NCBI GenBank assembly: GCA_029933075.1
Contig: JAOZOW010000006.1
Location: 1,080 to 65,079, forward strand
From: Deltaproteobacteria bacterium
GTDB taxonomy: Bacteria; Desulfobacterota; DSM-4660; Desulfatiglandales; Desulfatiglandaceae
Direction of reading: 5' to 3'
Length of the DNA stretch: 64,000 bases
How positions within the stretch are numbered: the first letter of the stretch is position 1; every line of letters begins with the position of its first letter. The notes under the pieces were generated by a model. It was not told the origin of the DNA. It ran no database searches and saw only the letters and a list, made by a program, of their open reading frames with translations. Positions 1 to 64,000 of the stretch are shown here, one piece after another. The translations under genes and the position numbers were made by a program.

Positions 1-52
1 GGTCTCTATCCAGCATGACCCTTGTATCTCGTATAATGTGAATCTTACCCAT
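1..52 (-). CDS. 5' end of a gene running off the left edge; possible ORF6N/KilA-N-type DNA-binding protein
   Basis: ATG at 50-52 (minus) is preceded by a GGAAAGGA purine run. The 17 visible codons, MGKIHIIRDTRVMLDRD, resemble the I-R-x-x-x-VMLD-x-D start of ORF6N-domain proteins. Too short to be sure. Confidence 0.3.
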   Translation of the reverse strand, partial: MGKIHIIRDTRVMLDRD

Positions 53-301
53 GATCCTTTCCATTGGCACAATATCCGGCATCTTTAAGCTCCCATGTTG
101 CGGTAAGTAAACAATGTGGTTGGGCGCCCACAAAACCATAAAAATATTATATCCAGCCCAAGACCCCTTTCTCTTATCATCTCCCCGGCCCGTTGAAGGC
201 AAAAAGGAGGGGGCTTCGGTCCTGATGCCGCACCCTTTTCATTCCCTGTTCCGCCGTCCTTTTGGCAACCATTCTATCTTACTTCCAATCCCGCCACAGG
301 A

Positions 302-334
302 GAAAACCCGCTCCGTGCTCAATGAAGCGGGTTT
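302..334 (-). terminator. Candidate intrinsic terminator, about 190 nt downstream of the nitroreductase gene
   Basis: 9-bp stem AAACCCGCT (304-312) pairs with AGCGGGTTT (326-334). On the minus strand the stem runs into TTTTCTCC. Confidence 0.35.
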
Positions 335-519
335 CCATACAGTCAATCCATTGTTCCCTCCCAAAAAAGATTAAAAGCACTATTAAGAAAATTTGGGTAA
401 AATTATATAAAATTAGTTCATTAGTCAAGGAAAACTCGAAGATGCGGGCAGTCAGGGCCGAGACAGACCCGTGTCTGCCCGGGAGGAGAGAAGAACAGCA
501 GGGGAAGTGGGTGTGACGG

Positions 520-1071
520 CTATGATGCGATAAACGTCTCGTGATGGATGAATTCATCCATGCCCCGGCGCTTCGGGGCCGAAGATTCATGGGCGGGATA
601 GCCCAGAGGAATCAGGGCCACCACCTCATATCCTTCAGGGACCTTTAACAGTGCCTTTGCCTTTTCATGATCAAACAAGCCTGCAATAACGGTCCCCAGT
701 CCAAGGGCATGGGCGGTCAGACATAGGTTTTGCACGGCGATTCCCAGGTCGAACATGAACCAGTCGCCAAATTTGGTGGTAGGCTGCCCCATATAGAATC
801 CCGAGCTTTCCAGCTTGCCGCACAGGGCTATCACCACCGGGGCCTCGAGGAGGGCCTTGCGGGCAGGATTGATCGTGGGCATGATCTCCTGGAGTTTCGC
901 TTTGTTCCCCTTGTCTCTGATAACGATCAGTTCCCAGCACTGGGTGTTGTTCCACGAGGGGGCCCAGCGGACCGATTCGAGGACCTGGGTCAGCGCTTCC
1001 TCCGGTATCGGGTCTTCCCTGTATCTCCTGATGCTTCGCCTGCCTTTTATTATCTGCATCAGATCCTGCAT
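520..1071 (-). CDS. Nitroreductase-family flavoprotein
   Basis: 183-aa ORF. The N-terminal IKGRRSIRRY motif and the size are typical of the NAD(P)H nitroreductase fold. Confidence 0.8.
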   Translation of the reverse strand: MQDLMQIIKGRRSIRRYREDPIPEEALTQVLESVRWAPSWNNTQCWELIVIRDKGNKAKLQEIMPTINPARKALLEAPVVIALCGKLESSGFYMGQPTTKFGDWFMFDLGIAVQNLCLTAHALGLGTVIAGLFDHEKAKALLKVPEGYEVVALIPLGYPAHESSAPKRRGMDEFIHHETFIAS

Positions 1072-1351
1072 GACCTTCCTCCTGTTCCAATGTTCGGCAT
1101 TCGGGGTATTTGGTGATTTAGGGCATAACAGGGCGAAACAAAATAATACAGAAAAAACAGGCCGTGAGCAAGGCTGTGTCAGGGTGGCTCCCCCGAAGAG
1201 ATAGGATCAGACACGGGATCGCCGCGCCCCTGTTCAGCGTATGGGCTTGGGCCTGCCGGATGAAGGCGATTGACATGCTCCCCACTTTGGGATAACAGAA
1301 ATTGCAGCAGTCATTCCGGTCTCTACAATAACCTTTTTGCCCTGGAGCTGA

Positions 1352-2650
<1,299 letters not shown>

Positions 2651-2743
2651 TGGGAGAAACAGGTCCCCGGAGGAACACAGTTTCGGGCAGATGCATTCCA
2701 GACCTTGAGATCCACCCACCTTCTTGCTGTCAGCCATTCCACC

Positions 2744-4630
2744 ATGCCAACTTGCGACAAAGAATATGATGTGATTGTTGTGGGCGCGGGGCATGCCGGA
2801 TGCGAGGCGGCCTTGGCCGCGGCCAGAATGGGGCATCCTACGCTCCTGCTCACCATCAACCTGGATCATGTGGCCGCCATGAGCTGCAATCCGGCCATCG
2901 GGGGGCTGGCCAAAGGACACCTGGTGAAGGAGATAGACGCCTTGGGCGGAGAAATGGCCAGGATCGCCGACCAGACAGGTATCCAGTTCAGGCGGCTCAA
3001 CACTCGGAAAGGCCTGGCGGTCCAGGGATCAAGGTCCCAGAACGACAGGGATCTCTATCGCAAACGGATGAAGTCGGTGGTGGAGTCCCAGCCCAACCTG
3101 GACCTGCGGCAGGCAATGGTGGAGCGGCTCCTCGTAAAGGATGGAAAGGTCTATGGCGTTGAAACGCATATCCATGAAAGATTCATGGGAAAGGCCGTGA
3201 TCCTCACGAGCGGGACCTTCATGCGGGGACTAATTCATATAGGGCTTGACCATTTCCCTGCAGGCCGCATGGGGGACCCCCCATCGGTCCATCTGTCAGA
3301 GCAGCTCGAGGAGCTCGGCTTTGAGCTGGGGAGGCTCAAGACGGGCACAACGCCCCGCCTCAATGGCAGGACCATTGATTATGATGGCCTGGAGGTCCAG
3401 GAGGGGGACAAGAATCCCAGGCCTTTCTCTTTTACCACCAAGACCATTCCCCTTCCCCAGGTCTGCTGCCATATCACATATACCAATCAGCAAACCCATG
3501 AGGCCATCCGGGAAGGCCTGGACCGCTCTCCGCTTTACAGCGGAATTATCAAGGGCACGGGGGCGAGATATTGCCCCTCCATAGAGGACAAAGTGGTGCG
3601 TTTTGCGGAAAAGGAGCGGCACCAGATATTTCTCGAGCCCGAAGGCCTTGACACGATTGAAGTCTATCCGAACGGCCTGGCTACCAGCCTGCCCATTGAT
3701 ATCCAGGTCAAGATGGTTCGCTCAATCCCTGGGCTGGAAAGGGCTGAGATCCTGAGGCCAGGCTATGCCATCGAATATGATTACATTGACCCTGTCCAGC
3801 TCCTCCCCACTCAGGAGACCAAGCTGGTGGAGGGGCTTTACCATGCGGGGCAGATCAATGGCACCTCCGGTTACGAGGAGGCGGCAGCCCAGGGCCTCAT
3901 GGCAGGCATCAATGCGGTGTTGAAAATCCGGGGGGAGGAGCCCCTTATCCTCTCCCGCTCCCAGGCATATACGGGCGTGCTCATTGACGACCTGGTCACC
4001 AAAGGTACCAAGGAACCCTACCGAATGTTCACTTCCAGGGCTGAATACAGGCTGCTGCTCAGGGAGGACAATGCCGATTTCAGACTGAGGGACATCGGGT
4101 ACAGGATAGGGCTGGTATCCGAGGAGGTTTATAGAGAGTTCTGTCAAAAAAGGGAGCGGGTGGAGCATATCCTGGCCAGGCTGAAGCAATCCCAACTGCG
4201 CCCCGCACCCGGAGTGCAGGATCGGTTGAAGGAGATCGGGACCTCTCCCATCAAGAATCTTACATCGCTGGAACAGTTATTGAGGCGTAATGATGTATTG
4301 TTTGAGCATCTTCATCTGTTCGATCCGGAACTGGCAGGCACGGACCTCCAGGTGGCCGACGAGGTGGAGACACGCATCAAGTACGCAGGATATATTGACC
4401 GGCAGGAGCGGCAGGTGGCCCGGCTCAAGCGCATGGAGGATGTGAGGATCCCCCAACAGATAGACTACGATGCCATTCACGGCCTCACAGCAGAGGCGAG
4501 GGAAAAGCTGAACAGGGTGAGGCCCGTTTCATTAGGCCAGGCGTCCAGGATCTCCGGTGTGACCCCTGCGGCCATCATGGCCATCCAGGTCCATCTGAAA
4601 AGGTTGGGGGTGTATGGGGATTCGCCGTGA
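2744..4630 (+). CDS. mnmG: tRNA uridine-5-carboxymethylaminomethyl modification enzyme MnmG/GidA
   Basis: [26 protein letters not shown] motif and full-length GidA-like sequence. I prefer ATG 2744 over the TTG at 2705 given in the ORF track. Confidence 0.95.
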
Positions 4631-4753
4631 CATTTGCCTCTCAAAAACGGTTCTTCGGGAAGGAGGAGGGGGATGTCTTCCTCAGAAGGTAAGGGAAAGG
4701 GCAAAGGCGTAAGGCTCAATGGCCATGGTCAGGGGAGAAAGCAGGGGCTTGCC

Positions 4754-6007
4754 ATGAATAGGCCTCAATGGATTCTATGGATAGCTGCCGTGCTCTTGGG
4801 TCTGGCTGCCCTCGGGGTGTGGGGATGCGGAGACAACACGGGGGATAGCGGCCGTGAGAAGCCGAGGAAAACGAAGGTGAGAAAGGTGGAGGTCAGGCCT
4901 GTAGGGGCCATGTCGGCTGCCGGGAATATCGAGTATGTGGGAGTGTTGGCGGCACGGAAAAAGGTCTCCGTCTCCAGCGAGACGGGGGGCACCGTGGAGA
5001 GGATTTATTTTGAAAAAGGGGACCATGTAAAAAAAGGGCAGGTCCTTGCGGAGATCAGTGCCAGCACCGTGCGCCTCAAGGTAAGGGAGGCAAAGGCGGC
5101 CGTGGAAGCGGCCAGGCAGTACCTGGAGAAACTGGAGGTGGGGAGCAGACCCGAAGAGATCCAAATGGCTGAGGCAGCCTTCAGGGAGGCCGAGGCCGCG
5201 CAGCAAGAAGCGGAGAAAAACTTCAAGAGGATCAAGGAGCTTTTCTCACGCAAGGTGGCCTCTCAGAGGGAATACGATGCTGCCGAAAGGATGGTTGAGA
5301 CGGCCCGCGCAAGGCTGGAGGCTGCAGCACAGCGGCTGTCCCTTGCAAGACAGGGGCCCCGGGCTGAAGATCGGCAGGCGGCCCGCGCAAGGCTGGATCA
5401 GGCCCTGGCAGGGCTGGCCTTAGCAGAGGACAGGTTGGAGAAATCAATCCTGCGCTCGCCCTGCAACGGGGTTGTCGCCTTCAGGGAGGTGGAGCAGGGA
5501 GAGGTCATCGTGGTGCCTCCTGCCAAGGTCATCACCCAGGTGGTGGATCGGAGCACCATGAAGATCAGACTGTCCATCGCCGAAAAAGATATCCATATGC
5601 TGAGGGAACAAAAGCGGTTTCCTTTCACCGTGGATGCCATCCCCGGGAGCACCTTCTTCTGCACCCTGACCTTTATTTCCCCCGTCGGAGACCCCCTTAT
5701 GCACTCATTTCCCGTGGAGCTGGCGGTGGAGAAGCCCGATCCGCGCATGGCAGACGGAATGACGGTGCGTGTGAGCTTGCCTGTGGAGGATGATAAAAAA
5801 GCCATCAAAGTCCCTTCCTCCTGGCTTTCCGAGGAGAATGGCAAGCTGGGCCTTTTCGTGGTGGAGGAGGGGAGGGCGCGTTTCAGGAAAGTCACCCTCG
5901 GCACTTACTACGGCCAGATGGTGGAAATCGTATCGGGCCTGAATGTCAAAGACCTGGTGATCACGGATCCATCCGGGCTCCACAGCGGGGATCCGGTGGA
6001 ATATTAA
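4754..6007 (+). CDS. RND efflux periplasmic adaptor (HlyD/MFP family), probable lipoprotein
   Basis: MNRPQWILWIAAVLLGLAALGVWGCG is a signal peptide with a lipobox-like Cys. It is followed by a long coiled-coil (EAKAAVEAARQYLEKLE...) and a beta-barrel region. Start chosen at ATG 4754; the upstream GKGKGKG stretch looks non-coding. Confidence 0.85.
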   Translation: MNRPQWILWIAAVLLGLAALGVWGCGDNTGDSGREKPRKTKVRKVEVRPVGAMSAAGNIEYVGVLAARKKVSVSSETGGTVERIYFEKGDHVKKGQVLAEISASTVRLKVREAKAAVEAARQYLEKLEVGSRPEEIQMAEAAFREAEAAQQEAEKNFKRIKELFSRKVASQREYDAAERMVETARARLEAAAQRLSLARQGPRAEDRQAARARLDQALAGLALAEDRLEKSILRSPCNGVVAFREVEQGEVIVVPPAKVITQVVDRSTMKIRLSIAEKDIHMLREQKRFPFTVDAIPGSTFFCTLTFISPVGDPLMHSFPVELAVEKPDPRMADGMTVRVSLPVEDDKKAIKVPSSWLSEENGKLGLFVVEEGRARFRKVTLGTYYGQMVEIVSGLNVKDLVITDPSGLHSGDPVEY

Positions 6008-6012
6008 CCGAA

Positions 6013-9000
6013 ATGTTTTTTACCAGATTCGGCATAAATAGACCTATCATCGTCCGAATGACGTTGATGCTGATCCTGATTTTGGGCATCTACTGCTACA
6101 GGGCCATGCCGCGCTATCTGGACCCGGATCTTACCGTCGGAGAGGCCATGGTCATCACCATATGTCCGGGCTTCTCACCGGAGGAGATGGAGAAGTTGGT
6201 GACAAAAAAGATAGAGGATGAGCTCCAGGGAATTTCCCAGATCAGGCGGTTCGAATCCCAGTCTTTTGAAAGCACTTCCAAGGTTCATATCTATTTCCAG
6301 ACCCATCTTTCAGAGTATGAGATCGACCAGGCTATGCAGGAAGTCCGGAATGCCGTTGACCGGGTGGATGATCTGCCGGATGAGGCAAAGGTCCCCCGGG
6401 TGCTGGAGATCGATATTGCGCTTTTCCCTGTATGCATGGTGGGACTTTACGGTGAACTCCCCATGATGCAGCTCCAGGATGTGGCAAGGGATGTGGCGGA
6501 CACCCTGGAGAATATTAACGGCGTGTCCACGGTGAAAATATATGGCGAGAGGGAAAACGAGATCTGGATCGAACTCAATCCGCGCCGGATGTCAGCCTAT
6601 GGAATATCCGTTGCGGACGTTGCCGGAGCCCTGGCCAATCGCTCCAGGAACCTTCCGGGCGGCACCCTGGAAATGGGCCATCATGAAACGGCCATCAGGA
6701 TGTTAGGTGAACCGTATGACCCCGAAGAACTCTCCCGTGTGGTCCTCAAGAGCGTCAATGGCGCAACAGTCTATCTTGGAGATATCGCCAGGGTCAGACC
6801 GGCGCTCGAGAAGGCCCGCACCTTCACTTTCATTGATAAAAAGAACGCCCTGGTGCTCGGAGTGAAACGCAAGCGGAACACCAACATGATCCGGATAGTG
6901 GATGATGTGAGGGCGTTGACGAAGGACATTGAGGCCCAGTATCCCGGCCTTCATACCACTATCTACTTCGATCAATCCCAGGAGATCAGGAAGCGGATAA
7001 GAGAGCTTCAGACCAACGCGCTGCTGGGGATCATGGCCGTATTCCTGATATTGTGGATTTCCATGGGCATCCGCAACGCCATCTATGCCTCCATCGGGAT
7101 ACCCGTCTCCTTCCTGCTGACGTTCATATTTATGCGGATATTTAACCTCTCCATTGACGGGGTCACCCTGTTCGGCCTCATCCTCGTGTTAGGGATTATT
7201 GTGGATGACGCGATCGTGGTCTTGGAAAATGTATTCAGGTATATTGAAGCAGGAGTGCCGCTTTCAGAGGCGGTGATCGGGGGAAGCAGGGAGGTGCTGG
7301 CCCCTGTCCTGGCATCGGTGTCCACCAATATGGCGGCCTTTTTCCCTCTGCTTTTCATGATAAGCGGCGTCATGGGGAGGTATCTTTCCATACTTCCCAA
7401 GGTAGTCCTTTTCGCCCTTTCGGCATCGCTCTTTGAGGTCTTTTTTATGCTCCCCTCCCACGTGGTGGAGTTGACCCCGAAAAGGGCGCTTGAGAATGCG
7501 ACGGCCACTAAGGGGTCCGATGTGTTCGCCCCTATCCGCAGGATCTATTATCCATATTTACGGATAATCCTCCGGCACCGTTATATCTCGGTAGTGGTGA
7601 TTGTGCTATCGACCATCCTTGCCTTCTTCCTGTATTTCCAGACCGATTTTGAACTCTTTCCTAAATCCGATGCCTTCCCGCGGTTCAATATCCATTTCGA
7701 TCTGCCCGTGGGCTCCACCCTGGATCGATCCAGAGATGTTCTTATGGATTTGACCGATCTGGTCAGGGAGCGGATCGGGGACGATCTGGATGCGCCCATA
7801 GCCATTGCAGGCATGAAGGAGGTCAATTACGAGCCGATCTACGGAACCCATTACGGTCAGTTGAACGTGATCCTGAAGGAACGAGGACAGAGGCGGCACA
7901 GCGTGCTGGAGCTTATGGAAGGTATAAGAGAAGAGGTCACTCAGCTTCTCCGGTCACGCGGGGCCACGGCCGTGGTGCTGGAAAGGCTGCTGGAAGGCCC
8001 TCCAGTGGGCACGGACCTGGATCTCAAGATACAGTCCCAGGATTGGGAGACGTCAGCCGCCATCTCCAGGCTTATCCAGAAGGAGCTTTCCAGGCACAGG
8101 GGAATAGTTGACATCCGGGACAACTTTTCGAGAGAAAAACAGTTCATGGAAATTACCGTTGATGAACCCAAGGCAAAGAGGCTGGGAATAGACCAGGCAT
8201 ATCTGGTGATGGCGGTTCAGGCGGCCTTCTATGGTCTGAAGGTGGGCACCTACCACCACGGAGATGAAGAGCAGGATGTGAGGCTCAAATATCTGCCACA
8301 GTACAGACGGGACTTTGATGACCTCATGAATCTCAAGATCTCGGTAAAAGGGCATGGCGTGGTCCCTCTGAAGGAGGTGGCAAGTATCGACATGAAGCCC
8401 GGTTTTCACAATATCTATCATTACAACGGCAAGCCCACAGTCCGGCTGACGGCCAATGTCCAGGGCATCCAGGACAAAAGAAAAGGGATCAGGGGATTTC
8501 TTTCAAACCTCATGGGGGAGAAGATGACCCCCGTCAAGGCCAACGGCATTGCAAGGCAGTATTTCGACAGCATCAAGGCGGGGTATGCCGGGGCGAGGAT
8601 GATTGCAGGCGGTCTACAGGATGAGACGCGGACCTCTCTGAGGGAGCTGCGCAATGCGGGCATACTGGCCCTCTTCCTCATATTTTTTATCCTGGCCCTT
8701 CAATTCAATTCTTTCACTCAACCGTTCATCATCATGGTAACCATTCCTTTTGTGACTTTGGGGGTGATAATAGGTCTTCTGGTCAGCAACAATCCCCTGA
8801 CCTTTGTGACGCTTATCGGGCTTTTGACGCTGTCAGGGATCGTGGTAAATGATTCCCTTGTGCTCATAGATTTCATAAACCGATACTGGAAGGACCATCC
8901 CAAGCAGCTCTATTTGGCCATTATCAGGGGATGCCATGTGCGTATGCGCCCCATCATACTTACATCCATGACCACTATTTTCGGCCTTGCACCCATGGCA

Positions 9001-9240
9001 TTCGGTCTCGGTGGGAAATCCCCTTTCTGGGCGCCGCTGGCCACCGCGATCATGTGGGGATTAGCCTTTTCCACCCTTCTCATCCTTACGATGGTTCCGG
9101 CCTACTATGCTATACTTCAGGATGTCGGATATGTGATCAGGCACAGGAGGAGGCGCAAGGCCGAGACGTTGAAGGAAATCGAGGAGGCATTTACCTACAA
9201 AGAACTGGAACCTTATTTAAAACCGCGAGATCAGCTTTAG
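6013..9240 (+). CDS. RND-family efflux transporter permease (AcrB/HAE-type)
   Basis: 1075 aa with a 12-TM architecture and two large periplasmic loops. It lies immediately downstream of the adaptor gene. Confidence 0.9.
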   Translation: MFFTRFGINRPIIVRMTLMLILILGIYCYRAMPRYLDPDLTVGEAMVITICPGFSPEEMEKLVTKKIEDELQGISQIRRFESQSFESTSKVHIYFQTHLSEYEIDQAMQEVRNAVDRVDDLPDEAKVPRVLEIDIALFPVCMVGLYGELPMMQLQDVARDVADTLENINGVSTVKIYGERENEIWIELNPRRMSAYGISVADVAGALANRSRNLPGGTLEMGHHETAIRMLGEPYDPEELSRVVLKSVNGATVYLGDIARVRPALEKARTFTFIDKKNALVLGVKRKRNTNMIRIVDDVRALTKDIEAQYPGLHTTIYFDQSQEIRKRIRELQTNALLGIMAVFLILWISMGIRNAIYASIGIPVSFLLTFIFMRIFNLSIDGVTLFGLILVLGIIVDDAIVVLENVFRYIEAGVPLSEAVIGGSREVLAPVLASVSTNMAAFFPLLFMISGVMGRYLSILPKVVLFALSASLFEVFFMLPSHVVELTPKRALENATATKGSDVFAPIRRIYYPYLRIILRHRYISVVVIVLSTILAFFLYFQTDFELFPKSDAFPRFNIHFDLPVGSTLDRSRDVLMDLTDLVRERIGDDLDAPIAIAGMKEVNYEPIYGTHYGQLNVILKERGQRRHSVLELMEGIREEVTQLLRSRGATAVVLERLLEGPPVGTDLDLKIQSQDWETSAAISRLIQKELSRHRGIVDIRDNFSREKQFMEITVDEPKAKRLGIDQAYLVMAVQAAFYGLKVGTYHHGDEEQDVRLKYLPQYRRDFDDLMNLKISVKGHGVVPLKEVASIDMKPGFHNIYHYNGKPTVRLTANVQGIQDKRKGIRGFLSNLMGEKMTPVKANGIARQYFDSIKAGYAGARMIAGGLQDETRTSLRELRNAGILALFLIFFILALQFNSFTQPFIIMVTIPFVTLGVIIGLLVSNNPLTFVTLIGLLTLSGIVVNDSLVLIDFINRYWKDHPKQLYLAIIRGCHVRMRPIILTSMTTIFGLAPMAFGLGGKSPFWAPLATAIMWGLAFSTLLILTMVPAYYAILQDVGYVIRHRRRRKAETLKEIEEAFTYKELEPYLKPRDQL

Positions 9241-9257
9241 GAAGAAAGGATCAGGGT

Positions 9258-9551
9258 ATGAGTAAACTGATAGGGAAAGATCAATGGGTTTGGGTGGTGG
9301 TTCAGGACCCGGGGGGCGATGAGCAGTTCTTAGGACAGTATGACCAGGAGAAGGATGAGAGCTTTATTCCCTTGTTCCTTGAAAAGGATGAGGCACAGCA
9401 GGCCCTCGACCGTCTCCAGCGAAAGGAGGGCTCAGAGTATGAGGTCCAGGCCATAGAGTTCGGAGAACTGCGCCGGAGCGCGGCGGAAAATCGCTTCATG
9501 CTCTTTGTATTAGATGGAGCGGGAGCAATACTTGAAAAGATCAGACCCTGA
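9258..9551 (+). CDS. Small conserved-looking hypothetical protein (97 aa)
   Basis: ATG 9258 lies 18 nt after the RND stop. Sequence begins MSKLIGKDQWVWVVVQDPGGDEQFLGQYDQEKDESFIPLFLEKDEAQQA... No motif I can assign firmly. Confidence 0.5.
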   Translation: MSKLIGKDQWVWVVVQDPGGDEQFLGQYDQEKDESFIPLFLEKDEAQQALDRLQRKEGSEYEVQAIEFGELRRSAAENRFMLFVLDGAGAILEKIRP

Positions 9552-9574
9552 ATGCCGCATTTAAGGGAGAGGAA

Positions 9575-10102
9575 ATGCACATGGATGAAGACAAGGCAAT
9601 GGAAGATGAAAGGCCCCAAGTTATGGAATACAAGTTCAAGCCTATCGGCGTTATCAGGAGCAAGTATCGTTCCAAGGGGGGTGTGCCCATCCAGGGGATC
9701 TTTGGGCCGGATTCAAAGGGAAGGGCGGAGATCTTTGAAGAGTATGAAGCAGGTTTGAAGGACATTGAGGGTTTTTCCCATATCATCCTGATCTATGTGT
9801 TTCATCGCTCGGAGGGGTATGAGCTGGTCTGCCGGCCTTACATGGAGGATAAGCTCCACGGGGTTTTCGCCATCCGTGCACCACGGCGCCCCAACCCCAT
9901 TGGATTTTCAGTAGTCCGTCTGGAAAAAAGGGAGGGCAGGGTCCTTTACCTCTCCGAGGTGGATATGCTCGATGGGACGCCGATCCTGGATATCAAGCCC
10001 TTTGCCCCCAGATTCGACCACAGGCCTGGGGCACGGGTGGGGTGGATGGAAGGCTCTTTCAGGGACAAAGATCACAGGAAGGTTTCCGATGACAGGTTTT
10101 GA
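9575..10102 (+). CDS. trmO: tRNA (N6-threonylcarbamoyladenosine-N6)-methyltransferase TrmO/TsaA family
   Basis: FKPIGVIRS...FSHIILIYVFH...RRPNPIGFSVVRL...LDGTPILDIKPF are hallmark TsaA/YaeB motifs. AAGGGAGAGGAA RBS lies upstream. Confidence 0.85.
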   Translation: MHMDEDKAMEDERPQVMEYKFKPIGVIRSKYRSKGGVPIQGIFGPDSKGRAEIFEEYEAGLKDIEGFSHIILIYVFHRSEGYELVCRPYMEDKLHGVFAIRAPRRPNPIGFSVVRLEKREGRVLYLSEVDMLDGTPILDIKPFAPRFDHRPGARVGWMEGSFRDKDHRKVSDDRF

Positions 10103-10229
10103 GCGGGAATGGGAAGCGTGCAGTTTTTTGCTTCCGCAGCTTCAGAACGAGGGGGTGGGAGGGGAGTTAATTTTACGTAATCCTTTGCTATGTTTGAAGA
10201 AAATCGCATGAATGCGACGCATTTTTTCC

Positions 10230-10258
10230 TTGACACCCAACCACAATTTGACTATACA
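10230..10258 (+). promoter_or_regulatory. Candidate sigma70-type promoter for the RsbRD_N-dsrMKJOP unit
   Basis: TTGACA (10230-10235), 17-nt spacer, TATACA (10253-10258). A TTGAC-N7-GTCAA inverted repeat lies just downstream. Confidence 0.35.
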
Positions 10259-10365
10259 CCAGCATCGACATATTTGACTTAATCCGTCAACAATTTCAGA
10301 TCCTGAGCCTTACGGACTCGTAAGCCTGCTTTTAATGGCCCTTTCGAGGCCGCGGAAGATTTCTC

Positions 10366-10893
10366 ATGAATTTAAAAGATCTCCTTTCAGATAAGAGATC
10401 CAGCCTCATCAAGAAATGGCGCAACTTGCTCATTGAGAGCTATCCGGCGGGCACGCGTAGATTTTTGAAAAGCGAGAAGGACCAGTTTGCAAATCCGGTA
10501 GGTCATGTCATTTCAAAGGACATTGAGATACTTTTCGATGAGTTTGTCCATGACGGGGATATTGCCAAGATAACCGCCTCCCTTGAAAACATACTCCGGA
10601 TAAGGGCGGTCCAGGATATGAAGCCATCCCATGCCCTGGCATTCGTGCTTCAGTTCAAAGGGCTCATAAGGGAGGAACTGAAAAGGGGAAAACCTCTAAA
10701 TGGGCTGTCAGGGGAGCTGCAGGCCTTTGAGCGGAAGATTGACGACCTGGTGCTGCTGGCATTTGATGTGTATACTAACTGCCGACAAAGGCTTTACGAG
10801 ATACGGGTCAGGGAGGTGAAGGAACAGTACGGGAAGTTGCTGGAAAGGACGGGTGTCTTTTACAATATATCAGAGCAGGAACCATCTCCTTGA
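10366..10893 (+). CDS. RsbRD N-terminal-domain-like protein (putative regulator or accessory protein)
   Basis: 175 aa with W-x-LLIESYP...FLKSEKDQFANPVGH, which I recall as typical of RsbRD_N-domain proteins. Sits directly upstream of dsrM. Confidence 0.5.
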   Translation: MNLKDLLSDKRSSLIKKWRNLLIESYPAGTRRFLKSEKDQFANPVGHVISKDIEILFDEFVHDGDIAKITASLENILRIRAVQDMKPSHALAFVLQFKGLIREELKRGKPLNGLSGELQAFERKIDDLVLLAFDVYTNCRQRLYEIRVREVKEQYGKLLERTGVFYNISEQEPSP

Positions 10894-10938
10894 GATGACA
10901 ACGGGGACAGTCAGTTATTCGAAGCGAGGTAGGAGCCT

Positions 10939-12030
10939 ATGAATTTTATACTCGGTATAATCATAGCACTGATAGGGGTCGCGGGGGTTATTCTGATTCC
11001 CTGGATAGGCGTGGGAGCTTTTGACATGCGCATCCTTTTCGGAATCGTCGTGCCCTACGCGGCCATGGCCACTTTCTTCGTCGGGATAATCGTTCGGGTA
11101 ATCGGATGGGCGCGCTCGCCTGTCCCCTTTCGGATCCCCACCACTGCGGGTCAGCAATGGTCTTTCCCCTGGATCAAGCCCAACCGTATCGACAATCCCA
11201 GGAGTACGGGCGGTGTGATTGTAAGGATGCTTTTCGAGGTCCTGACTTTCCGCTCTCTGTTTAGAAACACAAGGCTGGAATATCGGAGCGCAGAGGGGGG
11301 GCCCAAGATCGATTATGAGTGGGAAAAGTGGCTCTGGCTGGCGGCCTTGGCTTTCCACTATTCCTTCCTTGTGATTTTTCTCAGACATTTCAGGTTCTTT
11401 ACCGAGCCCATTCCGGGGTTTGTACATCTGCTTGAAAGCCTCGACGGGTTCCTTCAATTAGGTGTGCTACCCGTGAGCGGGCTGGGCGTTCCCAGCGTTT
11501 ATGTGACCGATATGCTGCTTCTGCTCGCCTTGCTCTATCTGTTTGTAAGGAGGATCTACATCTCCCAGGTCCGATATGTCTCACTTCCCGCAGACTATTT
11601 CCCGTTGCTCCTGATCCTTGCGCTGGGCACCACAGGGGTATTGATGCGCTACTTTATCAGGGTGGACATCACAGCAGTAAAGACCCTGGCCCTGGGTCTG
11701 TTCAAGCTGAGCCCAAAAGCCCCTGAGGGGATAGGGGTTATTTTTTATATACATCTATTTGTCCTGAGCGTTCTGGTCGCATATTTTCCATTCAGCAAAC
11801 TGATGCACTTTATGGGCGTATTTTTGAGCCCGACCAGGAATTTGTCCAATAACAGCCGTATGGTAAGGCACGTAAACCCATGGAATTATCCGGTCAAGGT
11901 CCATACGTATGAGGCCTATGAAGACGAGTTTAGAGAGCATATGATAGAGGCCGGACTGCCGGTGGAAAAAATGCCCGAGAAACCGGCAGAACAAGAGGGA
12001 GAATCATCTGAAGGAGAAGAAAAGGAGTAG
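10939..12030 (+). CDS. dsrM: DsrM, membrane diheme cytochrome b (NarI/HdrE-like)
   Basis: 363-aa polytopic membrane protein. It is first in an M-K-J-O-P gene order with 3-nt to overlapping junctions. Confidence 0.85.
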   Translation: MNFILGIIIALIGVAGVILIPWIGVGAFDMRILFGIVVPYAAMATFFVGIIVRVIGWARSPVPFRIPTTAGQQWSFPWIKPNRIDNPRSTGGVIVRMLFEVLTFRSLFRNTRLEYRSAEGGPKIDYEWEKWLWLAALAFHYSFLVIFLRHFRFFTEPIPGFVHLLESLDGFLQLGVLPVSGLGVPSVYVTDMLLLLALLYLFVRRIYISQVRYVSLPADYFPLLLILALGTTGVLMRYFIRVDITAVKTLALGLFKLSPKAPEGIGVIFYIHLFVLSVLVAYFPFSKLMHFMGVFLSPTRNLSNNSRMVRHVNPWNYPVKVHTYEAYEDEFREHMIEAGLPVEKMPEKPAEQEGESSEGEEKE

Positions 12031-12032
12031 TC

Positions 12033-13661
12033 ATGGCCGAGACCCCCAAACCAGAAGAGATAGCGAGGATTGATCACAAGGCTCCTTTGTGGGAAGGCTG
12101 GATGAACAGGCCTGTGGATATCAGACCGGGCATCTATTGCTATGCAGCCAATCCGAAAAATGTCGAAGCTGTGGGGATGCCGAATGCCCGCCAGTGGAAT
12201 CCCGTTGATGAGGACTGGAAGCTGCCGGAGAACTGGCAGGAGATCTTTATTGAGGGGTTCAAAGACAGGCTGGGCAAGTTCCGCTCCCTGAAGCTGTTCA
12301 TGGATATCTGCGTCCGATGCGGGGCCTGCGCAGACAAATGCCATTTCTTTATCGGCTCGGGCGATCCCAAGAATATGCCTGTAATGCGGGCGGAACTGCT
12401 CAGGTCGGTGTACCGGAAGTATTTTACGACCGGAGGCAGGATTCTCGGTTTGCTGGCCGGTGCAAGAGGGCTCACCGATGAAGTGTTGAAGGACATCTGG
12501 TATTACCTGTATCAGTGCACGGAGTGTCGCCGCTGCTCGGTTTTCTGCCCTTACGGCATCGACACTGCGGAAGTTACGATCCTTGGGCGGGAGTTGACCA
12601 ACCTCCTGGGTCTTAATACCGACTGGATCCAGGCCCCAGTGGCAAACTGTTACCGGACGGGAAACCATCTGGGCATCCAGCCGCATGCCTACAAGGATAT
12701 GATCGACTTCTTTGTGGATGAGATCGAGGAGGTCACCGGGGTCAAGGTGGAGCCAAGCTTCAACAGAAAGGGCGCCGAGATCCTATTTATCACCCCTTCC
12801 GGCGATGTCTTTGCCGACCCTGGGACCTATACGGCCATGGGGTACCTCATCCTGTTCCATTATCTCCAGGACCAGGGCCTCGATATTACCTGGAGCACTT
12901 ATGCGTCCGAGGGCGGAAATTTTGGTTACTTTACCTCCCACGAAATGGCAAAAAGGCTGAATGCCAAGATGTACGCCGAGGCCAAGCGCCTGGGGGTAAA
13001 GTGGATCCTGGGCGGGGAATGCGGCCACATGTGGAGAGTTATAAACCAGTACATGGATACCTTCAACGGCCCGGCAGATTTTCTCGAGGAGCCGGTGTCC
13101 CCCATTACCGGCACGAAATTCGAGAATGCCAAGGGCACCAAGATGGTCCATATCGTGGAGTTCACCGCGGATCTCATCAAGAATAATAAGTTAAAGCTGG
13201 ATCCGAGCCGGAACGACAATTTAGTGGTGACATTCCATGATTCCTGCAATCCGGCCAGAGGGATGGGATTTTTTGAGGAGCCCAGATATATTATTAAAAA
13301 CGTATGCAACAACTTCTATGATATGCCGCCGAGCACCATCAGAGAGCAGACCTTTTGCTGCGGGAGCGGCGCAGGGCTGAATGCAGGGGAGGACATGGAG
13401 TTGAGAATGCGCGGCGGGCTGCCCAGGGCGAATGCTGTGAAATATGTCCACGAAAAGTACGGGGTGAACATGCTCGCATGCATTTGCGCCATTGATCGGG
13501 CCGTGTTGCCGAATTTAATGGAATACTGGGTCCCTGAGGTGGATGTCACCGGCGTTCACGAGATGGTCGGCAATGCCTTGATTCTGGACGGAGAGAAGGA
13601 GAGAACCACCAACCTGAGGGGTGAACCTCTGCCGGGAATGGAGGAGGAAGAGGATGTATGA
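12033..13661 (+). CDS. dsrK: DsrK, HdrD-like catalytic Fe-S subunit
   Basis: CVRCGACADKCHFF and CTECRRCSVFCPYG ferredoxin motifs, plus the CCG-domain signature FCCGSGAG. Confidence 0.9.
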   Translation: MAETPKPEEIARIDHKAPLWEGWMNRPVDIRPGIYCYAANPKNVEAVGMPNARQWNPVDEDWKLPENWQEIFIEGFKDRLGKFRSLKLFMDICVRCGACADKCHFFIGSGDPKNMPVMRAELLRSVYRKYFTTGGRILGLLAGARGLTDEVLKDIWYYLYQCTECRRCSVFCPYGIDTAEVTILGRELTNLLGLNTDWIQAPVANCYRTGNHLGIQPHAYKDMIDFFVDEIEEVTGVKVEPSFNRKGAEILFITPSGDVFADPGTYTAMGYLILFHYLQDQGLDITWSTYASEGGNFGYFTSHEMAKRLNAKMYAEAKRLGVKWILGGECGHMWRVINQYMDTFNGPADFLEEPVSPITGTKFENAKGTKMVHIVEFTADLIKNNKLKLDPSRNDNLVVTFHDSCNPARGMGFFEEPRYIIKNVCNNFYDMPPSTIREQTFCCGSGAGLNAGEDMELRMRGGLPRANAVKYVHEKYGVNMLACICAIDRAVLPNLMEYWVPEVDVTGVHEMVGNALILDGEKERTTNLRGEPLPGMEEEEDV

Positions 13662-14121
13662 CGGATGGAAGATCATCGTCGGGCTGATTGTCTGTTTGGC
13701 GTTTTTTACGTTCCCGTTTTTCTACGACGCAGGGAAGGCCGCCAAGGCGCCTGAGCCTGTGCTGACACCCAAGGCGAAAGAAGCAAAGGAGTGTGTGGCC
13801 CCCGGCGCCTATATGAAAAGGTATCATATGCAATTGCTGGAAGATTGGCGGAATACCGCGGTGCGGGGGGGCGAGCGGTATTATGATACGGGAAATCCTA
13901 CTTGGCACCTCCGGGTGATGGACAAGATTGCGGATGCGACCGCCTCTGCCGGCGAGAGGTTGTACAAGAGCGTAGAGAGGAAGGTCTATTATAAGAGCCT
14001 TCAGGTAACCTGTATGGATTGCCATTCCAACAAGAGCAAGTTCTGTGACCAGTGTCACAACTATATGGGGATAGCGCCCTATTGCTGGGAGTGCCATATC
14101 GAGCCAGAGGAGAAGAAGTGA
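13654..14121 (+). CDS. dsrJ: DsrJ, periplasmic triheme cytochrome c
   Basis: Three CxxCH motifs (CMDCH, CDQCH, CWECH), an N-terminal anchor helix and a conserved upstream Cys (KECVAP). ATG 13654 overlaps the dsrK stop. Confidence 0.9.
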   Translation: MYDGWKIIVGLIVCLAFFTFPFFYDAGKAAKAPEPVLTPKAKEAKECVAPGAYMKRYHMQLLEDWRNTAVRGGERYYDTGNPTWHLRVMDKIADATASAGERLYKSVERKVYYKSLQVTCMDCHSNKSKFCDQCHNYMGIAPYCWECHIEPEEKK

Positions 14122-14936
14122 TGGGCATAGACAGAAGAGAATTCCTGAAAGTAGCCGGACTTTCCGCACTTTTCGGCCTGGGCGGGAGAGCGGCTATGGA
14201 TATCCTTGCCCCGGGCGAGCTGGAAGCTTCCGCAGAGATCCCTCCTTTGAAGAAAGGGAAACAATGGGCCATGGTGGTTGATGCACTTAAGATGGACGAG
14301 GCCGTTATGGACAAATGCATAGAGGCCTGCCATCATGAGCACAATGTCCCTGACCTTGGGACTCCCAAGGAGGAGATCAAGTGGATCTGGAAGGAGGATT
14401 ACGAACATACGTTTCCGGATCAGGAAAACCCTTATATAGCTGAAGAATTCGAGCACAAGACATTTCTCCTGATGTGCAATCACTGCACACACCCCCCCTG
14501 TGTACGGGTATGTCCGACCAAGGCCACGTGGCAGAGGGAAGACGGGATCGTCATGATGGACCAGCACCGCTGCATAGGGTGTAGGTTCTGCATGGCCGCA
14601 TGCCCCTTTGGCGCCCGTAGCTTCAACTGGGGGGATCCGCGGCGCGTACTCAGGGTGGCAGAGTTGAAGGAATTGAACCGCGGCTTCCCATGGAATCACA
14701 ACTATCCCACGAGGTCCAAAGGGGTGGTCGAAAAATGCACCTTCTGTCCCGAGAGACTGGCCAAGGGCATGCTCCCAGCATGTGTTGAGGCGGCCAATAA
14801 GGTCAAAAAGGGCTCCATGATCTTTGGGGACCTTGCGGACCCCGAATCGGAAGTCAGAGAGGTTCTCAGAAAACGTTATTCGATTCGGCGGAAACCTGAA
14901 TTGGGGACGGAACCAAAACTATTTTTTGCAATATGA
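14121..14936 (+). CDS. dsrO: DsrO, periplasmic 4Fe-4S ferredoxin-like subunit with Tat signal
   Basis: MGIDRREFLKVAG twin-arginine signal and several CxxCxxCxxxCP-type motifs. TGATG overlap with dsrJ. Confidence 0.9.
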   Translation: MGIDRREFLKVAGLSALFGLGGRAAMDILAPGELEASAEIPPLKKGKQWAMVVDALKMDEAVMDKCIEACHHEHNVPDLGTPKEEIKWIWKEDYEHTFPDQENPYIAEEFEHKTFLLMCNHCTHPPCVRVCPTKATWQREDGIVMMDQHRCIGCRFCMAACPFGARSFNWGDPRRVLRVAELKELNRGFPWNHNYPTRSKGVVEKCTFCPERLAKGMLPACVEAANKVKKGSMIFGDLADPESEVREVLRKRYSIRRKPELGTEPKLFFAI

Positions 14937-14943
14937 GGTAGCT

Positions 14944-16101
14944 ATGCTTGAAACGGCGTTGAAGGGAAGACAGGGATACTGGGGCTGGCTGATATTTCTG
15001 CTCTTCATGATGGGCCTGGGGTTTGGTTGCTATATTTACCAGTTTCATGAAGGGTTGAGAATTACAGGGATGAGCAGGGATGTTTCCTGGGGTTTTTATA
15101 TTGCCCAGTTTACCTATCTCGTTGGGGTCGCGGCCTCCGGCGTGATGGTTGTATTGCCCTACTATCTCCATGATTACAAGGCGTTTGGCCGGATTACTGT
15201 CCTGGGTGAGTTTCTGGCTATTGCCGCGGTCACCATGTGCCTGCTTTTTATCTTTGTGGACCTCGGGTACCCGCTCAGGATAATGAACGTAATCATGTAT
15301 CCAACGCCCAATTCAATCCTGTTTTGGGACATGATAGTCCTGAATGGATACCTGCTTCTCAATATTTTCGTTGGCTGGAATGTGCTGAGTGCGGAGCGGA
15401 AAGGGATCATGTACCCCAAATGGGTCAAGGTCCTGGCATATATTTCCATCCCCTGGGCGTTCAGCATTCATACTGTCACAGCGTTCCTGTACGCGGGCTT
15501 GCCGGGAAGGCATTACTGGCTGACAGCCATTATGGCTGCCCGGTTTCTTTCCTCGGCATTTTGTTCCGGGCCTGCCTTGTTGATCCTGGTATGCCTGATC
15601 GTGAGAAGGGTGAGCAACTTCGACCCGGGAAAGGAACAGATAAGGACCCTGGGCGGCATAGTTGCCTATGCCATGATCCTTAACGTGTTCTTTTTCCTAC
15701 TGGAGCTTTTTACCTCTTTCTACAGCCAGATACCCGGGCACATGCATACATTTGAATTTCTGTTCCGGGGTCTCGAAGGACACGGGAGATTGGTGCCATG
15801 GATGTGGACGGCTGCAGCCTTTGCCCTGATTTCCCTGGTGCTGCTCATAGTACCGGCTACCCGGAGAAATGAAGATACCCTGGCAGTGGCGTGCGTGTCG
15901 GTCATTGTTGCCACATGGATTGACAAGGGACTGGGGCTGATCATAGGCGGTTTTACCCCCAATCCTTTTGAAAGAGTCACCGATTACTGGCCCACCACGC
16001 CTGAGGTCCTTATCACCCTGGGCGTCTATGCCACGGGATTTTTCGTGATGACGGTCCTCTACAAAATCGCAGTATCCATAAAAGAAGAGGTGGGTGCGTA
16101 G
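14944..16101 (+). CDS. dsrP: DsrP, NrfD/PsrC-family integral membrane quinone-interacting subunit
   Basis: 385-aa polytopic protein starting MLETALKGRQGYWGWLIFLLF. It holds the last position of the dsr membrane-complex operon. Confidence 0.88.
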   Translation: MLETALKGRQGYWGWLIFLLFMMGLGFGCYIYQFHEGLRITGMSRDVSWGFYIAQFTYLVGVAASGVMVVLPYYLHDYKAFGRITVLGEFLAIAAVTMCLLFIFVDLGYPLRIMNVIMYPTPNSILFWDMIVLNGYLLLNIFVGWNVLSAERKGIMYPKWVKVLAYISIPWAFSIHTVTAFLYAGLPGRHYWLTAIMAARFLSSAFCSGPALLILVCLIVRRVSNFDPGKEQIRTLGGIVAYAMILNVFFFLLELFTSFYSQIPGHMHTFEFLFRGLEGHGRLVPWMWTAAAFALISLVLLIVPATRRNEDTLAVACVSVIVATWIDKGLGLIIGGFTPNPFERVTDYWPTTPEVLITLGVYATGFFVMTVLYKIAVSIKEEVGA

Positions 16102-16353
16102 GGGCCGCCGGAACCAGTATTTTACCGGGAGTACTTAGGGGCCGATCCCTGTAGTTAAGGATTGGCCTCTTTGATTTGACAACACCCGTGCTCGTCCGAA
16201 CCAAGCATTTCCTTTGAATAACGAGCACTCCTGCAGGCGCCGTAGGAAATGAATCGCGGCCCTCACACTTTCGAGAATTTTTGCCCCCTACAGGGGAGTT
16301 AGGGCCTGGGAGGAGGGGTATTTTGGACCTATAAAGGAGCGCCCACAAAAGAC

Positions 16354-16382
16354 TTGACACGGTTATTTGACTCTGTTAAATA
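16354..16382 (+). promoter_or_regulatory. Candidate sigma70-type promoter for the ferredoxin gene
   Basis: TTGACA (16354-16359), 17 nt, TAAATA (16377-16382), about 110 nt upstream of ATG 16491. Confidence 0.35.
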
Positions 16383-16490
16383 ACCGCCAACTCTCTTTCC
16401 GGACAAGGTAGAATATGCCTTAACAAGCTTGGGAGGCCTGCCTTTTTTGTTTCCGCATAACAAATTTCATAATTGAGGAGGAGAAAGAAC

Positions 16491-16679
16491 ATGGGTTACG
16501 AAGTGACGGTTGACGAAGATAAGTGTGAAGGCTGCGAAGAGTGTGTTGAAGTCTGTCCTGTGGATGTCTATGAGATCCAGGATGGAAAATCGGTGCCTGT
16601 GAATGCAGAGGAATGCCTCGGATGCGAAAGCTGTGTGGAGGTCTGCGACCAGGAGGCTATCACGGTCACTGAAGTTTAA
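16491..16679 (+). CDS. 2x[4Fe-4S] ferredoxin (62 aa)
   Basis: CEGCEECVEVCP and CLGCESCVEVC motifs, with an AGGAGGAG RBS 6 nt upstream. Confidence 0.85.
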   Translation: MGYEVTVDEDKCEGCEECVEVCPVDVYEIQDGKSVPVNAEECLGCESCVEVCDQEAITVTEV

Positions 16680-16705
16680 TTGCTTGCTTCAAAAGCCCCT
16701 AACAT

Positions 16706-16743
16706 GGGTGTCGTTCCTGTAACATGGGCGACGCCCTTTTTTT
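16706..16743 (+). terminator. Intrinsic terminator after the ferredoxin gene
   Basis: GGGTGTCG pairs with CGACGCCC (one G-U pair) and is followed by TTTTTTT (16737-16743). Confidence 0.6.
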
Positions 16744-16770
16744 GTCCCCGTGCCCCTGTACGGTGAAAAT

Positions 16771-16802
16771 AAGAAGCCGCTCTTTCAAAAGAGCGGCTTC
16801 TT
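16771..16802. terminator. Perfect 12-bp hairpin between convergent genes; likely terminator of the cytochrome c3 transcript
   Basis: AAGAAGCCGCTC (16771-16782) pairs with GAGCGGCTTCTT (16791-16802). On the minus strand it is followed by ATTTTC. Confidence 0.55.
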
Positions 16803-16843
16803 ATCCTTCATAAAGTCATAAAGTTATCTATCAAAAAGTACGC

Positions 16844-17260
16844 CTACGACTTTTTCTGGTGACACTGATTGCACTTTTTGAAAGGCCCGGTTTTCTTTCC
16901 CGCCTTTCCAAGTGCCTTGTGGCAGTTCTTGCAATTCCTGTGGTAGGCGTTTTGCAGCTTCATCACCTTGCCCTCTTTTTTCTTGGGGTTGTGGCATGAA
17001 CTGCACTTCTTGACCGGATCGCCTTCCTTCCATACGTTCTTTCCGCCTTCATAATGATGATGGCAGTCAGTACAGGCGAGTTTGTATTCTTCATGGTGCT
17101 TCTTATGGCTGAACTTGACAGGTCCCTTTTTATCCTTCTTGTACCCCTCATTCTGTATCATGATTTCATTGGGCACATCAGCGGCAGTCAAAACACCCAC
17201 ACTCACAAAAACCAAACCAACAAAAAGGGCCAGTAACAGGGTCGCGAATTTTTTGTTCAT
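16844..17260 (-). CDS. Periplasmic tetraheme cytochrome c3
   Basis: Signal peptide MNKKFATLLLALFVGLVFVSVGVLTA, four CxxCH motifs (CTDCH, CSSCH, CKNCH, CNQCH) and Lys-rich composition; 138 aa. Confidence 0.9.
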   Translation of the reverse strand: MNKKFATLLLALFVGLVFVSVGVLTAADVPNEIMIQNEGYKKDKKGPVKFSHKKHHEEYKLACTDCHHHYEGGKNVWKEGDPVKKCSSCHNPKKKEGKVMKLQNAYHRNCKNCHKALGKAGKKTGPFKKCNQCHQKKS

Positions 17261-17349
17261 GGAATGTACAACCTCCTTTCTATAGGCAACCTCACTTCAA
17301 CTTGATCCCTTAGTAAAAACCACACCTTATTTTCCAATGCTTTTTGAGA

Positions 17350-17379
17350 AATATAGTAAAACAGGGTCGCAAATGTCAA
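17350..17379 (-). promoter_or_regulatory. Candidate promoter for the cytochrome c3 gene
   Basis: On the minus strand: TTGACA (17379-17374), 18 nt, TATATT (17355-17350). Confidence 0.4.
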
Positions 17380-17393
17380 GAAAATATCGCATT

Positions 17394-17630
17394 TCATTCG
17401 CTCTCCGCTTCCGCCAGCTCAGATGCCATCTCGCGTAAGGTTTCCAGAGAGGCGAGTGCTTGCTCTTCATCTATCTTTTGAATGGCGAAACCCGCGTGTA
17501 CTACCACATAGTCGCCCACCTTGGCATCTTCCTGCAAAAGGAGACTCACTTCCTTCTGCGTTCCCTCCATATCGATGATCCCCATGCCGTGTTCAATTTT
17601 GATGATCTTGGCAGGTATCCCTAAGCACAT
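17394..17630 (-). CDS. hypC: Hydrogenase maturation chaperone HypC/HupF family
   Basis: Canonical MCLGIPAKII N-terminus at ATG 17630; 78 aa. Overlaps the protease gene by 38 nt. Confidence 0.85.
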   Translation of the reverse strand: MCLGIPAKIIKIEHGMGIIDMEGTQKEVSLLLQEDAKVGDYVVVHAGFAIQKIDEEQALASLETLREMASELAEAESE

Positions 17631-18135
17631 GGTTTTCCGCTCCTTTGAGACGGTACCTGACGTCAAGGCGCTCAAGTTCTTTCAGGACGAGGGCAATGAT
17701 ATCCTCCATCCTTTGTTTTATAGGTAATGTAAGTTCAAGCCCGACGGTTTCGATGTCTTTGGGTTCTACACCCAATATAACAGTTTCCGGCACCTTATCA
17801 AGGGCCTGGCACAGGGTGAGGGCCTCAAGGAGATCCACCTGGTGCAAGGAGTTCTTTGCCAGGATGCGTTTGGGTATGGCTTCTCCTTCGATGCGGTAAA
17901 GGTCTCCCGGTTTGCCCTTGTTTCTAATGGCGTCCACAACAATGAGGTGATCCGCCTCGGAGATGGTCCCCAAGAGATTCAGGCCAAGGACTCCCCCGTC
18001 TTCAAGGGACACATTCTCAGGAAACTCGTATCTGGCCTTCAACTCTTCAATGACACGCACACCGAAGCCCTCATCGGTGAACAGGATATTGCCGACACCC
18101 AGCACGGTGATCCTTGCTTGGTCGTTAATTTCCAT
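17593..18135 (-). CDS. NiFe hydrogenase large-subunit C-terminal maturation endopeptidase (HybD/HynC family)
   Basis: ITVLGVGNILFTDEGFGVRV motif with later HQVD and GVEP motifs. Start chosen at MEINDQ (18135). Confidence 0.85.
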   Translation of the reverse strand: MEINDQARITVLGVGNILFTDEGFGVRVIEELKARYEFPENVSLEDGGVLGLNLLGTISEADHLIVVDAIRNKGKPGDLYRIEGEAIPKRILAKNSLHQVDLLEALTLCQALDKVPETVILGVEPKDIETVGLELTLPIKQRMEDIIALVLKELERLDVRYRLKGAENHVLRDTCQDHQN

Positions 18136-18177
18136 AATATTCCTTAAACCAGTAAAGAAGAACAGGGGCATCCAATC

Positions 18178-18221
18178 AAAAAAAACCCTTCAGTCCCTCT
18201 TCAAAGAGGAACTGAAGGGTT
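18178..18221 (-). terminator. Strong intrinsic terminator or attenuator directly after the hydrogenase large-subunit gene
   Basis: On the minus strand AACCCTTCAGT pairs with ACTGAAGGGTT (11 bp; 18221-18211 with 18194-18184) and runs into a T8 tract (18185-18178) whose first two T are the stem's own 3' end. Confidence 0.7.
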
Positions 18222-18234
18222 TAGCGGAAACCTC

Positions 18235-19875
18235 CTATACGGCCTTTACTTTATAGACCTGGTTGGAATCAGGATCTATTACATGCACTCCACAGGCAAT
18301 ACAGGGATCGAAGGAATGGACCGTTCGCAGGATCTCCACAGGACGCTTCGGATCTGCCACAGGTGTTCCGATCAAGGATTCTTCTACCGGTCCCAGCTTC
18401 CCTTCGGCATCTCTGGGACACAGATTCCAAGTGGAAGGCACCACGTACTGGTAGTTGGCAATCTTCTTGTTTTCGATCCGAATCCAGTGACCCAGTGATC
18501 CCCTGGCCACGTCATTGAGCCCTACACCCATTCCGCTCTTTGGCATGGTCCAAGGCGTATAGGTTGCTGTGTTGCCCTTTTTCAGGTTACCCACCAGTTC
18601 CATGACCCAGCCTTCCATGGCATTGCCGATCGCCACCGTCTCTATACAACGGGCTGCGGTCCTGCCCAATGTAGAGAAAAGGGCGGTCACGGGGATGCTC
18701 AGTTTGGTTGCCACGGTATTCACGAGGTCCTTGATCTCCTTCTTGCCCCATGCATAGGCCACAAGCACCCTGGCAAGAGGGCCTACCTCACAGGGCGCAC
18801 CTTCGTAGCGCGGTGCCTTGAGCCAGGAGTATTTGCCGTTAGTATCGTAATCCCCGTGTTGCGGCTTGGTTTCCCCATTGAAGGGATGTCTGTCTGTCTT
18901 GCCTTCATACCAGGAATGGGCTACATGTTCCGTGACCGCTTCATGGTTCGCCATCTTGACCCCCTTGAGGTCGCGGTTCAGGATCACACCCCTCGGCATG
19001 AATAGGCTTTCCGGTTCCTTTTCCGATTCGGGAAGATCTCCCCAGGCAAGGAAGTTGGTCGTCCCGCCGATTGCCCCCCAGTCCTTGTAAAAGGAGGCCA
19101 CCGCCAGGATATCCGGCAGGTAGACATTCTTGACAAAATCCTGGGTCTCTTTCCAGAGGTAGAGAAATTCCGCAATGCGATCCGGCGTCAGATCTTTTAC
19201 GCAGGTGACACCGCCTACCACAAAGCTCTGTAGGTGCGGATTCTTGCCGCCGAATATTGCGTGCATCCTTGCCGCTTTGGCCTGGAGGCGCAGGGCCTCG
19301 ATGTAATGGGCCGTTGCCATGAGGTTGGCCTCAGGCGGCAGTTTATATGCAGGGTGGCCCCAGTACGCGTTGTTGAAGGGACCGAGCTGGCCGCTGTCAA
19401 CAAAGGTTTTGAGGCGCTGCTGGACGTTTTTGAAATAGACAGCCCCGCCCCAGGGCGCATTGCTCACATTGTCCGCCAATGCAGCCGTCTTTTTGGGATC
19501 GGCCTTTAGGGCGCTTACCACATCCACCCAGTCCAGGGCGTGTAGGTGGTAGAAGTGGACAATATGGTCGTGCTGGAATTGGGCTCCATGCATCAGGTTC
19601 CTGATTATACGGGCGTTGTCAGGAATCTTTACCCCTACCGCGTCTTCGACTGCCCTCACCGAGGACAGGTAATGAACCATCGTTCAGACGCCTCATGTGC
19701 GCTGGGTGAAAAGCGGTGCGTCCCGGGGGTCACGCCCTTTCAAGATGAGCTCGATGCCCCGGAACATCTGTCCCGAGCTCCAGGCATTCACCACTTTGCC
19801 TCCGGACACCTCCACCTCAATTCTCAGGTGTCCTTCTATCCTTGTAATTGGGTCTATCATTATTTTCTTCGCCAT
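18235..19875 (-). CDS. Periplasmic [NiFe] hydrogenase large subunit with two in-frame UGA (putative Sec) codons in the N-terminal Ni-binding motif
   Basis: ORFs 19693..19875 and 18235..19680 are in the same frame. Read-through gives ...RDPRDAPLFTQRT-TGA(19695-19693)-GV-TGA(19686-19684)-TMVHYLSSVRAVEDAVGVKIPDNARIIRNLM, which matches R-x-C-G-x-C-x-x-x-H. C-terminus is HSFDPCIACGVH plus a 15-aa cleavable extension. Total 546 codons. Confidence 0.85.
19650..19668 (-). promoter_or_regulatory. Candidate SECIS hairpin serving the hydrogenase UGA codons
   Basis: mRNA CUGUCCU-CGGUG-AGGGCAG: 7-bp stem with one G-U pair and a GGU-containing loop. It starts 15 nt after the second UGA and 24 nt after the first. 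Confidence 0.45.
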
Positions 19876-19935
19876 TTTCTCCCCTCTCTTTTACTAAGGT
19901 GATTTCATTGACTCAAGATCAGGTGACTCGCCTTT

Positions 19936-20880
19936 CTATCCACTTTCCTGGAAGAATGGCGACATCTTGTCCCAGAAGTCGGGCTCGCTGCATCCTATGC
20001 AGGGATGCCCTGCCTGAATAGGAAAGCTGGTTCCATCATTGAATTTTGCGATGGGACAGTTGTTGTAAGTGTCCGGTCCCTTGCACCCCATCTTGTAGAG
20101 GCAATAACCATTTGCCGCCTCTTCGGAGCCGAACTCCTCCACAAACTCATCGTTCTCATAGTGGGATCTTCTCGGACACTGATCGTGAATCGATTTCCCG
20201 TAGGCGAAGAGTGGTCTCCCAAGGTCATCGCACTCGGGCAGTTTCCCCAGGAGCAGGTAATTGACAACAGTTCCGACCAGGTTGATCGGATTGGGAGGGC
20301 ATCCTGGGATGTTGACCGTTTTGATGCCCAGTGCATCGCCGACGCCTTTGTATCCGCCTGGATTTGGTTTGGCCGCCTGTACGCCGCCGTATGAGGAACA
20401 GGTTCCCAGACAAACCACGGCAGCTGCTTTAGGGCAAACTTCCTTGGCGATTTCAAGGAATGTTCGGCCGCCGATTTTCCCGTAAGCGCCGCCATATTTC
20501 GTGGCAATGGCGCCTTCAACCACACAGATGAATTTGCCGTTGTACTTTTCCACAGCGGCTTTCAGATTCTCCTCCATCTGCTGGCCAGCGGCCGCAAAAA
20601 TGGTTTCGAGGTATTCAATGGAGAGGATCTCCAGGACCAGTTCGTCAATCCATGGATACATGGACCTCAAAACCGCCTCGGTACAGCCCGTGCATTCCGC
20701 AAAGTGAAGCCAGACTACGGGCGGCCTCTGCTTGGGCGCTGCGAAGACCTCTGCCACCTTGGGGACGAATGACGAAGAGAGTCCCATTGTCGCTGTAAGC
20801 ATACCGCAGTACTTCATGAAATCCCTTCGTGAGATCCCCTTTTCCGATAACCTTTTGTAAAAATCTTTTGCCTCCCTCAT
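19936..20880 (-). CDS. Periplasmic [NiFe] hydrogenase small subunit (Tat signal, no C-terminal membrane anchor)
   Basis: MREAKDFYKRLSEKGISRRDFMKYCG twin-arginine signal, WLHFAECTGCTEA proximal-cluster motif and GHPCIGCSEPDFWD distal motif. AGGAGG RBS before ATG 20880. Confidence 0.92.
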   Translation of the reverse strand: MREAKDFYKRLSEKGISRRDFMKYCGMLTATMGLSSSFVPKVAEVFAAPKQRPPVVWLHFAECTGCTEAVLRSMYPWIDELVLEILSIEYLETIFAAAGQQMEENLKAAVEKYNGKFICVVEGAIATKYGGAYGKIGGRTFLEIAKEVCPKAAAVVCLGTCSSYGGVQAAKPNPGGYKGVGDALGIKTVNIPGCPPNPINLVGTVVNYLLLGKLPECDDLGRPLFAYGKSIHDQCPRRSHYENDEFVEEFGSEEAANGYCLYKMGCKGPDTYNNCPIAKFNDGTSFPIQAGHPCIGCSEPDFWDKMSPFFQESG

Positions 20881-21059
20881 TGGCACCTCCTGATGCTGGT
20901 TAACAAAAGCCCTCCTTCCCAAACTTCTTCCGGTTTCCGTGCATATGATTAAAAAATTTAAGCACTGTTTGTCAATCTTTTTTTGCAAAAAATATTGAGA
21001 AAAGGCCAACTTGGGTGATAAAAGAGTTGAAAGCGTCCGAATGGGAGTCATTTGACACG

Positions 21060-22691
21060 ATGGCTGCGAAAAAAGTCCTGCTCCTTTATACAGACAGGTA
21101 TTATCTGGTCAAACAGGTATATCCATTCGGTCTGGACCTGATTGCCCATCACCTGAGACGCTCCGGGCATGAAGCGAGCGTGGAGTACCCTTTTCTTCCC
21201 GAAAAGAATATGGAAGCGAACCTGGTTAGCATACTGGAGCGAACCGAGCCTGATATTGTGGGCATCGGAATCCGAAACCTGGACACATGCATGTCATGCG
21301 AAGAATATGGCGACTTAGAGGGGAAGGATTACAGGACTTTCTTTTTTCTGCCCCATGTGAAGGCGGTGGTGGATGGCATAAAGAAACATGCGCCCGGCGT
21401 GCCAGTGATTGCCGGAGGCGGGGCCTTCAGCGTTTGTCCTGTGGACATAATGGAGTATCTGGATATTGACTACGGCGTTGTAGGGGAAGGGGAGGAGCCG
21501 CTTAAGCGGTTTGCCGATGCCTTTCCTGACAGGGGGAAAATCTCCGAGGTTCCAAATCTCGTATTCCGCTCCGACAAAGGCCATGTGGTGAACCCTAAGC
21601 GGAAATATGATTTTAAGGATTATCCGCTGCTCGGCGAGAGGGATCGTAAGTTCGATCATGGGTTTGAGATGTCAGGGATCCCCGTGCAGACGAAAAGGGG
21701 CTGCAATCAGAGATGCAGCTACTGCGTGGAGCCTCTGATTGAGGGGCAGCGATATATTTTCAGGGAAGTAGAAGAGGTGGTGGGGGAGTTGAAGCAGATC
21801 TCTCGGGTTCATGACAATGCCACTGCCGTTTTCTTTGTGGATACGGAATTTAACCTGCCTGATTTGACCTACTGTTCCCAACTCATTAAGCGGATTCTCG
21901 AAGAGGGCATGCACCAGAGGTTTCGATTTTCTTCTCAATTTTTGCCCAGGCCCTTTGAAGCCGATTTTGCAAAACTGTTGGCCGAGGCGGGTTTTTCGAT
22001 TGTGCTCACCTGTGACAGCTTTTCAGACGAGGTTCTCGAAAGAAATGGGGCTTCATATCGCATGGCCGATATCATCAAGGCACTGGAGCTTTGCGAAGCA
22101 CATGGCGTAAGCTGTACAGTGGCCATGATCTTTGGCCTGCCGGGGGAAACCCGTGCAAGCATTGACCGCAGTCTTGAACAGATGCGGAGGTATGCGCCCG
22201 GACCCTTGAGGCGATATGAATATACAGTGGGGGGGCGAATATACAAGGGGACGGCGCTGTGCCGGATTGCCGGGCAGGAGGGGGCCGGAGAACACCTCTA
22301 CGGCCGATGGTCCGAAGGATTTCTGGAGCCCTGTTATTATTGCGCCCCAGAGAGCCCATTGAGGCTGAAATCATACATCGATAATGCTCTGGGCTATTCC
22401 GTGGCCTATGAAAACCTTTTCGACGAGACACGGTTCCAGACCTTGGCACTCAGCTACCTGGCAGATCAGGGGAGATGGGCTGATGCGATTCCCAGGTTTA
22501 TGGATGCCCAGTTGAGTGTCAAGAGCAATGTCTATCAATATTTTTTTCAACGATTAGCAGACACAGGAAGGATTGATGAGGCTGCAGAGATCTCCTTCAG
22601 GCTGCTGGATGCCATTGAGGGAAGCAATCAGGGAGCAAGATACGGGGAAGAGGCGGAACTTGCCAAGTTCTACTTGAGCCGTATCAAGTAA
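21060..22691 (+). CDS. B12-binding-domain radical SAM enzyme, function unknown
   Basis: N-terminal Rossmann-like B12-binding region (KKVLLLYTD...IVGIGIRNL), radical SAM motif GCNQRCSYC and a helical C-terminal extension. Start chosen at ATG 21060. Confidence 0.8.
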   Translation: MAAKKVLLLYTDRYYLVKQVYPFGLDLIAHHLRRSGHEASVEYPFLPEKNMEANLVSILERTEPDIVGIGIRNLDTCMSCEEYGDLEGKDYRTFFFLPHVKAVVDGIKKHAPGVPVIAGGGAFSVCPVDIMEYLDIDYGVVGEGEEPLKRFADAFPDRGKISEVPNLVFRSDKGHVVNPKRKYDFKDYPLLGERDRKFDHGFEMSGIPVQTKRGCNQRCSYCVEPLIEGQRYIFREVEEVVGELKQISRVHDNATAVFFVDTEFNLPDLTYCSQLIKRILEEGMHQRFRFSSQFLPRPFEADFAKLLAEAGFSIVLTCDSFSDEVLERNGASYRMADIIKALELCEAHGVSCTVAMIFGLPGETRASIDRSLEQMRRYAPGPLRRYEYTVGGRIYKGTALCRIAGQEGAGEHLYGRWSEGFLEPCYYCAPESPLRLKSYIDNALGYSVAYENLFDETRFQTLALSYLADQGRWADAIPRFMDAQLSVKSNVYQYFFQRLADTGRIDEAAEISFRLLDAIEGSNQGARYGEEAELAKFYLSRIK

Positions 22692-22703
22692 AGTATGTCA
22701 GCT

Positions 22704-23531
22704 TTATTTGAAGCCCTGCTCCACCGCAGCCATGTCCAGATAGAGTGTGGCCAGGTTTTCGATCTCCATGGGGGCCACCTGTTCGAGAGCCCTCTTGTCA
22801 AGGGTCTTGATATACCTTTTGCATTTCCTGCAGAAGTCCACCCGAAAGCCTTCTTCCCCTTCAGCCAGAAAGTACCCCAAGGTGCTCTGGTCCTCGTTCT
22901 GGCAGAAGACACACTTGACCCGTGGATAGGGCCACTCCTGCCCGCACAGTTCGCAGTGTAAATACCTTTTTCCGGTCTTTGCGAAGTATGAGATGTCCGG
23001 TTCGGAGCCGCACACAGGACAATACCCATTGTCCCATTTTTCAGCCTCTATCTTGTGAGACAGCGCCTCCCGTAAGGTCTCGAACGAAGGTCTCAGGGCG
23101 GTTTGTCCCAGGAAGAAGAGGGCCTTCGGGTCCAGCCCGACATCTTTTCCCAAGAGCGATAGGGCGTTTTCGTCCTGGCCCAGGATGGCCCTGAACAATC
23201 TTTCGCACCATTGGGGCTCTGTCTCTGATTTTTCAAAGGCCGTTTTTAGCCCCTCTTTGTCGGGCCTCTCGGTGTCTTTGAGGTGTTGAAAGAATTTTTT
23301 CAGCAGCCCCGAAGCAGTCCCGAGGTCGAGCGGAAGCTCCTGCCTCGAGAAAAGAGAAAATCCCTCCTCCTGTTTGATCTCCTTGTAGGAATCGTCAAGT
23401 TCGAAAGGCTTGCTTACGGGATGTTCCCTGATCAGAAGTGCCATGAGATCTCTATAAGGCTCAAGGGCGGCCCTGGCAACCGGTCTTTGTCGAATCAGGC
23501 GCTCTATATGTTCCAAGATTTCCTCTGCCAT
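22704..23531 (-). CDS. fdhE: Formate dehydrogenase accessory protein FdhE
   Basis: Four CxxC pairs (CPVCGSEP, CELCGQEW, CVFCQNED, CRKCKRYIK) in the C-terminal half; 275 aa. Confidence 0.85.
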   Translation of the reverse strand: MAEEILEHIERLIRQRPVARAALEPYRDLMALLIREHPVSKPFELDDSYKEIKQEEGFSLFSRQELPLDLGTASGLLKKFFQHLKDTERPDKEGLKTAFEKSETEPQWCERLFRAILGQDENALSLLGKDVGLDPKALFFLGQTALRPSFETLREALSHKIEAEKWDNGYCPVCGSEPDISYFAKTGKRYLHCELCGQEWPYPRVKCVFCQNEDQSTLGYFLAEGEEGFRVDFCRKCKRYIKTLDKRALEQVAPMEIENLATLYLDMAAVEQGFK

Positions 23532-23654
23532 TGATCCTCCTTTTTCCTATTCCCCCAGCTTTTCCAGCTGCTTGACGAGTATATCGAGATGAGGCCTCTT
23601 TGTTGATATCATGGACGTCGATATATCGAATAGTCCCGTTTCTGTCGATTCACG

Positions 23655-23700
23655 CAAGAAAAGAGTGGGGATACCCACCTTCCTCAGGAGGTATCCCCAC
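23655..23700 (-). terminator. Intrinsic terminator or attenuator between fdhB and fdhE
   Basis: On the minus strand GTGGGGATACC pairs with GGTATCCCCAC (11 bp) and is followed by TCTTTTCTTG. Confidence 0.55.
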
Positions 23701-23726
23701 GGCCTCTTTGAAATGTCTCAAACCGG

Positions 23727-24482
23727 TTAACCGGCGAGCTTTTTCAAAAGCTGCCACTCTCTTGAAAGATCGCTCAAAGACTTGCCGATCTTTTTGAGGG
23801 CCATCTTCCGGTCCATAACATCTGGAGCTTTTTCCACACCGGCAAACTGGTAGTACTTGGAGGGCTCGTCTGCCAGGAGATAGAAAACCCTCAAGTCCTC
23901 CAGTCCCGTGACCTTGGCATTGGGGAATTTGGCCTTCACCTCGCCCAGGCGTTTCTTGGCGAGCGCCGCCATCTTATCCCGATCACCAAAATTCATGGCC
24001 CCGGTGGGGCAGGTCTTGACGCAGGCCGGCTCAAGCCCGTTGTGCACCCTGTCGTAACACATGGTGCATTTGGACATATAGCCGGTGCCTTTCTGCACCC
24101 GTGGAATATTAAAGGGGCAGGCCTCTATGACATCCTTTGCATTGGCCTTTTTGAGCTTGTCCGTATAAAGCACCGCCCCGGTTTCACTGTCCACTATGAT
24201 GCCGCCCGGCGCATCATCCTCGGCAGCCTCCTTGCAAGGAGGCTCGAGGCAATGACGGCATTGGTCCGGGAAGAAATACCATACCGGCTTGTTCTCAGGG
24301 CCAAGGTGCTCCTGGAATCTTACCACCTTCCAGGTAAAGAATGACAGGTCCTTGGGGTTCTGGTAACTGCCCCAGTTCTCCGTCTTTGTGGCAGGGAGTT
24401 GATTCCATTGCTTACAGGCAATCTGACAGCCCCGGCAAGCGGTACACACGGTTGTATCTATGAAGAATGCCTTTCCACTCAT
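23727..24482 (-). CDS. fdhB: Formate dehydrogenase beta (Fe-S) subunit
   Basis: MSGKAFFIDTTVCTACRGCQIACKQWN and further 4Fe-4S motifs, with no TM anchor. Located 16 nt downstream of fdhA. Confidence 0.9.
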   Translation of the reverse strand: MSGKAFFIDTTVCTACRGCQIACKQWNQLPATKTENWGSYQNPKDLSFFTWKVVRFQEHLGPENKPVWYFFPDQCRHCLEPPCKEAAEDDAPGGIIVDSETGAVLYTDKLKKANAKDVIEACPFNIPRVQKGTGYMSKCTMCYDRVHNGLEPACVKTCPTGAMNFGDRDKMAALAKKRLGEVKAKFPNAKVTGLEDLRVFYLLADEPSKYYQFAGVEKAPDVMDRKMALKKIGKSLSDLSREWQLLKKLAG

Positions 24483-24497
24483 TGGATCACCTCCCTT

Positions 24498-27400
24498 CTA
24501 TGCCTTTTTTATGTTGACCATAAAGGCCTTGGTTTCAGGGATCCTGGTGTTAGGATCGCCCGTTGACGGAGTGAGCAGGTTGGCTGAATCGCCGCCATCC
24601 TTCGGGTAGACCCATCCGAAGTGCCATGGCAGCCCCACCTGGTGAACCACGCTTCCCTGTATCTTGAAGGGACGGAAGCGATGGGTCACAATCGCTTTCG
24701 CCTTCACTTTGCCGCGGGCGGATTCCACGATCACCCATTCACCATTATTAATGCCTTTGAGCTTTGCCAGTTCATGGCTCAACTCCACAAAGAGCTGTGG
24801 CTGGGCTTCCAAGAGCCAGGGTTGCCACCTGGTCATGACCCCCGTCTGCCAGTGCTCGCAAACCCGGTATGTGGTCGCCACAAAAGGATACCGGGGATCG
24901 CATGTCCTGTACACATCCATGTCGGTCCCATATTTGGGCGCCGTGGGGTTGACGAGCTGGCTGGACATGAGGTTCTTTTCCACCGGGCATTCCATGGGCT
25001 CATAGTGCTCGGGGAAAGGCCCGTCCGCCCTGCCCGGGCCGAACACGTGGGCATGGCCCTCCGGCTTCATGATAAAGGGGTACTTGGTCTTGGGGTTGGG
25101 GGTCCCATCAGGCTTCAGCATAGGAGGCCACCCGCCGTCTGGCACGTCCCCGACCCATCCGCCTTTTCCACCTTTGGCGTTGGGATCCCAGCGGATAACC
25201 GGATGCTCCGGATCCCAGGGCTTGCCATATTTATCCACCGATGCGCGATTATAGATAATGCGCCGATTCACGGGCCAGCACCAGGCCCATTCAAGATTGA
25301 GACCGATACCGGACTTCTCCCTTTTCCTTCGAGCCGACATGTTCCCCTTATTTGTGTACGAGTTACAGTAGAGCCAGTTGCCGCTGCTGGTGGAACCATC
25401 GGCCTGGAGATAGGCAAAACTGGGAACCAGGTCTCCCTTCTTAAAGGATTTGCCCTTGACCGTGACATTTTTCAGAAAATAGCCGTTGATTTCCTTGGCC
25501 ACCTTGTGCGGGTCATATGCCCCTTTGGTGGTGTAGTCCCACTTCAGGTTAAGGATAGGCTCAGGAAACACAGCGTTTTTGTCTCTGCGGTACAGGTATT
25601 TGACCTTCTTCATCAGGTCCATGATGATGTCGCCATCCGACTTTGCATCCCCTGGCGGTTCCGCAGCCTTGTAACGCCACTGCATCCAGCGACCGCTGTT
25701 GGTGATGGACCCCTCTTTTTCCAGCGACACGGCGCAGGGAAGGAAGAAGACCTCGGTTTTGATCTTCTTGGGATTCATGCCGGGACCCTTCCAGAACCAG
25801 CCCGTCTCGTTGGGGAAGATGTTTACGTTGACCATCCAGTCCAGCTTGGCCAGGGCCTTTCTGTTTTTATCGGCATTGGCCCCTGAGGCTGCAGGATTCT
25901 GGCCCCATGCAAAGAAGCCGGTGAATTCCCCCCTGTACATGGCGTCAAAGAGATCAAGCCAAGAATAGATCTTGCCGTCATCCAGCTTGGGCAGCCAGCT
26001 ATAGCCAAAGTCATTCGCCTTGGTCGCCTTGTCTCCGAAGAATGATTTGAGAAGGCTTACCGAGTACTTGGGGTAATTTCCCCACCAGTTGGCGCTCAGG
26101 GGATCGTGGGTCACGGGCGTGTATTTCTTATTGTAAGCGGCAAGCGTGGCCTGGGATGCCCTGGGCGTTTTCAGGTAGCCGGGCCAGATGTGGAAGAGGA
26201 TGCAATGGTCCGTTGAGCCCTGGACATTGGACTCGCCCCTGAGGGCGTTTACCCCGCCTCCGGCCACGCCCATGTTGCCGAGCAGCAATTGGATCATGGC
26301 CATGGTGCGGATGTTCTGGACTCCCACTGTGTGCTGGGTCCATCCCATGGCGTACATGATCGTACCGGCCTTGCCCTTCTTCCCGGTGGCCGAGTACATC
26401 TCGTAGACCTTTTTGAGGTCTTCTTTCGGTGTCCCCGTGATGGCCGAGACCGTATCGAGATCATAGCGGCTATAATGTTTTTTCAGTAATTGAAAGACAC
26501 AACGGGGGTCCTGCAAGCTCCGATCCTTCTTTGGAATCCCTTTTGAATCTTTCACAAAGGCCCACATCTTTTTGTTGTATTTGTGGGTCTTTGGGTCATA
26601 ACCGGAGAAAAGACCGTCCTTGAAATCATAGGTCTCCGCCACGATAAACGGGGCGTTCGTATACTCAGCCACGTACTCTTTGAAGTACTTGTCGTTTTCG
26701 ATGATGTACTTGATCATACCCCCTAAGAAGGCGATATCCGTGCCTGATCTCAGATAGGTGTAGAAGTCGGCCTTGGAGGAGGTGCGGGTGAATCGGGGAT
26801 CAACGCTGATCAGTTTGGCCCCCCGCTTCATGGCCTCGTTCACCCATTTGAAGGAAATGGGGTGATTTTCGGCCGCATTGGAGCCCATAATAAGGATGCA
26901 ATCGCTGTTCCGGATATCGATCCAGTGATTGGTCATTGCGCCGCGTCCGAACGACTCTGCCAGAGCCGCAACCGTGGCGCTGTGTCAGATACGGGCCTGA
27001 TGCTCTATATAGACCAGACCGAGGGCCCTCATCATTGCCTGGATCAGCCAGCACTCCTCATTGTCCAGAGCGGCACTTCCCACTTCGGCAATGCCGTTAG
27101 TGCGGTTGACCACCTGGCCTTTGTCATTCTTCCGGGTAAAGCTGGCATCGCGGCTCTTCTTGATCCTTTTTGCTATGGTGAACAGGGCCCAGTCCCAGGA
27201 TACCTTTTGCCAATGGCTGCTGTAAGGCGCCCGATAAAGAGGCGTCGTTACGCGATTTTCATTATTGACGAGTTGACTCAGTGCAGCGCCTTTGGCACAG
27301 AGGGCCCCCTCATTTATAGGATGATCGGGGTCTCCCTCAACGTTGATGATCTTTCCTGCTCCTGCCTTCCCGGTATGTGCGATGACCCCGCAGCCAACGG

Positions 27401-27560
27401 CGCAATAACAACATATACTTGTTGTCTCTTTGGCAAACCGGATCTTCAGGGTTTGGGCGTAAGACCTGACAGGCTTCAAGTCGAGGCCCAATCCCATGGC
27501 GGCAACGCCAGCGGCAGAAGCTCCTGCGATTTTCAGAAAACCACGACGCGTAACGTTCAT
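24498..27560 (-). CDS. fdhA: Periplasmic selenocysteine-containing formate dehydrogenase alpha subunit (Mo/W-bisPGD)
   Basis: MNVTRRGFLKIAGASAAG Tat signal and CCYCAVGCG 4Fe-4S motif. ORFs 26985..27626 and 24498..26936 join in frame through TGA 26987-26985, giving the canonical EHQARI-U-HSATVAALAESFGRGAMTNHW. Confidence 0.93.
26952..26968 (-). promoter_or_regulatory. Candidate SECIS hairpin for fdhA
   Basis: mRNA CGGCUCU-GGC-AGAGUCG: 7-bp stem with one G-U pair, starting 16 nt after the UGA. Confidence 0.45.
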
Positions 27561-28074
27561 GGGGCCTCCTTTCTCTTGAGGGTTGTTAACAACAAACAAT
27601 GTCATCGCTATCTGAAACCCGAACACTTAAGAATTTCTTTTTCTTTGATTATCACCTCCCGCAGCCTGAAGTTTTGGTGGATATGAGTTTCTTCTTTGAA
27701 GGTTAACCGCCAATGATATGAAGGGAATTTTCATGTTGGGGGTGAATAATGACGGTAAGCACTCTTAAAAAAATTTTTATCCATAAAAATCCCGGTTTTG
27801 TCAACCGTTTTTTCCTGTCTATTTTTTGGAAAATCAGCCACTTACATATATCAAAAATGACATAACCATATTAACCTTTCTCTTTCCAGGCGCTCCTCCG
27901 GGGCATTTTTATCCCTAAAACCTCCTGCTGGAGGTTCATTTCTGTTGCAAAATGGCTATAATGTAGTTACAATATAGTTATTTCTGTCCGGATTGGGCCT
28001 GAGGAGAAATACGTATCGGGGTCTTGGAAGAAGATCCCAGGCCCACCCGGCCATCTTCCGGGGAGGAAAAGTCC

Positions 28075-28470
28075 ATGTCAGAGGAGATAAGGGGCGCCGT
28101 ACTGGTGGTGGGAGGGGGCATTGCTGGGATGCAATCCGCTCTGGACCTGGCTGATTCCGGGTATTACGTGTACCTGCTTGAAAAAAGCCCTTCCATTGGT
28201 GGAGGAATGGCACAATTGGATAAGACCTTTCCCACCAATGATTGCGCCATGTGAATCATTTCTCCAAAACTGGTCGAGGTCGGCCGGCACAGAAACATTG
28301 AGTTGATCACTTATGCAGATCTTGAGTCCGTGGAGGGGTCTGCCGGAGATTTCAGGGTCCGGATCAAGAAACGTGCGCGCAGCATTGATATGAATCTGTG
28401 CACCGGATGCGGCAATTGTATCGAAAGCTGTCCTGTGACAAACAGGCCCGTTTCCGCTTCACCGCCATAA
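28075..28470 (+). CDS. HdrA N-terminal fragment (FAD-binding half of the thioredoxin-reductase-like domain plus first Fe-S motif of the inserted ferredoxin domain) with Sec
   Basis: GGGAGG RBS. Sequence [29 protein letters not shown]...[21 protein letters not shown](28252-28254)[23 protein letters not shown]...[13 protein letters not shown], with stop at 28468-28470. The TGA sits at the DCxxC position of HdrA. Confidence 0.75.
28270..28287 (+). promoter_or_regulatory. Candidate SECIS hairpin for the hdrA fragment
   Basis: CUGGUC-GAGGUC-GGCCGG: 6-bp stem including two G-U pairs and a GGU-containing loop, starting 15 nt after the UGA. Confidence 0.4.
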
Positions 28471-28483
28471 TCCTGAATTATCC

Positions 28484-29026
28484 ATGTTTGAGCCATTAGG
28501 GGGCGGAGGAGAGTTCTCCCCCCGGATAAGAGAATGGGACGACATGCAAGCACCTTTTGAGATCCGATTGGAAAAGATCGAAGAGATAATTGAAAAGTAT
28601 CATGGAGATCGCGAGGCCCTGCTCATGATCTTGCAGGATATCGCCGACATCCACAATTATGTGCCTCCCGAGGTGGTACCCCTCCTTGTGGAGAGACTGG
28701 GCGTCAGGCCGAGCCTGATTTACAGCGTGGCTACTTTTTATAAGACCATCAGCCTGGAGCCCAGGGGAAAGTATGTCATCAACGTCTGTACTGGTACCGC
28801 CTGCCATGTTAGAGGGGCTGACAAGATCATGGAGGCATTAAAAGAAAAGCTCGGGATCGATGAAGGTGAGACCACGGAGGATCTGAAATTCACCCTGGAG
28901 GCCGTGCGGTGCGTGGGCTGCTGCGCCTCCGGGCCGGTGATCACCGTAAATCGGGAAACGCACGGCGGGCTTGACCGCTCCAGTGCCCTGAAGATCATTG
29001 AATCGTATGAGAAGGAGATCTCCTGA
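28484..29026 (+). CDS. NuoE/HoxE-like [2Fe-2S] thioredoxin-fold subunit
   Basis: CTGTACHVRGA...CVGCCASGPV cysteine pattern. The start is uncertain: ATG 28484 or ATG 28544. Confidence 0.85.
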   Translation: MFEPLGGGGEFSPRIREWDDMQAPFEIRLEKIEEIIEKYHGDREALLMILQDIADIHNYVPPEVVPLLVERLGVRPSLIYSVATFYKTISLEPRGKYVINVCTGTACHVRGADKIMEALKEKLGIDEGETTEDLKFTLEAVRCVGCCASGPVITVNRETHGGLDRSSALKIIESYEKEIS

Positions 29027-29060
29027 CCCCCGGGTTCCCATAAGAAGCAACGACTGAACT

Positions 29061-30911
29061 ATGGCCACCTTAAAGAACAGTGAATCTCTGGACAGGCTCA
29101 GAGAATCCCTAAAAGAGAGAGGGGAGAGAGGCGCGCGATTGGTGTCCTTATGCGCCGGCTCCGGCTGTGCCGCCTATGGGACGGGAAGGGTCTACAGGGC
29201 CCTTAAAGAGGAACTTGCCCGGCAGGGGATGGAGGGAGATGTGGAGGTAAAGCTCACAGGGTGCCATGGGTTTTGTGAGAAGGGGCCCATTATGGTTCTC
29301 CACCCCGAAGGTTTTTTCTACCCTCAGGTCAAGGAAGAACAGATCCCCGAGATCGTGGAAAAAAGCATTAAGGGGGGAGAGTTGATCGAGAGCCTGGTCT
29401 TCAAGGACCCTGTAACGAAAAAGATGATTCCCTATGAGCGAGATGTCCCCTTTTACAGGCTGCAGCAGCGGATAATTTTCGGCAATAATGGGATCATCGA
29501 TCCCACCAATATTGAGGATTACATTGCCGTGGGCGGCTACAGTGCCCTGCAGAGAGCCCTGTTCGAGATGACCCCGGAGGAGATCATCGAGGAAATAAAG
29601 CGCTCTGGATTGCGGGGCCGAGGGGGGGGAGGTTTTCCTACGGGGATCAAGTGGGAGAGCTGCAGGCGGCATGAGGGAGAGCGGTATGTGATCTGCAATG
29701 CTGACGAAGGCGACCCGGGTGCCTATATGGACCGCAGCCTCCTTGAGGGCAACCCCCACAGCGTGGTGGAAGGGATGATTATCGGCGCCGTTGCCATCGG
29801 TTCCCGTGAGGGGTACGTGTATGTAAGGCATGAGTATCCCCTGGCCGTCAAGAACCTGACGAAGGCCCTGGAGGCGGCTGAGGAATACGGCCTCCTGGGC
29901 AGGGATATCCTCGGCTCAGGCTTTGATTTTGAGATCCGGATCAGCCGCGGCGGCGGGGCCTTTGTGTGCGGCGAGTCCACCGCGCTCATGGCTTCCCTGG
30001 AAGGGAACCCCGGGCGACCGAGGGCCAAGTATGTCCATACAGTGGCGCGGGGTTTCCGACAGAATCCTTCCAATCTGAATAATGTGGAGACCTGGGCCAA
30101 TGTGCCTGTCATCATCAACAGGGGAGCGGATTGGTATGCCTCCATAGGCACGGAGAACAGCAAGGGCACGAAGATATTCTCGCTGGTGGGGAAGGTTGTC
30201 AATACCGGTCTGGTGGAAGTGCCCATGGGCACGAGCCTCAGAACCATCATTTACGATATCGGCGGTGGAATTCCCAAGAAGAAACAATTTAAGGCGGTGC
30301 AGACGGGCGGACCCTCCGGGGGCTGTATTCCCGGACAATTTCTGGACTTAGGCGTTGACTTTGACGAGCTTGCAAAGGTGGGCTCCATGATGGGCTCTGG
30401 CGGAATGATCGTGATGGACCAGGATACCTGCATGGTGGATGTGGCCCGCTATTTTCTGGATTTCTTGAAGGAGGAATCATGCGGCCAGTGCACTCCCTGC
30501 CGCGAGGGGATCAAGCAGATGCTGGAGATCCTTACAAACATCTGTGAAGGACACGGCAAAGAAGGAGATATAAGTCTGCTTGAAGAGCTGGGCGGCATGG
30601 TCAAGAAGTTTTCCCTGTGCGGGCTGGGGACCTCCGCCCCGAATCCGGTGCTGACCACCATCCGGTATTTTAGGGATGAATACGAAGCGCACATCAGGGA
30701 TAAAAGATGCCCCGCTGGGGTCTGCAAGAACCTCTTTCACTACGAGATAGACCCCGATACGTGCACCGGCTGCCGTCTTTGTGCCCTGAAGTGCCCTCAA
30801 GGGGCCATCAGCGGTGAAAAAAAGAAACCTCACAAACTGGACCAGGACAAATGTATCAAGTGCGGGGTCTGCTATGACGCCTGCAAATTCGGTGCGGTGC
30901 TGATCAAGTAG
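29061..30911 (+). CDS. NuoF/HydB-like NAD(H)-binding FMN flavoprotein with N-terminal 2Fe-2S domain and C-terminal 2x[4Fe-4S]
   Basis: [23 protein letters not shown] motif, [13 protein letters not shown]3-cluster motif, and C-terminal [12 protein letters not shown] and [11 protein letters not shown]. Confidence 0.9.
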
Positions 30912-30972
30912 CCTCCTGTGGGTTCGAGCCTGTGGAGAGATCGAAGATGGAAATGCTCGAGGGAAATCGTCC

Positions 30973-33900
30973 ATGATCACTTTCAAACTCAATGGCCGCG
31001 AGGTTCAGGGAGAAGAGGGGGAATACATCCTTGAGGTGGCCGAGAGATACGGGGTGGAGATCCCCACCCTTTGCCATCACAAGGCCTTAGAACCGGCGGG
31101 TGCGTGCAGGCTCTGCACGGTGGAACTCTTCGACGGGCGCAGGACCCGCTTCGTCACCGCTTGCAACTATCCCATCTGGGAAGGCATGGAGGTCTATACG
31201 GATACCGATGAGGTGCGAAGGGGGCGCAAACTGATCGTGGAGCTTCTCCTGGCCCGGTGCCCTGAAGTCCCCATTATCAGGAGACTGGCGGAGGACTACG
31301 GCATTGAGGAGCCCCGATTCAAGAAAGATGAAGATGACTGCATCCTCTGCGGGCTTTGCACCCGCATTTGCGAAAGGATGGGAAACGGGGCCATCAGCCT
31401 CGCGGGAAGAGGCGTGGGCTTGAAGGTGACTACGCCTTTCGAGATCCAGTCGGATCTATGCATGGCCTGCGGGGCCTGTGTCTCGGTCTGCCCCACAGGA
31501 CATATCAAGCTGGAGGAGATCACCAAGCACACGGTTAAACCCATACCCTCCGAGTATGATATGGGGTTGAGAGGACGAAAGCCCATCTATGTGCCCTATG
31601 CCCAGGCTGTCCCCAACACGCCTGTGATTGACCGAGACACCTGCATGCACTTCAGGACAGGGGAATGCAAGATATGTGTACAGTCGTGCAGCGCCGGTGC
31701 CATCGACCACGCCCAGCAGGATGAAGCGATAGAGTTGCGCGTGGGCGCTATTATCTTGGCCCCCGGTTTTCAGGCCTTCGACCCTGGCCGGTACGAAGCT
31801 TACGGCTATGCCGAAAACCCGAATATCGTCACTTCCATGGAATTTGAGAGGCTTCTGTCAGCATCAGGCCCAACAATGGGACATCTTGTGAGGCCTTCGG
31901 ACGGAAAGGAACCCAGAAGGATCGCCTGGGTGCAATGTGTGGGCTCCAGGGACGTCCACCGCTGCGACAATGCTTATTGCTCCTCCGTGTGTTGTATGTA
32001 TGCCGTAAAACAGGCGGTGATCGCAAAGGAACATGCCGGAGGCGAACTGGACTGCGCCATTTTCTACATGGATATGCGCACCCATGGCAAAGACTTCGAG
32101 AGGTATTACAATGACGCCAGGGATAAGCATGGAGTACGCTTCATCCGTTCGCGGATCCCCGCCATTGAGACGGTGAAGGAGACCGGAGAACTTCTGGTGC
32201 CTTATGTGAATGAAAAGGAACGGGTTGTGGAGGAGCGGTTTGACCTGGTTGTCCTTTCTGTGGGTCTGGAGACCGCTGCCGAGGTGGTGGAACTTGCAAA
32301 GAAGCTGGGTGTGCAGCTGACGGAAGGTCGATTCTGCAAGACCGATCCGTTCCGTCCGGTGGCCACTTCCAGGGAGGGCATCTTTGTCTGCGGCGCCTTC
32401 CAGGGGCCTAAGGACATTCCCCAGTCAGTGATCGAGGCCGGCTCCGCAGCAGCCGAGGCAGGGGCCCTGCTGAGTGAAGGTAGAAACAGCCTTACCCTGA
32501 CCAGGGAGGAGCCGCAGGAGCGGGACTGCCGTGGAGAGAGGCTCCGGGTGGGGGTGTTTGTATGTCGTTGCGGGATCAATATCGCCGGCGTGGTGGACGT
32601 GGAAGCAGTACGGGACTATGCCGCATCCCTGCCCCATGTGGAGTATGTGGCTGACAACCTTTACACCTGTTCCCAGGATACCCAGGAGAGCCTCACGGAG
32701 GTGATCAAGGAGAAAAACCTGAACAGGATCGTGGTGGCGGCATGCACCCCCAAGACCCACGAGGCCCTTTTTCAGGAAACCATGGCCAATGCGGGGTTGA
32801 ATAAGTACCTGTTTGAAATGGCCAATATTCGAAATCAGGATTCCTGGGTGCATCAGGAAGACCCGGAGGCCGCCACGGCCAAGGCCAAGGATCTGGTCCG
32901 CATGGCTGTGGCCAAGGTGACCCTTTTGGAGCCCCTCCGGGAGGCGGAACTTGAGGTCAACCAGAAGGCACTGGTGGTAGGGGGAGGGGTCGCCGGGATG
33001 ACGGCTGCCAGGGCCCTTTCCGCCCAGGGATATGAGGTCTGCCTTGTAGAGCGGGCTCAGTCACTCGGGGGGCAGGCCCGCAACCTGTACCGCATGTGGA
33101 CCGGGGAGAATATCCAGGAGAGACTCGAGGAGCTTATAGAAGCGGTGCAGGGAGATGAAAACATCAGGGTCCACTTAGAGACCGAGTTAGGCAATGTAGA
33201 GGGTTTTGTAGGCAATTTCAGGACCACCCTGATTTGTCGGGGCAAGGAAGAGGTGGTGGAGCATGGTATTGCCGTCATTGCCACCGGCGCACAGGAGCTC
33301 AAGCCCAAGGAATACCTCTATGGAGAGGATTCCAGGGTGGTCACCCACCTTGAACTGGACCGGATGTTCATGAATGATGAATCCGCTCTCAGGGGAATCA
33401 AGAGGGCGGTGTTCATTCAGTGCGTGGGATCGAGGGAACCCGAAAGACCTTATTGCTCCAGGGTCTGCTGTACCCACTCGATCGAGAGTGCCCTCCATTT
33501 GAAAGAATTGAACCCGGATATGGATGTCTATATTCTTTATCGGGATATCCGGACTTATGGCGAGCGGGAATATCTATACCGAAAAGCCCGCCTTGCCGGC
33601 ATCCTTTTCATCCCTTTTTCTCTGGAGCGGAAGCCCCGGGTCTCATTGGGACAGGGAGCGCTGAAGATAGATATCTGGGACCCTTTGCTTTGCCAGGATA
33701 TTGTCATGAACTCCGACCTCCTGGTTCTGGCCGCCGCCATTGTCCCTTACGGGGATCAAAAATTGGCCCGAATGTTCAAAGTTCCCCTCAATGAGGATGG
33801 ATTTTTTGTGGAAGCCCATGCCAAGTTAGGGCCTTCGGAGTTTGCCACGGATGGGGTTTACCTGTGTGGCATGGCCCATTATCCCAAGCCCATTGATGAA

Positions 33901-34206
33901 TCCGTAGCCCAGGCCCAGGCCGCGGTTTCCCGCGCCGTGACACTGCTGGCCAGGCAAAAAATCAAGACGAGCGGCACTGTTGCTGAGGTCAATCCCCTTT
34001 ACTGCAGCAGCTGCGGGGTGTGCGTGGAGGTCTGCCCCTATAAGGCCCCGACCATGCGTGAACAGGGGCCTTTTGCGGGAAAGGCGGAGGTGAATCCGGT
34101 GCTGTGCAAGGGCTGTGGAATCTGTGTGGCCTCCTGTCGCTCAGGGGCCATGAGCCTGAAAGGGTTCGGCAATGATCAGATCATGGCTATGATCGCCCAT
34201 ATGTGA
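30973..34206 (+). CDS. 1077-aa fusion: NuoG-like 2Fe-2S plus 2x[4Fe-4S] N-terminus, C-terminal half of an HdrA module, then a second HdrA-like module
   Basis: [11 protein letters not shown]...[15 protein letters not shown] (2Fe-2S), then [12 protein letters not shown] and [12 protein letters not shown]. Next [18 protein letters not shown]...WVQCVGSRD...[10 protein letters not shown], the HdrA region that follows the inserted ferredoxin. Then [14 protein letters not shown]...VAACTP (HdrA N-domain), [15 protein letters not shown], and C-terminal [12 protein letters not shown] and [11 protein letters not shown]. Confidence 0.85.
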
Positions 34207-34274
34207 TCGGGGCTGTGGAGGCAGAAGACACCGAGCCCACGGGGATTTGTGAGATTGATATTGTGGAGAAGAGC

Positions 34275-34706
34275 ATGCACGACTGGCAACCTAAAATCAC
34301 CGCTTTTTTGTGTCACTGGTGTAGTTACGGTGCGGCGGATCTGGCTGGTGTCAGCCGCCTTCAATATCCGCCAAATTTCAGAATAATCCGGGTGCCGTGC
34401 TCCGGCCGAGTGAGCCCCAAATTCATCCTGGCCGCCTTCCGTCACGGGGCCGACGGCGTTTGGGTGAGCGGGTGACATCCGGGCGACTGTCATTACCTGG
34501 AAGGTAATTATTATGCCAGGCGAAAATTTGTGCTTTTGAAAAATCTCTTGGAGCACATTGGCCTGGAACCGGGAAGGCTTCATTTCTCATGGATTTCTTC
34601 TGCCGAGGCCGCCAAGTTTGTGGAAGTTGCCAATGAGGTTAACCAAGTGGTGGAGGAACTGGGACCTGCGAGATTCCTCGTGAAACGAAAAGCCCGGGTG
34701 GCATGA
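34275..34706 (+). CDS. mvhD: MvhD/FlxD-like [2Fe-2S] protein with Sec
   Basis: [18 protein letters not shown]...VPCSGRV...[12 protein letters not shown](34473-34475)[14 protein letters not shown]. The TGA replaces the Cys of the G-C-x-x-G-x-C-H-Y motif. Same frame throughout; stop at 34704-34706 overlaps the next start (ATGA). Confidence 0.8.
34492..34508 (+). promoter_or_regulatory. Candidate SECIS hairpin for mvhD
   Basis: AUUACCU-GGA-AGGUAAU: perfect 7-bp stem (or 6 bp with a UGGAA loop), starting 16 nt after the UGA. Confidence 0.45.
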
Positions 34707-35656
34707 TGCTACATTATACGGAAAAAATCAGAGAGATCGCCGGGAGACTCCTGAAACAGGGGGTGGTGGACGTATTTATCGGCTACAGGAAGGGCTCGGT
34801 CCCCATGATGAATAATCCTTTATTGATTAGGGATCCCGGCAGCACGGATCTCCTTTACTGGGACAGCAATTGTGCGCTGAACCTTTGCAATTATTTGACA
34901 GGGAGGAAGGACAGGATCGGGATTGTGGCCACCGGTTGCGTTTCAAGAAATATCGTCACCCATATAGTTGAAAACCAGATCAGCCGCTCCCAGCTCTATG
35001 TAGTCGGGATCCCATGCACGGGGATGATAAGCCACAGGGCAGTGATAAGAGCGGTGGGCGGGAGGGAAATCATCGAATTTGAGGAACAGGGGGAGCGATT
35101 CCTGGTACGCGGGCGGGATTTTGAAGAGATATTTGAAAAGAATGATTTCCTCCAAAGCAATTGCGCCGTGTGCAGATATCCCAATCCGGTGCTGTACGAC
35201 GAGATGTTGGGAGAGCGTGTGCCGGGATATGAAGGGGACGATGTCTACAGGGACGTGGAAAAGGTGGAGCAGATGAGCAGTGAGGATAGGCGTGGCTTTT
35301 TCTCGCGCATGATCTCCCGCTGTATTCGTTGTTATGCCTGCAGGGATGCCTGTCCTTTATGTTATTGCCCCACCTGTTTTGTGGATGAATCGCGGCCCCA
35401 GTGGGTGGGGAAAAGCATAGACCCTGTGGACACAATGACCTTTCATCTGCTGCGGGCCTTTCACTGTGCCGGCAGGTGTACGGATTGCGGCGCATGCGAG
35501 CGTGCCTGTCCCATGGGTATCCCGGTCAGGCAGTTTACCAAGAAACTCAACAAGGACGTCCAGGAGCTGTTTTCCTGGGAGGCGGGGCTCGGCCTGGAGC
35601 AGAGGCCCCCCTTGGATGTGTACAGGCAGGATGACTACGACGGTTTTATTCGATGA
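34703..35656 (+). CDS. Fe-S protein, FlxC-like (AsrA / sulfhydrogenase-beta paralogue)
   Basis: CIRCYACRDACPLCYCPTCF and CTDCGACERACP motifs; 317 aa; translationally coupled on both sides. The B versus C assignment is tentative. Confidence 0.6.
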   Translation: MMLHYTEKIREIAGRLLKQGVVDVFIGYRKGSVPMMNNPLLIRDPGSTDLLYWDSNCALNLCNYLTGRKDRIGIVATGCVSRNIVTHIVENQISRSQLYVVGIPCTGMISHRAVIRAVGGREIIEFEEQGERFLVRGRDFEEIFEKNDFLQSNCAVCRYPNPVLYDEMLGERVPGYEGDDVYRDVEKVEQMSSEDRRGFFSRMISRCIRCYACRDACPLCYCPTCFVDESRPQWVGKSIDPVDTMTFHLLRAFHCAGRCTDCGACERACPMGIPVRQFTKKLNKDVQELFSWEAGLGLEQRPPLDVYRQDDYDGFIR

Positions 35657-36693
35657 CGGCCTATAGAGTATACAGCAAGGAGGAATGGACCAGTGCAGTG
35701 AAGGCCCTGGAGTCTCACTATCAGGTATTTGTGCCCGTAAAGGATGGGGATTTTCATCTATTCGGCCTTCTTTCGGAGGGCAAGAGGCCGGATTTTGATT
35801 TTCAAAATACGCACCTTTCTCCCAAGTCCATCGTATATCCCCAGTCGGAGCGCATGTTCGAGTACAGTCTGGACGGAGAGGACCCTGACGCCCACATGCT
35901 GAAAGAAGCGCCAAAGGATTTTTCGCCCAGGGCCATCGTCGGCATCAGACCTTGTGATGCCTTGGCCTTTCAAAGGGTCAGGGTCAATTTCGACACCCCC
36001 CGGTACCGGGACCCCTGGTGGGTGAGCCGGTTCGAGTCCACCACCTTTGTGGGTTTGGGCTGCAATGCCCCTGAGGCCACCTGCTTTTGCACCTCGGTAG
36101 GCGGCGGCCCCTTCAGCGAAGCGGGTCTGGACGTGTTACTCTACGACTTGGGAGACCGCTTCCTGGCCAAGGTGCTCACCTCCAAAGGGGATGGCCTTTT
36201 GAAGAAAGCCCTGGGGGGAATGGAGGCGGATGGTACTTTGGTGCGACAGGCAGAATCACTGGCACTCAAGGTGACAGAGGCCATGCCGGCCGTTGTTCCA
36301 GTTGATGGTTTGAAAGACAAATCAGTACTGGAACTATTTGAGGCGCCTTTCTGGGAGGATGTGGCTTTTGGCTGTATCAACTGCGGCACCTGCACCTATC
36401 TCTGTCCCACCTGCTGGTGCTTTGACATACAGGACGAGGTGCTGGGAAAGTCGGGGGATCGTATTCGCAACTGGGATTCCTGCATGTTCCCCCTGTTTAC
36501 CCTGCATGGATCAGGACACAACCCAAGGGGCGGGAAGGTGGCGCGGGTACGCCAGCGCTTCATGCACAAGCTGAAGTATTATTTGGACAAGTATAACGAA
36601 GGAGTTCAGTGTTCGGGCTGCGGGCGCTGTGTGCGCTCCTGTCCCGCAAATATTGATATCCGGCAGGTAGCCGAACTCATGAACAGTCTATGA
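35653..36693 (+). CDS. Fe-S protein, FlxB-like (AsrA / sulfhydrogenase-beta-like)
   Basis: CINCGTCTYLCPTCWCFDIQDE and CSGCGRCVRSCP motifs; 346 aa. Confidence 0.65.
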   Translation: MTAYRVYSKEEWTSAVKALESHYQVFVPVKDGDFHLFGLLSEGKRPDFDFQNTHLSPKSIVYPQSERMFEYSLDGEDPDAHMLKEAPKDFSPRAIVGIRPCDALAFQRVRVNFDTPRYRDPWWVSRFESTTFVGLGCNAPEATCFCTSVGGGPFSEAGLDVLLYDLGDRFLAKVLTSKGDGLLKKALGGMEADGTLVRQAESLALKVTEAMPAVVPVDGLKDKSVLELFEAPFWEDVAFGCINCGTCTYLCPTCWCFDIQDEVLGKSGDRIRNWDSCMFPLFTLHGSGHNPRGGKVARVRQRFMHKLKYYLDKYNEGVQCSGCGRCVRSCPANIDIRQVAELMNSL

Positions 36694-37556
36694 GTAAGCG
36701 AGCCCGTATGACCCTCGACAACCCATATTTACCCTATCCGGTGCGCATCGAGCAGATCGTGACCGAGACCGAGGACGGCAATCTCAAGACCTTCCGTCTT
36801 GTATTCTTGAATCCGGAGCACGAGGAGAAGTTTCGCTATATGCCGGGGCAGTTCGCCGAGCTTTCCATTGCGGGGAAGGGCGAGATTCCTATCGGCATTG
36901 CTTCTTCTCCCACCGAGAGAGGGTTTTTGAGTTTTACGGTGAACAGAGTAGGGGTGGTGACCGCCCATCTCCATAACATGAAGGAGGGAGATGTGATGGG
37001 AGTCAGGGGTCCGCTGGGAAACTGCTACCCCTGGGACGAGATGGAGGCAAAGAATGTGGTCATCATCGGCGGGGGCTTTGCCTTTACCACCCTGAGATCG
37101 AGCCTTGTATATCTCCTTGACCCCCAAAACCGCTCCAGGTTCAAGGATGTCATCGTGGTCTATGGGGCCAGGAGCCCGGGCATGCTTCTTTACAGAGATG
37201 AACTCTGGCAGTGGGAAAAGCGGGACGACCTCCAGATGCATGTGACCGTCGATGCCACGGATGATCCTGACTGGAAACACCACACAGGATTTGTCCCCAC
37301 CATTGTAAAAAAGGTGGTCCCATCCTCGGACAGCTCGGTGGCCTTGGTGTGCGGCCCCCCTGTTATGATCAGAAACACCCAACCTGTGCTGGAAGACTTG
37401 GGGTTTCCGCCCGAGAGGGTCTTTTTGTCCCTTGAGATGCGCATGAAGTGCGGCATAGGCATGTGCGGCAGATGCAATATCGGAGATCAATATGTGTGCA
37501 AGGACGGCCCCGTATTCTCTTTGGCCCAGCTCAAAGAGATGCCCCCGGAGTACTGA
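36690..37556 (+). CDS. FAD/NAD(P)H-binding [2Fe-2S] oxidoreductase, FlxA-like (AsrB / sulfhydrogenase-gamma / PyrK fold)
   Basis: FNR-like fold (RYMPGQF, VVIIGGGFAFTTL) with C-terminal CGIGMCGRCNIGDQYVCKDGPVF. Confidence 0.75.
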   Translation: MSKRARMTLDNPYLPYPVRIEQIVTETEDGNLKTFRLVFLNPEHEEKFRYMPGQFAELSIAGKGEIPIGIASSPTERGFLSFTVNRVGVVTAHLHNMKEGDVMGVRGPLGNCYPWDEMEAKNVVIIGGGFAFTTLRSSLVYLLDPQNRSRFKDVIVVYGARSPGMLLYRDELWQWEKRDDLQMHVTVDATDDPDWKHHTGFVPTIVKKVVPSSDSSVALVCGPPVMIRNTQPVLEDLGFPPERVFLSLEMRMKCGIGMCGRCNIGDQYVCKDGPVFSLAQLKEMPPEY

Positions 37557-37592
37557 ACCGGGGGGCAGCTTACGGCAATAAGGAAAGGTTCT

Positions 37593-38102
37593 GTGACTGT
37601 GAGCAAAATCGACCTTGATCAAGCGGATGCAGGCTTCAAAAAGGAATTGATGTCCCAGCCGGGTGGAGAGATGATCTCGGCCTGCTTCATGTGTCGCACC
37701 TGCGTGGCGAGCTGTCCCATATCCGCCGTGAATGATAGATTTCACCCCCTCAGGATCATTCGCATGGCCCTTTACGGACTCAAGCATGAGGTCCTGAGAA
37801 GTGAATTCATATGGCTTTGCTCCAGTTGCTATGCCTGCCAGGAGAGGTGCCCCCAGGGCGTCAGCATCACCGAGTTCATGACACTGCTCAAGAACTTGGC
37901 TGTAAAGGAAGGCCATATGCCTACGGGGATAAGGGCGCAACTGGACCTGGTAAAAGGGCAGGGCCGAATTTATCCCCTGGACGATTTCGACAACAAGAAG
38001 CGCGGGAAGGTGGGACTTCCGCCTCTGCCAACTTCATGCGATGTTGTGCAAAAGCTGTTTCCAGCGGAAGTTGAGGATAAGGGGCCCTCAGGCCGAGGAT
38101 AG
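37593..38102 (+). CDS. hdrC: Heterodisulfide reductase subunit C-like
   Basis: CFMCRTCVASCPIS and CSSCYACQERCPQG motifs; GTG start; 169 aa. Confidence 0.8.
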   Translation: MTVSKIDLDQADAGFKKELMSQPGGEMISACFMCRTCVASCPISAVNDRFHPLRIIRMALYGLKHEVLRSEFIWLCSSCYACQERCPQGVSITEFMTLLKNLAVKEGHMPTGIRAQLDLVKGQGRIYPLDDFDNKKRGKVGLPPLPTSCDVVQKLFPAEVEDKGPSGRG

Positions 38103-38162
38103 GAGTGTCCGTCACAGAATAGGAACTACTCTGCCGGGTCAAGTTGAATCGTTTACTCTGGG

Positions 38163-39059
38163 ATGACGACAATGAGATATGCACTGTTTTTGGGATGCAC
38201 CATTCCCGCCAGGTCCAGGAACTATGAGCTTTCCGCAAGGCATGTGGCCGGCAAGCTGGGTATTGAGCTGGTGGACGTGGAGGAATTCGCATGTTGCGGA
38301 TTCCCCATCAAGGCCAGTGACCGCAAGGCCTCTGAATTAATGGCCGCATATAATCTGTCGCTGGCCGAAAAGCGGGGCCTGGATCTCCTGACCCTTTGCA
38401 GCTCATGTTCTTCAGCCCTTACAGAAGCGGCACACAGCCTGGAGACCGGCGGTGCCCTGCGAGGACATGTCAATGATGCACTTGCAAGGGTAGGGCTCCA
38501 CTACCAGGGCCGGGCCAGGGTGAGACACTTTGCCCGGGTCCTTTTTGAAGAAGTGGGCGCGGAGAAGATTGCACAATATTTGGAAAGGGATTTGAAGGGT
38601 CTCAAGGTCGCAGTCCATTACGGATGCCACTACCTAAAACCATCTGAAATCTATGACCGTTTTGATTCCGTTGAAATCCCTGAGACTATTGAAACCCTTG
38701 TTGCCCTGACCGGTGCGGAGGTGGTGGACTATCCGGGCAAAAAGCTGTGCTGTGGAGGGCCGGTGCTCCCTGTAGATGAGAAGGTAGCCATGGCCGTGGC
38801 AAAAGAGAAACTTGACAATATTGTAGATGCAGGTGCCGATGCCATGTGCTTGGTATGTCCTTTCTGTTCGGTAATGTATGACGGTAACCAGAAAAGCATC
38901 GAATCGGAATATCAGAAGAGCTACAGGCTCCCTGTGCTTTACCTGACCCAGATCTTGGGCCTGGCAATGGGGTTTGATCGCAAGGCCCTTGGCCTGAACA
39001 TGAATGTGGTCAAGACAAAGGAACTTCTTGCCCCTTTTTTTGGTAAAGGATCAGCTTAA
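38163..39059 (+). CDS. hdrB: Heterodisulfide reductase subunit B-like (two CCG domains)
   Basis: EEFACCGFPIKA and KKLCCGGPVLP CCG signatures; 298 aa. Confidence 0.85.
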   Translation: MTTMRYALFLGCTIPARSRNYELSARHVAGKLGIELVDVEEFACCGFPIKASDRKASELMAAYNLSLAEKRGLDLLTLCSSCSSALTEAAHSLETGGALRGHVNDALARVGLHYQGRARVRHFARVLFEEVGAEKIAQYLERDLKGLKVAVHYGCHYLKPSEIYDRFDSVEIPETIETLVALTGAEVVDYPGKKLCCGGPVLPVDEKVAMAVAKEKLDNIVDAGADAMCLVCPFCSVMYDGNQKSIESEYQKSYRLPVLYLTQILGLAMGFDRKALGLNMNVVKTKELLAPFFGKGSA

Positions 39060-39300
39060 GGGTAAGATTTTAAAGGGAAAAATGGAAAGGAAGAGAGGTT
39101 TTTGCTGATATTTTCGCCCGGGGTGGGGTTTGACGGTTGGAATTTTTTGATAAAATGTTTATAATATAACGGTAAATCAGAGCTGATGGCCTCGCAGGAA
39201 GTCACAACTTCTCTTCTCCTTTGAAAGGGCAAGAGAGGCGCATGATTTTTTGCGGAAGCATAACAAATTGAAATCCCAGTCGATAGGAGAAGAACTTACG

Positions 39301-39543
39301 ATGACCGAATCCAAAACCATAACATTTCCCAAAACTGTTCCTCTTATAGAACGGATAGAGGGGGTGAGCAAGGAGATTTCAAAGTGGCTTGAATCACTTG
39401 AGGAACCCTTTGATATGGACAGGGACACAATGCACCTGGTAAAGGCGGAGAGAAACGACCATTACAGCTATCACTATATTTTGGATCGTGCAGTCAAAGG
39501 ACCGGAGAAAAAGTCAGCCTCCCACAAATCCAAACAGGGATGA
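39301..39543 (+). CDS. Orphan small ORF (80 aa), hypothetical
   Basis: ATG 39301 follows AGGAGAAGAA. Sequence MTESKTITFPKTVPLIERIEGVSKEISKWLESLEEPFDMD... has no recognisable motif, so coding status is uncertain. Confidence 0.3.
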   Translation: MTESKTITFPKTVPLIERIEGVSKEISKWLESLEEPFDMDRDTMHLVKAERNDHYSYHYILDRAVKGPEKKSASHKSKQG

Positions 39544-39591
39544 TGAAACACGGAAAGTAGGGGCTGGGGACAAAAGAGAACATATGCCGAA

Positions 39592-42500
39592 TCAGCTGGC
39601 CTCTAAAGATGGTGCTATCTTGCCGTAAACCTCATCAAATTTTTTTGCAATAAGGTTTTCAAATTCCTTTCCAAAAAACCGCCGATTTTGCTGCAGGTAC
39701 CACTTGATGCTTTCCCAGTGGTCCCGCAGTTCTTCTCTGTCCAGAACTGTTTTGAGTATTTCCTCTATTTCCCGGAGCTTCTGTCTCTTCAGGTTGTCTT
39801 TTCTAAATTCGTAAAGGTCGTTCAACCTGTGCCTTTGATCCTCGGAAAAACCCAGGTCAAAGGATCGCTCCATGAGGTCAGTGAAAAGGTTGTGGAGCTC
39901 TTCAAAGTCTTCAATGAGCGCCATCTGCTTTTCCGTCTGACCGAGCATGGATTCGATGATCTCTGTCAGCCTCTTTTCAAATGCCCGTTCCAATTGCAGT
40001 TCGTAGTCTTCCGTGTAATAGGGGTGCTTTCTCAGTGAGCGGAGACTGTAGTGAAAATAATTTTTCAGCTGCTCCACATTGTTGATAGTGCCCATATAAG
40101 TCACTTTCTGAGGGATGTTGATTCGATCTCGGAAATCCAGCGAAAGCACGTGAGGAAATGGTTCTTTCCTAAGCAAAAGGCCTGTCTTGGCTTTAAAGAA
40201 ATGATCCACCTGCCGCTTGTCTTCCCATAATTTCTTCATGGACAGTGGGTTGAGATATGCATTGATTGCCTCGTAGCGTTTTTCTATTTTCCTGCTCAGC
40301 TCCAGGAAATTGATGCAGACAGTGGCATGGTTTTGCCTGAATTTCTTGCTCCCGAGCAGTCCCACCAGGATCAGCTTGAGGCGGTTTTCATAAGTCAGGT
40401 ATCCGCTGGTCTTTTCATACCCGTAGATCCTCACCTTGTCCCCTATTAGTCGGTCCAGGATGAAATGTCTGGTCTCCTCGGCCAGTTGCTGGAGCGTGTT
40501 GTAGATACGGAGGGCCTCGAACAGCTCCTTTTCAAACATTGCATATCCGATGCTGGAGAGCTTTCTTTCTTTGTAGATATACTTAATGGGGACATTTAGC
40601 ATGTGACGTGCCAGATCCCGAAACTCCACATACCGGATGCCGTGGAGCCTGAACAGCCGTTCCATTGCGAAGATCATCCTCCCCGCTCGCAATGACTCTT
40701 TTCGGTCCACTTTTTCCCACCGGGGGGAGGCGAGGTAGTCGGCAGGCTTTGATCCTTTCGGCAGGCCTTTTTTCTGATAGGTGCTCAGGGCATGGAACAG
40801 TTTTCCCCTCTGGTGGAAGAGGGTTTCCAACTGGGCATTCAGAGTGGTTTCGCCATCAATGATTTTGTGACACATGGCCCTGATTGCAAATAGTCGTTCG
40901 GCCAGGTCCTCGCGAATGAGATCCTCCCTTAGGGCGGAGAGCATGATGAATGAAAAAACGAAAAAGGCATCGAACAGCTCCTTGTTGGCGGGTGCGAGGG
41001 TCTCCTGGATGGCGGAAAAGGAGAGCTCTCCTCGAACAATGTGGTGTACAAGGCCATGGTGTCTGATAAGAAACAGGAGGCACTCTTCCCCTCCGGGCTC
41101 CAGGTGGTATTTTTCATGTATCCTTTCCTTTTCCACGAAAAATGCCCCTGCCTGGGCAAGGTCAGCGGGATTGATCTCTTTTTGATATTTGTCCCGGAGG
41201 GTGGTTGACCTGCCCACATCCTGGAATATGAACGATTTTATAAAGGCATCAAATAGGGGGCCGTTTTGTTTGAGGGTCTCAAGGATTCTTTCAAGTTCCT
41301 CGATCTGGTCTTCACTTGCCCCCACTATGCCCGCTGCCATGGGGCCGAATTCTTTCCGGGCCAGCATGTGCAGGAACCGGGTGTCCTGGAAGCTCTCCCT
41401 GTCATGCCTGATCAGGGCCTGTAGTTTCTTTGTGCTGGCGATAATATAGTGAATGACAGGGGATTTCAGGTACAGATGAGGCGAGAGATCAAGATCTTGC
41501 AAGCCTTTTAATTCGGGAAGGATGAAATCCAGAAGGGAGGGCGCATGTTGATGAAGGAGATCGAGGTCTGTATATAATGCTTCGGGCTTGAAAATCACGT
41601 CCAGAAAATTATCCCGCAACTGTTTTCTCAGCTCCCCCGTCCTTTGAAACCATTGGGTCTGCCTGGCAGGCAGTTTCAAGGATGGATCTTTTTGCTGAGC
41701 AATCCTGATATGTCCCTGATAAAAGTCCTCCAGGTTAGAGAAGAGGGCCTCGAATTTCTTTAGATCCTCAAGCGGTATTTCAGATATCCGGCACCCGGCC
41801 AAGCGCTTTGAGAGCGATTCAAGCTGATCCATGTTCCGGTCCAGGTCCACGCAGTCGATCTCCAGCGCCTGGTTTTCCGCGTCAACAGTGAGCTTGAAGC
41901 CGGTTCCCGCAATAAAGGCCGTCCCGTCTTCATGGAGTTGTCTGCCGAGCTGTTTCAGGATGGCGTGGTCAAGGTAATGGATATTTATGGCTCTGGCCTC
42001 CTCTTCCACTTTTTTTACCCAGGCAGGCACATCCTCAGGCTCCACACGGGCCAGGATGGGATTGAAGTTGATGATATCCCCGCGGGAGATGGTCACGGCA
42101 ATCCAAAGCAATATGAATACCAACTCACTGTCCATCCGTTCGAACAGGTGGACGGTGCCATGGAACTCTATGTCCAAAAACTTCCTGTAAAATGCGGGCA
42201 ATTGAAGGGGGTCGGATCGCAAGTAGAGATTTTCAAACTGTTCTATCGTGTCAACGAGCTTTATCACGTTGTTGATCCGCGACAGTTTGTGCTCATCATA
42301 ATCCGCAAGGGCCTCCTTTTCCATCCGCCCCTTGTGCCTCAGATCGACCCAATTGTCCAGGAACTCAAAATGGTTTATCATCTTCAGGAGTTTTCGCGTA
42401 ACCCTGTTGTGGATCCCGCCGACGGAGATGATCTTCTCGTCCAGAAGGCGGTCCCAATCAAGTTCCCGGATGGTGACGACTTTCACTGCGGATTCATAAA

Positions 42501-44361
42501 GGTCAAAGAGCTCTGTAAGTTCTTCCTGACTCAGTTGGGAGCCTCCGGCGGCCTCCTTTTCAGCCATAGTCATCAATCTGCAGTAACGGAGCAGGTTGAT
42601 GCCCTGCCGGGCATCAAATGTTCGGGCCAGGTCCGAGACCGGCTTAAGGGCTTTCTCGTTCATTTTTCCCGAGATGATTCGCCCGAGGGGCGTATGGCCC
42701 AGAACAATGTACAGGATCTCCTTTAACTCTTCATGGCTGAACCCGAAAAAGGGCAGGATCTCCAGGTTTTCAATCACCTTGGTATTTGTGCCTTCGATAT
42801 TGTCAGGGTTTAGATGGTCTCTTACTCTTTTCAGCCTCCCGGTTTTGGACATCAATCGGATTACGTGATTGAAGGCGGGAAATCTCCTGTTCTTGTTTTC
42901 AAGGGGTTGCCTCAACCGGTCAATAAGGGTTTTGGGAAGATCATCGTGATCGCCCTCTTTCAGTCTGTTAAGTACGTCGAGGGTCTGGATGACATAATCG
43001 AAGGAGTCCCTGTAATCGGAAACCAGGGCAACAGGGCATCCCATGAGCTTTGATTCCTTGGCCTCGTTTTCCAGTTCCTCGAAGGTTGTTCTCAAGGGCT
43101 TTTTCTGCCCGAGATAGATGAGCATGTAGGACGGTTCATACCCATTAAAAGAAAATCTTTTTCTCCACCCCTTCTTTACGTAGGGAGGGACGAGGGGTTT
43201 CAGAAATATCATGTCAAAATAGATGGAAAGGAGCCTGGACCAGTTCTTTTCCTGCTCGCTCAAAAGGGGCCAGTCGGCAAGCTCATCGTTTCTATAAGGA
43301 AGTCTGTTCATTTCCCTGAGGGAGAGATCGGAAAGATCTCTACCTTGGAGCAGTTTTTCAATGACTTCATGTTCCACGTAGAGCCCGTCCAGGTACTTTT
43401 GAAAGTCGAAGGTGTTTACTTCAACGGCATGGTCTTTGATCCTGTACTTTTTCTTGGTTTTGAATATGTGGCTGAAAAGGAGAAAATTCTTTTCTTCTTC
43501 CTCGGACCTGAAAGCGATCTTTGTTACGCGGTTTGATCTTGGAACGTGGTGATTTGCGATGATAAACAGTTCGCCCTCCGGTTTCAACAGCCTGAAGATT
43601 TTATGGAGAAGGTAGGTGGCATATTGATCCAGGCGCTTCTTGGAAACGCCTTCCCGGGAGAGGGGGCCGAATTTTTCCATGAAAAGGATTTCATAAAGGT
43701 CCCAGGTCAACACGATCAGGTCTAGGGTTTCATTTAAAAGGCGGAGCTTTTCCACAGAGTCTATCACCAGGAAACGGTGTTCCTTGAACCTAAGAGAGAG
43801 CTCATGGGCGATAAGGTCGTCCTGGTGGGTGATAATCCCGATATCGTGGTATTCCTTGAAATATTTTTTTCTGTGGAAGCCGATGATCTTGGTAATTTCG
43901 TCAACCTTGGCTCTTATATGGGTGAGGGTGTTTGAGACCAGATGACCGGGAATGAGGTAATAGGGTTTTCCGTGGCGGGTAAATCGAATCAGTAGCCCTA
44001 TCCTCCTGTATAGATCGTTAAGGGCCCTGTAATGTGCCTTGGTATCTTCTGGATTTTCTATGCTGATGGACTGGATCAGTCTGATGTCTTCAGGGCTCAG
44101 CCTATGGTAGAATTCAAAAATTCCGAACCCGTAAGCATTTCCACCGAATCTGCTTTCCAGGTGTGCGGGGTGTTTCAGGGCGGGAAAGGTGCCTAAAGGG
44201 ATATCTCTCGGGTTGATGCCGAAGTCTTCAAACTCCTCCGGCTTGACAAATCGAAAAGAGTCCTTTTGCCAAACGGACTCTTTCGGAAAGAAGGCGATGG
44301 GATCCATCTGAGTACCAGGACCTTGATAAGTCCTACACAGAGCACCAAGCGCCCGCCTCAT
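39592..44361 (-). CDS. Giant (1589 aa) protein of unknown function with degenerate GlnD-type HD-like helical modules and an N-terminal methyltransferase-like segment
   Basis: Uninterrupted 4.77-kb ORF. FIKSFIFQDVGRS...LLFLIRHHGLVHHIVRGE resembles the GlnD HD region (hhHDIGKG...LVxHHLLM) with His replaced by Gln. DLIVLTWDL...IFRLLKPEGELFII resembles class-I SAM-MTase motifs but has no G-rich loop. The ATG directly abuts the livF stop (TAGATG). Confidence 0.75.
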   Translation of the reverse strand: MRRALGALCRTYQGPGTQMDPIAFFPKESVWQKDSFRFVKPEEFEDFGINPRDIPLGTFPALKHPAHLESRFGGNAYGFGIFEFYHRLSPEDIRLIQSISIENPEDTKAHYRALNDLYRRIGLLIRFTRHGKPYYLIPGHLVSNTLTHIRAKVDEITKIIGFHRKKYFKEYHDIGIITHQDDLIAHELSLRFKEHRFLVIDSVEKLRLLNETLDLIVLTWDLYEILFMEKFGPLSREGVSKKRLDQYATYLLHKIFRLLKPEGELFIIANHHVPRSNRVTKIAFRSEEEEKNFLLFSHIFKTKKKYRIKDHAVEVNTFDFQKYLDGLYVEHEVIEKLLQGRDLSDLSLREMNRLPYRNDELADWPLLSEQEKNWSRLLSIYFDMIFLKPLVPPYVKKGWRKRFSFNGYEPSYMLIYLGQKKPLRTTFEELENEAKESKLMGCPVALVSDYRDSFDYVIQTLDVLNRLKEGDHDDLPKTLIDRLRQPLENKNRRFPAFNHVIRLMSKTGRLKRVRDHLNPDNIEGTNTKVIENLEILPFFGFSHEELKEILYIVLGHTPLGRIISGKMNEKALKPVSDLARTFDARQGINLLRYCRLMTMAEKEAAGGSQLSQEELTELFDLYESAVKVVTIRELDWDRLLDEKIISVGGIHNRVTRKLLKMINHFEFLDNWVDLRHKGRMEKEALADYDEHKLSRINNVIKLVDTIEQFENLYLRSDPLQLPAFYRKFLDIEFHGTVHLFERMDSELVFILLWIAVTISRGDIINFNPILARVEPEDVPAWVKKVEEEARAINIHYLDHAILKQLGRQLHEDGTAFIAGTGFKLTVDAENQALEIDCVDLDRNMDQLESLSKRLAGCRISEIPLEDLKKFEALFSNLEDFYQGHIRIAQQKDPSLKLPARQTQWFQRTGELRKQLRDNFLDVIFKPEALYTDLDLLHQHAPSLLDFILPELKGLQDLDLSPHLYLKSPVIHYIIASTKKLQALIRHDRESFQDTRFLHMLARKEFGPMAAGIVGASEDQIEELERILETLKQNGPLFDAFIKSFIFQDVGRSTTLRDKYQKEINPADLAQAGAFFVEKERIHEKYHLEPGGEECLLFLIRHHGLVHHIVRGELSFSAIQETLAPANKELFDAFFVFSFIMLSALREDLIREDLAERLFAIRAMCHKIIDGETTLNAQLETLFHQRGKLFHALSTYQKKGLPKGSKPADYLASPRWEKVDRKESLRAGRMIFAMERLFRLHGIRYVEFRDLARHMLNVPIKYIYKERKLSSIGYAMFEKELFEALRIYNTLQQLAEETRHFILDRLIGDKVRIYGYEKTSGYLTYENRLKLILVGLLGSKKFRQNHATVCINFLELSRKIEKRYEAINAYLNPLSMKKLWEDKRQVDHFFKAKTGLLLRKEPFPHVLSLDFRDRINIPQKVTYMGTINNVEQLKNYFHYSLRSLRKHPYYTEDYELQLERAFEKRLTEIIESMLGQTEKQMALIEDFEELHNLFTDLMERSFDLGFSEDQRHRLNDLYEFRKDNLKRQKLREIEEILKTVLDREELRDHWESIKWYLQQNRRFFGKEFENLIAKKFDEVYGKIAPSLEAS

Positions 44362-45165
44362 CTAAAGCCAGCGCTTGCGTCTCTTGTATGCTTTAACATC
44401 CCTATACGATTTAAGTGCCCCGGAAGCGGCGGTTCCAAGGTAGAATTCTTTCACGTCAGGATTCTCTCTTAGCTCCTGGGCCGTGCTCTCCATGACGATC
44501 TTGCCGTTTTCCATAACGTAGCCATAATGGGCGATCTGGAGGGCCATATTGGCGTTCTGCTCGACCACCATCAGCGTTGTGCCTTGCTCCTCATTGATCT
44601 TTCTGATGATCTGAAATATTTCTTTGACCAGCAGTGGGGCAAGACCTAAGGAAGGCTCATCCAAAAGGAGGAGCTTGGGGTGGGCCATCAGTCCTCTGCC
44701 GATCACGAGCATTTGGAGTTCACCGCCGCTACAATATCCTGCTAATGATTTTTTTCTGGCCAGGAGGGCCGGAAAATACCGGTATACCAGTTCCAGGTCC
44801 TTTTGGTACGGTTTCCCCCACCGGGTAGCGGTCCCCACCCTCAGGTTTTCCTCTACGGTGAGATATTTGAATTCCTGCCTTCCTTCAAGGACCTGAATAA
44901 TTCCTTTTCTCGTGATCTCCTCAGGGGAAGAGTTTTGCACCTGCTCTCCATCATACTCGATGGATCCTTCCGTGACTTTGCCATTTTCAGGTTTGAGTAG
45001 CCCGGAGATGGCCTTGAGCGTGGTGGTTTTGCCTGCGCCGTTGCTGCCCAAAAGGGAAACGATCTGCCCTTTCCTTATGGTAAGGGAGACTCCTTTTAGG
45101 ACCTGGATAACGTCAGCGTAGACCACACTGATGTTGTTGATGAGCAGCCTGATGTTGTCTTCCAT
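44362..45165 (-). CDS. livF: Branched-chain-amino-acid-type ABC transporter ATP-binding protein (LivF-like) with basic C-terminal tail
   Basis: Walker A GSNGAGKTT, signature SGGELQML and Walker B LLLDEP. Tail ...KAYKRRKRWL follows the usual YLG end. Confidence 0.9.
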   Translation of the reverse strand: MEDNIRLLINNISVVYADVIQVLKGVSLTIRKGQIVSLLGSNGAGKTTTLKAISGLLKPENGKVTEGSIEYDGEQVQNSSPEEITRKGIIQVLEGRQEFKYLTVEENLRVGTATRWGKPYQKDLELVYRYFPALLARKKSLAGYCSGGELQMLVIGRGLMAHPKLLLLDEPSLGLAPLLVKEIFQIIRKINEEQGTTLMVVEQNANMALQIAHYGYVMENGKIVMESTAQELRENPDVKEFYLGTAASGALKSYRDVKAYKRRKRWL

Positions 45166-45237
45166 GACATCAACCTTTTTTCCTTCGGACAATGGAGCGC
45201 CGGAACATTGGATCAGTTTTCGATCCCCCGGCAAATG

Positions 45238-46326
45238 TCAATACGAGAATGGCCACAGCCTGAAACCGGAACGGACAATCCGCCAAACTTCCGCAATGCC
45301 TTTTGGTTCGAAGATGATAAAGAGCACTATGGCCAGCCCAAACACGAACTCGCGCAGTGGCGCGATGGTAATGGCAACCCCAGTGGATGCACCAATATTC
45401 ATAAGGTACTCCGTAGCATGGCTCAATACTTCCTCCAGTGTGACGATGAAGACCGCGCCGAATACGGAACCGGGAATATTCCCCAGACCCCCGATAATGA
45501 TCATCGCGATAAACACTATGGATAGCCATAGATTAAAGGGCTCCGGTGTAATGCTGATCATATAGTAAGCATAAAGCCCACCGGCAAAACCGGCATAAAA
45601 TGAGCTTATGGCAAAAGAGAGCAATTTGTATGGAAAGATGGGGATCCCCATCCCTTCCGCAGCGCGGTCATTGTCGCGGATTGCGATAAATGCCCGGCCG
45701 TATCGGGTACGGATCAGATTGACTGCCACCCAGGCGAAGAATACGAAACAGATGTATATGACATAGTAGAAGGTCCTGTCATTGCCGAGGTCCAGTCCGA
45801 ACAGGGTGGCGCCGATAACGCTAATGCCGGCGGCGCCCCCTGTAAGACCTTCCCATTGCACAAGCACATATTCGATAATGAACTGACCTGCCAGAGTGGC
45901 GATACAGAGATAAAGATGCTTCAACCGGGCCGAGGGGAGACCAAAGACCATGCCCACAGCGGCTGTTATCAAGCCTGCGGCGGGTAGCGCGGCCCAGAAA
46001 GGGAAATGGGCCCTTGTAGCCAGGATTGCCGCGGCATAGGCCCCTACACCGAAGAAGGCGCCGTGGCCAAGGGATATTTGGCCTGTATAGCCTATGAGGA
46101 GATTGAGTCCAATGGCGGCTATGGCATATATCCCCATAGTATTGAGCACGTATAGGACGAATGCACTGCTGATGAAGGGGATTACCCCGAACAGGAGTAT
46201 CAGACCGATGATCATCCACAGCCTTCCGAAGTCTGTTTCGAAGATGGTGAGCTCCTGGTAATAGGATTCCTTGAAATTACCACAGGGATGGAATTGAAAC
46301 TTTTGCATGTCTACCCTATCCTTCAA
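45238..46326 (-). CDS. livM: ABC transporter permease (LivM-like)
   Basis: 362-aa polytopic protein with the GQISLGHGAFFGVGAY motif. Confidence 0.9.
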   Translation of the reverse strand: MKDRVDMQKFQFHPCGNFKESYYQELTIFETDFGRLWMIIGLILLFGVIPFISSAFVLYVLNTMGIYAIAAIGLNLLIGYTGQISLGHGAFFGVGAYAAAILATRAHFPFWAALPAAGLITAAVGMVFGLPSARLKHLYLCIATLAGQFIIEYVLVQWEGLTGGAAGISVIGATLFGLDLGNDRTFYYVIYICFVFFAWVAVNLIRTRYGRAFIAIRDNDRAAEGMGIPIFPYKLLSFAISSFYAGFAGGLYAYYMISITPEPFNLWLSIVFIAMIIIGGLGNIPGSVFGAVFIVTLEEVLSHATEYLMNIGASTGVAITIAPLREFVFGLAIVLFIIFEPKGIAEVWRIVRSGFRLWPFSY

Positions 46327-46342
46327 GCTTTATTTGCGAGCC

Positions 46343-47221
46343 TTAAACCCTTTCAATTTCAACCAGGCCGAAAAGGCCGTAAGGTTTGACCATAAGGATC
46401 AAGACAAGCACGATATAGGGGACCACCTCCCTCAGGGATGTGGATATATATCCTCCTGTGAAGGTCTCAAGCAGGCCGATAATGACCCCTCCCAGTATCG
46501 CCCCGCCGATGCTGTCCAGGCCCCCGAGGATGACAACCGGAAAGACTTTGAGTCCTATGGCGCTAAGGTTATGGACATTTACGCCGTTGATGATACCCAG
46601 CACGATACCGCTCATGGCACAGACCAAGGCTGCAATGGCCCACGACAGGGCGAAAACCCGCCTGACATGCACGCCAAGAGACAGGGCTGCAGGCTGGTTG
46701 TCCGCCACGGATCTCATATAGATGCCTTGCGAGGAATATTTGAAGAAGAAACCGAAAATGATGAGGAAAATAATGCCTATAATGAAGGTTGCCACATAGA
46801 CAGAAGGGATCTGAATGGCGCCCCATTGCATTGAAAGGCCTTCGGGGAGGAAGTTGGGATAACTGTGAATATCCCCTCCGAAGATAAAAAGGAGGAGGCC
46901 TTTGAACATGGCAGCCAGCCCCACCGTAAGCATAATGACCTCAATCAATTCTTCGCCGATCAAGGGGCGTAGAAAAAACCTCTCGATGATAAAACCGAGC
47001 GAGAAACTCCCTATCAATGTAACGGCGAAAGCAAGGATTATGGGCAACTTGGCCCAGGTAGAGAGTGCAAGGAATAGAAAAGCGCCAATGGCAAGAAGCT
47101 CCCCGTGGGCGAAATTTAAGACACTGCTTGACTTGAAGATCATAACAAAGCCCAGGGCAGAGAGCGCGTAAAGAAATCCGAGCGATATGCCGTTTACCAG
47201 GAGCTGCAAGAAAAATTCCAT
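46343..47221 (-). CDS. livH: ABC transporter permease (LivH-like)
   Basis: 292 aa beginning MEFFLQLLVNGISLGFLYALSALGFVMIF, with NFAHGEL. Confidence 0.9.
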   Translation of the reverse strand: MEFFLQLLVNGISLGFLYALSALGFVMIFKSSSVLNFAHGELLAIGAFLFLALSTWAKLPIILAFAVTLIGSFSLGFIIERFFLRPLIGEELIEVIMLTVGLAAMFKGLLLFIFGGDIHSYPNFLPEGLSMQWGAIQIPSVYVATFIIGIIFLIIFGFFFKYSSQGIYMRSVADNQPAALSLGVHVRRVFALSWAIAALVCAMSGIVLGIINGVNVHNLSAIGLKVFPVVILGGLDSIGGAILGGVIIGLLETFTGGYISTSLREVVPYIVLVLILMVKPYGLFGLVEIERV

Positions 47222-47243
47222 ATCTGGAATACCCTCCCCCTTA

Positions 47244-49199
47244 TTAAACGTCTAATATTTTTACGGTTGTCTCGACGGTTCCCACATGTCCGTCCCTGTA
47301 GCGGACCTGGCCTTTTACCCTAAGCTCCGCCTTATTCTCATACATGGCATCAATTAGATCCTTATATTGCTTAAACACGAATTTCCGTCTCACTTTCCCC
47401 GTCCTGGTCAATTCTTCGTCGTCCGCATCCAGGAGTTTGTAAAGGAGGATGAATTTTACAAGCTGCATCGGCTTTGGCAGTTGGGTATTTACTTCGCGTA
47501 TCTCTCCCCTGATCAGTTCTTCCACGGCAGGCTGCTGTGAAAGGTCGGTGTAAGTGGTATAAGGAATCTTTCTGTCCTCGGCCCAGTTCCCTACGTTGCC
47601 GAAGTCGATATTGATAAATGCGGTCAGATAAGGCTGGCCCTCTCCCCATATGACTGCTTCCTTTATGTAAGGACTGAATTTCAACCTCGTCTCGACAAAG
47701 TCGGGTGAGAAGGCTTCCCCTTCTCTTGTGCGCATGATATCTTCTTTGCGGCCGATAATCAGCAGGTGACCGTCTTCATCCAGATAGCCGGCGTCTCCGG
47801 TGTAGAACCAGTCGTCTTTGAGGGCCTCGGCAGTGGCCTCAGGGTTTTCATAATAGCCCTTGAAAATGGATCTGCTTTTTACGAGGACCTCCTGATCCTC
47901 CGTGATCCTTACCTCGGTGCGCGGGAGGCACTTGCCCACTGTCTCGGGCTTTACCTCATCGTCGGGCTGGACCTGGAAGATGCCCCCGGCCTCCGTTAGT
48001 CCATAACATTGCTTCAGATTAAGTCCATTGGCCCTGAAAAAACGGATAACATCCGGACTGATTGGATGCCCGCCGGTATAGGCCCCCCGGAAGTTAAGAC
48101 ATCCCACGCGGTCCATAAGGGGCCGGGAGATGATCCGTGTTGCCAGCCACCTCAGTAACCGCAGGCTTGCGGGGACCGGTTTTTTTTCGGATTCCAGATC
48201 CACCACCGCTCCCCCTATTTTCTGAGAGAGGTTATAGAGGTATCGCTTGGCAAATCCGGCGTCGCTGATTTTCACCCTGATCTTGGAGGCCAGGTCCTCC
48301 CAGAATCTGGATGAAGTGATTATGACGCTTGGGCCTATCTCCCTGAAGTCCTCCACCGCAGTCTCAAATGTCTCCGGGAAATTCATGGTCATGCCGCCCG
48401 CAAGTGTGATGCCAACCCCCCATAATTGATCCACTATCCAGGCCGTGGGCGTTATGGAAATCCAGTTGTCCCCGATGCCTATCGGTGCGGTCTCAAGCCA
48501 TTTTCGGGACATCTCGGTGAAATTCTCATAGCTCAACATGACGAGCTTGGGCTCGCCAGTGGTCCCCGAGGTCATGAGCATCAGGGCAACATCGTCCGGC
48601 TTTCCCTCCCACAGCTCCTTTATGAAGAACTCCGGCTGCTCCCTGTCGAGCTCTTCTCCAAGCTCAAGTAACTGGGCGAAGCTGATAAGCCAAGGATCGT
48701 CTCTGTACGCTCTCATTCCTGTGGGGTCGATATATATCACCCTTCGCACATGAGGGAGTTCTTCCCGACAAGAGAGCACTTTGTCCACCTGCTCTTGGTC
48801 CTGGACAAAGACGTAGGCCGCCCTGAACCGATTAAGGCCCTGTTGCTGCTCTTTGGCTACCGCCGAGGTGAACAGTGGGACTGCTACGGCCCCGATCGAC
48901 TGCAATCCCAGTTCGGCAAAAAGCCATTCCGGGTGATTGTCAAGGATCAGCCCCACGTTCTCCCCTCTCTTTAAGCCCAGTGAGGCCAGCCCCAAGGCAA
49001 CCAGCTTCATGTAATTGAAATATTCCTTCCAATTGAAGGTTTGCCATATCCCATATGCCTTTTCCCGGATGGCGGTTTTATCGGAGCCCAGGCGCTCTGC
49101 CTGCCTGGAGAGAATCTGGGGAAAGGTATATTCGCACATGGACTCCAAGGTATCGTTATCAATACGGTCTATCTTAAGATCGTTCGGGCTCATCTCCAT
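47244..49199 (-). CDS. AMP-dependent synthetase/ligase (long-chain acyl-CoA synthetase-like) embedded in the ABC operon
   Basis: MTSGTTGEPK AMP-binding motif plus YTGD and GRKED motifs; 651 aa. Sits between livG and livH. Confidence 0.88.
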   Translation of the reverse strand: MEMSPNDLKIDRIDNDTLESMCEYTFPQILSRQAERLGSDKTAIREKAYGIWQTFNWKEYFNYMKLVALGLASLGLKRGENVGLILDNHPEWLFAELGLQSIGAVAVPLFTSAVAKEQQQGLNRFRAAYVFVQDQEQVDKVLSCREELPHVRRVIYIDPTGMRAYRDDPWLISFAQLLELGEELDREQPEFFIKELWEGKPDDVALMLMTSGTTGEPKLVMLSYENFTEMSRKWLETAPIGIGDNWISITPTAWIVDQLWGVGITLAGGMTMNFPETFETAVEDFREIGPSVIITSSRFWEDLASKIRVKISDAGFAKRYLYNLSQKIGGAVVDLESEKKPVPASLRLLRWLATRIISRPLMDRVGCLNFRGAYTGGHPISPDVIRFFRANGLNLKQCYGLTEAGGIFQVQPDDEVKPETVGKCLPRTEVRITEDQEVLVKSRSIFKGYYENPEATAEALKDDWFYTGDAGYLDEDGHLLIIGRKEDIMRTREGEAFSPDFVETRLKFSPYIKEAVIWGEGQPYLTAFINIDFGNVGNWAEDRKIPYTTYTDLSQQPAVEELIRGEIREVNTQLPKPMQLVKFILLYKLLDADDEELTRTGKVRRKFVFKQYKDLIDAMYENKAELRVKGQVRYRDGHVGTVETTVKILDV

Positions 49200-49215
49200 T
49201 TATCGACTCTCTGCT

Positions 49216-50046
49216 TTAATCAATGGTGGAGGTGTCTCCGAGGTAGGCTTTTATTACTTGAGGGTGATTTTGAATGAAATCAGGGGAACCTTCTGCCAGC
49301 TTGACCCCGAAGTCAAGAACCATAATCCGCTTTGAGATACTCATTACAACGGACATGTCGTGTTCCACGAGAATCATGGTCTGATTCCATGCCTCATTCA
49401 ATTCCAGGAGGAACCGGACCATATCCTCCTTTTCCTCCAGTGTCATCCCTGCGAAGGGCTCATCGAGTACCAGTAGCTTGGGTTCCAATGCCAGAGCCCG
49501 GCCCAGCTCCACGCGTTTGCGCATGCCGTAAGGCAGGGAGCCCACGAGCTTTTTCCGAAGCGATTGCATCTCCAGAAAGTCAATGAGCTCTTCCAGGACT
49601 TCTCGGTGTCGAACTTCTTCGTCTTTAACCGATTTTGTAAAGACAGACGCCTTGCCCACGTTATAGCTGCAGTGGATGTGGCGGGCCAGCATCATATTGG
49701 AAAGCACGGTCATGCCGGGGAAAAGCTCGATGTTCTGGTAGGTCCTTCCTATGCCGATTTTAGTGAGATGATGTGTGGGCAGATTGGTTATCTCTTTATC
49801 GTTGAAGAAGATTTGCCCTTCCTGGGGCTTGTAATAACCGGTGATGCAGTTGAGAAGGCTGGTCTTCCCTGCCCCGTTGGGACCAATTATGGCAACCAGC
49901 TCTCCGGTATTCACCGAGAAGTTGATCTTATTGAGGGCGGTGATGCCCCCGAATTTCAATGTTAGATTCTTCACCTCCAGCTCCGCCCGCTTGTCTTCGG
50001 GGCGGGCGGAGGCGAAGATACTCGGTTCACCGCGAAAGGCTTTCAT
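49216..50046 (-). CDS. livG: ABC transporter ATP-binding protein (LivG-like)
   Basis: GPNGAGKTS Walker A, LLVLDEP Walker B and the LivG-type N-terminal extension. ATGA overlap with the binding-protein gene. Confidence 0.9.
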   Translation of the reverse strand: MKAFRGEPSIFASARPEDKRAELEVKNLTLKFGGITALNKINFSVNTGELVAIIGPNGAGKTSLLNCITGYYKPQEGQIFFNDKEITNLPTHHLTKIGIGRTYQNIELFPGMTVLSNMMLARHIHCSYNVGKASVFTKSVKDEEVRHREVLEELIDFLEMQSLRKKLVGSLPYGMRKRVELGRALALEPKLLVLDEPFAGMTLEEKEDMVRFLLELNEAWNQTMILVEHDMSVVMSISKRIMVLDFGVKLAEGSPDFIQNHPQVIKAYLGDTSTID

Positions 50047-51251
50047 CTCAAGATCTTGACTTTCTCTTTGCCGGGTCCCCAGAAATTGGTGAGCGGCGTA
50101 TAGGTTCCATTTTCATTTATCTTTACGATCCTTGCCTTCCACGAGCCGCTGTGGTCCGTATTGGTATAAGTGAGGTTGGGGAAAAGCCCCCCGAAGTCCT
50201 CATTGCGGAATGTCTGCAAGGCCTGATTAATCGTCTGGCTGTTGACTTCTCCGAATTTTTCGTTCGCCCTCTGGAAGGCCCTCTCCATGATCATGGCAAC
50301 CACCACGCCTTCCCAGTAGGAGGCATCAAAAGATGTCACGGTCTTATACTTCTTCCACAGCTCTTGCATAGCTTTCATCCCCGGTGTGCCGTCTACAGGC
50401 AGGCCGCCTGGGAACTGCATATGCATGCGATTGCGGATCAGACCTTTTCCGCGTTTGAAAAAGTCCGGGTCTGTGGATGTCCAGGTTCCGAAGAACGGAA
50501 CATCATACTTGATACGATCAGCGGATTGCAGAGCCATAAGGATGGCCGAAGGGAGACACTGCATAAAGATGTATTCAGCCCCCTTCTGTTTGAGCCTGAG
50601 CAGTTCCGTGTTGAGATCAAGAGTCTTGGGAGGAAACTGTTCGATAGCAACAATATTTACGTTGTGCTTCTCAGCATATTCCTTGCTGGCCGCATGAATG
50701 GACTTCCCATATGCATTGTTATAGGTCAGGAGGCCCACTTTGGGCGCTGAAGCTCCCTTGTGGATATTTTTGATATACTCCAGCACAGCATAGCTGTCCA
50801 TGATATAACTTCCATAGGGAAGGTAGGCATAGTCCACAGGTGGTTTAAGGATTCCCTGGTAGGTGGAGAAATTGATGTTGGGGACCTTGTACTTCTGGAT
50901 AATAGGTTTGCACATGATGCCCGATCCGGCATCCCAGGTTGCAGTAATATCCATCTTATCCTCAGTACAGAATTTCTTGATGAATTTAATGGCCTCAGGA
51001 ACCTTGTAGGCATGGTCGACTATGGTCAGGTTGATTTTGTTACCCCCTATGCCGCCCTTTACCTCATTAACGTAACGCATGTAGTCTTTCATTCCCTTGG
51101 CATGGAACTGGCCCCAGGTGGAGGCGGGCCCTGTCAGGTTGATAACCGCCCCGACTTTGATCTCTTTGGCACATACTGCGTTCATGGAACCCAAAGTGAT
51201 CAAGCCCATCGCAACCACTGAGACTACTGCCAAAATCAAGAACTTACGCAT
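50043..51251 (-). CDS. Periplasmic substrate-binding protein (LivK/type-I PBP family)
   Basis: MRKFLILAVVSVVAMGLITLGSMNAVCA signal peptide followed by KEIKVGAVINLTGPAS. AAAGGAGGGAG RBS before ATG 51251. Confidence 0.88.
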   Translation of the reverse strand: MRKFLILAVVSVVAMGLITLGSMNAVCAKEIKVGAVINLTGPASTWGQFHAKGMKDYMRYVNEVKGGIGGNKINLTIVDHAYKVPEAIKFIKKFCTEDKMDITATWDAGSGIMCKPIIQKYKVPNINFSTYQGILKPPVDYAYLPYGSYIMDSYAVLEYIKNIHKGASAPKVGLLTYNNAYGKSIHAASKEYAEKHNVNIVAIEQFPPKTLDLNTELLRLKQKGAEYIFMQCLPSAILMALQSADRIKYDVPFFGTWTSTDPDFFKRGKGLIRNRMHMQFPGGLPVDGTPGMKAMQELWKKYKTVTSFDASYWEGVVVAMIMERAFQRANEKFGEVNSQTINQALQTFRNEDFGGLFPNLTYTNTDHSGSWKARIVKINENGTYTPLTNFWGPGKEKVKILR

Positions 51252-51360
51252 GGTCTCCCTCCTTTGAAAATGGTTAGTTCTTATTACCCACAAGCCTTAA
51301 TTCTTCCCTATATAATATCACCAACCTTTCTGTTTGTGAAATATTAAGTGAACGCCGTGA

Positions 51361-51390
51361 ATTTATTTTACTTTTTAACATCTTGTCAAG
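51361..51390 (-). promoter_or_regulatory. Candidate promoter of the liv-type operon
   Basis: On the minus strand: TTGACA (51390-51385), 18 nt, ATAAAT (51366-51361). Confidence 0.3.
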
Positions 51391-51569
51391 GGAAATCGTC
51401 CGCGGACTTCCGCGGGAGACTCATGTAAAGATGCCTTGTCAAGGCGGGGTGTCGTAAGAGGTCGGACATGCTCTTTATGGATGATACGTTTACAATTTAA
51501 CTGCAATTTAGCTTTAAAGTAGCTATTGTATGACCACATGAGGCCTGTCAAGAAAAAACCATAAAACCC

Positions 51570-51598
51570 TTGACATGCCCGGGACAGGGTGCTATCAA
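51570..51598 (+). promoter_or_regulatory. Candidate sigma70-type promoter of the tetR-etfBA unit
   Basis: TTGACA (51570-51575), 17 nt, TATCAA (51593-51598). Confidence 0.45.
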
Positions 51599-51602
51599 GC
51601 CT

Positions 51603-51622
51603 GTGAATGAATAGTCATTCAC
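51603..51622 (+). promoter_or_regulatory. Perfect inverted repeat GTGAATGA-ATAG-TCATTCAC; probable operator of the adjacent FadR-like TetR repressor
   Basis: 8+8-bp palindrome 5 nt downstream of the -10 hexamer and 16 nt upstream of the tetR ATG. The TGAATGA-N-TCATTCA core resembles the Bacillus FadR (YsiA) box as I recall it. Confidence 0.5.
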
Positions 51623-51637
51623 CAAAGGACTGTCATC

Positions 51638-52228
51638 ATGGGTAAGCGGAAAAACAGTGAAAAATATCACAGGATAATAGAGGCTGCCACCAAGATATTC
51701 GCGGACAAGGGATTCTATCAGACAAAAATTTCCGAGATTGCCAGGGAGGCGGGGGTGGCCGATGGAACCATCTATATCTACTTTGAAAACAAGGATGACA
51801 TACTGATATCGCTCTTTGAGGAGCGGATGAAGGAAGTGCTCGATAATATGAGGGAGCAGGTCTCCAAAGAAGGAGATCCCGTAAAAAAACTGGAGACATT
51901 TGCTCTGGCCCACCTGCGCCTGGTGGAACAGAATAAGAGCATGGCGGAGATCATCCAGGTGGAATTGCGACAGAGCAGTAAATTCATGAAAGAGTATAAG
52001 AATGAGCAATTCCTCGAGTATCTCGAACTGATAGCGGAGATTATTCGCCAGGGGCAGAGAAAAGGAATATTCAGGAAGGATATTATCCCGGGTGTTGCCA
52101 AGAGGGCGTTTTTCGGCGCCTTGGACGAGATGTCCCGATTCTGGGTATTGTCAAGCCGCAAGCAATATGATATTAGTACCGCTGCCAGGCAGATCAGCGG
52201 TTATTTTTTGACGGGCATAAAGGCCTGA
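51638..52228 (+). CDS. TetR/AcrR-family regulator, FadR(YsiA)-like
   Basis: HTH ATKIFADKGFYQTKISEIAREAGVADGTIYIYFENKDDIL. The tetR-etfB-etfA gene order matches that of Bacillus fadR. Confidence 0.85.
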   Translation: MGKRKNSEKYHRIIEAATKIFADKGFYQTKISEIAREAGVADGTIYIYFENKDDILISLFEERMKEVLDNMREQVSKEGDPVKKLETFALAHLRLVEQNKSMAEIIQVELRQSSKFMKEYKNEQFLEYLELIAEIIRQGQRKGIFRKDIIPGVAKRAFFGALDEMSRFWVLSSRKQYDISTAARQISGYFLTGIKA

Positions 52229-52291
52229 TTGAAAAGTGTGAGTCCAAAGAGACTCAAAATCTTTCCTGCGGGGTGAAAGGAGGACAATAAA

Positions 52292-53086
52292 GTGAATATC
52301 GTGGTTTGTATAAAGCAGGTTCCAGACACAGAGACCCAGATCAAGATCGCTTCGGACAACAAGTCCATTGTGACGGACGATATCAAATGGGTCATGAACC
52401 CTTATGATGAGTTCGGCGTGGAGGAGGCCCTTCGTCTGAAAGAGAAGTTCGGAGGGGAGGTTACCGTGGTTGGGTTGGGCCCCAAGAGGGTGACCGAATC
52501 CCTGCGGACCGCGCTGGCTATGGGCGCTGACAAGGCGGTCCTGATCACCGATGACGCCCTGGAGGGCAGTGATTCCCTTGCCGTTGCCAAGGCCCTTGCG
52601 GCAGCCATCAAGGATTTGGAATATGACCTGATCTTCACTGGCCAGAGGGGCGTGGATGACGATATGGGAGTTGCGGGAGCCTCGCTGGCGGAACTGCTGG
52701 GGATTCCCCATGTGGCCCTGGCAGTGAAAGTGGAGGTGGCGGAAGACGGTAAATCCGTAAAGGTGCACAGGCCCGTGGAAGGCCAGACCCTGGTCATCGA
52801 GTCCGGTCTGCCCGTGCTGATCACCGCACAGAAAGGTTTGAACGAACCCAGATACGCCTCTTTGCCGGGCATAATGAAAGCGAAAAAGAAACCTTTGGAT
52901 GAAAAAAGCCTCTCGGACCTGGGGCTGGACAGTGCGCAATTCGGGCAGGAGGGCAGGAAGGTGAAGGTGTTGGAGTTGACCCCGCCTCCTGAAAGGGCCG
53001 CCGGAAAGATCGTGGAGGGGGAGACCCCTCAGGAAAAGGCGGCGGAGCTGGCCAGACTGCTCCATGAAGAGGCCAAAGTCATATAG
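52292..53086 (+). CDS. etfB: Electron transfer flavoprotein beta subunit
   Basis: GTG start after a GAAAGGAGG RBS; begins MNIVVCIKQVPDTETQIKI; 264 aa. Confidence 0.92.
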   Translation: MNIVVCIKQVPDTETQIKIASDNKSIVTDDIKWVMNPYDEFGVEEALRLKEKFGGEVTVVGLGPKRVTESLRTALAMGADKAVLITDDALEGSDSLAVAKALAAAIKDLEYDLIFTGQRGVDDDMGVAGASLAELLGIPHVALAVKVEVAEDGKSVKVHRPVEGQTLVIESGLPVLITAQKGLNEPRYASLPGIMKAKKKPLDEKSLSDLGLDSAQFGQEGRKVKVLELTPPPERAAGKIVEGETPQEKAAELARLLHEEAKVI

Positions 53087-53168
53087 ACGATGACCTACGA
53101 GAGCCCTGATGTGAAAGCATCCAATTATAACATGATCAAAATCCAATAAAAGCAAGGAGAAGATAGAA

Positions 53169-54158
53169 ATGGCGCAGGGAGTTTGGACCATAGTTGAGCA
53201 AAGAGAGGGTGAAATCCGGAAAATCAGTTATGAAATAATAAGCGAAGGGAGGAGGCTCGCGGATGCGCTCGGTCAGGAGCTCACCGCGGTCCTGCTGGGC
53301 GCCGGTATCAAGGAAAAGGCGGCCGGGCTCGGACACTACGGGGCCGACAAGGTGATGGTTGCGGATGATCCCAGGCTGGATCCTTATACCACGGACGCCT
53401 ATGTGGCCGTTATCTCCCAGCTCGTAAAGGCCGGTGAACCCGCCCTGTTGTTGGTGGGCGCCTCAGTGCAAGGCAAGGACCTTGCGGCCAGGTTGTCGGC
53501 AAATCTCGATGTTGGAATGGCCCAGGACTGCACGGCATTCGCCATAGAAGATGGAAATCTGGTGGCCATTCGGCCCATATATGCCGGCAAGGCCTATGCC
53601 AAGGTCACGTTCGAAAACAGCCGGCCCCAGATGGCAACGGCCAGGCCCAATGTGATGGCCATCAATGAGCCGGATACCTCGAAGTCGGCCGAAGTGATCG
53701 ATGCCTCATTCACTCTGGAAGACAGCGCCTTGAAGACCAAGGTGGCCGAGGTGATCAAAGACGAGAGCGGGAAGGTGGATCTTACGGAGGCGGACAAGAT
53801 AGTTTCTGGCGGAAGGGGCATGAAAGGCCCTGAAAATTACAAGATCCTTGAAGAGCTGGCCGACCTTATAGGCGCCAGCGTGGGGGCATCGCGATCGGCA
53901 GTGGATGCCGGGTGGAGGCCCCATTCGGACCAGGTGGGGCAGACGGGAAAGGTGGTCTCCCCAAATCTCTATATTGCCTGTGGCATCTCCGGAGCGATAC
54001 AGCATCTGGCGGGTATGAGCACGTCCAAGGTGATCGTTGCCATCAACAAGGATCCAGACGCTCCCATATTCCAGAAGGCCGATTACGGAGTGGTAGCGGA
54101 CCTTTTTGACGTGGTCCCTGCACTAACAGAGGAAGTGAAAAAGTATCTGGAGGGTTGA
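53169..54158 (+). CDS. etfA: Electron transfer flavoprotein alpha subunit
   Basis: VSGGRGMKGPENY...GASRSAVDAGW...QVGQTGKVVSPNLYIACGISGAIQHLAGM FAD-binding signature. Confidence 0.92.
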   Translation: MAQGVWTIVEQREGEIRKISYEIISEGRRLADALGQELTAVLLGAGIKEKAAGLGHYGADKVMVADDPRLDPYTTDAYVAVISQLVKAGEPALLLVGASVQGKDLAARLSANLDVGMAQDCTAFAIEDGNLVAIRPIYAGKAYAKVTFENSRPQMATARPNVMAINEPDTSKSAEVIDASFTLEDSALKTKVAEVIKDESGKVDLTEADKIVSGGRGMKGPENYKILEELADLIGASVGASRSAVDAGWRPHSDQVGQTGKVVSPNLYIACGISGAIQHLAGMSTSKVIVAINKDPDAPIFQKADYGVVADLFDVVPALTEEVKKYLEG

Positions 54159-54218
54159 GAAAGAAGGGCGGACGGACGCGGCCCGTATCCCCTGAAGCGA
54201 CTGCCATAAGATAAAGTA

Positions 54219-54254
54219 AAAGGGCGCGGATCCGAAAGAGATCTTGCGCCCTTT
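54219..54254. terminator. Bidirectional terminator hairpin between convergent etfA and a hypothetical gene
   Basis: AAAGGGCGC (54219-54227) pairs with GCGCCCTTT (54246-54254), with T/A-rich flanks. Confidence 0.55.
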
Positions 54255-54266
54255 ATGTTTGTGGGA

Positions 54267-54935
54267 TCATACGAGTTCCAAAAATTGCTCCAGAGTGAGC
54301 GCCTCCAGCTCCTTTCGTAGCTCTTCATCGGTCACAGGGGCTGGGTCGGGATCCGGCGGACTCCCTGGACCCAGAAGTGCCTTAAGTGTCGCAGGACCCG
54401 GATCGTCAAGCCATTCAATGATTTTGACGGCAGGTTTTCGAATCTCCTCGAGCTCCCGCCACATGGCCAGGGCTATCTCCTTCGGCTCACCCGAGGCAAG
54501 GTGGGGTGCTGTGAAAAACCGGTCCAGTATAACTGCAAGTGGCACCTCAATCTCCTTCTCAATGAGGTATTGAAGTTTTTCAAGGTATGCGCGCTGGAAT
54601 AGAACCTTGTCCATCTTGTCCCTTTGGAGCTCCTTTTTCAGCAGAACCCCATACTTGAGCCTCAAGTCCCTGTATCTTCTCAGAGGCTCGGGGATCCATG
54701 GCCTTGACTCAAGTTTTTCCTCCAAGAAAGGCCTCTCCGACCGGTCTTTTTCCATGAAGGGCTGAAGTTTTGGCTCAACAGGAGAAGGCCCTTCCAGGAT
54801 CTGTATCCGCATACCGGGCCTCAGGGCATGGAATTCTCCCTGCTCGGTGATGATGCCCACCTCATGGTGTCCGCACGCATGACATCGCCTTGAAGAGACG
54901 GTGCCGATGATCGGCCTATTTACTTTTGTTCCCAC
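54267..54935 (-). CDS. Hypothetical protein (222 aa) with an N-terminal Cys/His cluster
   Basis: GTG start. Contains RRCHACGHHEVGIITEQGEF and a proline-rich linker (PGSPPDPDPAP). No family recognised. Confidence 0.5.
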   Translation of the reverse strand: MGTKVNRPIIGTVSSRRCHACGHHEVGIITEQGEFHALRPGMRIQILEGPSPVEPKLQPFMEKDRSERPFLEEKLESRPWIPEPLRRYRDLRLKYGVLLKKELQRDKMDKVLFQRAYLEKLQYLIEKEIEVPLAVILDRFFTAPHLASGEPKEIALAMWRELEEIRKPAVKIIEWLDDPGPATLKALLGPGSPPDPDPAPVTDEELRKELEALTLEQFLELV

Positions 54936-55037
54936 TTCTCAATTTTCCTCTGGGGTCCTTCGCTTCACTTTGGGTACCGGCATGGGCAGGTCGCGGGGTT
55001 AGCGCAAGACAGACTGGATCCCCCATGCCGGTCGGGG

Positions 55038-56339
55038 TCAACGCATCAGTCCGGGCAGGAAGAGGGCGATCTGGGGAAAAATCAAGAGAATCAGATTGCA
55101 GATGAGAAGCGCTGCAAGCATGGGAAGGACCCCTCTGAATATGGCTTCTAACGGAACATCTTTAGCAACGCCGTAAACCACATAGACGTTGACCCCCACA
55201 GGGGGTGTGATCACGCCCATCTCTGTGATCAGCACAATCACGACCCCGAACCATATGGGATCATATCCCAGGGCCTGAGACACGGGGAAGAATATGGGGA
55301 TGGTAAGCATGATCATGGCCAGGGCATCCATGAAGCAGCCACCAAAAAGGTAAACCATTATGATGACCCCCATAATAGCGGATTTGGGCAGGGGAAGGGT
55401 GGTGACCCAATCAGCTAACTGGAAAGGCACCCTGGTTACGGCCATGAAATGTCCGAATATGACTGCGCCGGTGACAATTACCATTACCATGCAACTGATC
55501 CGCGTGGTGTCGGCAAGGGACTTAACGAACCCTTCCCATGAGAGCTGTTTTCGTATGATGGCCAGTAACAACGTGAGGAACGCCCCTGCAGCGGCCGCTT
55601 CTGTAGGAGTGAAGATCCCGAAGAAGATGCCGCCCATGACCAGAGCGAAGATAACCAATGTTTCCAGCACTCCCGCAAAGGATCTGATTTTTTCCTTTAA
55701 AGAGGTCTTTGGTCCGGGAGGGGCAAGGGCTGGGTTTTTAAGGACCCTCAGATAGATGGTCATCAGGAACAGGAAAGAGAGAAGTATGCCGGGGAGAATC
55801 CCTGCGGCGAAGAGCTTGCCGATGGATTGCTCGGTCAGTATCCCGTAGACAATGAAGATGACGCTGGGCGGGATCAGAATACCGAGGCTCCCCGCAGCCG
55901 CTACCGTGCCGGTGGCGAGGCTCATGTCGTAATTGTATCGCTTCATTTCTGGCAGTGTAACGGTGGCCATGGTGGCTGCCGTGGCATTGGTGGAACCGGA
56001 GATGGCCGAAAACCCGGCGCAGGCTCCTACCGTGGCCATGGCAAGACCGCCTTTGCGGCTGCCCAGGAATACGTAAGCGGAGTCGTAAAGCCTTCGGCTG
56101 ATGCCGGAGTGAAAGGCGATCTGACCCATGAAGACGAAAAGGGGGATTACAGTCAGGCCATAAGAGGAAAACACCTCGAAGACGTCTCTTGCAAGCAGGC
56201 TGAGGCCGGGTGCCAGTCCACGGACATAGCTGAACCCTACAAAGCCGAGGAACCCCATTACAAAACCTACCGGCATGTTTGAGAACAGGAGGATGACTAA
56301 GACGATGATTCCTATGATGCCTATTGCGGTTAAGCTCAT
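55038..56339 (-). CDS. dctM: TRAP transporter large permease (DctM family)
   Basis: 433-aa polytopic protein with ATGA overlap with dctQ. Confidence 0.9.
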   Translation of the reverse strand: MSLTAIGIIGIIVLVILLFSNMPVGFVMGFLGFVGFSYVRGLAPGLSLLARDVFEVFSSYGLTVIPLFVFMGQIAFHSGISRRLYDSAYVFLGSRKGGLAMATVGACAGFSAISGSTNATAATMATVTLPEMKRYNYDMSLATGTVAAAGSLGILIPPSVIFIVYGILTEQSIGKLFAAGILPGILLSFLFLMTIYLRVLKNPALAPPGPKTSLKEKIRSFAGVLETLVIFALVMGGIFFGIFTPTEAAAAGAFLTLLLAIIRKQLSWEGFVKSLADTTRISCMVMVIVTGAVIFGHFMAVTRVPFQLADWVTTLPLPKSAIMGVIIMVYLFGGCFMDALAMIMLTIPIFFPVSQALGYDPIWFGVVIVLITEMGVITPPVGVNVYVVYGVAKDVPLEAIFRGVLPMLAALLICNLILLIFPQIALFLPGLMR

Positions 56340-56863
56340 TTGCCGAATACCTTGACGATGTTATTGGACAGGTCCACCAACAAAACGAGACACACAGCAG
56401 CCGAGGCAAAAGCTATCCCGTATACGAAGGGATAAAAAGGGAGTTGAAGAGTAAGGGATACCTCCCCCGTGGTCCGTAGTTGATTTGCGTACAGGACCGA
56501 CTGCCAGGCTATAAGGGCAAACAGGATGAACCCGGAGGAATCTGTTATGGTGCCAATTATGGCTTGAATTCTCTTGGGAAGAAGCCGCACGATCAGGCTT
56601 ACCGAGACATGCCCCTTTTCCACAGAGGTATGGGCCATGGCAAAGGCCACCGCAACCGCCCCGAGAAAGCACACCAGCTCATAGGTCCCGGGGATGGGTT
56701 TGAACGGTGAAAGAAAGGCCAGGTGATATCTATGATAGAAGGTTACTCCGAGGCGCAGGATTACGTCGGCACATGTAAGCAGCATCATGGCCACAATGGC
56801 AATCCCCGCAATCCAGTAAAGGATTTTTGCCAGCTCTTTTGAGGCTTTCTCCAAAAGCTTCAT
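56336..56863 (-). CDS. dctQ: TRAP transporter small permease (DctQ family)
   Basis: 175 aa with 4 predicted TM helices, upstream of and coupled to dctM. Confidence 0.85.
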   Translation of the reverse strand: MKLLEKASKELAKILYWIAGIAIVAMMLLTCADVILRLGVTFYHRYHLAFLSPFKPIPGTYELVCFLGAVAVAFAMAHTSVEKGHVSVSLIVRLLPKRIQAIIGTITDSSGFILFALIAWQSVLYANQLRTTGEVSLTLQLPFYPFVYGIAFASAAVCLVLLVDLSNNIVKVFGK

Positions 56864-57109
56864 CTTTCCACTACCTCGTCAATCCCTGTCGTTCCCTTCC
56901 AGGCATCGAGCGCACAACGGAAAGGTTTTGTACCTGGGGCCGGCCTTGCTCAGGACCCCGCTTTATTCACCGCACTGTTCGCCTTTAAACAAGAGGTAGC
57001 GAATCGCCCTTTAAAATGGTACCTTCTCTTGGGTTGAGAGCTCTTTATCACATTAGAAAGAAGAAAGTCAATGAAGACTGTTAGCAGACGATTGAAAAGG
57101 TTTTTTGTC

Positions 57110-57138
57110 TTGACATGGTTTGTTTCTTAAGCTAATTG
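57110..57138 (+). promoter_or_regulatory. Candidate promoter for dctP
   Basis: TTGACA (57110-57115), 17 nt, TAATTG (57133-57138). Confidence 0.3.
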
Positions 57139-57230
57139 CAAATACGTGAAGAAAGGCATAAACAGGGTTAAGGAGGTTATTGTAACGACGGATTAATTTA
57201 TTTAACGGTATTTTGAAAAGGAGGATGGCT

Positions 57231-58256
57231 ATGAAAGGCAGAGGACATGTGCTGGTTTTTTTTCTTGTAATCGCCGTTGGAATGATGTTCGGGTTTGCTC
57301 CCCAGGCCGCCCAGGCCAAGGCTATCGAGTTGAGCTATGCCAATTTTTTCCCGCCCAGTCACATACAGGCCAAGTTGGGTCAGTCCTGGGCCAAAGAGAT
57401 TGAAAAGCGCACAAACGGAAAGGTCAAGATTACTTACTACCCTGGGGGTTCCTTACTTAAGGGACCAAAGGTCTATGATGGCATTGTCAATGGCATCGCG
57501 GATATCGGGATGTCTGTCTTGGCTTACAGCCGGGGCCGGTTCCTGGCCATGGCGGCTTTTGATCTTCCCTTGGGGTATCCCAATGGCAAGGTTGCGACCC
57601 GGGTGGTGAATGACTTCTATAAAAAATTCAAGCCCAAAGAGCTTTCAGATGTAAAGATGCTCTATGTTTTTGGCCATGGACCCGGAATCCTCCACACCAA
57701 GAAGCCTGTTTATAAAATCGAAGACATAAAAGGCCTGAAAATCCGCGCCACCGGCAATAGCGCCAAGGTGGCCCAGGCCTTGGGGGCGGTCCCGGTGGCC
57801 ATGAGCCAGGGGCACGCCTATGAAGCCCTTCAGAAGGGCGTGGTGGATGGCACATTTGCCCCTATAGAGGTCTTGAAGGGATGGAAGCAGGCAGAAGTGA
57901 TCAAGTATACGACCGAATGTTACAGCATTGCATATTCGACCGGGTTTTTCGTGGCCATGAACCTCCAGAAGTGGAATGCCCTGCCAAAGGATGTGCAGAA
58001 GGTCTTTGAAGAGGTGAGCGAGGAATGGATTCCCAAGACCGGCGCGGCATGGGATTCCAGTGACGCGGAAGGTCGAAAGTTCACCCTGAGCCTGGGAAAT
58101 AAGATTATCCCCTTGTCCAAAGAGGAAAGCGCCCGCTGGGCCAAGGCTATAACGTCGGTTATCGCAAATTATGAAAAGAAGGCGGAGGCCAAAGGCTTGC
58201 CCGGGAAGGATTACGTGAAATTCCTCCAAAACGGCATCAAGAAATACAGCAAGTAG
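57231..58256 (+). CDS. dctP: TRAP transporter substrate-binding protein (DctP family)
   Basis: Signal peptide ending AQA-KAIEL, then NFFPPSH...IRATG...typical DctP motifs. AAAGGAGG RBS lies 6 nt before ATG 57231. Confidence 0.9.
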   Translation: MKGRGHVLVFFLVIAVGMMFGFAPQAAQAKAIELSYANFFPPSHIQAKLGQSWAKEIEKRTNGKVKITYYPGGSLLKGPKVYDGIVNGIADIGMSVLAYSRGRFLAMAAFDLPLGYPNGKVATRVVNDFYKKFKPKELSDVKMLYVFGHGPGILHTKKPVYKIEDIKGLKIRATGNSAKVAQALGAVPVAMSQGHAYEALQKGVVDGTFAPIEVLKGWKQAEVIKYTTECYSIAYSTGFFVAMNLQKWNALPKDVQKVFEEVSEEWIPKTGAAWDSSDAEGRKFTLSLGNKIIPLSKEESARWAKAITSVIANYEKKAEAKGLPGKDYVKFLQNGIKKYSK

Positions 58257-58280
58257 CGTATAATTGAACGCCGATTTTAA

Positions 58281-58327
58281 GAAGAGGGGTTGCGGTCTTC
58301 ACACACCTGAAGGCGTAATCCCTCTTC
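58281..58327. terminator. Hairpin between convergent dctP and the acyl-CoA synthetase gene
   Basis: GAAGAGGG (58281-58288) pairs with CCCTCTTC (58320-58327), with a nested CTTCA/TGAAG stem. Confidence 0.35.
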
Positions 58328-58354
58328 CTGTTTCCTGCATCAGGGCTTTAGGGT

Positions 58355-59851
58355 TTAGATTTTTTCAAGGATTCGCCTTTTCAATTCCCTCTTAAGGATC
58401 TTGCCCGCGCTGCTTCTGGGAAATTCGGATACCTGGATAAACTCCTTGGGCACCTTGTAGGGAGAGAGCGCTGATTTGAGGAAAGCCTTCAGCTCGGCCT
58501 GGTCTAAGGATGTGTTCTCCTTGGGGATGATGACCGCCGTCACCCTTTCACCATATACCATGTCCGGCAGGCCGATCACAGCGCATTCCTGGACCTCCGG
58601 CCGGGTATAGAGGAGCTCCTCGATTTCTCTGGGATAAACATTTTCTCCACCCGTAATGATCATGTCTTTCAGCCGATCCACTATATAGAGGTAACCATTG
58701 TCGTCAAAGAGACCGATATCCCCGCTCCGGAACCACTCACCCCGGAAAGCGGCCTTCGTGTCTTCGGGCCTGTTCAGGTATCCTTTCATGATATTGGGCC
58801 CCCTGATGCAGATCTCCCCTTCGTCGCCGGGGCTCAGCCTGTTTCCCTCCAGGTCCCTGATTTGCACTTCTACGGTATTGACCGGTGTGCCTACTGATCC
58901 GATTATGTGGCGATAATAATGATTGTAGGTGACCATGGAGGCGCTCTCGGTCATGCCGTAAGCCTCATGGATCTCAAGCCCCGTTCGGTTTTTCCACTCG
59001 CGCACCAATTCTGCGGCCATACTGGCTGCAGCAGAGAAGGCATATCTGAGGGACCCCAGCCTTTCTTTCAGATCTTTCTGGGCCAAGAGATGGACATAAA
59101 TGGTGGGTACCCCATAAAATTTGGTCACCCGTTTCCTTTCTATGGCATGGAGGGCCTTTTCAAGGTCAAATGAGGGTTGGAGGATCACCGAACCCCCGCT
59201 GTAGATGGTGGAGTTCACGATGTGGATCTGCGCGAACACATGATTCAAAGGCAGAAAGCACAGGGCGCGGTCGGCAGGGGTTGATCTTTCCTGGTAGGCT
59301 ACGTTATGAATCGATGTCATGAGGTTTTCATGGCTCAGCATGACTCCCTTTGGCTCACCCGTAGTACCTCCTGTATAAAGGATGGCGGCCGTACTTTCTC
59401 TCTCCCTTTCTTTGGCCCTGAAGGCCGGGGTGCCCAACCGCACGAGATCCTCAAAGGAAAGATCTCCGCTCTGGCTCACTATCTTTTCCAGGCCGGGGTA
59501 GCGGTCTCTTTCTCTTAGGTCGTCCAGTTTTTCATCTGCGGTGAAGAGGATTCTCGGTTGAGCATCTTCCATGATCCGGGTCAATTCCTTTTTGGTAAGG
59601 AGATTGGATAGGGTTATTGCAATGGCGCCGGCCTTCAGGGCTCCATAGTAAAAGAAAAGCCAATGGCAGGAGTTGGGCGCACACAGGACCACATGGTCAC
59701 CGGGTCTGACGCCCAGGCTGGTGAGTGCTGCGCCCACACGGCTTGCGGTCTCATTGAATTCCCTGAAACTGACCTCCCGGTCTTCTTCAATGAGGGCAGG
59801 GCGGTCAGGGAAGTAAAAGGCCGTATATTCAAGGTTCCTTGCTATGTTCAT
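58355..59851 (-). CDS. AMP-binding acyl-CoA synthetase (medium/long-chain or aromatic-acid CoA ligase class)
   Basis: LYTGGTTGEPKGVMLSH, YGMTE, GDIG and GRLKD motifs; 498 aa. Confidence 0.88.
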   Translation of the reverse strand: MNIARNLEYTAFYFPDRPALIEEDREVSFREFNETASRVGAALTSLGVRPGDHVVLCAPNSCHWLFFYYGALKAGAIAITLSNLLTKKELTRIMEDAQPRILFTADEKLDDLRERDRYPGLEKIVSQSGDLSFEDLVRLGTPAFRAKERERESTAAILYTGGTTGEPKGVMLSHENLMTSIHNVAYQERSTPADRALCFLPLNHVFAQIHIVNSTIYSGGSVILQPSFDLEKALHAIERKRVTKFYGVPTIYVHLLAQKDLKERLGSLRYAFSAAASMAAELVREWKNRTGLEIHEAYGMTESASMVTYNHYYRHIIGSVGTPVNTVEVQIRDLEGNRLSPGDEGEICIRGPNIMKGYLNRPEDTKAAFRGEWFRSGDIGLFDDNGYLYIVDRLKDMIITGGENVYPREIEELLYTRPEVQECAVIGLPDMVYGERVTAVIIPKENTSLDQAELKAFLKSALSPYKVPKEFIQVSEFPRSSAGKILKRELKRRILEKI

Positions 59852-59933
59852 GCCGTGTCTCCTGCGGGTGACCTGTTTGTCCTACAAATTGATGGGTTTT
59901 GCAAGATGGGGCTTTGCCTTTAAGATCAATCAG

Positions 59934-61280
59934 TCATATATTTTGCGTTTCCTCCTTTCTTCTATCTACGACCCTTTTCGCCTTCCCCTCGTAACGAGGA
60001 AGGGCGAAGGGTTCCTTTATCTCGATTTGTGGGCTTATTCCCGCGCGTGCCTGGATATGGGAGGAGATCTCTTTTTTGATCCTTTTGAGTTCTTCTTCCT
60101 TTTCCCACGAGGCAGGATCGGCTTCTACCATAATAAGAAGGGTTTCCAGGGTGTCCGGAGGTTGATCGATGACGATCTGCCACCCCCCTCCTACCCCCCG
60201 GACCCGGCTCAAGATCTCTTCAATCTGTGAGGGAAAGACCAGGGTCCCCCTGACCTTGAGGACATCATCTGACCTACCGGTTACGTGATGGATTAAAGGA
60301 TGGGCCTCCCTTCCGCAGGCACACCCGTATGGCTCCGATGCCATGCCTGATATGTCCCTTGTCCGCCAGCGAATCAGGGGATTGGATTCCCTTGTGAGCG
60401 TCGTAAAGACCAGCTCCCCCCTTTCGCCGGGCTCAAGCCGTTCCCCTGTTTCCGGGTCAATGACCTCCACAAAATAATGGTCTCCCAGTATGTGAAGCAG
60501 ATTGCTTTTCACTGTATGTGAGCAGCTAAAGGCCACGCAGGCGCCACCTAATTCTGAGAGCCCATAGGTCTCATGATAGAGAAAGCCCGGAGGGAGACTG
60601 GCCTCCAATTTCCTTCGAAATGAGGGGGCGGCCACTTCTCCTCCGAAATCCCCAGTCCTCAAGGCCCAATCTTTGCGAGGATCAATGCCGTGCTTGCACG
60701 CTTCATTGATGAGGTATCCAAGAAAGGTGGGCGTACAGCAGATCACCGTATGCTTCATATCTTTCAGCCACTGGATGGCGGCCATCGTTCTCCCGGGACC
60801 AGCGGGAAAAAGGCTGGCTCCCACCGCCTTTGCCGCCCTTTCCATGCACACCCCGCCCAGAAAGAGCCCATATCCGTAACACTGGTAGACCATGTCTTCT
60901 TTACCTATACCAAAGCTTTTCCAGATTCTTCCCATTTGATTCAGGAGGGTGACGTCCCAGTCTTTTTCGGTAAATCCGATGAGGGTCGGAACCCCTGTGG
61001 TCCCGGAAGACGCAGCAAACCGGTGGATCCGTTCAACGGGGACTCCAAGAAAACCATAAGGATACTGAGCCCGAAGGTCTTTCTTTTCAGTGAAAGGAAC
61101 GATGACCAGGTCATCGGTGGTGCGGATATGTTTTGGCTTGATCCCGTTCTTATCGAACAGTGCCTTATAATAAGGAATAGTATCGTAACACCTTTGCACA
61201 AGGTCTCTGAGTCTTTCGTTTTGCAGAGTCCGAAGGGCCTTCAGGGAAATGGTATCCATCTCTTTATCAAAATATTCCAT
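59934..61280 (-). CDS. Phenylacetate-CoA ligase (PaaK)/F390-synthetase-family adenylating enzyme
   Basis: ASSGTTGVPT motif and PaaK-like length (448 aa). Confidence 0.82.
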   Translation of the reverse strand: MEYFDKEMDTISLKALRTLQNERLRDLVQRCYDTIPYYKALFDKNGIKPKHIRTTDDLVIVPFTEKKDLRAQYPYGFLGVPVERIHRFAASSGTTGVPTLIGFTEKDWDVTLLNQMGRIWKSFGIGKEDMVYQCYGYGLFLGGVCMERAAKAVGASLFPAGPGRTMAAIQWLKDMKHTVICCTPTFLGYLINEACKHGIDPRKDWALRTGDFGGEVAAPSFRRKLEASLPPGFLYHETYGLSELGGACVAFSCSHTVKSNLLHILGDHYFVEVIDPETGERLEPGERGELVFTTLTRESNPLIRWRTRDISGMASEPYGCACGREAHPLIHHVTGRSDDVLKVRGTLVFPSQIEEILSRVRGVGGGWQIVIDQPPDTLETLLIMVEADPASWEKEEELKRIKKEISSHIQARAGISPQIEIKEPFALPRYEGKAKRVVDRRKEETQNI

Positions 61281-61339
61281 TGTGGCTCCTTTCGATTGAA
61301 AACATGAGGAGTCGTGAGTCCATTTGTTCCGACCATGGT

Positions 61340-61732
61340 TCAGTCAAAGAGAGATTCAATGGTATCCAAGATCTCTTGTTTTGTGGTTCCAGGCGTAAAA
61401 ATGGCATCCGCACCTCGGGCTTTCAGGTCCTGCACATCATCTGGAGGTATCACACCTCCCACCACTACTTTGACCTGTTTCATGCCCATCTCATTTAATT
61501 TCCTGATTAATGCATCGGTATAGTAGAGGTGCTCGCCTCCCAGGAAGCTGATCCCTACTGCATCAGCATCTTCTTCGGCAGCAATCTGAGCGATACGCTC
61601 CGGTGTGTTGTACAGCCCTGCGTAGATTATTTCGTAGCCACCCTCCATCAGCCACTTGGCAATGATTCTCAGCCCATTATCGTGGGCGTCTAACCCCATC
61701 TTGCCCACTATCAGTCTTTTCCTTTTGATCAT
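61340..61732 (-). CDS. Acyl-CoA mutase small subunit (cobalamin-binding domain)
   Basis: GLDAHDNG (DxHxxG base-off/His-on motif), ISFLGG and VVVGGVIP motifs; 130 aa. Confidence 0.88.
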   Translation of the reverse strand: MIKRKRLIVGKMGLDAHDNGLRIIAKWLMEGGYEIIYAGLYNTPERIAQIAAEEDADAVGISFLGGEHLYYTDALIRKLNEMGMKQVKVVVGGVIPPDDVQDLKARGADAIFTPGTTKQEILDTIESLFD

Positions 61733-61870
61733 GGTATCACTTCTCCCTGATGAACATAGTCATTCCTATACTTTAACCTATCCGCCATCGCTCTATATGA
61801 GCTTGTAAGATTAGTCTTAATTTCCTCGAACTAAAATGGATCTCAGATCTCTAAAAAGATCAGCTCTCTA

Positions 61871-63493
61871 TCAACTTGGGATTTTAAAATCTGTAGCCCT
61901 TCTTAGGGCATCACATATCTCCTGGAGTGTCGCCCTGGCTTCAACAGCTTTCATAATCGACTCAAAGAGGTTTTCTTCCGGTCTTTGTCGCACCAAATCC
62001 TGCAGATCATGTAAGGCCCTTTTCACCGTTTCAGTATCGCGGTGTTTCTTGTAGTCTTGGGCATAACGAACCCTTTCTTCCTGCATGTCAGAAGAATGCC
62101 TGAAAATGTTAATCTTGACCTGTTCATCCTCCTCCCTGAAGATATTGACGCCTACCACAGGCTGTTGTCCGGTTTCAATCGCTTCAGCCATTTTGTACCG
62201 GGCCTGATTGATTTGTTCTTCCACCCACCCGTCCTTGAAGCATTGAATAAATCCTCCCTTGTCCTCGATAATCTTCATCAGATCCAAGATTTCTTCTTCC
62301 AGTTGGTCAGTGAGCGATTCCACCAAATAGGAGCCTCCAAGCGGATCAACCGAATTCACCACTTTGGTTTCATAGGCAATAATCTGTTGCGTGCGTATGG
62401 AAAGCTTATGGCTCTCCTCGGTAGGCAGGGAATAGGCCTCATCGTATCCTGTGGTGTGGATGGACTGAGTACCGGCCAGGACAGCGGCTAAAGTTTGAAT
62501 GGTAGCCCGCACGATGTTGTTCAAGGGTTGCTGGGCTGTCAAGGGGAGTGCGGATGTCTGAATTGCGGTCCTGAACCACAGACTCCTCTCATTTTTGGCC
62601 CCAAAGGTCTCCCTGAGCATCCGGGCCCAGATCCGCCTCATGGCCCTCAACTTGGCTACCTCTTCGAAAAGATCGATATGGGCGGCGCAGAAAAAAGCCA
62701 TTCGATGGGCAAAGCGGTCCACGTCAAGACCCCGGCCCATCAGTCTTCTGATGTAATCGGCGGCCAGAGAAATGGAAAAAGCCGCTTCCTGAACGGCATC
62801 AACTCCGGTTTCACGCACGTTGTATGCGTTGATATTGACAATGTTCCATCTGGGTACGCGCTGAACAATATACTCCATAACATCCAGGCCGATTTTCACA
62901 GTCAGGTCAATGGGAAAGAATGCGGTTACGGACTCGTATGTGGGTCCCACAAACTGGGTCAGTGCGCAGTTCATGATCGTTCCGATCAGCTTTTCCCATG
63001 GGATTCCCCTCTCCTTTGCCATCAAGAGGTATTGAGACATGATCACAGCGGAGCAGGGCGGTTGAACGATCAGGGTAGAGCTTACTCGGTCGAGGGGGAT
63101 GTCTGCATACAGAGCTTCTATATCCTCGTAGGTACAAAGGGAGGTCCCTTGGAGGCCCACATCGGCCCGGGCCAGAGGATGATCGGGATCCAGGCCCAGT
63201 TTGGTTCCGATATCGGTGTCCATATTGATCCCTGTCTGACCGATTTTGAGAAGATACTTGATCCTTTCGTTGCTCTGCTCCGGTGTGCCGAATCCACTCT
63301 GTTGCCGCCTGGTCCAAAGCCGCCCCCTGTACATGTCCCTGTGAATGCCCCTGGTGAAGGGGTACTGGCCCGGGTCCGGCAGCTCTTTGTCCCAGTCGGA
63401 TTTTCTATAAACCTCTTTGTATGCAAACCCGGATAAGCTATGGAAATGAGGAATTTTTTCGCCGTCGAGATAGATGAAATTTTTTTGATCCAT
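61871..63493 (-). CDS. Methylmalonyl-CoA-mutase-family large (substrate-binding TIM-barrel) subunit, divergent subtype
   Basis: YPFTRGIHRDMYRGRLWTRRQQSGFGT...GINMDTD...GTIMNCALTQF aligns to the MCM motifs YPFTRG...PWTIRQYAGF...GLSVAFD...TIQNDILKEF, with substitutions at substrate-contact positions. Confidence 0.85.
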   Translation of the reverse strand: MDQKNFIYLDGEKIPHFHSLSGFAYKEVYRKSDWDKELPDPGQYPFTRGIHRDMYRGRLWTRRQQSGFGTPEQSNERIKYLLKIGQTGINMDTDIGTKLGLDPDHPLARADVGLQGTSLCTYEDIEALYADIPLDRVSSTLIVQPPCSAVIMSQYLLMAKERGIPWEKLIGTIMNCALTQFVGPTYESVTAFFPIDLTVKIGLDVMEYIVQRVPRWNIVNINAYNVRETGVDAVQEAAFSISLAADYIRRLMGRGLDVDRFAHRMAFFCAAHIDLFEEVAKLRAMRRIWARMLRETFGAKNERSLWFRTAIQTSALPLTAQQPLNNIVRATIQTLAAVLAGTQSIHTTGYDEAYSLPTEESHKLSIRTQQIIAYETKVVNSVDPLGGSYLVESLTDQLEEEILDLMKIIEDKGGFIQCFKDGWVEEQINQARYKMAEAIETGQQPVVGVNIFREEDEQVKINIFRHSSDMQEERVRYAQDYKKHRDTETVKRALHDLQDLVRQRPEENLFESIMKAVEARATLQEICDALRRATDFKIPS

Positions 63494-63526
63494 ACTTATT
63501 CCCCCTAAATGTGTCCGGAAATGTAT

Positions 63527-64000
63527 TCACCCAGCCAATCTCCTGCTTTGCGTCATTTTAAACTCGTTAAAGCCTGTCAGAAATATGTCATGAATAATTT
63601 CAGAGAGTTCGCGAGGCGTGACCGTTCCCTTAGGGTCATACCAGGAATAGATCCAGTTACACATTCCAAAAAGGGTGAACGTTATTGCGGTCAGCTGTGC
63701 CTTTGGAATCGAATCGCGAGCGAGCTCTTTTAGGATTCCAACCACAATTTGATAATATTCTCGTTCCTTTTCAGCGATACTGCTGAAGTATTTGGCCGGA
63801 AGGCAATGGGCGTCATGAAGCAAGACCTTGGCCTGATGCAGATTTTTTGAGTAGAGTTCAATATGTCGTGAGATAACGAATTTGAGCTTGTCTCCACTAT
63901 CCTCAATTTGCGATAGGCTTTGCTCCAGGTCTTCCAAAACCAAATCCATGTAAGTGGATAGCACAAAAAAAAGGACTTCGGTTTTACTCGGAAAATAATA
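63527..64000 (-). CDS. TetR-family regulator, 5' end beyond the right edge
   Basis: The frame stays open to the window edge (YYFPSKTEVLFFVLSTYMDLVLEDLE...), which is the typical end of a TetR HTH domain. The stop lies 33 nt before the mutase start. Confidence 0.75.
   Translation of the reverse strand, partial: YYFPSKTEVLFFVLSTYMDLVLEDLEQSLSQIEDSGDKLKFVISRHIELYSKNLHQAKVLLHDAHCLPAKYFSSIAEKEREYYQIVVGILKELARDSIPKAQLTAITFTLFGMCNWIYSWYDPKGTVTPRELSEIIHDIFLTGFNEFKMTQSRRLAG

What the first reader, a model, noticed from the sequence alone, without database searches (positions are those of the whole stretch)
18235..19875. NiFe hydrogenase large subunit in which BOTH cysteines of the N-terminal RxCGxC nickel motif are UGA codons, while the C-terminal motif keeps cysteine
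The ORF track breaks this gene into a 60-aa piece ending ...GRDPRDAPLFTQRT and a 481-aa piece starting MVHYLSSVRAVE. Reading the minus strand across the gap gives CGC ACA TGA GGC GTC TGA ACG ATG GTT CAT, that is R-T-[UGA]-G-V-[UGA]-T-M-V-H, all in one frame. This is exactly the invariant R-x-C-G-x-C-x-x-x-H signature, with each Ni-ligating Cys replaced by UGA. Two stop codons landing by chance on precisely these two positions, with no frameshift, is very unlikely. The gene also sits with three other UGA-containing redox genes. In the [NiFeSe] hydrogenases I know (Desulfomicrobium baculatum, Desulfovibrio vulgaris Hys, methanococcal Vhu/Fru) the single Sec is in the C-terminal DPUxxC motif. Here that motif is DPCIACGVH, all Cys. 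If both UGAs are decoded as Sec, the Ni site would have two Se ligands from the N-terminal pair, one of them normally a Ni-Fe bridging ligand. I am not aware of that arrangement having been characterised.
Basis: partly seen in the sequence, partly recalled or inferred. Interest (0 to 1): 0.85.

Follow-up and report, generated by a model that had tools for sequence, protein, structure and literature searches.

The report
Hydrogenase with two selenocysteine nickel ligands
A standard periplasmic nickel-iron hydrogenase gene of a sulfate-reducing bacterium has UGA codons in place of both N-terminal nickel-binding cysteines, followed by a conserved selenocysteine-insertion hairpin, so the enzyme very probably carries two selenium ligands, an arrangement not yet reported for this hydrogenase group and never tested biochemically.

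Summary
One frame runs from ATG 19875 to TAG 18235 (minus strand). Its only two in-frame stops are TGA at 19695-19693 and 19686-19684, exactly on the two cysteines of RxCGxCxxxH. The C-terminal DPCIACGVH keeps Cys.

This is not an error. Three independent public assemblies carry the same TGA..TGA. Among 79 species-level relatives plus the window, only three states occur: C..C (38), C..U (30) and U..U (11). U..C never occurs, and no sequence has another in-frame stop.

An 8-bp hairpin with a GGU loop (19668-19650) follows. Its synonymous sites are frozen in all Sec-type genes but vary in Cys-type genes. The loop starts at +27 from UGA2, the same spacing as in three canonical selenoprotein genes in this window (FdhA, HdrA-like, MvhD-like). 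UGA1 lies 9 nt further upstream (+36).

The protein is a prototypical Group 1b Hyn enzyme, not a classical [NiFeSe] Hys.

An N-terminal CxxU was noted in two Group 1 sequences in 2011. UxxU was described in silico for Group 4 in September 2026. I found no report of UxxU in Group 1. Sec identity is inferred; Cys insertion by tRNA-ReC is not excluded.

The parts
18235..19875 (-). hynA: [NiFe]-hydrogenase large subunit precursor, 546 aa when both UGAs are read through (Sec61, Sec64)
   Evidence: Searches show one frame. PF00374 E = 3e-225. 1h2a_L E = 4.5e-217.
19879..19889 (-). Shine-Dalgarno-like AGAGAGGGGAG just upstream of ATG 19875
   Evidence: Read directly from the sequence. It supports translation starting at 19875, not at the internal ATG 19680.
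19693..19695 (-). UGA1, at the position of the terminal Ni ligand (Cys81 in DvMF, Cys76 in E. coli Hyd-1)
   Evidence: TGA at this position in 11 of 80 sequences, always together with TGA at UGA2.
19684..19686 (-). UGA2, at the position of the Ni-Fe bridging ligand (Cys84 in DvMF, Cys79 in Hyd-1)
   Evidence: TGA at this position in 41 of 80 sequences.
19650..19668 (-). SECIS hairpin CUGUCCUC-GGU-GAGGGCAG: 8 bp including one U-G pair, apical loop GGU at 19660-19658. The loop starts at +27 from UGA2 and +36 from UGA1.
   Evidence: Folded (-10.6 kcal/mol). Third-codon-position entropy is 0.00 in 40 Sec-type genes against 0.9-1.9 bits in 32 Cys-type genes. Consensus fold.
18283..18309 (-). C-terminal Ni motif DPCIACGVH (Cys525 terminal, Cys528 bridging, His531 as the cleavage site)
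   Evidence: Cys at both positions in all 75 sequences (74 loci and the window) that reach this motif.
18238..18282 (-). 15-aa C-terminal extension (VIDPDSNQVYKVKAV), expected to be removed by the maturation endopeptidase
   Evidence: Mature PDB chains end at the His aligned to residue 531. The cleavage itself is inferred from established [NiFe] maturation.
19936..20880 (-). hynB: small subunit with a twin-arginine signal (SRRDFMKYCG)
   Evidence: PF01058 and PF14720. TIGR00391 and TIGR01409 Tat signal. 314-aa gene call. Present upstream in 67 of 67 assessable loci.
17593..18171 (-). HyaD/HybD-type maturation endopeptidase
   Evidence: PF01750. TIGR00140 at 167 bits, above the 151.8 cutoff.
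17394..17675 (-). HypC/HupF-family maturation chaperone
   Evidence: PF01455 E = 9e-27.
16844..17260 (-). Tetrahaem cytochrome c3, the likely periplasmic electron acceptor
   Evidence: PF02085 E = 9e-15. Its role as acceptor is inferred from Desulfovibrio Hyn systems.

Best explanation
hynA encodes a prototypical (Group 1b) periplasmic uptake [NiFe]-hydrogenase large subunit.

Translation starts at AUG 19875. At UGA1 (19695-19693) and, three codons later, at UGA2 (19686-19684), SelB carrying Sec-tRNASec inserts selenocysteine. SelB is recruited by the single hairpin at 19668-19650, whose apical loop is GGU. The product is a 546-aa precursor.

Ni is then ligated by Sec61 (terminal), Sec64 (bridging to Fe), Cys525 (terminal) and Cys528 (bridging). 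HypC and the other Hyp proteins build the site. The adjacent HybD-type protease cuts after His531. The large subunit is exported with the Tat-signal small subunit, and electrons from H2 go to the adjacent cytochrome c3 and on to sulfate respiration (DsrMKJOP lies next door).

Shown here: the codons, their conservation, the hairpin and its nucleotide-level constraint, its canonical spacing to UGA2, and the gene family and context. Inferred: that the amino acid inserted is Sec at both sites, that one SECIS serves both UGAs, and the effect on catalysis.

Evolution (tentative): CxxC changed to CxxU once in a Desulfobacterales/Desulfatiglandales clade. This was followed by several reversions to Cys and a few CxxU to UxxU steps, plus an independent UxxU in a Nitrospirota-labelled genome.
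For: 1. Position and frame.

2. Not an error: three independent assemblies are identical at the site.

3. Conservation: 38 C..C, 30 C..U, 11 U..U and 0 U..C among 79 loci plus the window, with no other in-frame stops. In the public protein collection, 54 of the best 120 hits to the 60-aa N-piece are fragments ending QR[T/V/I] just before UGA1, and 62 are CU-type fragments ending QRxCGx just before UGA2.

4. SECIS constraint: codons +9 to +14 have zero third-position entropy in 40 Sec-type genes. The same codons carry 0.9-1.9 bits in 32 Cys-type genes, and the flanking codons of the Sec-type genes themselves also vary. A hairpin of dG <= -8.9 kcal/mol is present in 41/41 Sec-type against 3/38 Cys-type genes (Fisher p = 2.6e-19). 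L036 has a compensatory U-G to G-U change. The distant L080 builds a different stem but keeps the loop G-U in the same columns.

5. Consensus criteria: the hairpin meets the published bacterial SECIS criteria for both UGAs. These are a 3-9 nt loop, G in the first two loop positions, 16-37 nt spacing and MFE <= -7.5 kcal/mol (PMC13188914). The spacers here are 23 and 32 nt.

6. Same-genome controls: the FdhA, HdrA-like and MvhD-like UGAs each have a hairpin whose G-rich loop starts at +26/+27, identical to UGA2.

7. UGA is a normal stop elsewhere in the window, ending 17 of 38 genes.

8. The 60 codons upstream of UGA1 are under purifying selection and contain the RIEGH motif.

9. Engineered E. 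coli Hyd-1 C76U and C79U are active enzymes, with 3% and 13% of native activity (PMC8020662).
Against: - No selA, selB, selC or selD lies in the 64-kb window, and no tRNA was found in the window or in 38 of the related loci.
- UGA1 lies 9 nt outside the +27 spacing that the four other Sec sites of this window share. In E. coli the UGA-to-SECIS spacing is reported to be strict (my own knowledge, not checked here).
- tRNA-ReC, which inserts Cys at SECIS-dependent UGA, was reported to be enriched in genomes with UxxU hydrogenases, including 2 of 6 Desulfobacterota (PMC13582414).
- There is no protein-level evidence of any kind.
Confidence: 0.7

Rival explanations
1. Both UGAs are recoded through SelB and the SECIS, but one of them (most plausibly UGA1) or both receive cysteine from a tRNA-ReC (selC*). 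The mature enzyme would then carry one Se or none.
For: tRNA-ReC-like genes were reported in about 56% of genomes with UxxU-type Group 4 hydrogenases against about 2% of other Sec-type genomes (PMC13582414). UGA1 has non-canonical spacing for this genome.
Against: UGA1 is retained in 11 species-level sequences and in at least 54 protein clusters. If it merely encoded Cys, TGC or TGT would be cheaper and should replace it. No tRNA-ReC is visible here, although the window holds no tRNAs at all.
Confidence: 0.17
2. UGA1 works mainly as a selenium-responsive attenuator. Read-through is inefficient at the +36 spacing, so enzyme output is throttled when Se is scarce, perhaps with a Cys-type paralogue taking over. 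Chemistry at the Ni site would be a secondary matter.
For: UGA1 has non-canonical spacing. One MAG (JAZDES01) holds both a Cys-type copy (L001) and a Sec-type copy (L005). Sec/Cys isoenzyme pairs are known in Methanococcus (cited in PMC2702500).
Against: UGA2 alone already makes expression Se-dependent in the 30 CxxU genes, so a second UGA adds little regulation. The UGA falls precisely on a Ni ligand rather than elsewhere. This rival is compatible with the main explanation rather than exclusive of it.
Confidence: 0.08
3. The gene is a pseudogene, or the TGAs are sequencing or assembly errors.
For: Gene callers split the gene into 60-aa and 481-aa ORFs.
Against: Three independent assemblies are identical at the site. 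The TGAs are conserved across species with no other stops or frameshifts. The upstream piece is under purifying selection. The SECIS is constrained at the nucleotide level.
Confidence: 0.01

Closest known systems
Group 4 [NiFeSe] hydrogenases with N-terminal CXXU/UXXC/UXXU motifs (Takano et al., Front Microbiol 2026, PMC13582414; in silico only)
   Same: Sec sits in the N-terminal Ni motif, including UXXU. The C-terminal motif is all Cys. One SECIS hairpin with a conserved loop G is shared between CXXU and UXXU forms. Sec and Cys types are interleaved in the tree, and some Cys-type relatives keep SECIS-like hairpins.
   Different: Those are membrane-bound, energy-converting Group 4 enzymes, and that study excluded Groups 1-3. 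This one is a soluble periplasmic Group 1b Hyn. No UXXC form was seen here (0 of 80). Sec types are common here (41 of 80 sequences) against about 0.2% in Group 4.
Group 1 sequences with an N-terminal CXXU motif (Baltazar et al. 2011, as cited in PMC13582414; alluded to in PMC8020662)
   Same: Same hydrogenase group, and the same second position (the bridging ligand) as Sec. This most likely corresponds to the C..U state found here in 30 species-level loci.
   Different: Only two sequences were reported, each with one Sec. The window gene has Sec codons at both positions. I could not read the 2011 review itself.
Classical periplasmic [NiFeSe] hydrogenase Hys (Desulfomicrobium baculatum 1cc1, D. 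vulgaris Hildenborough 2wpn/5jsh; Group 1a)
   Same: Periplasmic Ni-Fe enzyme of sulfate reducers with a Sec ligand to Ni, a Tat-exported small subunit and cytochrome c3 as partner.
   Different: In Hys the Sec is the terminal ligand of the C-terminal DPUxxC motif; here that residue is Cys525. The sequence is far from Hys: about 350 bits to Hys structures against about 725 bits to Hyn structures. NF045518 HysA scores 433, below its 780 cutoff, and the NiFeSe small-subunit model scores 246, below 470.
Prototypical Group 1b [NiFe] hydrogenase Hyn (D. vulgaris Miyazaki F 1h2a/4u9h, D. gigas 2frv, D. fructosovorans 1yrq)
   Same: End-to-end homology (E about 1e-217 to 1e-202). Same motifs, C-terminal extension, small subunit, protease and cytochrome c3 context.
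   Different: Those enzymes have four Cys ligands. This one has UGA at the two N-terminal ones, plus a SECIS.
Engineered E. coli Hyd-1 variants C76U and C79U (Evans et al., PNAS 2021, PMC8020662)
   Same: Single Sec substitutions at exactly the two positions recoded here. Both variants assemble and oxidise H2: C79U at 13% and C76U at 3% of native activity.
   Different: Those are artificial single substitutions made by UAG suppression in an O2-tolerant Group 1d enzyme. No double variant and no natural enzyme has been studied.
Other predicted bacterial UxxU selenoproteins (Prx-like thiol:disulfide oxidoreductase, mercuric-reductase-like metal-binding protein, FmdB-family protein; PMC13188914)
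   Same: Two UGAs 9 nt apart, presumably served by one downstream SECIS.
   Different: Those are redox or metal-binding CxxC proteins, not a Ni-Fe catalytic site. None has been verified experimentally according to that review's table.

Membership tests
[NiFe]-hydrogenase large subunit, Group 1 periplasmic uptake type | Full-length match to the Ni-dependent hydrogenase large-subunit family | tested here: met
   PF00374 residues 39-531, model positions 1-508 of 508, E = 3e-225.
[NiFe]-hydrogenase large subunit, Group 1 periplasmic uptake type | N-terminal RxCGxCxxxH and C-terminal DPCxxCxxH Ni-binding motifs, plus a cleavable C-terminal extension | tested here: met
   R-T-U-G-V-U-T-M-V-H with UGA in place of both Cys. 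DPCIACGVH followed by 15 residues.
[NiFe]-hydrogenase large subunit, Group 1 periplasmic uptake type | Adjacent small subunit with a twin-arginine signal, and a HyaD/HybD-type endopeptidase | tested here: met
   TIGR00391 at 415 bits and TIGR01409 Tat signal. TIGR00140 at 167 bits, above the 151.8 cutoff.
Group 1b 'prototypical' Hyn subgroup | Closest to Desulfovibrio Hyn enzymes; soluble, with cytochrome c3 as partner; no membrane cytochrome b or Isp genes in the operon | tested here: met
   The best PDB hits are DvMF, D. fructosovorans, D. gigas and D. desulfuricans Hyn. A cytochrome c3 gene lies in the cluster. The HydDB classifier was not available, so the subgroup label rests on similarity.
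Classical [NiFeSe] hydrogenase (Hys, Group 1a) | Sec as the first residue of the C-terminal motif (DPUxxC) | tested here: not met
   The motif is DPCIACGVH. All 75 sequences that reach this motif have Cys.
Classical [NiFeSe] hydrogenase (Hys, Group 1a) | Passes the HysA and NiFeSe small-subunit family models | tested here: not met
   NF045518 scores 432.7, below 780. NF045520 scores 245.7, below 470.
Bacterial SelB/SECIS-dependent selenoprotein gene | In-frame UGA aligned with Cys in homologues | tested here: met
   Both UGAs align with TGC/TGT in 38 Cys-type loci.
Bacterial SelB/SECIS-dependent selenoprotein gene | Downstream hairpin meeting the bSECIS consensus: 3-9 nt loop, G in the first two loop positions, 16-37 nt from the UGA, MFE <= -7.5 kcal/mol | tested here: met
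   Loop GGU, 8-bp stem, -10.6 kcal/mol, 23 nt from UGA2 and 32 nt from UGA1. Criteria taken from PMC13188914.
Bacterial SelB/SECIS-dependent selenoprotein gene | selA, selB, selC and selD present in the same genome | not testable with these tools
   None in the 64-kb window. Indirect support comes from three canonical selenoprotein genes with SECIS elements in the same window.
Bacterial SelB/SECIS-dependent selenoprotein gene | Selenium actually incorporated at the UGA positions | not testable with these tools
   Needs mass spectrometry, 75Se labelling or Se K-edge spectroscopy.
N-terminal UXXU-type [NiFeSe] hydrogenases as defined by Takano et al. 2026 | UXXU in the N-terminal Ni motif with an all-Cys C-terminal motif | tested here: met
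N-terminal UXXU-type [NiFeSe] hydrogenases as defined by Takano et al. 2026 | Membership of Group 4 (energy-converting, NuoD-like, multisubunit membrane complex) | tested here: not met
   Group 1 by the PDB and NCBIfam hits. NuoD models match only residues 14-108, at about 30 bits.

The most novel reading that the evidence does not exclude
A natural member of the best-studied hydrogenase group (Group 1b, alignable end to end with the D. vulgaris Miyazaki F and D. gigas crystal enzymes) has a Ni site with two selenium ligands, one terminal and one bridging Ni and Fe. Both are inserted from one SECIS, although the first UGA lies 9 nt outside the otherwise fixed UGA-to-loop spacing of this genome. 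That would mean a bacterial SelB/SECIS complex can serve two spacings and reload within three codons. The UxxU form is widespread in sulfate-reducer metagenomes but is invisible in protein databases, because gene callers split it.
Probability: 0.6. Interest if true: 0.75.

Novelty: new variant of a known kind. Interest (0 to 1): 0.62.

Why it matters
Selenium in [NiFeSe] hydrogenases is credited with high H2-production rates and O2 tolerance. Every natural enzyme studied so far has a single Sec at the C-terminal terminal position.

A natural enzyme with Se at the two N-terminal positions would allow a direct comparison with existing work. It sits in the same structural family as the crystallographic workhorses and next to Cys-type and single-Sec relatives that are 80-87% identical. 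It can be set against the engineered Hyd-1 C76U and C79U variants, and it would test what a bridging Se does to the Ni-Fe site.

It also gives a clean natural system for an open recoding question: how one bacterial SECIS serves two UGAs 9 nt apart. The controls are built in, because CxxU and CxxC alleles carry the same hairpin.

Practically, dozens of public gene calls (54 UU-type and 62 CU-type fragments among the best 120 hits alone) are mis-annotated as 60-63-aa and about 481-aa 'proteins'. Hydrogenase surveys based on predicted proteins therefore under-count these enzymes.

Tried and rejected
- Two metagenome-contig scans for the UGA-plus-SECIS pattern returned nothing. I had written 15 N instead of 13 N between GTCTGAAC and the hairpin. 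The same mis-spaced pattern finds nothing in the held loci, while the corrected pattern finds 28 of them.
- Rfam at gathering thresholds gave no hit in the window, so no curated family covers this SECIS.
- ARAGORN found no tRNA or tRNA-Sec in the window, and only tRNA-Ser genes in 38 of the related loci.
- The window's MFE fold shows a long-range lower stem (GCGUCU pairing with AGACGC, enclosing UGA2) and a mini-hairpin UGAAC-GAUG-GUUCA. Neither is supported by the alignment consensus, and neither is conserved in other U..U genes. I rejected both as features.
- I searched for residues co-varying with the Sec state. Only K4, M66 and F218 are strictly tied to U..U, and some close CC and CU relatives share them, so they look clade-linked. 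No adaptive signature can be claimed.
- Literature searches for any report of UxxU or N-terminal Sec in Group 1 Hyn found only PMC13582414 and its citation of Baltazar 2011. The 2011 review is not in the library.
- The listing of cluster members gave no accession or organism name for the window's source.
- The NJ tree has no support values. I use it only qualitatively.
Full report
**1. The observation**

On the minus strand the window reads CGC ACA TGA GGC GTC TGA ACG ATG GTT CAT. UGA1 is at 19695-19693 and UGA2 at 19686-19684. One frame runs from ATG 19875, which is preceded by an AGAGAGGGGAG Shine-Dalgarno-like stretch, to TAG 18237-18235. These two TGAs are its only stops.

With U written as C, the 546-aa protein matches PF00374 over the whole model (E = 3e-225). 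It aligns end to end with the Desulfovibrio vulgaris Miyazaki F large subunit (1h2a_L, E = 4.5e-217). The two UGAs fall on Cys81 (terminal Ni ligand) and Cys84 (Ni-Fe bridging ligand) of that enzyme. These correspond to Cys76 and Cys79 of E. coli Hyd-1 (numbering from PMC8020662). The C-terminal motif DPCIACGVH (18309-18283) is all Cys and is followed by a 15-residue extension.

**2. It is not an error or a pseudogene**

- The exact 481-aa product is encoded on three independently assembled contigs (Logan SRR21545388, JGI 3300014913, ENA ERZ27227317). Each differs from the window gene by one nucleotide elsewhere, and each carries the same TGA GGC GTC TGA.
- A scan of one genome per species returned 80 related loci, and the N-terminal motif could be read in 79 of them. 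Counting the window with those 79, only three states occur: C..C (38), C..U (30) and U..U (11, of which 10 are loci and one is the window). U..C was never seen. No sequence has any other in-frame stop. Every sequence that reaches the C-terminal motif has Cys there.
- One U..U locus (L080, labelled Nitrospirae) is only 56% identical to the window protein.
- The 60 codons upstream of UGA1 are under strong purifying selection. dN is 0.02-0.13 with dS saturated, and dN/dS is 0.02-0.04 where it can be estimated.
- UGA is the commonest ordinary stop codon in the window, ending 17 of 38 genes. A reassigned code is therefore excluded and the recoding must be local.

**3. The recoding signal**

Fifteen nucleotides after UGA2 lies CUGUCCUC-GGU-GAGGGCAG (19668-19650). 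It is an 8-bp hairpin with a 3-nt GGU loop and folds at -10.6 kcal/mol.

*Nucleotide-level constraint.* In 40 Sec-type genes (C..U and U..U, leaving out the distant L080), the third-codon-position entropy is exactly 0.00 bits for the six codons forming the hairpin (codons +9 to +14). The flanking codons in those same genes carry 0.9-1.9 bits. The same six codons in 32 Cys-type relatives also carry 0.9-1.9 bits.

*Presence of the hairpin.* A hairpin of dG <= -8.9 kcal/mol is present in 41/41 Sec-type genes and 3/38 Cys-type genes (Fisher p = 2.6e-19). This p value is not corrected for relatedness.

*Covariation.* L036 has a compensatory U-G to G-U change. L080 builds a different stem (GCCUC/GAGGC plus extensions) but keeps the loop G-U in the same alignment columns.

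*Consensus criteria.* The hairpin satisfies all four published consensus criteria for bacterial SECIS elements, for both UGAs. The criteria are a 3-9 nt loop, G in the first two loop positions, 16-37 nt spacing and MFE <= -7.5 kcal/mol (PMC13188914). The spacers here are 23 and 32 nt.

*Fossil hairpins.* Two Cys-type genes (L001, L026) retain a perfect hairpin. These look like recent Sec-to-Cys reversions.

**4. An internal control from the same genome**

The window holds three further in-frame UGA genes of well-known selenoprotein families:

| Gene | UGA position | Motif |
|---|---|---|
| Periplasmic FdhA | 26987-26985 (-) | ARI-U-HS |
| HdrA-like | 28252-28254 (+) | FPTNDCAM-U |
| MvhD-like | 34473-34475 (+) | SG-U-HPGDCHY |

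Each has a hairpin whose G-rich apical loop (GGC, AGGU, GGA) begins at +26/+27 counted from the U of the UGA. This is exactly the geometry of hynA UGA2. UGA2 is therefore a textbook Sec site for this organism.

UGA1 is 9 nt further upstream, so the loop is at +36. There is no second hairpin positioned for it, and the small UGAAC/GUUCA hairpin in the window is not conserved in other U..U genes. The simplest reading is that one SECIS serves both codons. The authors of the Group 4 study proposed the same for their UXXU genes. How this is achieved is unknown.

Two sequence features accompany UGA1 and remain unexplained:
- The Gly codon after it is GGC in 11/11 U..U genes against 2/30 C..U genes (Fisher p = 2.5e-8, uncorrected for phylogeny).
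- The preceding residue is Thr, Val or Ile, never the Ser that is usual in the other states.

**5. What kind of hydrogenase it is**

The best structural relatives are the prototypical Group 1b Hyn enzymes of Desulfovibrio, at about 680-725 bits. Classical [NiFeSe] Hys enzymes reach only about 350 bits. The HysA and NiFeSe small-subunit models are well below their cutoffs.

The operon is hynB (small subunit with Tat signal), hynA, a HybD-type protease, hypC and a tetrahaem cytochrome c3. hynB lies upstream in all 67 assessable loci. DsrMKJOP lies on one side of the operon and fdhE-fdhB-fdhA on the other. The host is therefore a sulfate-reducing Desulfobacterota. The nearest relatives are Desulfobacterales and Desulfatiglandales MAGs at 87% identity or less.

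From my own knowledge, not tested here: the small subunit keeps the GCKGP proline, which goes with a medial [3Fe-4S] cluster in standard Hyn.

**6. Distribution and evolution**

A neighbour-joining tree places nearly all C..U genes in one Desulfobacterales/Desulfatiglandales clade that shares the identical hairpin. Cys-type genes are scattered inside this clade, and U..U genes occur in several places, plus L080 far outside. The tree has no support values. I read it as one origin of CxxU, repeated reversions to Cys, and a few CxxU to UxxU steps. The absence of UxxC fits that order.

In the 5.8-billion-protein collection the 120 best full-length hits are all Cys-type. In contrast, the 120 best hits to the 60-aa N-terminal piece are almost all fragments. 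Of these, 54 end QR[T/V/I] just before UGA1 and 62 end QRxCGx just before UGA2. The U..U form is thus common in environmental data but is systematically split by gene callers.

**7. Comparison with the literature**

Reviews of prokaryotic selenoproteins list hydrogenase large subunits only with the C-terminal UxxC (PMC13188914, PMC9312934).

Takano et al. (PMC13582414, September 2026) describe N-terminal CXXU, UXXC and UXXU motifs in Group 4 hydrogenases, in silico only. They state that Baltazar et al. 2011 had noted two Group 1 sequences and one Group 3 sequence with N-terminal CXXU. They call UXXC and UXXU previously unrecognised, and they excluded Groups 1-3 from their survey. Evans et al. 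2021 showed that Hyd-1 C79U and C76U are active, at 13% and 3% of native activity.

I found no report of UxxU in Group 1, nor of the scale of CxxU in Desulfobacterales Hyn. I could not read the 2011 review.

**8. Verdict**

Two points remain inferred. The first is that the residue inserted is Sec at both sites. Takano et al. raised tRNA-ReC, which inserts Cys at SECIS-dependent UGAs, for UXXU genomes, and it cannot be excluded here because the window holds no tRNA or sel genes. The second is that a single SECIS serves both codons.

I give 0.70 to the explanation with Sec at both sites. I give about 0.17 to Cys at one or both sites, 0.08 to a mainly regulatory role for UGA1, and about 0.01 to artefact or pseudogene.

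It is a new variant of a known kind: the N-terminal UxxU pattern, so far described only in silico for Group 4, appearing in the prototypical Group 1b enzyme. It comes with an unusually clean set of natural controls.

Noticed in passing
window 26985-26987 (-), 28252-28254 (+), 34473-34475 (+): Three further in-frame UGAs in known selenoprotein families: FdhA (ARI-U-HS), an HdrA-like gene ([10 protein letters not shown]) and an MvhD-like gene (SG-U-HPGDCHY). All have a hairpin whose G-rich loop starts at +26/+27 from the UGA, so this genome uses a very uniform SECIS geometry.
   Followed up: partly
window 19687-19698 (-), and the same site in L002, L008, L012, L015, L017, L018, L033, L062, L067, L080: In all 11 U..U genes the Gly codon after UGA1 is GGC (2 of 30 in C..U genes), and the residue before UGA1 is Thr, Val or Ile, never Ser. 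This codon context specific to the first UGA is unexplained.
   Followed up: partly
L001:2218-2300 and L026:3174-3260: Two Cys-type genes (TGC at both positions) keep a perfect copy of the SECIS hairpin CTGTCCTCGGTGAGGGCAG. These look like recent Sec-to-Cys reversions with a fossil SECIS.
   Followed up: partly
L001 and L005 (both from MAG JAZDES01): One MAG carries both a Cys-type copy and a C..U-type copy of hynA (87% and 85% identical to the window protein). This could be a Sec/Cys isoenzyme pair or a mixed bin.
   Followed up: no
window 28075-29026 (+): The HdrA-like reading frame ends at TGA 28468-28470, and a 180-aa ORF follows in a different frame (28484-29026). This could be a second recoding site, a frameshift or simply two genes.
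   Followed up: no
window 39592-44361 (-): A 1589-aa ORF with no Pfam match at E <= 0.001, lying next to a branched-chain amino-acid-type ABC transporter cluster.
   Followed up: no
window 21015-22691 (+): A B12-binding radical SAM gene sits between hynB and fdhE, divergently oriented to both. The same arrangement is seen in L081.
   Followed up: no
public protein collection, P0121-P0240: Gene callers split the Sec-type hynA genes. 54 of the best 120 hits to the N-terminal piece are UU-type fragments and 62 are CU-type fragments. JGI names some of them 'Ni,Fe-hydrogenase I large subunit'.
   Followed up: yes
L010, L042, L051, L053, L055, L072 (about 700-1050): A conserved pair of tRNA-Ser genes (GCU and UGA anticodons) lies about 2 kb upstream of hynB in a subset of C..U loci. 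L048 shows only the UGA-anticodon tRNA-Ser, near its end.
   Followed up: no

Follow-up and report, generated by a model that had tools for sequence, protein, structure and literature searches.

The hdrA gene encodes the flavoprotein by which anaerobes split electron pairs. The FlxABCD-HdrABC system of Desulfovibrio vulgaris, reportedly described by Ramos et al. in 2015, resembles the locus studied here in having an MvhD-like gene, genes for two Fe-S proteins and a gene for a FAD/NAD(P)-binding protein beside hdrA, hdrB and hdrC, and in occurring in a sulfate reducer. However, its HdrA is single and unsplit and works without a HydBC-like module, and the Flx assignment in the window (the whole stretch of DNA analysed, 64 kb) is by domain composition only. 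The MvhADG-HdrABC complex of methanogens (5ODC, 8RVU) shares with the locus the GxGxxG loop, the DCxxC/U pair, both motifs of the inserted ferredoxin domain, the CSxVCC motif and a lysine aligned with Lys409; compared with that complex, the domain order here is permuted, the flavin module is duplicated, two genes encode it and the partners are others. Closer to the locus are HdrL of Desulfobacterium autotrophicum (PMC2702500), the 1487-aa HdrA of Moorella thermoacetica with a pyridine-nucleotide flavoprotein insert (PMC9430772) and the HdrA of ANME-1 with an NfnB-like insert (PMC9012536), all of which have the same tandem-HdrA scaffold and the same insertion loop. In these HdrL-type proteins one GltD/NfnB-like domain is inserted within a single ORF, whereas in the window a HydABC-like module of three proteins sits at this point and the gene that hosts it is physically split.

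Judged by its published description, the electron-input part of the class II benzoyl-CoA reductase found in Geobacter metallireducens (BamE/BamF/BamD/BamGHI) shares with the locus an MvhD-like adaptor that contains Sec and a partner resembling HdrBC. Further shared features are a HydBC-type NADH/ferredoxin module, whose BfuA homologue is short and has three clusters, and the combination of two different bifurcation-type modules in one system. In the BCRII cryo-EM structure, the tandem HdrA works with the HydBC-like module, and the N-terminal bundle of NuoE touches the BfuA homologue (10.64898/2026.04.10.717634). BamE consists of a single chain, whose C-terminal ferredoxin domain is fed by BamI, a subunit of its own, whereas in the window the first flavin domain extends over two genes and the BfuA-like domain lies covalently inside the inserted ferredoxin domain. 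The window also has separate genes for HdrC, HdrB and Flx-like proteins, unlike the Bam system, and no tungsten subunits BamBC were found in its 64 kb. From the Bfu family (Wor-Bfu 9MQX, NiFe-HydABCSL 7T2R, HydABC 8A6T; PMC9304861), full-length homologues of BfuB (HydB) and BfuC (HydC) are present, and the BfuA-like head has only a 2Fe-2S and two 4Fe-4S clusters, as the excerpted text of the family survey describes for BfuB clade 45 (PMC9304861). Unlike in that family, the BfuA head shares a chain with three quarters of an HdrA, and many relatives have the remaining quarter fused to BfuC; the same excerpted text names no Hdr-fused Bfu type besides Bam-Bfu.

In the window, flavin domain 1 of HdrA is spread over two genes at 28075–34206 (+ strand, as for all features below), and every element that the initial annotation had placed there was found at its position. 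The locus probably encodes a multi-subunit flavin/iron-sulfur oxidoreductase in which a Bfu/HydABC-type NAD(H)-ferredoxin module is spliced into a tandem (BamE-type) HdrA, with the first flavin domain made of two chains. The first gene (28075–28470, 131 codons), identified by translation and by HdrA structure and profile matches, is preceded by a GGAGG ribosome-binding site at 28062–28066, read in the sequence 8 nt ahead of the ATG. The gene codes for the N-terminal part of flavin domain 1 (the FAD-binding beta-alpha-beta unit), with the FAD-binding GGGIAG loop, the pair Cys57/Sec60 and, from the inserted ferredoxin domain, the first CxxCxxCxxxCP motif; it stops at a TAA 10 residues past that motif. 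The protein matches residues ~146–258 of solved HdrA (5ODC_A, E 5e-45; 8RVV_A, E 7e-48).

Codon 60 (28252–28254), the sole in-frame TGA of the small gene, is assigned to selenocysteine from translation and alignment, in which Sec60 meets the second Cys of the HdrA DCxxC pair. Among 73 homologues with a Sec or Cys codon at this position (one misanchored row, L078, was left out), TGA is found in 56 and a Cys codon in 17. A SECIS-type hairpin, CUGGUCGAGGUCGGCCGG, with a 7-bp stem and an AGGU loop, lies at 28270–28287 and starts 18 nt after the first base of the UGA (15 nt between). Each of the 56 TGA-type homologues has it with identical nucleotides, whereas it is degenerate in the 17 of Cys type; the mean MFE is -10.6 kcal/mol in the former and -6.5 kcal/mol in the latter (Mann-Whitney p = 9e-7). 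The hairpin had no match in an Rfam search, and a shuffle test on the single sequence was not significant. The intact Sec codon, hairpin and ribosome-binding site that had been described for the small gene were thus all recovered.

Between the two HdrA pieces lie a gene for a thioredoxin-like [2Fe-2S] subunit of the HydC/NuoE/BfuC type (28484–29026; PF01257, E 1e-49; NCBIfam NuoE/HoxE families) and one for an FMN- and NAD(H)-binding subunit of the HydB/NuoF/BfuB type (29061–30911; PF01512, PF10589, PF01257 and Fer4), so that the nuoE-like and nuoF-like genes proposed earlier were confirmed by Pfam. The second protein has a 2Fe-2S domain at its N-terminus and a 2x[4Fe-4S] domain at its C-terminus, and matches electron-bifurcating enzymes over its full length (7T2R_B, 7e-244; 9MQX_B, 2e-240; 8A6T_B, 5e-231); respiratory NuoF aligns to it over residues 137–549 only. 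By homology, both genes are of HydC/HydB (Bfu) type rather than respiratory Nuo. Together with the short NuoG/BfuA-like head of the large protein, they make up the inserted module.

The large protein (1077 aa, 30973–34206) was parsed with Pfam and HdrA structure alignments. Its head (residues 1–180, 30973–31512), which had been called a NuoG-like N-terminus with one 2Fe-2S and two 4Fe-4S clusters, does match Fer2_4 and Fer4_7/Fer4_21, as well as 9MQX_A (E 2e-43); the [2Fe-2S] site consists of C34, C45, C48 and C64, the two [4Fe-4S] sites span C123–C133 and C163–C173, the His-ligated cluster is absent, and none of the Cys residues varies across 49 homologues. Flavin domain 1 then continues in residues 191–515 (31543–32517), delimited by HdrA structure, the HdrA2 profile and unsplit homologues; residues 155–454 match 245–517 of 5ODC_A. 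This part contains the inserted ferredoxin domain's second cluster motif (C224-x7-C232-x2-C235-x3-C239), together with WVQCVGSRD, a further cluster motif (CSSVCC) and Lys346, which, counted from the alignment, corresponds to Lys409 of 5ODC_A. The four motif cysteines, Lys346 and CSSVCC are invariant among homologues of the large protein.

Alignment to HdrA structures also bore out the claim that the same polypeptide carries an HdrA N-terminal domain and a second, DCxxC-less flavin module. The 'N-terminal' domain (residues 516–655, 32518–32937; aligned to residues 2–130 of HdrA structures) is permuted and sits between the two flavin domains, and residues 521–756 match this domain and the start of the second flavin domain. 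The latter (residues 656–1000, 32938–33972; Pfam and HdrA alignments) has GGGVAG and CSRVCC but neither the Cys/Sec pair nor an inserted ferredoxin domain, and Glu838 stands at the position of the domain 1 lysine; it fits what has been described for BamE's TrxR2 domain, which is non-bifurcating (10.64898/2026.04.10.717634). A C-terminal 2x[4Fe-4S] ferredoxin domain (residues 1001–1077 and stop, 33973–34206; Fer4_9 and HdrA alignment) completes the protein, and residues 903–1074 match the C-terminal part of HdrA including that domain.

The break is located exactly by the NCBIfam HdrA2 profile, in which the small protein covers 138–256 and residues 191–520 of the large protein resume at 257–580. 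This agrees with the initial annotation, which had the small gene as a contiguous HdrA block ending after the first ferredoxin motif and the continuation at about residue 195; the scaffold itself is a tandem HdrA of BamE type, not classical HdrA. A chimera of small residues 1–122 and large residues from 177 onward is colinear with uninterrupted homologues, and the break falls 2–3 residues past the CP of the first motif. The insertion loop would thus separate the first cluster-binding motif from the second within the inserted ferredoxin domain. Related genomes contain three forms: unsplit single ORFs of ~1004–1030 aa, HdrL-type single ORFs of ~1480 aa (13 loci) with a Fer4_20 + Pyr_redox_2 (GltD/NfnB-like) insert in the same loop, and the split form. 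The HdrL-type HdrA of M. thermoacetica oxidises NADH (PMC9430772). Since its insert occupies the same site, the loop is a recurrent socket for pyridine-nucleotide modules (cf. PMC9012536).

Fusions in relatives bear on how the split arose. In three deep-branching loci (L050, L054 and L062) the small piece and NuoE form one ORF of 290–304 codons; in a fourth, L073, the small piece is in frame with NuoE and no stop lies between, the end of the ORF not having been located. The small-piece::NuoE fusion recurs in more than 120 protein clusters (90% identity), and deep-branching relatives also carry the NuoG-like domain and the HdrA continuation as one fused protein. These two fusions are what an in-frame cassette insertion predicts, and together with the uninterrupted colinear homologues they uphold the proposal of an NADH-dehydrogenase module inserted into hdrA at the gene level. 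Most likely, a nuoE-nuoF-nuoG' cassette would have inserted in frame into hdrA and given small-piece::NuoE and NuoG'::HdrA fusions, still present in relatives, and in this lineage the small piece may later have separated from NuoE.

A metagenome protein, P0259, unites the small piece, a linker, the NuoG-like domain and the continuation in a single chain. Its AF2 model (pLDDT 84, pTM 0.80) has low confidence only at the linker and the Cys-pair loop, its whole chain matches HdrA cores with target-normalised TM scores of 0.93 (8RWN_A) and 0.92 (6TJR_A), and its middle domain matches BfuA of 9MQX. The suggestion that the flavin domain assembles from two polypeptides is thus supported by a model of a homologue 58% (small) and 49% (large) identical to the window proteins rather than of those proteins themselves. 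For the large protein modelled alone by AF2, residues 119–264 had pLDDT 25–35 and all Fe-S domains were poorly modelled.

The split architecture was found in 24 loci from Desulfatiglandales and Desulfobacterales and from Thermodesulfobacteriota, Spirochaetales and Planctomycetota MAGs. It is very improbable that the small ORF is a decaying remnant of a rearrangement. Such decay might be read from public annotations, which give merely a 59–66-aa fragment, and from the unsplit paralogues in the same clade, one of them next door to a split locus (L030). However, the 59–66-aa fragment is the usual gene-caller truncation at UGA, and absence or degradation of the fragment in orthologous loci, which would indicate decay, was looked for; the small gene is kept in 22 of 22 split loci whose upstream DNA reaches far enough, and these span several orders and phyla. 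Its median dN/dS is 0.055 (synonymous sites are saturated), the frame ends 4–20 residues past the CP motif in 18 of 18 free-standing genes (at least 2 past the conserved CPV/CPI), and the Sec codon, the invariant 18-nt hairpin and the ribosome-binding site also argue against decay. An assembly or sequencing artefact, or recoding by bypass or trans-splicing that restores one HdrA chain, is scarcely credible. No point in favour of it was found; independent assemblies agree in gene order and break point, among them contigs of 8.2 Mb (L001), 3.4 Mb (L002) and 4.2 Mb (L010), the intervening genes are intact, conserved HydC/HydB homologues, and the junctions, when translated, showed no features of an intein or of bypass. 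Since the split arrangement is conserved, under selection and widespread, it appears to be a functional type of enzyme that has been overlooked, not a gene that is broken.

Two other rivals accept a working small gene. That it encodes an independent FAD/Fe-S protein or a regulatory or assembly factor, and that domain 1 of the large protein is a cofactor-less relic, is improbable, even though degenerate HdrA modules do occur, the second flavin domain of BamE being thought mainly structural (10.64898/2026.04.10.717634). By itself, the small piece accounts for only about one quarter of a thioredoxin-reductase fold and one half of a ferredoxin fold, the complementary catalytic features of the large protein are invariant, and the split ferredoxin domain has all of its eight Cys conserved. 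A split-specific sequence signature spans the small piece and residues 191–330 of the large protein jointly, and the natural covalent linkage of the small piece with NuoE and, in the case of P0259, with the NuoG'::HdrA continuation, where the modelled fold is that of a complete HdrA core, likewise speaks against independence. A less remote though still doubtful alternative concerns mechanism only, not anatomy: NuoEF(G') may be a plain, non-bifurcating NADH input that replaces ferredoxin or Flx, the complex being simply an NADH:disulfide (DsrC) oxidoreductase with one flavin, either bifurcating or non-bifurcating. It would suit L001 and L002, which have the small gene, nuoE, nuoF, the large gene, hdrC and hdrB only, with no Flx/MvhD genes nearby, and it draws on the NuoF homologues known in non-bifurcating enzymes (PMC5861303) and on the NADH-oxidising HdrL-type module at the same site in M. 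thermoacetica (PMC9430772). Against it, the NuoF-like protein retains the full HydB/BfuB architecture, its closest solved relatives are all bifurcating enzymes, and the C-terminal 2x[4Fe-4S] domain of BamH is the external ferredoxin site (10.64898/2026.04.10.717634).

If the locus encodes a two-chain HdrA with an inserted Bfu module, the small and large pieces would dock non-covalently and rebuild one FAD site and one 2x[4Fe-4S] inserted ferredoxin domain. Clostridial-type motifs usually show 3+1 cluster ligation, so each rebuilt cluster would take cysteines from both chains. The Bfu module would be a giant loop insertion, held by NuoE-NuoF-BfuA contacts as in HydABC and BamGHI, and the NuoF-like FMN site, which would serve NAD(H) and probably ferredoxin as well, would exchange electrons with the HdrA flavin by way of the BfuA-like clusters and those rebuilt in the inserted ferredoxin domain. 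In classical Hdr, the inserted-ferredoxin arm reduces free ferredoxin. In benzoyl-CoA reductase it feeds BamBC, which the inserted ferredoxin domain of BamE contacts. In BCRII, the one solved relative, electrons from the BfuA homologue reach the C-terminal ferredoxin domain rather than the inserted one (10.64898/2026.04.10.717634); the covalent linkage is therefore the sole basis of the wiring proposed here. A second flavin arm may lead to HdrCB and a protein or small-molecule disulfide, likely DsrC in this sulfate reducer, and a third to the Flx-like NAD(P)H module through the Sec-containing MvhD-like adaptor.

That adaptor, an MvhD/FlxD-like [2Fe-2S] protein (34275–34706; NCBIfam VhuD, E 8e-40) with an in-frame UGA at 34473–34475 (GVWVSG-U-HPGDCHY), is encoded 3' of the large gene in most loci. 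Three genes of FlxC/FlxB/FlxA domain composition follow (34703–37556; Pfam, NCBIfam), named on that basis alone: a FlxC-like Fe-S protein (34703–35656), a FlxB-like Fer4_22 protein resembling the sulfhydrogenase beta subunit (35653–36693) and a FlxA-like protein with FAD and NAD(P) binding domains and a 2Fe-2S site (36690–37556). Next come hdrC (37593–38102; TIGR03290, E 4e-32) and hdrB with two CCG domains (38163–39059; TIGR03288, E 6e-81), which in L001 and L002 directly follow the large gene. Partners vary by locus, being HdrCB only, Flx only, or MetFV nearby; therefore, the physiological reaction may differ among split loci. The order of the Flx-like genes is the same in split and unsplit loci.

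The hdrA gene of this locus is split within its inserted ferredoxin domain. The small gene (28075-28470, plus strand) comprises 131 codons with a single in-frame TGA at codon 60, and GGAGG is located 8 nt 5' of its ATG. Its product aligned without gaps to solved HdrA proteins, namely residues 146-258 of 5ODC_A (E = 5e-45) and residues 142-256 of 8RVV_A (E = 7e-48). It carries the FAD-binding GxGxxG loop as GGGIAG and the DCxxC/U pair as DCAM-U, with U on the second Cys of the HdrA pair; the stop follows 10 residues past the final aligned HdrA motif. The large protein (1077 aa, 30973-34206, plus strand) consists, in order, of a head with a 2Fe-2S and a 2x[4Fe-4S] part, the continuation of HdrA flavin domain 1 (5ODC_A residues 245-517), an HdrA "N-terminal" domain, a second flavin domain that has no Cys pair, and a ferredoxin domain at the C-terminus. 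Against the NCBIfam HdrA2 profile, the small protein occupies positions 138-256 and the large protein picks up at 257. This continuity, together with the domain hits, indicates that the initial annotation, which described an hdrA broken in the inserted ferredoxin domain with nuoE, nuoF and a NuoG-like part in the break, was accurate. HdrA is encoded by two genes here, and neither product reaches the profile cut-off of 1100 bits (164.5 and 815.5 bits). The motifs of the inserted 2x[4Fe-4S] domain sit on different chains, the first in the small protein (C109-C119) and the second in the large one (C224, C232, C235, C239). The CSxVCC cluster site and Lys346, which lies opposite Lys409 of 5ODC_A, are invariant in 49 homologues; the equivalent lysine is generally known to be placed at the flavin N5 (10.64898/2026.04.10.717634). 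The homologue alignment used was A4; another, A3, which included NuoE-fused proteins, was discarded because MAFFT misaligned them. An AF2 model of the large protein alone (49-sequence alignment) reached a mean pLDDT of 69, a value without bearing on the split since Fe-S domains are generally poorly modelled, and its Foldseek matches were HdrA structures.

The break is occupied by a module of the Bfu type. A NuoE/HydC-like 2Fe-2S protein (PF01257; 28484-29026) is followed by a NuoF-like protein of 616 aa (29061-30911), in which Pfam and HydB-type matches identified an extra N-terminal 2Fe-2S domain, an FMN/NADH core, a 4Fe-4S site and a C-terminal 2x[4Fe-4S] domain, as in BfuB. The NuoF-like protein matched HydB-type subunits of bifurcating enzymes from end to end (7T2R_B, 7e-244; 9MQX_B, 2e-240; 8A6T_B, 5e-231); respiratory NuoF covers its residues 137-549 only. 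The head of the large protein contains Fer2_4 and Fer4_7, and its top solved match is 9MQX_A (E = 2e-43), which is BfuA in a bifurcating tungsten aldehyde oxidoreductase; with the PF01257 protein as BfuC, the BfuA-type head completes the set. Among loci L001-L020 and L030, identities of nuoE/nuoF to the window are bimodal (approximately 44-48%/60-67% versus 65-72%/70-80%), and L011 is mixed (nuoE 68%, nuoF 62-67%). These identities do not follow that of the large protein: L001 and L002 are nearest to the window in the large protein, yet they belong to the low group. There are hints that the Nuo-like genes were swapped between loci.

The small gene was retained in every informative locus of the split form. 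We retrieved 80 loci with relatives of the large protein and placed all parts by tblastn. A small piece was found 5' of nuoE in 22 of the 24 loci bearing the NuoG-like head, and in the remaining two (L007 and L018) the contig ends at nuoE. The break always comes right after the first cluster motif, with the frame of the 18 free-standing small genes closing 4-20 residues past CP. The dN against the window was 0.05-0.29 with saturated dS, and the median pairwise dN/dS was 0.055. The Sec position is TGA in 17 loci and the window, and Cys in four (L017, L050, L054 and L073). An 18-nt hairpin, CUGGUCGAGGUCGGCCGG, with a 7-bp stem and an AGGU loop, begins 18 nt past the first UGA base; it is identical in 56 of 56 TGA-type genes of the family and degenerate in 17 Cys-type genes, and the mean MFE differs accordingly (-10.6 versus -6.5 kcal/mol, p = 9e-7). 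A UGA at a Cys-homologous site, a downstream hairpin, and Sec and Cys alternating in one column are all features of a bacterial selenoprotein gene. No Rfam model matched the hairpin, and folding of the region past the UGA as a single sequence gave z = 0 against shuffles; the hairpin is established by the comparison of the 56 Sec-type with the 17 Cys-type genes only. The small gene is a selenoprotein gene under strong purifying selection, and the earlier view that it is not decaying is borne out by its presence in 22 of 22 informative split loci, the low dN/dS and the invariant hairpin. Public annotation cuts it at the UGA, leaving 59-66 aa, so that metabolic models built from genomes overlook that, without the small protein, flavin domain 1 of the large "HdrA" is incomplete. 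The MvhD/FlxD-like gene 3' of the large-protein gene (34275-34706) also has an in-frame UGA (34473-34475; GVWVSG-U-HPGDCHY) and was therefore listed as two ORFs; the 63 nt from this UGA onward fold into a hairpin, with an energy that is not significant (z = 0.1).

In some relatives the pieces are fused. In L050, L054 and L062 the small piece runs into NuoE as one ORF of 290-304 codons, and in L073 the two are in frame with no stop between them (the end of this ORF was not located). The L054 fusion as a query returned more than 120 clusters at 90% identity (246-356 aa; 85-100% query coverage). Nearly all of them combine FAD-binding, Fer4 and 2Fe-2S_thioredx domains, a few being N-terminally truncated and without the FAD part; where named, they are called "NADH:ubiquinone oxidoreductase subunit E" or a near variant. 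In three of these that were inspected (L082-L084), the NuoE fusion is followed by a NuoF-like gene, a NuoG-like head fused to a tandem HdrA (1069-1138 aa), mvhD and three Flx-like genes. In each of these loci (genes at approximately 4150-18600) the NuoE-fused form stands directly 3' of hdrA-mvhD-metV(DUF5981)-metF(MTHFR) with a small Fe-S gene, and in L083 it lies near folate and corrinoid genes, a setting of the Wood-Ljungdahl methylene-THF reductase rather than of sulfate reduction.

The junction of the NuoG-like head with HdrA was found in approximately 17 clusters at 50% identity when residues 1-330 of the large protein were searched against 1.8 billion representative proteins. One of them, P0259 (660 aa), joins four parts in one chain: the small piece (58% identical), an acidic linker of approximately 30 residues, a NuoG-like domain that matches BfuA of 9MQX, and the continuation (49% identical). 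Its AF2 model had a mean pLDDT of 84 and a pTM of 0.80, with low confidence confined to the linker, the Cys-pair loop and a 5-residue stretch (311-315), and Foldseek superposed it over its full length on HdrA cores (target-normalised TM of 0.93 with 8RWN_A and 0.92 with 6TJR_A). As the best available substitute for a multimer prediction, these Rosetta-stone fusions and the complete HdrA fold modelled for P0259, with the NuoG-like domain as an excursion, suggest that the two pieces would form one unit. On its contig (JGI 3300042731, 20.8 kb), P0259 has as neighbours a Fer4_11 protein and an AFOR-family protein of 625 aa (BamC/BamB-like), with short-chain dehydrogenases and a separate 562-aa Pyr_redox_2+Fer4 protein also nearby; this locus may be an aryl-CoA-reductase-like system that cuts tandem HdrA yet another way. 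[quoted passage not shown]

The scaffold occurs in three architectures. One is a single ORF of 1004-1030 aa (one outlier of 1089 aa) with the small-piece equivalent, continuation, N-domain, flavin domain 2 and ferredoxin domain in this order. The other two are a single ORF of approximately 1480 aa, in which an insert separates the small-piece equivalent from the continuation, and the split form of the window. A chimera of small-protein residues 1-122 and the large protein from residue 177 is colinear with the unsplit proteins, including the unusual second motif C-x7-C-x2-C-x3-C. The approximately 500-aa insert of the longer form is GltD/NfnB-like (Fer4_20 and Pyr_redox_2). This form is known as HdrL in D. 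autotrophicum (PMC2702500) and as the 1487-aa NADH-oxidising HdrA of M. thermoacetica (PMC9430772), and a similar interruption is reported for HdrA of ANME-1 (PMC9012536). The window has the NuoE/NuoF/NuoG-like module instead, and paralogous loci, L035 and L058 among them, have the GltD-like insert. In L030 (uncultured Desulfobacterium sp. TRIP AH-1, 5126-17845), an unsplit copy comes directly after a split one, and mvhD/Flx-like genes come next; the split and unsplit cores are mutual nearest relatives in the tree.

Flavin domain 1, which includes the Cys pair and the inserted ferredoxin domain, is followed by the N-type domain, then by flavin domain 2, which lacks such a pair, and lastly by the C-terminal ferredoxin domain. 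This order and the Sec-containing mvhD-like gene 3' of the large-protein gene agree with the published description of BamE, the tandem HdrA of class II benzoyl-CoA reductase (BCRII). BamE is a fused HdrA dimer, in which the bifurcating FAD and the Cys pair belong to domain 1, as does the inserted ferredoxin domain, and domain 2 is structural and non-bifurcating (10.64898/2026.04.10.717634). Flavin domain 2 of the large protein carries Glu838 where domain 1 has Lys346, consistent with such a bifurcating/structural pair. A benzoyl-CoA reductase role of the window was considered and dropped: Pfam found no AFOR-family ORF (the BamB type) among the 40 window ORFs scanned, no AOR-type gene is present, and the context is one of DsrMKJOP-like, hydrogenase and formate dehydrogenase genes.

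The sequence places the FAD-binding loop and the Cys/Sec pair on the small chain, and the flavin-proximal Lys, the CSSVCC site and the remaining fold on the large chain. By docking, the two chains would restore a single FAD site and a single 2x[4Fe-4S] domain. Clostridial-type motifs usually ligate their clusters in a 3+1 manner. With the motifs on separate chains, each rebuilt cluster would thus draw ligands from both. The BfuA-like head ends in CPTGHIKLE, approximately 10 residues ahead of the continuation, so that its last cluster should lie near the rebuilt ferredoxin domain. The inserted ferredoxin domain reduces ferredoxin in classical Hdr and feeds BamBC in BCRII (10.64898/2026.04.10.717634, PMC9012536), and in HdrL-type proteins an NADH-oxidising module resides in its loop (PMC9430772). 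Given these roles, the NuoE/NuoF/NuoG-like module is read as a dedicated partner of the inserted-ferredoxin arm; through this module the HdrA flavin would be linked to NAD(H) and, by way of the NuoF-like protein's C-terminal domain, probably to ferredoxin as well. The other flavin arms would lead to HdrCB and, via the Sec-containing MvhD-like protein, to a Flx-like NAD(P)H module. The sulfate-reducer context of the window (DsrMKJOP-like complex, NiFe(Se) hydrogenase, Sec formate dehydrogenase) makes DsrC the likely thiol/disulfide partner.

The two flavin modules may bifurcate in series or confurcate, or the Nuo-like module may be a plain NADH input. A wider reading is held tentatively, as possible but somewhat doubtful. 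The split form would represent a widespread, undescribed two-stage bifurcating class, in which a HydBC/Bfu-type NADH-ferredoxin module is hard-wired to the low-potential arm of an HdrA-type flavin through a ferredoxin domain with both [4Fe-4S] clusters ligated by two polypeptides, a wiring unlike that of benzoyl-CoA reductase. An operon segment inserted into a gene would have given rise to this class, which would occur both in sulfate reducers (by Hdr/Flx/Dsr genes) and in Wood-Ljungdahl organisms (by MetFV).

Regarding its origin, a nuoE-nuoF-nuoG' cassette was most likely inserted in frame into the loop-coding region, yielding fusions of the small piece with NuoE and of the NuoG-like head with HdrA, with NuoF free between them. 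The fused forms are the deepest branches in both neighbour-joining trees. From these trees we infer that the fused state came first and fission later, and the free small gene of the window would be such a later fission. Monophyly of the split form over the whole core was rejected, as the tree of residues 231-1077 interleaves the three architectures. Region-wise analysis explained this interleaving: the split-specific signature is confined to the small piece and large-protein residues 191-330, where the nearest neighbour of a split sequence was also split in 23/23 and 22/23 cases, respectively; past approximately residue 330, this held for 9-14 of 23. Thus, the 5' cassette is inherited as a unit, and the pattern suggests that the 3' approximately 750 codons were exchanged or homogenised with unsplit and HdrL-type paralogues. 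It further suggests that paralogous tandem hdrA genes underwent recombination or gene conversion, the boundary lying near residue 330 (3' part at approximately 31960-34206 in the window, compared with loci L001-L081).

Every component belongs to a known family: BCRII already has the tandem scaffold, a Sec MvhD-like protein and a HydBC-like pairing, and insertion into the inserted-ferredoxin loop is already known from HdrL-type proteins. In the literature, with incomplete coverage of reviews, we found neither a split hdrA enclosing a nuoEF/Bfu-type module nor HdrA pieces fused to NuoE or a NuoG-like head. The searched passages of a Bfu survey bring up HdrA only for Bam-Bfu (PMC9304861), and nuoEFG-mvhD-hdrA neighbourhoods were reported in a genome paper without remark on the split (PMC4046663). 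Judged by sequence comparison, the split-hdrA arrangement is real, conserved and mis-annotated, and is of clear interest to the electron-bifurcation field. HdrA-type and HydBC/Bfu-type enzymes are two of the four known electron-pair-splitting routes by which anaerobes make very low-potential reductant. Their presence in one complex was presented as unprecedented for BCRII (10.64898/2026.04.10.717634). This locus, its 24 split relatives and the more than 120 NuoE-fused clusters show that HdrA and HydBC/Bfu modules are covalently joined in nature. The join uses a defined socket in HdrA, its inserted-ferredoxin loop, which also receives the GltD/NfnB-like module, and this offers a rule, open to test, for the rewiring of HdrA modules to new electron partners. 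The arrangement would also be a natural case in which two chains together make up a flavin site and a 2x[4Fe-4S] domain. It is a candidate for redox links so far unknown, which would run from NADH/ferredoxin to DsrC in sulfate reducers that oxidise completely, and in Spirochaetales-like MAGs to methylene-THF reductase.

Near the split gene, putative genes for FlxA (FAD/NAD and 2Fe-2S), FlxB and FlxC (Fe-S proteins) and FlxD (MvhD-like), so named from their domains, form one cluster with those for HdrB and HdrC; the domain composition fits FlxABCD-HdrABC. A promoter and terminator scan stayed at chance level. Directly past hdrB, a 1589-aa ORF on the opposite strand (39592-44361, minus) had no Pfam match at E <= 1e-5. 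At 10939-21051, three scanned ORFs (Nitrate_red_gam, Fer4 and NrfD proteins) point to a DsrMKJOP-like membrane complex, and both subunits, large and small, of a NiFe(Se) hydrogenase are encoded upstream of the formate dehydrogenase; with the Hdr locus, these genes make up an energy-metabolism island typical of sulfate reducers. The catalytic subunit of the formate dehydrogenase, with a Tat signal (24498-27626, minus strand), was listed as two ORFs owing to its Sec codon (UGA at 26985-26987; EHQARI-U-HSATVA), and is accompanied by FdhB (23727-24482) and an FdhE-like protein (22704-23531).

Follow-up and report, generated by a model that had tools for sequence, protein, structure and literature searches.

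The region between positions 28075 and 39059 of the window (the whole stretch of 64,000 nucleotides that was analysed) combines two types of NAD(P)H module with HdrA-, MvhD- and HdrCB-like proteins, which raises the question whether its genes encode a single electron-bifurcating complex and, if so, along which route electrons would pass through it.

Organization of the locus

As originally predicted, the region holds ten co-oriented ORFs, all of which were confirmed on the forward strand: G1 (28075-28470, 131 aa); nuoE (28544-29026, with an alternative start at 28484), encoding a NuoE/BfuC/HydC-like [2Fe-2S] subunit; nuoF (29061-30911), encoding a NuoF/BfuB/HydB-like subunit; G4 (30973-34206, 1077 residues), comprising a BfuA domain and the rest of a tandem HdrA; mvhD/flxD (from GTG at 34203 or ATG at 34275 to 34706), encoding a [2Fe-2S] adaptor with Sec91; G6 (34703-35656) and G7 (35653-36693), encoding FlxC-like and FlxB-like iron-sulfur proteins; G8 (36690-37556), encoding a FlxA-like FAD/NAD(P)H/[2Fe-2S] flavoprotein; hdrC (37593-38102; 2x[4Fe-4S]); and hdrB (38163-39059), encoding the subunit that reduces disulfides, in which both CCG motifs are complete. 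The domain assignments were confirmed via Pfam, NCBIfam and PDB searches. The successive gaps measure 13 (73 from the later nuoE start), 34, 61, -4, -4, -4, -4, 36 and 60 nt, in agreement with the junction lengths first given except for the last, claimed to be 68 nt. From G4 through mvhD, G6 and G7 to G8, each gene shares 4 nt with the next, which points to translational coupling; mvhD reaches into the G4 stop codon when read from the GTG at 34203.

The cluster is preceded by an AT-rich intergenic region of 448 nt without a long ORF (27627..28074), shared with the divergent Sec-FDH operon that had been predicted beside it and that is indeed found upstream (fdhE, fdhB, and fdhA with a TAT signal). 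The promoter(s) of the ten-gene cluster presumably lie here; the promoter-like hexamers in this region, at 27798 and 27945, are no commoner than in shuffled sequences. The divergent FDH arrangement also occurs at locus L006 and on the contig of P0002. The same window encodes, on the forward strand, the five subunits of the DsrC-reducing membrane complex DsrMKJOP (10939..16101), each scoring above the NCBIfam curated cut-offs.

Selenocysteine codons and the split tandem HdrA

The two selenocysteine residues that had been proposed are borne out by the homologues. The forward-strand TGA at 28252..28254 (residue 60 of G1) is retained in 64 of 68 homologues, the other four having Cys codons, and that at 34473..34475 (Sec91 of MvhD) in 56 of 59, with Cys codons in three. 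Third codon positions +17 to +35 past the TGA are 97-100% invariant in G1 (61 distinct sequences), and those from +20 to +35 are 90-100% invariant in MvhD (51 distinct sequences, the 90% referring to one position); third positions flanking the +17 to +35 stretch are 30-80% conserved in both genes. Because third positions are near-invariant after each TGA, SECIS-type hairpins are assigned on the same strand at 28270..28287 in G1 (7-bp stem, AGGU loop, 18 nt past the UGA, centroid structure) and at 34492..34508 in MvhD (7-bp stem, GGA loop, 19 nt past the UGA, identical MFE and centroid structures); the single-sequence fold energy of the G1 hairpin is, by itself, not significant. Codon retention and conserved hairpins together indicate that the TGAs at 28252 and 34473 are genuine selenocysteine codons.

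Two HdrA-like flavin modules had also been predicted; two HdrA modules are present, but one of them is split, and G1 is a piece of it and not a separate HdrA: it matches only positions 138-256 of the HdrA2 profile, while G4 residues 191-520 match positions 257-580. Unsplit homologues of about 1010 aa, which bear the same CAMU motif, are collinear with G1 over their residues 1-120, and the HdrA part of G4 resumes at 'KPIPSEYD', exactly where G1 ends relative to these homologues. By these alignments, G1 is no stand-alone HdrA but makes up the N terminus of the first HdrA in a tandem HdrA-HdrA protein, an architecture that the earlier note had overlooked. G1 carries the FAD Rossmann motif GxGxxG, the redox-active C57-A-M-U60 and, from the inserted ferredoxin domain, its first CxxCxxCxxxCP motif. 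With the unsplit homologues as guide, the break point in HdrA module 1 lies just past this first Cys motif. The forward-strand gene G4 begins with a type-2 BfuA/NuoG-N-terminal domain having [2Fe-2S] and 2x[4Fe-4S] clusters (residues 1-180, 30973..31512), continues with the rest of HdrA module 1 (residues 181-520, 31513..32532), which supplies the latter half of the inserted ferredoxin domain together with the TrxR core and the Lys motif, and ends with a complete HdrA module 2 (residues 521-1077, 32533..34206), in which an N-terminal 4-Cys domain and a TrxR core are followed by a ferredoxin domain with 2x[4Fe-4S] at the C terminus. The PDB HdrA chains 8rvu, 5odc and 7bkb align, from about their residue 9, onto G4 from residue 521 onward.

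From sequence, a tandem HdrA core can thus be reassembled out of G1 and G4 residues 181-1077, and nuoE, nuoF and the NuoG/BfuA-like domain are placed inside the inserted ferredoxin domain of the first HdrA. The lysine of module 1, located in G4, corresponds to unsplit position 278 and is the one linked to the bifurcating FAD; module 2 has neither a CxxC/U motif nor this lysine, so that the hallmarks of a bifurcating FAD (Cys-x-x-Sec and lysine) are kept in the first module only.

The small size of G1, and the fact that gene callers cut it at the UGA into pieces of 59-81 aa, could suggest a dead remnant of the insertion, with G4 working alone and its first HdrA module lacking FAD. We regard this as highly improbable, given that the GxGxxG and CxxU motifs are found in G1 and are absent from module 1 of G4. 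Moreover, G1 shows 72-84% amino-acid identity among split loci and is under purifying selection, since its pN (0.10-0.22 against homologues; 0.10-0.17 among split loci) is far below its pS (0.6-0.85 and 0.6-0.8, respectively); these values and the conserved Sec codon and SECIS element indicate a functional gene.

Partner proteins and synteny in related genomes

NuoE matches PF01257 (1e-49), and its best PDB matches are HydC of the bifurcating hydrogenases 8a6t, 7p5h and 7t2r and chain 9mqx_C of Wor-Bfu. In Pfam, NuoF opens with a Trx-like [2Fe-2S] domain, followed by an FMN/NADH domain and the NuoF [4Fe-4S] cluster, and closes with a 2x[4Fe-4S] domain; it matches end to end with NiFe-HydB 7t2r_B (E 7e-244), Wor-Bfu 9mqx_B and HydB 8a6t_B. 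The N-terminal domain of G4 (PF13510 and Fer4_7; Cys motifs at residues 34/45/48/64, 123-133 and 163-173) matches the 'NuoG-like protein' 9mqx_A (E 2e-43). These matches assign NuoE, NuoF and the BfuA domain to the Bfu/HydABC family (PMC9304861) as full-length members; the NuoEF-type module of the original prediction is therefore present, but is rather of the NuoEFG type, as G4 starts with the NuoG/BfuA-type domain.

MvhD matches PF02662 (3e-55) and the VhuD profile (135 bits). G6, in which Fer4_8 and Fer4_17 matches are confined to residues 204-273, is FlxC-like by position, always lying between mvhD and G7 in related loci. G7 (PF17179, 9e-32; PDB 9nez_B, E 6e-37) is matched over its full length by the HydB, ShyB and AsrA profiles and is related to the sulfhydrogenase beta subunit and AsrA, while G8 has FAD_binding_6, NAD_binding_1 and DHODB_Fe-S_bind domains, matches to the HydG, ShyC and AsrB profiles, and the motif C254-x4-C-x2-C-x7-C of the HydG, AsrB, PyrK and NfnA type. 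HdrC matches TIGR03290 (4e-32) with two CxxCxxCxxxCP motifs. HdrB is matched twice by PF02754, and its CCG motifs are C12..C44C45..C79xxC82 and C155..C196C197..C229xxC232; its substrate is only putative, because its score of 272 bits against TIGR03288, the CoB-CoM HdrB equivalog, is under the cut-off of 345.

The insertion site was compared across 80 related Desulfobacterota genome loci. It is unsplit in 22, holds NuoEF-BfuA in 43, an in-frame GltD/NfnB-like domain in five, and FeS plus Sec-FdhA in three; whatever the insertion state, mvhD-flxCBA lies downstream of the tandem HdrA in 58 of the 80. The order G1-nuoE-nuoF-G4-mvhD-flxCBA is repeated in dozens of species-level genomes; the arrangement is far beyond chance. 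Throughout these related loci mvhD is contiguous with flxCBA and never with nuoEF. The hdrCB orthologues adjoin in about 60 loci from two scans (13 genome loci and roughly 45 metagenome loci). Whether the NuoEF/HdrA and Flx/HdrCB parts are ever linked in other genomes had been named as a check: the NuoEF/HdrA part is linked to the Flx part in 34 of the 43 NuoEF-split loci, and hdrCB to either part in many others, supporting the proposal of one conserved unit that joins HydBC/NuoEF-type and FlxA-type NAD(P)H modules, two HdrA flavin modules, MvhD and HdrCB.

Among the loci compared, the complete ten-gene combination was found in this window only. Module combinations differ between genomes, and L006 has the same two flanks as the window locus without mvhD-flxCBA, so that a NuoEFG-HdrAA-HdrCB complex and a Flx module serving a different HdrA might simply be encoded side by side, with no ten-subunit complex. 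We consider this unlikely: the junctions from G4 to G8 overlap by 4 nt, the mvhD-flxCBA genes that follow the tandem HdrA in most genome loci bring no HdrA of their own, and flxA adjoins hdrC in at least 13 metagenome loci.

A DsrC-type disulfide as partner, also part of the original prediction, gains real support. Canonical dsrC (...CKMAGLPKPTGCV) directly follows flxA in 33 related loci; together with the adjoining hdrCB, dsrMKJOP in the window and both CCG motifs in HdrB, this makes DsrC, a protein of sulfite reduction, the probable recipient of electrons from the complex. In D. vulgaris, DsrC interacts with FlxABCD-HdrABC (as cited in PMC10504309). No dsrC was found in the window. Another idea is that these genes provide the bamDEFGHI-type electron-activating portion of a class II aryl-CoA (benzoyl-CoA) reductase with tungsten catalytic subunits encoded elsewhere. 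The subunit types do correspond (G1 and G4 to BamE, BfuA to BamI, Sec-containing MvhD to BamF, NuoE/NuoF to BamG/BamH, HdrCB to BamD), but this is very improbable, as dsrC and not bamBC adjoins the cluster in relatives, bam clusters are without Flx genes, HdrC and HdrB are separate and not fused, and neither an AOR-family gene nor a BamB/BamC gene occurs among the Pfam-scanned window ORFs (50 non-overlapping, of at least 90 aa apart from nine smaller).

Proposed electron flow and comparison with known systems

The explanation that we prefer, with a probability of about 0.5, is that the ten genes specify a single soluble electron-bifurcating complex, multi-flavin and selenium-dependent, in a Dsr-type sulfate/sulfite reducer; it would be of the Flx-Hdr NAD(P)H:DsrC/ferredoxin type, its low-potential branch bearing a second module of the HydBC type. 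By homology and synteny, MvhD-FlxCBA would bring in electrons by oxidising NAD(P)H, a role also proposed for FlxABCD, and HdrC-HdrB would be the high-potential exit, reducing a protein disulfide or trisulfide, most probably of DsrC. The inserted ferredoxin domain, which in HdrA and BamE is the low-potential exit, is cut open here, with the HydBC/Bfu-type module (NuoE, NuoF and the BfuA domain) grafted in. Because the insertion lies in this domain, the NuoEF module would be placed on the low-potential branch, where the electron would pass to or from a second bifurcation site handling NAD(H) and ferredoxin instead of going directly to free ferredoxin; gene fusion is a matter of closeness in sequence, not of cluster-to-cluster distance. 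In net terms, NAD(P)H oxidation would be coupled to reduction of DsrC and of ferredoxin (plus NAD+), at a ferredoxin-to-DsrC ratio lower than in plain Flx-Hdr, giving more driving force per ferredoxin reduced, and the reaction may be reversible. If NADH is both the donor at FlxA and the product at NuoF, the scheme runs partly in a circle, unless NADPH is what FlxA uses or this gearing argument holds.

The closest characterised system is the class II benzoyl-CoA reductase, which couples HydBC-type and HdrA-type bifurcation modules, is structurally characterised, and has a fused HdrA dimer, BamE, with BamF, BamGHI and BamD as partners (bioRxiv 10.64898/2026.04.10.717634). There, the HydBC-type module is the input, electrons passing from BamI via the BamE C-terminal ferredoxin domain and BamF to the FAD (bioRxiv 10.64898/2026.04.10.717634). 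Similar serial wiring is a tentative second choice for the present complex: NuoEF-BfuA would be a confurcating input for NADH and reduced ferredoxin, feeding the G4 C-terminal ferredoxin domain, MvhD and the bifurcating FAD, with the high-potential electron going to HdrCB and DsrC, and FlxCBA on another branch, where it would either deliver electrons to NAD(P)+ or serve as an alternative second input. Such wiring has been demonstrated experimentally in the only characterised complex with both modules, and it suits the NuoEF-split HdrAA loci that have hdrCB without mvhD-flx nearby (L005, L006, L035, L081, and further examples such as L085 and L092), in at least the first four of which NuoEFG could be the sole input. 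The existence of loci with unsplit HdrAA and hdrCB alone (L041, L043, L047) weakens this last argument, since it indicates that missing neighbours are often encoded elsewhere. Serial wiring also leaves unexplained why three unrelated modules (Bfu, GltD, FdhA) enter at one point of the inserted ferredoxin domain, and gives the FlxA NAD(P)H site no thermodynamically sensible role on a low-potential branch; the constant contiguity of mvhD with flxCBA fits docking of Flx via MvhD.

In view of the benzoyl-CoA reductase, the term 'undescribed' originally applied to the complex is too strong; in addition, nuoEFG-hdrA-mvhD units were noted earlier in Desulfotignum phosphitoxidans (PMC4046663) and HdrL-MvhD beside dsr genes in Desulfobacterium autotrophicum (PMC2702500). 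Like BamE, with its Cys59/Cys62, Lys280 and non-bifurcating second FAD (TrxR2) (bioRxiv 10.64898/2026.04.10.717634), G1 and G4 form a tandem HdrA with the CxxC/U motif and lysine (278 versus Lys280) in module 1 only, module 2 mirroring the TrxR2 FAD, and their cluster count is the same, seven [4Fe-4S] and two FAD, a match that also counts in favor of serial wiring. Unlike the class II benzoyl-CoA reductase, the cluster is without a tungsten catalytic subunit and has Flx genes instead, and in the scheme proposed here the HydBC-type module would be the partner of the inserted ferredoxin domain and not the input. The ten-gene operon is best viewed as an uncharacterised variant of two known systems, Flx-Hdr and the portion of class II benzoyl-CoA reductase that transfers electrons.

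Gene content and genomic setting of the cluster

Ten open reading frames (ORFs) follow one another on the forward strand from 28075 to 39059 (G1, nuoE, nuoF, G4, mvhD, G6, G7, G8, hdrC and hdrB), with successive gaps of 13 (or 73), 34, 61, -4, -4, -4, -4, 36 and 60 nt. Gene identities were assigned by Pfam, NCBIfam and PDB searches, on the basis of which the ten genes listed in the original prediction are correct and the observation as a whole is confirmed. G1 (131 aa) carries a FAD Rossmann motif, the sequence TNDCAM followed by UGA, and one CxxCxxCxxxCP motif. NuoE is HydC/BfuC-like (PF01257 at 1e-49, with HydC matches), and the 616-aa NuoF, with Pfam domains at residues 22-101, 179-349, 460-544 and 561-612, has all the parts of a BfuB (HydB) subunit: an N-terminal Trx-like [2Fe-2S] domain, the FMN/NADH domain, the NuoF [4Fe-4S] and a C-terminal 2x[4Fe-4S] domain. 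It aligns over its full length with 7t2r_B, 9mqx_B and 8a6t_B, the HydB/BfuB chains of bifurcating enzymes of solved structure (E <= 1e-230, best 7e-244). G4 (1077 aa), whose stop codon is overlapped by the mvhD gene, is followed by MvhD (FlpD match, PF02662 at 3e-55; equivalent to FlxD), the FlxC-like FeS protein G6, the FlxB-like FeS protein G7, a relative of sulfhydrogenase beta and AsrA, and the FlxA-like G8 of the HydG/AsrB/PyrK type (FAD_binding_6, NAD_binding_1 and a [2Fe-2S] motif). HdrC has two 4Fe-4S motifs, and HdrB has two complete CCG motifs, found by regular expression on the sequence, and matches PF02754 twice. The FlxABCD subunit types, all matched at the domain level and ordered D-C-B-A, thus adjoin hdrABC; no Flx-specific NCBIfam model matched any of the cluster proteins. 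HdrB and HdrC score below the cut-offs of the methanogen CoB-CoM heterodisulfide reductase equivalogs (272 for TIGR03288, cut-off 345; 111 for TIGR03290, cut-off 160), and CoM-S-S-CoB is therefore unlikely to be the substrate.

A promoter and terminator scan of positions 27500-39700 gave site counts no higher than in shuffled sequences and no convincing internal terminator, the limits of the operon being beyond the reach of such a scan. Of the sigma-70-like promoter candidates in this stretch, the best one (TTGGAA-17-TATAAT, 39137-39165) precedes an 80-aa ORF (39301-39543, forward strand) without Pfam match. A 1589-aa ORF on the reverse strand (39592-44361) likewise has no Pfam match; two of the related loci from our scans (L006 and L047) have homologues, of 1571 and 1647 aa respectively, at this convergent position just past hdrB, and the protein is, judged by homology and position, a conserved neighbour of the cluster.

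The cluster sits in an energy-metabolism island together with dsrMKJOP (10939-16101, forward strand; five of five subunits over the NCBIfam curated cut-offs), a periplasmic-type hydrogenase (17593-21051), and fdhE, fdhB and a selenocysteine (Sec)-containing fdhA (22704-27626). This gene content marks the organism as a Dsr-type reducer of sulfate or sulfite. A tblastn search with DsrC found no dsrC in the window, and no AOR-family/BamB-type gene was found among its Pfam-scanned ORFs (50 non-overlapping ORFs of at least 90 aa, minus nine smaller ones). An RsbRD_N-domain protein (10366-10893) precedes dsrMKJOP, and a B12-binding radical SAM protein (21015-22691, forward strand) is encoded between the hydrogenase and formate dehydrogenase operons. 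The NiFe hydrogenase large subunit (about 18235-19878, reverse strand) has two in-frame TGA codons at 19684-19695, corresponding to both cysteines of the N-terminal Ni-binding motif RxCGxCxxxH, which reads RT-U-GV-U-TMVH; the C-terminal DPCIAC keeps its cysteines, and a stable hairpin with a GGU loop is located 17-36 nt past the second TGA (z = -1.98). In the NiFeSe hydrogenases known to us it is the C-terminal motif that contains Sec, and two Sec residues in the N-terminal one would be unusual.

A divided tandem HdrA and its insertion site

The NCBIfam HdrA2 profile is covered jointly by two proteins, G1 matching its positions 138-256 and residues 191-520 of G4 its positions 257-580, a split that had been missed when the cluster was first described. 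A second, complete HdrA begins at G4 residue 521, and residues 1-180 of G4 form a NuoG-N-terminal/type-2 BfuA domain (2e-43 against 9mqx_A, the 'NuoG-like' chain of Wor-Bfu) with Cys motifs for one [2Fe-2S] and two [4Fe-4S] clusters. Related genomes encode an unsplit protein of ~1010 aa with the same CAMU motif. In alignment to this protein G1 stops just past the point where the inserted ferredoxin domain has its first Cys motif, and G4 picks up a few residues further at 'KPIPSEYD', so that the first module of an HdrA-HdrA protein is interrupted by nuoE, nuoF and the BfuA domain. The tandem HdrA is not a single polypeptide here, as it is in 22 of the loci compared, G1 and G4 being two genes with nuoE and nuoF between them. 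The two halves of HdrA module 1, and of its ferredoxin domain, would thus have to reassemble from two polypeptides, and from its sequence G1+G4 is likely to work like a tandem HdrA, as a split variant. That G1 is a relic is ruled out by its 72-84% identity across split loci, by a pN of 0.10-0.17 versus a pS of 0.6-0.8, and by the FAD GxGxxG and CxxU motifs, which are present in G1 alone.

Within HdrA module 1, C57-A-M-U60 is located in G1 and the Lys motif beside the CSxxCC cluster motif in G4; the unsplit relatives have CxxU at residues 57-60 and the Lys of CSSVCCMYA(I/V)K at 278. The second module reads CSRVCCTHS.. and has neither the Lys nor a CxxC motif, and by these motifs the predicted hallmarks of a bifurcating FAD are in module 1 only. 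According to our own count from Cys motifs, G1 and G4 residues 181-1077 hold seven [4Fe-4S] clusters and two FAD. The clusters of the inserted ferredoxin domain would be bound by Cys107-117 of G1 together with Cys224-239 of G4, those of the C-terminal ferredoxin domain by Cys1011-1055 of G4, and the last [4Fe-4S] of the BfuA domain by Cys163-173. BamE, in the class II benzoyl-CoA reductase (BCRII) of Geobacter metallireducens (Bam[(BC)2DEFGHI]2), is described as 'a fused HdrA dimer'; it has two FAD and clusters E1-E7. Its bifurcating FAD, with Lys280 and Cys59/Cys62, is in the first TrxR domain, the second FAD is non-bifurcating, and electrons reach the low-potential output Bam(BC)2 through E5 and E6 of the inserted ferredoxin domain (bioRxiv 10.64898/2026.04.10.717634). 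The arrangement of Cys-x-x-Cys/Sec and Lys and the number of clusters and flavins thus agree, and G1+G4 can be classed as a BamE-type protein.

The two selenocysteines originally predicted, in G1 and MvhD, are real. At G1 residue 60, 64 of 68 homologues have TGA and the other four a Cys codon; for MvhD the corresponding numbers are 56 (TGA) and three (Cys) of 59. Single-sequence folding of the 60 nt past each UGA was uninformative (z = -0.01 and -0.34), and synonymous sites were compared across homologues instead (61 distinct sequences for G1, 51 for MvhD). Third codon positions from +17 to +35 past the UGA are 97-100% invariant, except for one position in the MvhD set (90%), while flanking third positions are merely 30-80% conserved. 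The invariant blocks fold into 7-bp hairpins with AGGU and GGA loops, the signature expected for bacterial SECIS elements. Some methanogens have Sec at the same positions of HdrA and MvhD.

A scan of one genome per GTDB species identified a close G4 relative in 467 species-level genomes, with about 8000 protein clusters at E <= 1e-50, and the most similar 80 of the 467 loci, many of them incomplete, were compared. At the split site, 43 of these 80 carry NuoE-NuoF-BfuA as in the window, 22 are unsplit, five have an in-frame GltD/NfnB-like domain (Fer4_20 + Pyr_redox_2), three have a FeS-rich extension and a Sec-containing FdhA between the halves, and seven are cut off at the 5' end. The GltD/NfnB-like insert of ~480 aa (L060 and L075 at about 9960-12200, also L052, L070 and L077) is probably the 'HdrL' fusion described for Desulfobacterium autotrophicum, and in the FdhA-type loci (L049, 6497-10400; also L055 and L063) a cytoplasmic Sec-containing molybdopterin subunit replaces nuoEF. 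In L030 (1839-6965) a BfuA-HdrAA gene comes straight after G1, nuoE and nuoF are missing, and both Sec positions have Cys codons. Identities of NuoE/NuoF to those of the window fall into two classes among L001-L080 (about 45-50%/58-66% and about 66-73%/70-81%) that are independent of G4 identity, which suggests that the nuoEF cassette has been exchanged between loci.

Downstream of the tandem HdrA, mvhD-flxCBA is found in 58 of the best 80 loci, irrespective of the insertion state. Just after flxA, 33 of the 80 have a canonical dsrC, encoding a DsrC of 105 aa (C-terminal ...GACKMAGLPKPTGCV, 73-100% identical among loci), and hdrCB orthologues (66-79% identical) adjoin in 13. Candidate cultivated carriers of the type that runs from G1 to flxA plus dsrC are the kin of Desulfonema limicola (L019), Desulfatitalea alkaliphila (L024) and Desulfobacterium sp. 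N47 (L014), and species of Desulfotignum or Desulfobacula. A second, HdrB-centred scan of metagenomes, from which the best 80 loci by similarity were taken (many incomplete), was complemented by two locus look-ups. There, hdrCB is located directly after a NuoEF-split HdrAA (e.g. L081, L085, L092, L125 and L162), divergent from it (L082, L088, L089, L101, L127, L133 and L160), or after flxA (L145, L148, L154, L161 and several incomplete contigs). The NuoEF/HdrA part and the Flx/HdrCB part, on whose linkage the original prediction depended, are therefore clearly linked in related genomes. NuoEF-split HdrAA, mvhD-flxCBA and hdrCB occur together in the window only, among the loci compared in both scans and leaving aside the closest relative, P0002 (78% identity); in general, the closest relatives (72-78% identity) come from MAGs of uncultured Desulfobacteraceae, Desulfatiglandales and 'Deltaproteobacteria'. 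L006 shares with the window a divergent Sec-containing formate dehydrogenase upstream and a convergent protein of ~1570 aa downstream, and has hdrC straight after G4 without mvhD-flxCBA, which is therefore a four-gene insertion or deletion at this locus.

Proposed electron routing

The cluster probably encodes one Flx-Hdr/BamE-type bifurcating complex linked to DsrC, a reading to which we assign a probability of about 0.8. From synteny and homology, MvhD-FlxCBA would be the NAD(P)H input, because in the loci compared mvhD is always contiguous with flxCBA and never with nuoEF, and HdrCB would be the high-potential exit to DsrC. The Bfu module (NuoE, NuoF and the BfuA domain) may be attached to the low-potential exit, since three unrelated redox modules are inserted at exactly one point of the inserted ferredoxin domain, through which the low-potential electron leaves in HdrA and BamE, with no change in the Flx and Hdr partners, and since the couple of each inserted module is more negative than NADH (by our own estimates, CO2/formate, NADP+/NADPH in vivo, and NAD+ plus ferredoxin at ~-400 mV on average). 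NAD(P)H would then be oxidised at FlxA, with one electron passing to DsrC and the other to the Bfu module, which would share electrons out to NAD+ and ferredoxin. With NADH throughout, we infer the net reaction 3 NADH + 2 DsrC(ox) + 2 Fd(ox) -> 3 NAD+ + 2 DsrC(red) + 2 Fd(red); the ferredoxin reduced per DsrC would be half that of plain Flx-Hdr, so that more driving force would be available per ferredoxin. The odds for this specific wiring, with the Bfu module on the low-potential branch, are in our judgement roughly even.

The Bfu module could instead be wired as in BCRII, with NuoEFG as a confurcating input via the C-terminal ferredoxin domain and MvhD. Such wiring has experimental precedent in benzoyl-CoA reductase, and it suits those loci in which a NuoEF-split HdrAA is accompanied by hdrCB with no flx genes nearby; other loci, however, have an unsplit HdrAA with hdrCB alone, which indicates that partners are often encoded elsewhere and weakens this support, and we consider the BCRII-type wiring, the main alternative, less likely for the cluster.

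Placing the Bfu module on the low-potential branch leads to a wider and more tentative proposal, in which the tandem HdrA of the Desulfobacterota would be a chassis and its inserted ferredoxin domain a socket that takes one or another low-potential partner: free ferredoxin, a GltD/NfnB-like NADP module, a Sec-containing formate dehydrogenase, or a whole HydBC-type bifurcating module. The window would represent the fullest version, with two bifurcation sites joined head-to-tail via the low-potential branch, a polarity opposite to that of benzoyl-CoA reductase, and NAD(P)H, NAD+, ferredoxin and DsrC coupled in one soluble complex. If true, this complex would set the ferredoxin:DsrC gearing of sulfate respiration.

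The Desulfobacterales and Desulfatiglandales are complete-oxidising sulfate reducers that are abundant in marine sediment, and the cytoplasmic connection of NAD(P)H and ferredoxin to DsrC in complete oxidisers is still unsettled. The cluster is one of a family in sulfate reducers that is very large, conserved and experimentally unexplored; the G4-type proteins are very widespread, and their genes are in physical linkage with dsrC and hdrCB. So far only benzoyl-CoA reductase has been shown to couple two different bifurcation modules in series; the same principle, or its mirror image, in the core energy metabolism of sulfate reduction would, if true, change energy-yield models. The common insertion site also provides a natural module-swap series at one position, usable to probe low-potential electron routing in HdrA.

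Comparison with known systems

BCRII is the closest characterised system. In it, NADH and reduced ferredoxin are confurcated by BamGHI, a module of the HydBC type, the MvhD-like BamF, which contains Sec, is the adaptor, and BamD is an HdrBC fusion, most homologues of which do not keep both CCG motifs (bioRxiv 10.64898/2026.04.10.717634); Bam-Bfu is also treated in PMC9304861. Both systems combine a HydBC-type module with an HdrA-type module, show at collinear sites the pattern of one bifurcating and one non-bifurcating FAD (C57/U60 and Lys278 versus Cys59/Cys62 and Lys280 of BamE), and have an MvhD-like Sec adaptor and an HdrBC-like high-potential exit, a proposed one in the cluster. In contrast to BCRII, the cluster lacks the BamB/BamC tungsten subunits and includes FlxCBA; its BamI equivalent is fused to the HdrA protein, its HdrA gene is split, and HdrC is not joined to HdrB, which retains both CCG motifs. 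It is associated in genomes with dsrC and dsrMKJOP rather than with the breakdown of aromatics, and in relatives the neighbours of the cluster are dsrC, hdrCB or unrelated genes. That the cluster itself is a benzoyl-CoA reductase was rejected, given the absence of BamBC among the Pfam-scanned ORFs of the window, the presence of Flx genes, both CCG motifs of HdrB and dsrC as genomic partner.

The second reference is FlxABCD-HdrABC of Desulfovibrio vulgaris, which was reportedly described by Ramos et al. in 2015 and Ferreira et al. in 2023. As far as the available parts of the sources go, it shares with the cluster a FAD/NAD(P)H flavoprotein, two FeS proteins, MvhD and HdrA, HdrB and HdrC, and its proposed or shown partner is DsrC, with whose gene the cluster is linked in relatives; it has a single HdrA and no NuoEF, whereas the cluster has a tandem HdrA with inserted NuoEF-BfuA, two selenocysteines and a reversed gene order (D-C-B-A, then C-B).

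Large Sec-containing HdrA-type proteins followed by mvhD are also found in HdrL and Hdr-Flox clusters, such as HdrL1-MvhD adjoining dsrABC in D. autotrophicum (PMC2702500), the nuoEFG-mvhD-hdrA units listed for Desulfotignum phosphitoxidans (PMC4046663) and the Hdr-Flox clusters noted in the Syntrophobacter fumaroxidans genome (PMC5947623). Two Desulfotignum MAGs (L028 and L029) have a window-type locus, and the five GltD-inserted loci fit the 'HdrA/glutamate synthase fusion' of these reports. The reports are at annotation level and, in the parts available, none describes the nuoEF split of HdrA, the common insertion site or the ten-gene combination; the literature searched, of incomplete coverage, contained no description of the split or the site.

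Within the Bfu family (HydABC, NiFe-Bfu, Wor-Bfu and Nfn-Bfu/Stn; PMC9304861, PMC12318220, as available in part), NuoE, NuoF and the N-terminal part of G4 align along their entire length with BfuC, BfuB and type-2 BfuA, no cluster-binding domain being absent, and are, on these matches, full family members. The cluster differs in that its third-substrate module is a tandem HdrA fused to BfuA, for which only Bam-Bfu is comparable among the classes in the available part of PMC9304861. The methanogen MvhADG-HdrABC and Fdh-Hdr complexes (PDB 5odc, 7bkb and 8rvu) share the HdrA fold, the MvhD adaptor and HdrBC with CCG clusters; in contrast, the cluster lacks a hydrogenase, its HdrA is tandem and permuted, its HdrA, HdrB and HdrC fall below the equivalog cut-offs, and its substrate, as far as can be told from sequence, is likely DsrC instead of CoM-S-S-CoB. 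The proposal of an undescribed bifurcating complex, made before the HdrA split was recognised, therefore holds in part: the cluster is not categorically new, and its addition to the known systems is the split-gene and common-insertion-site pattern, which is concrete and testable.
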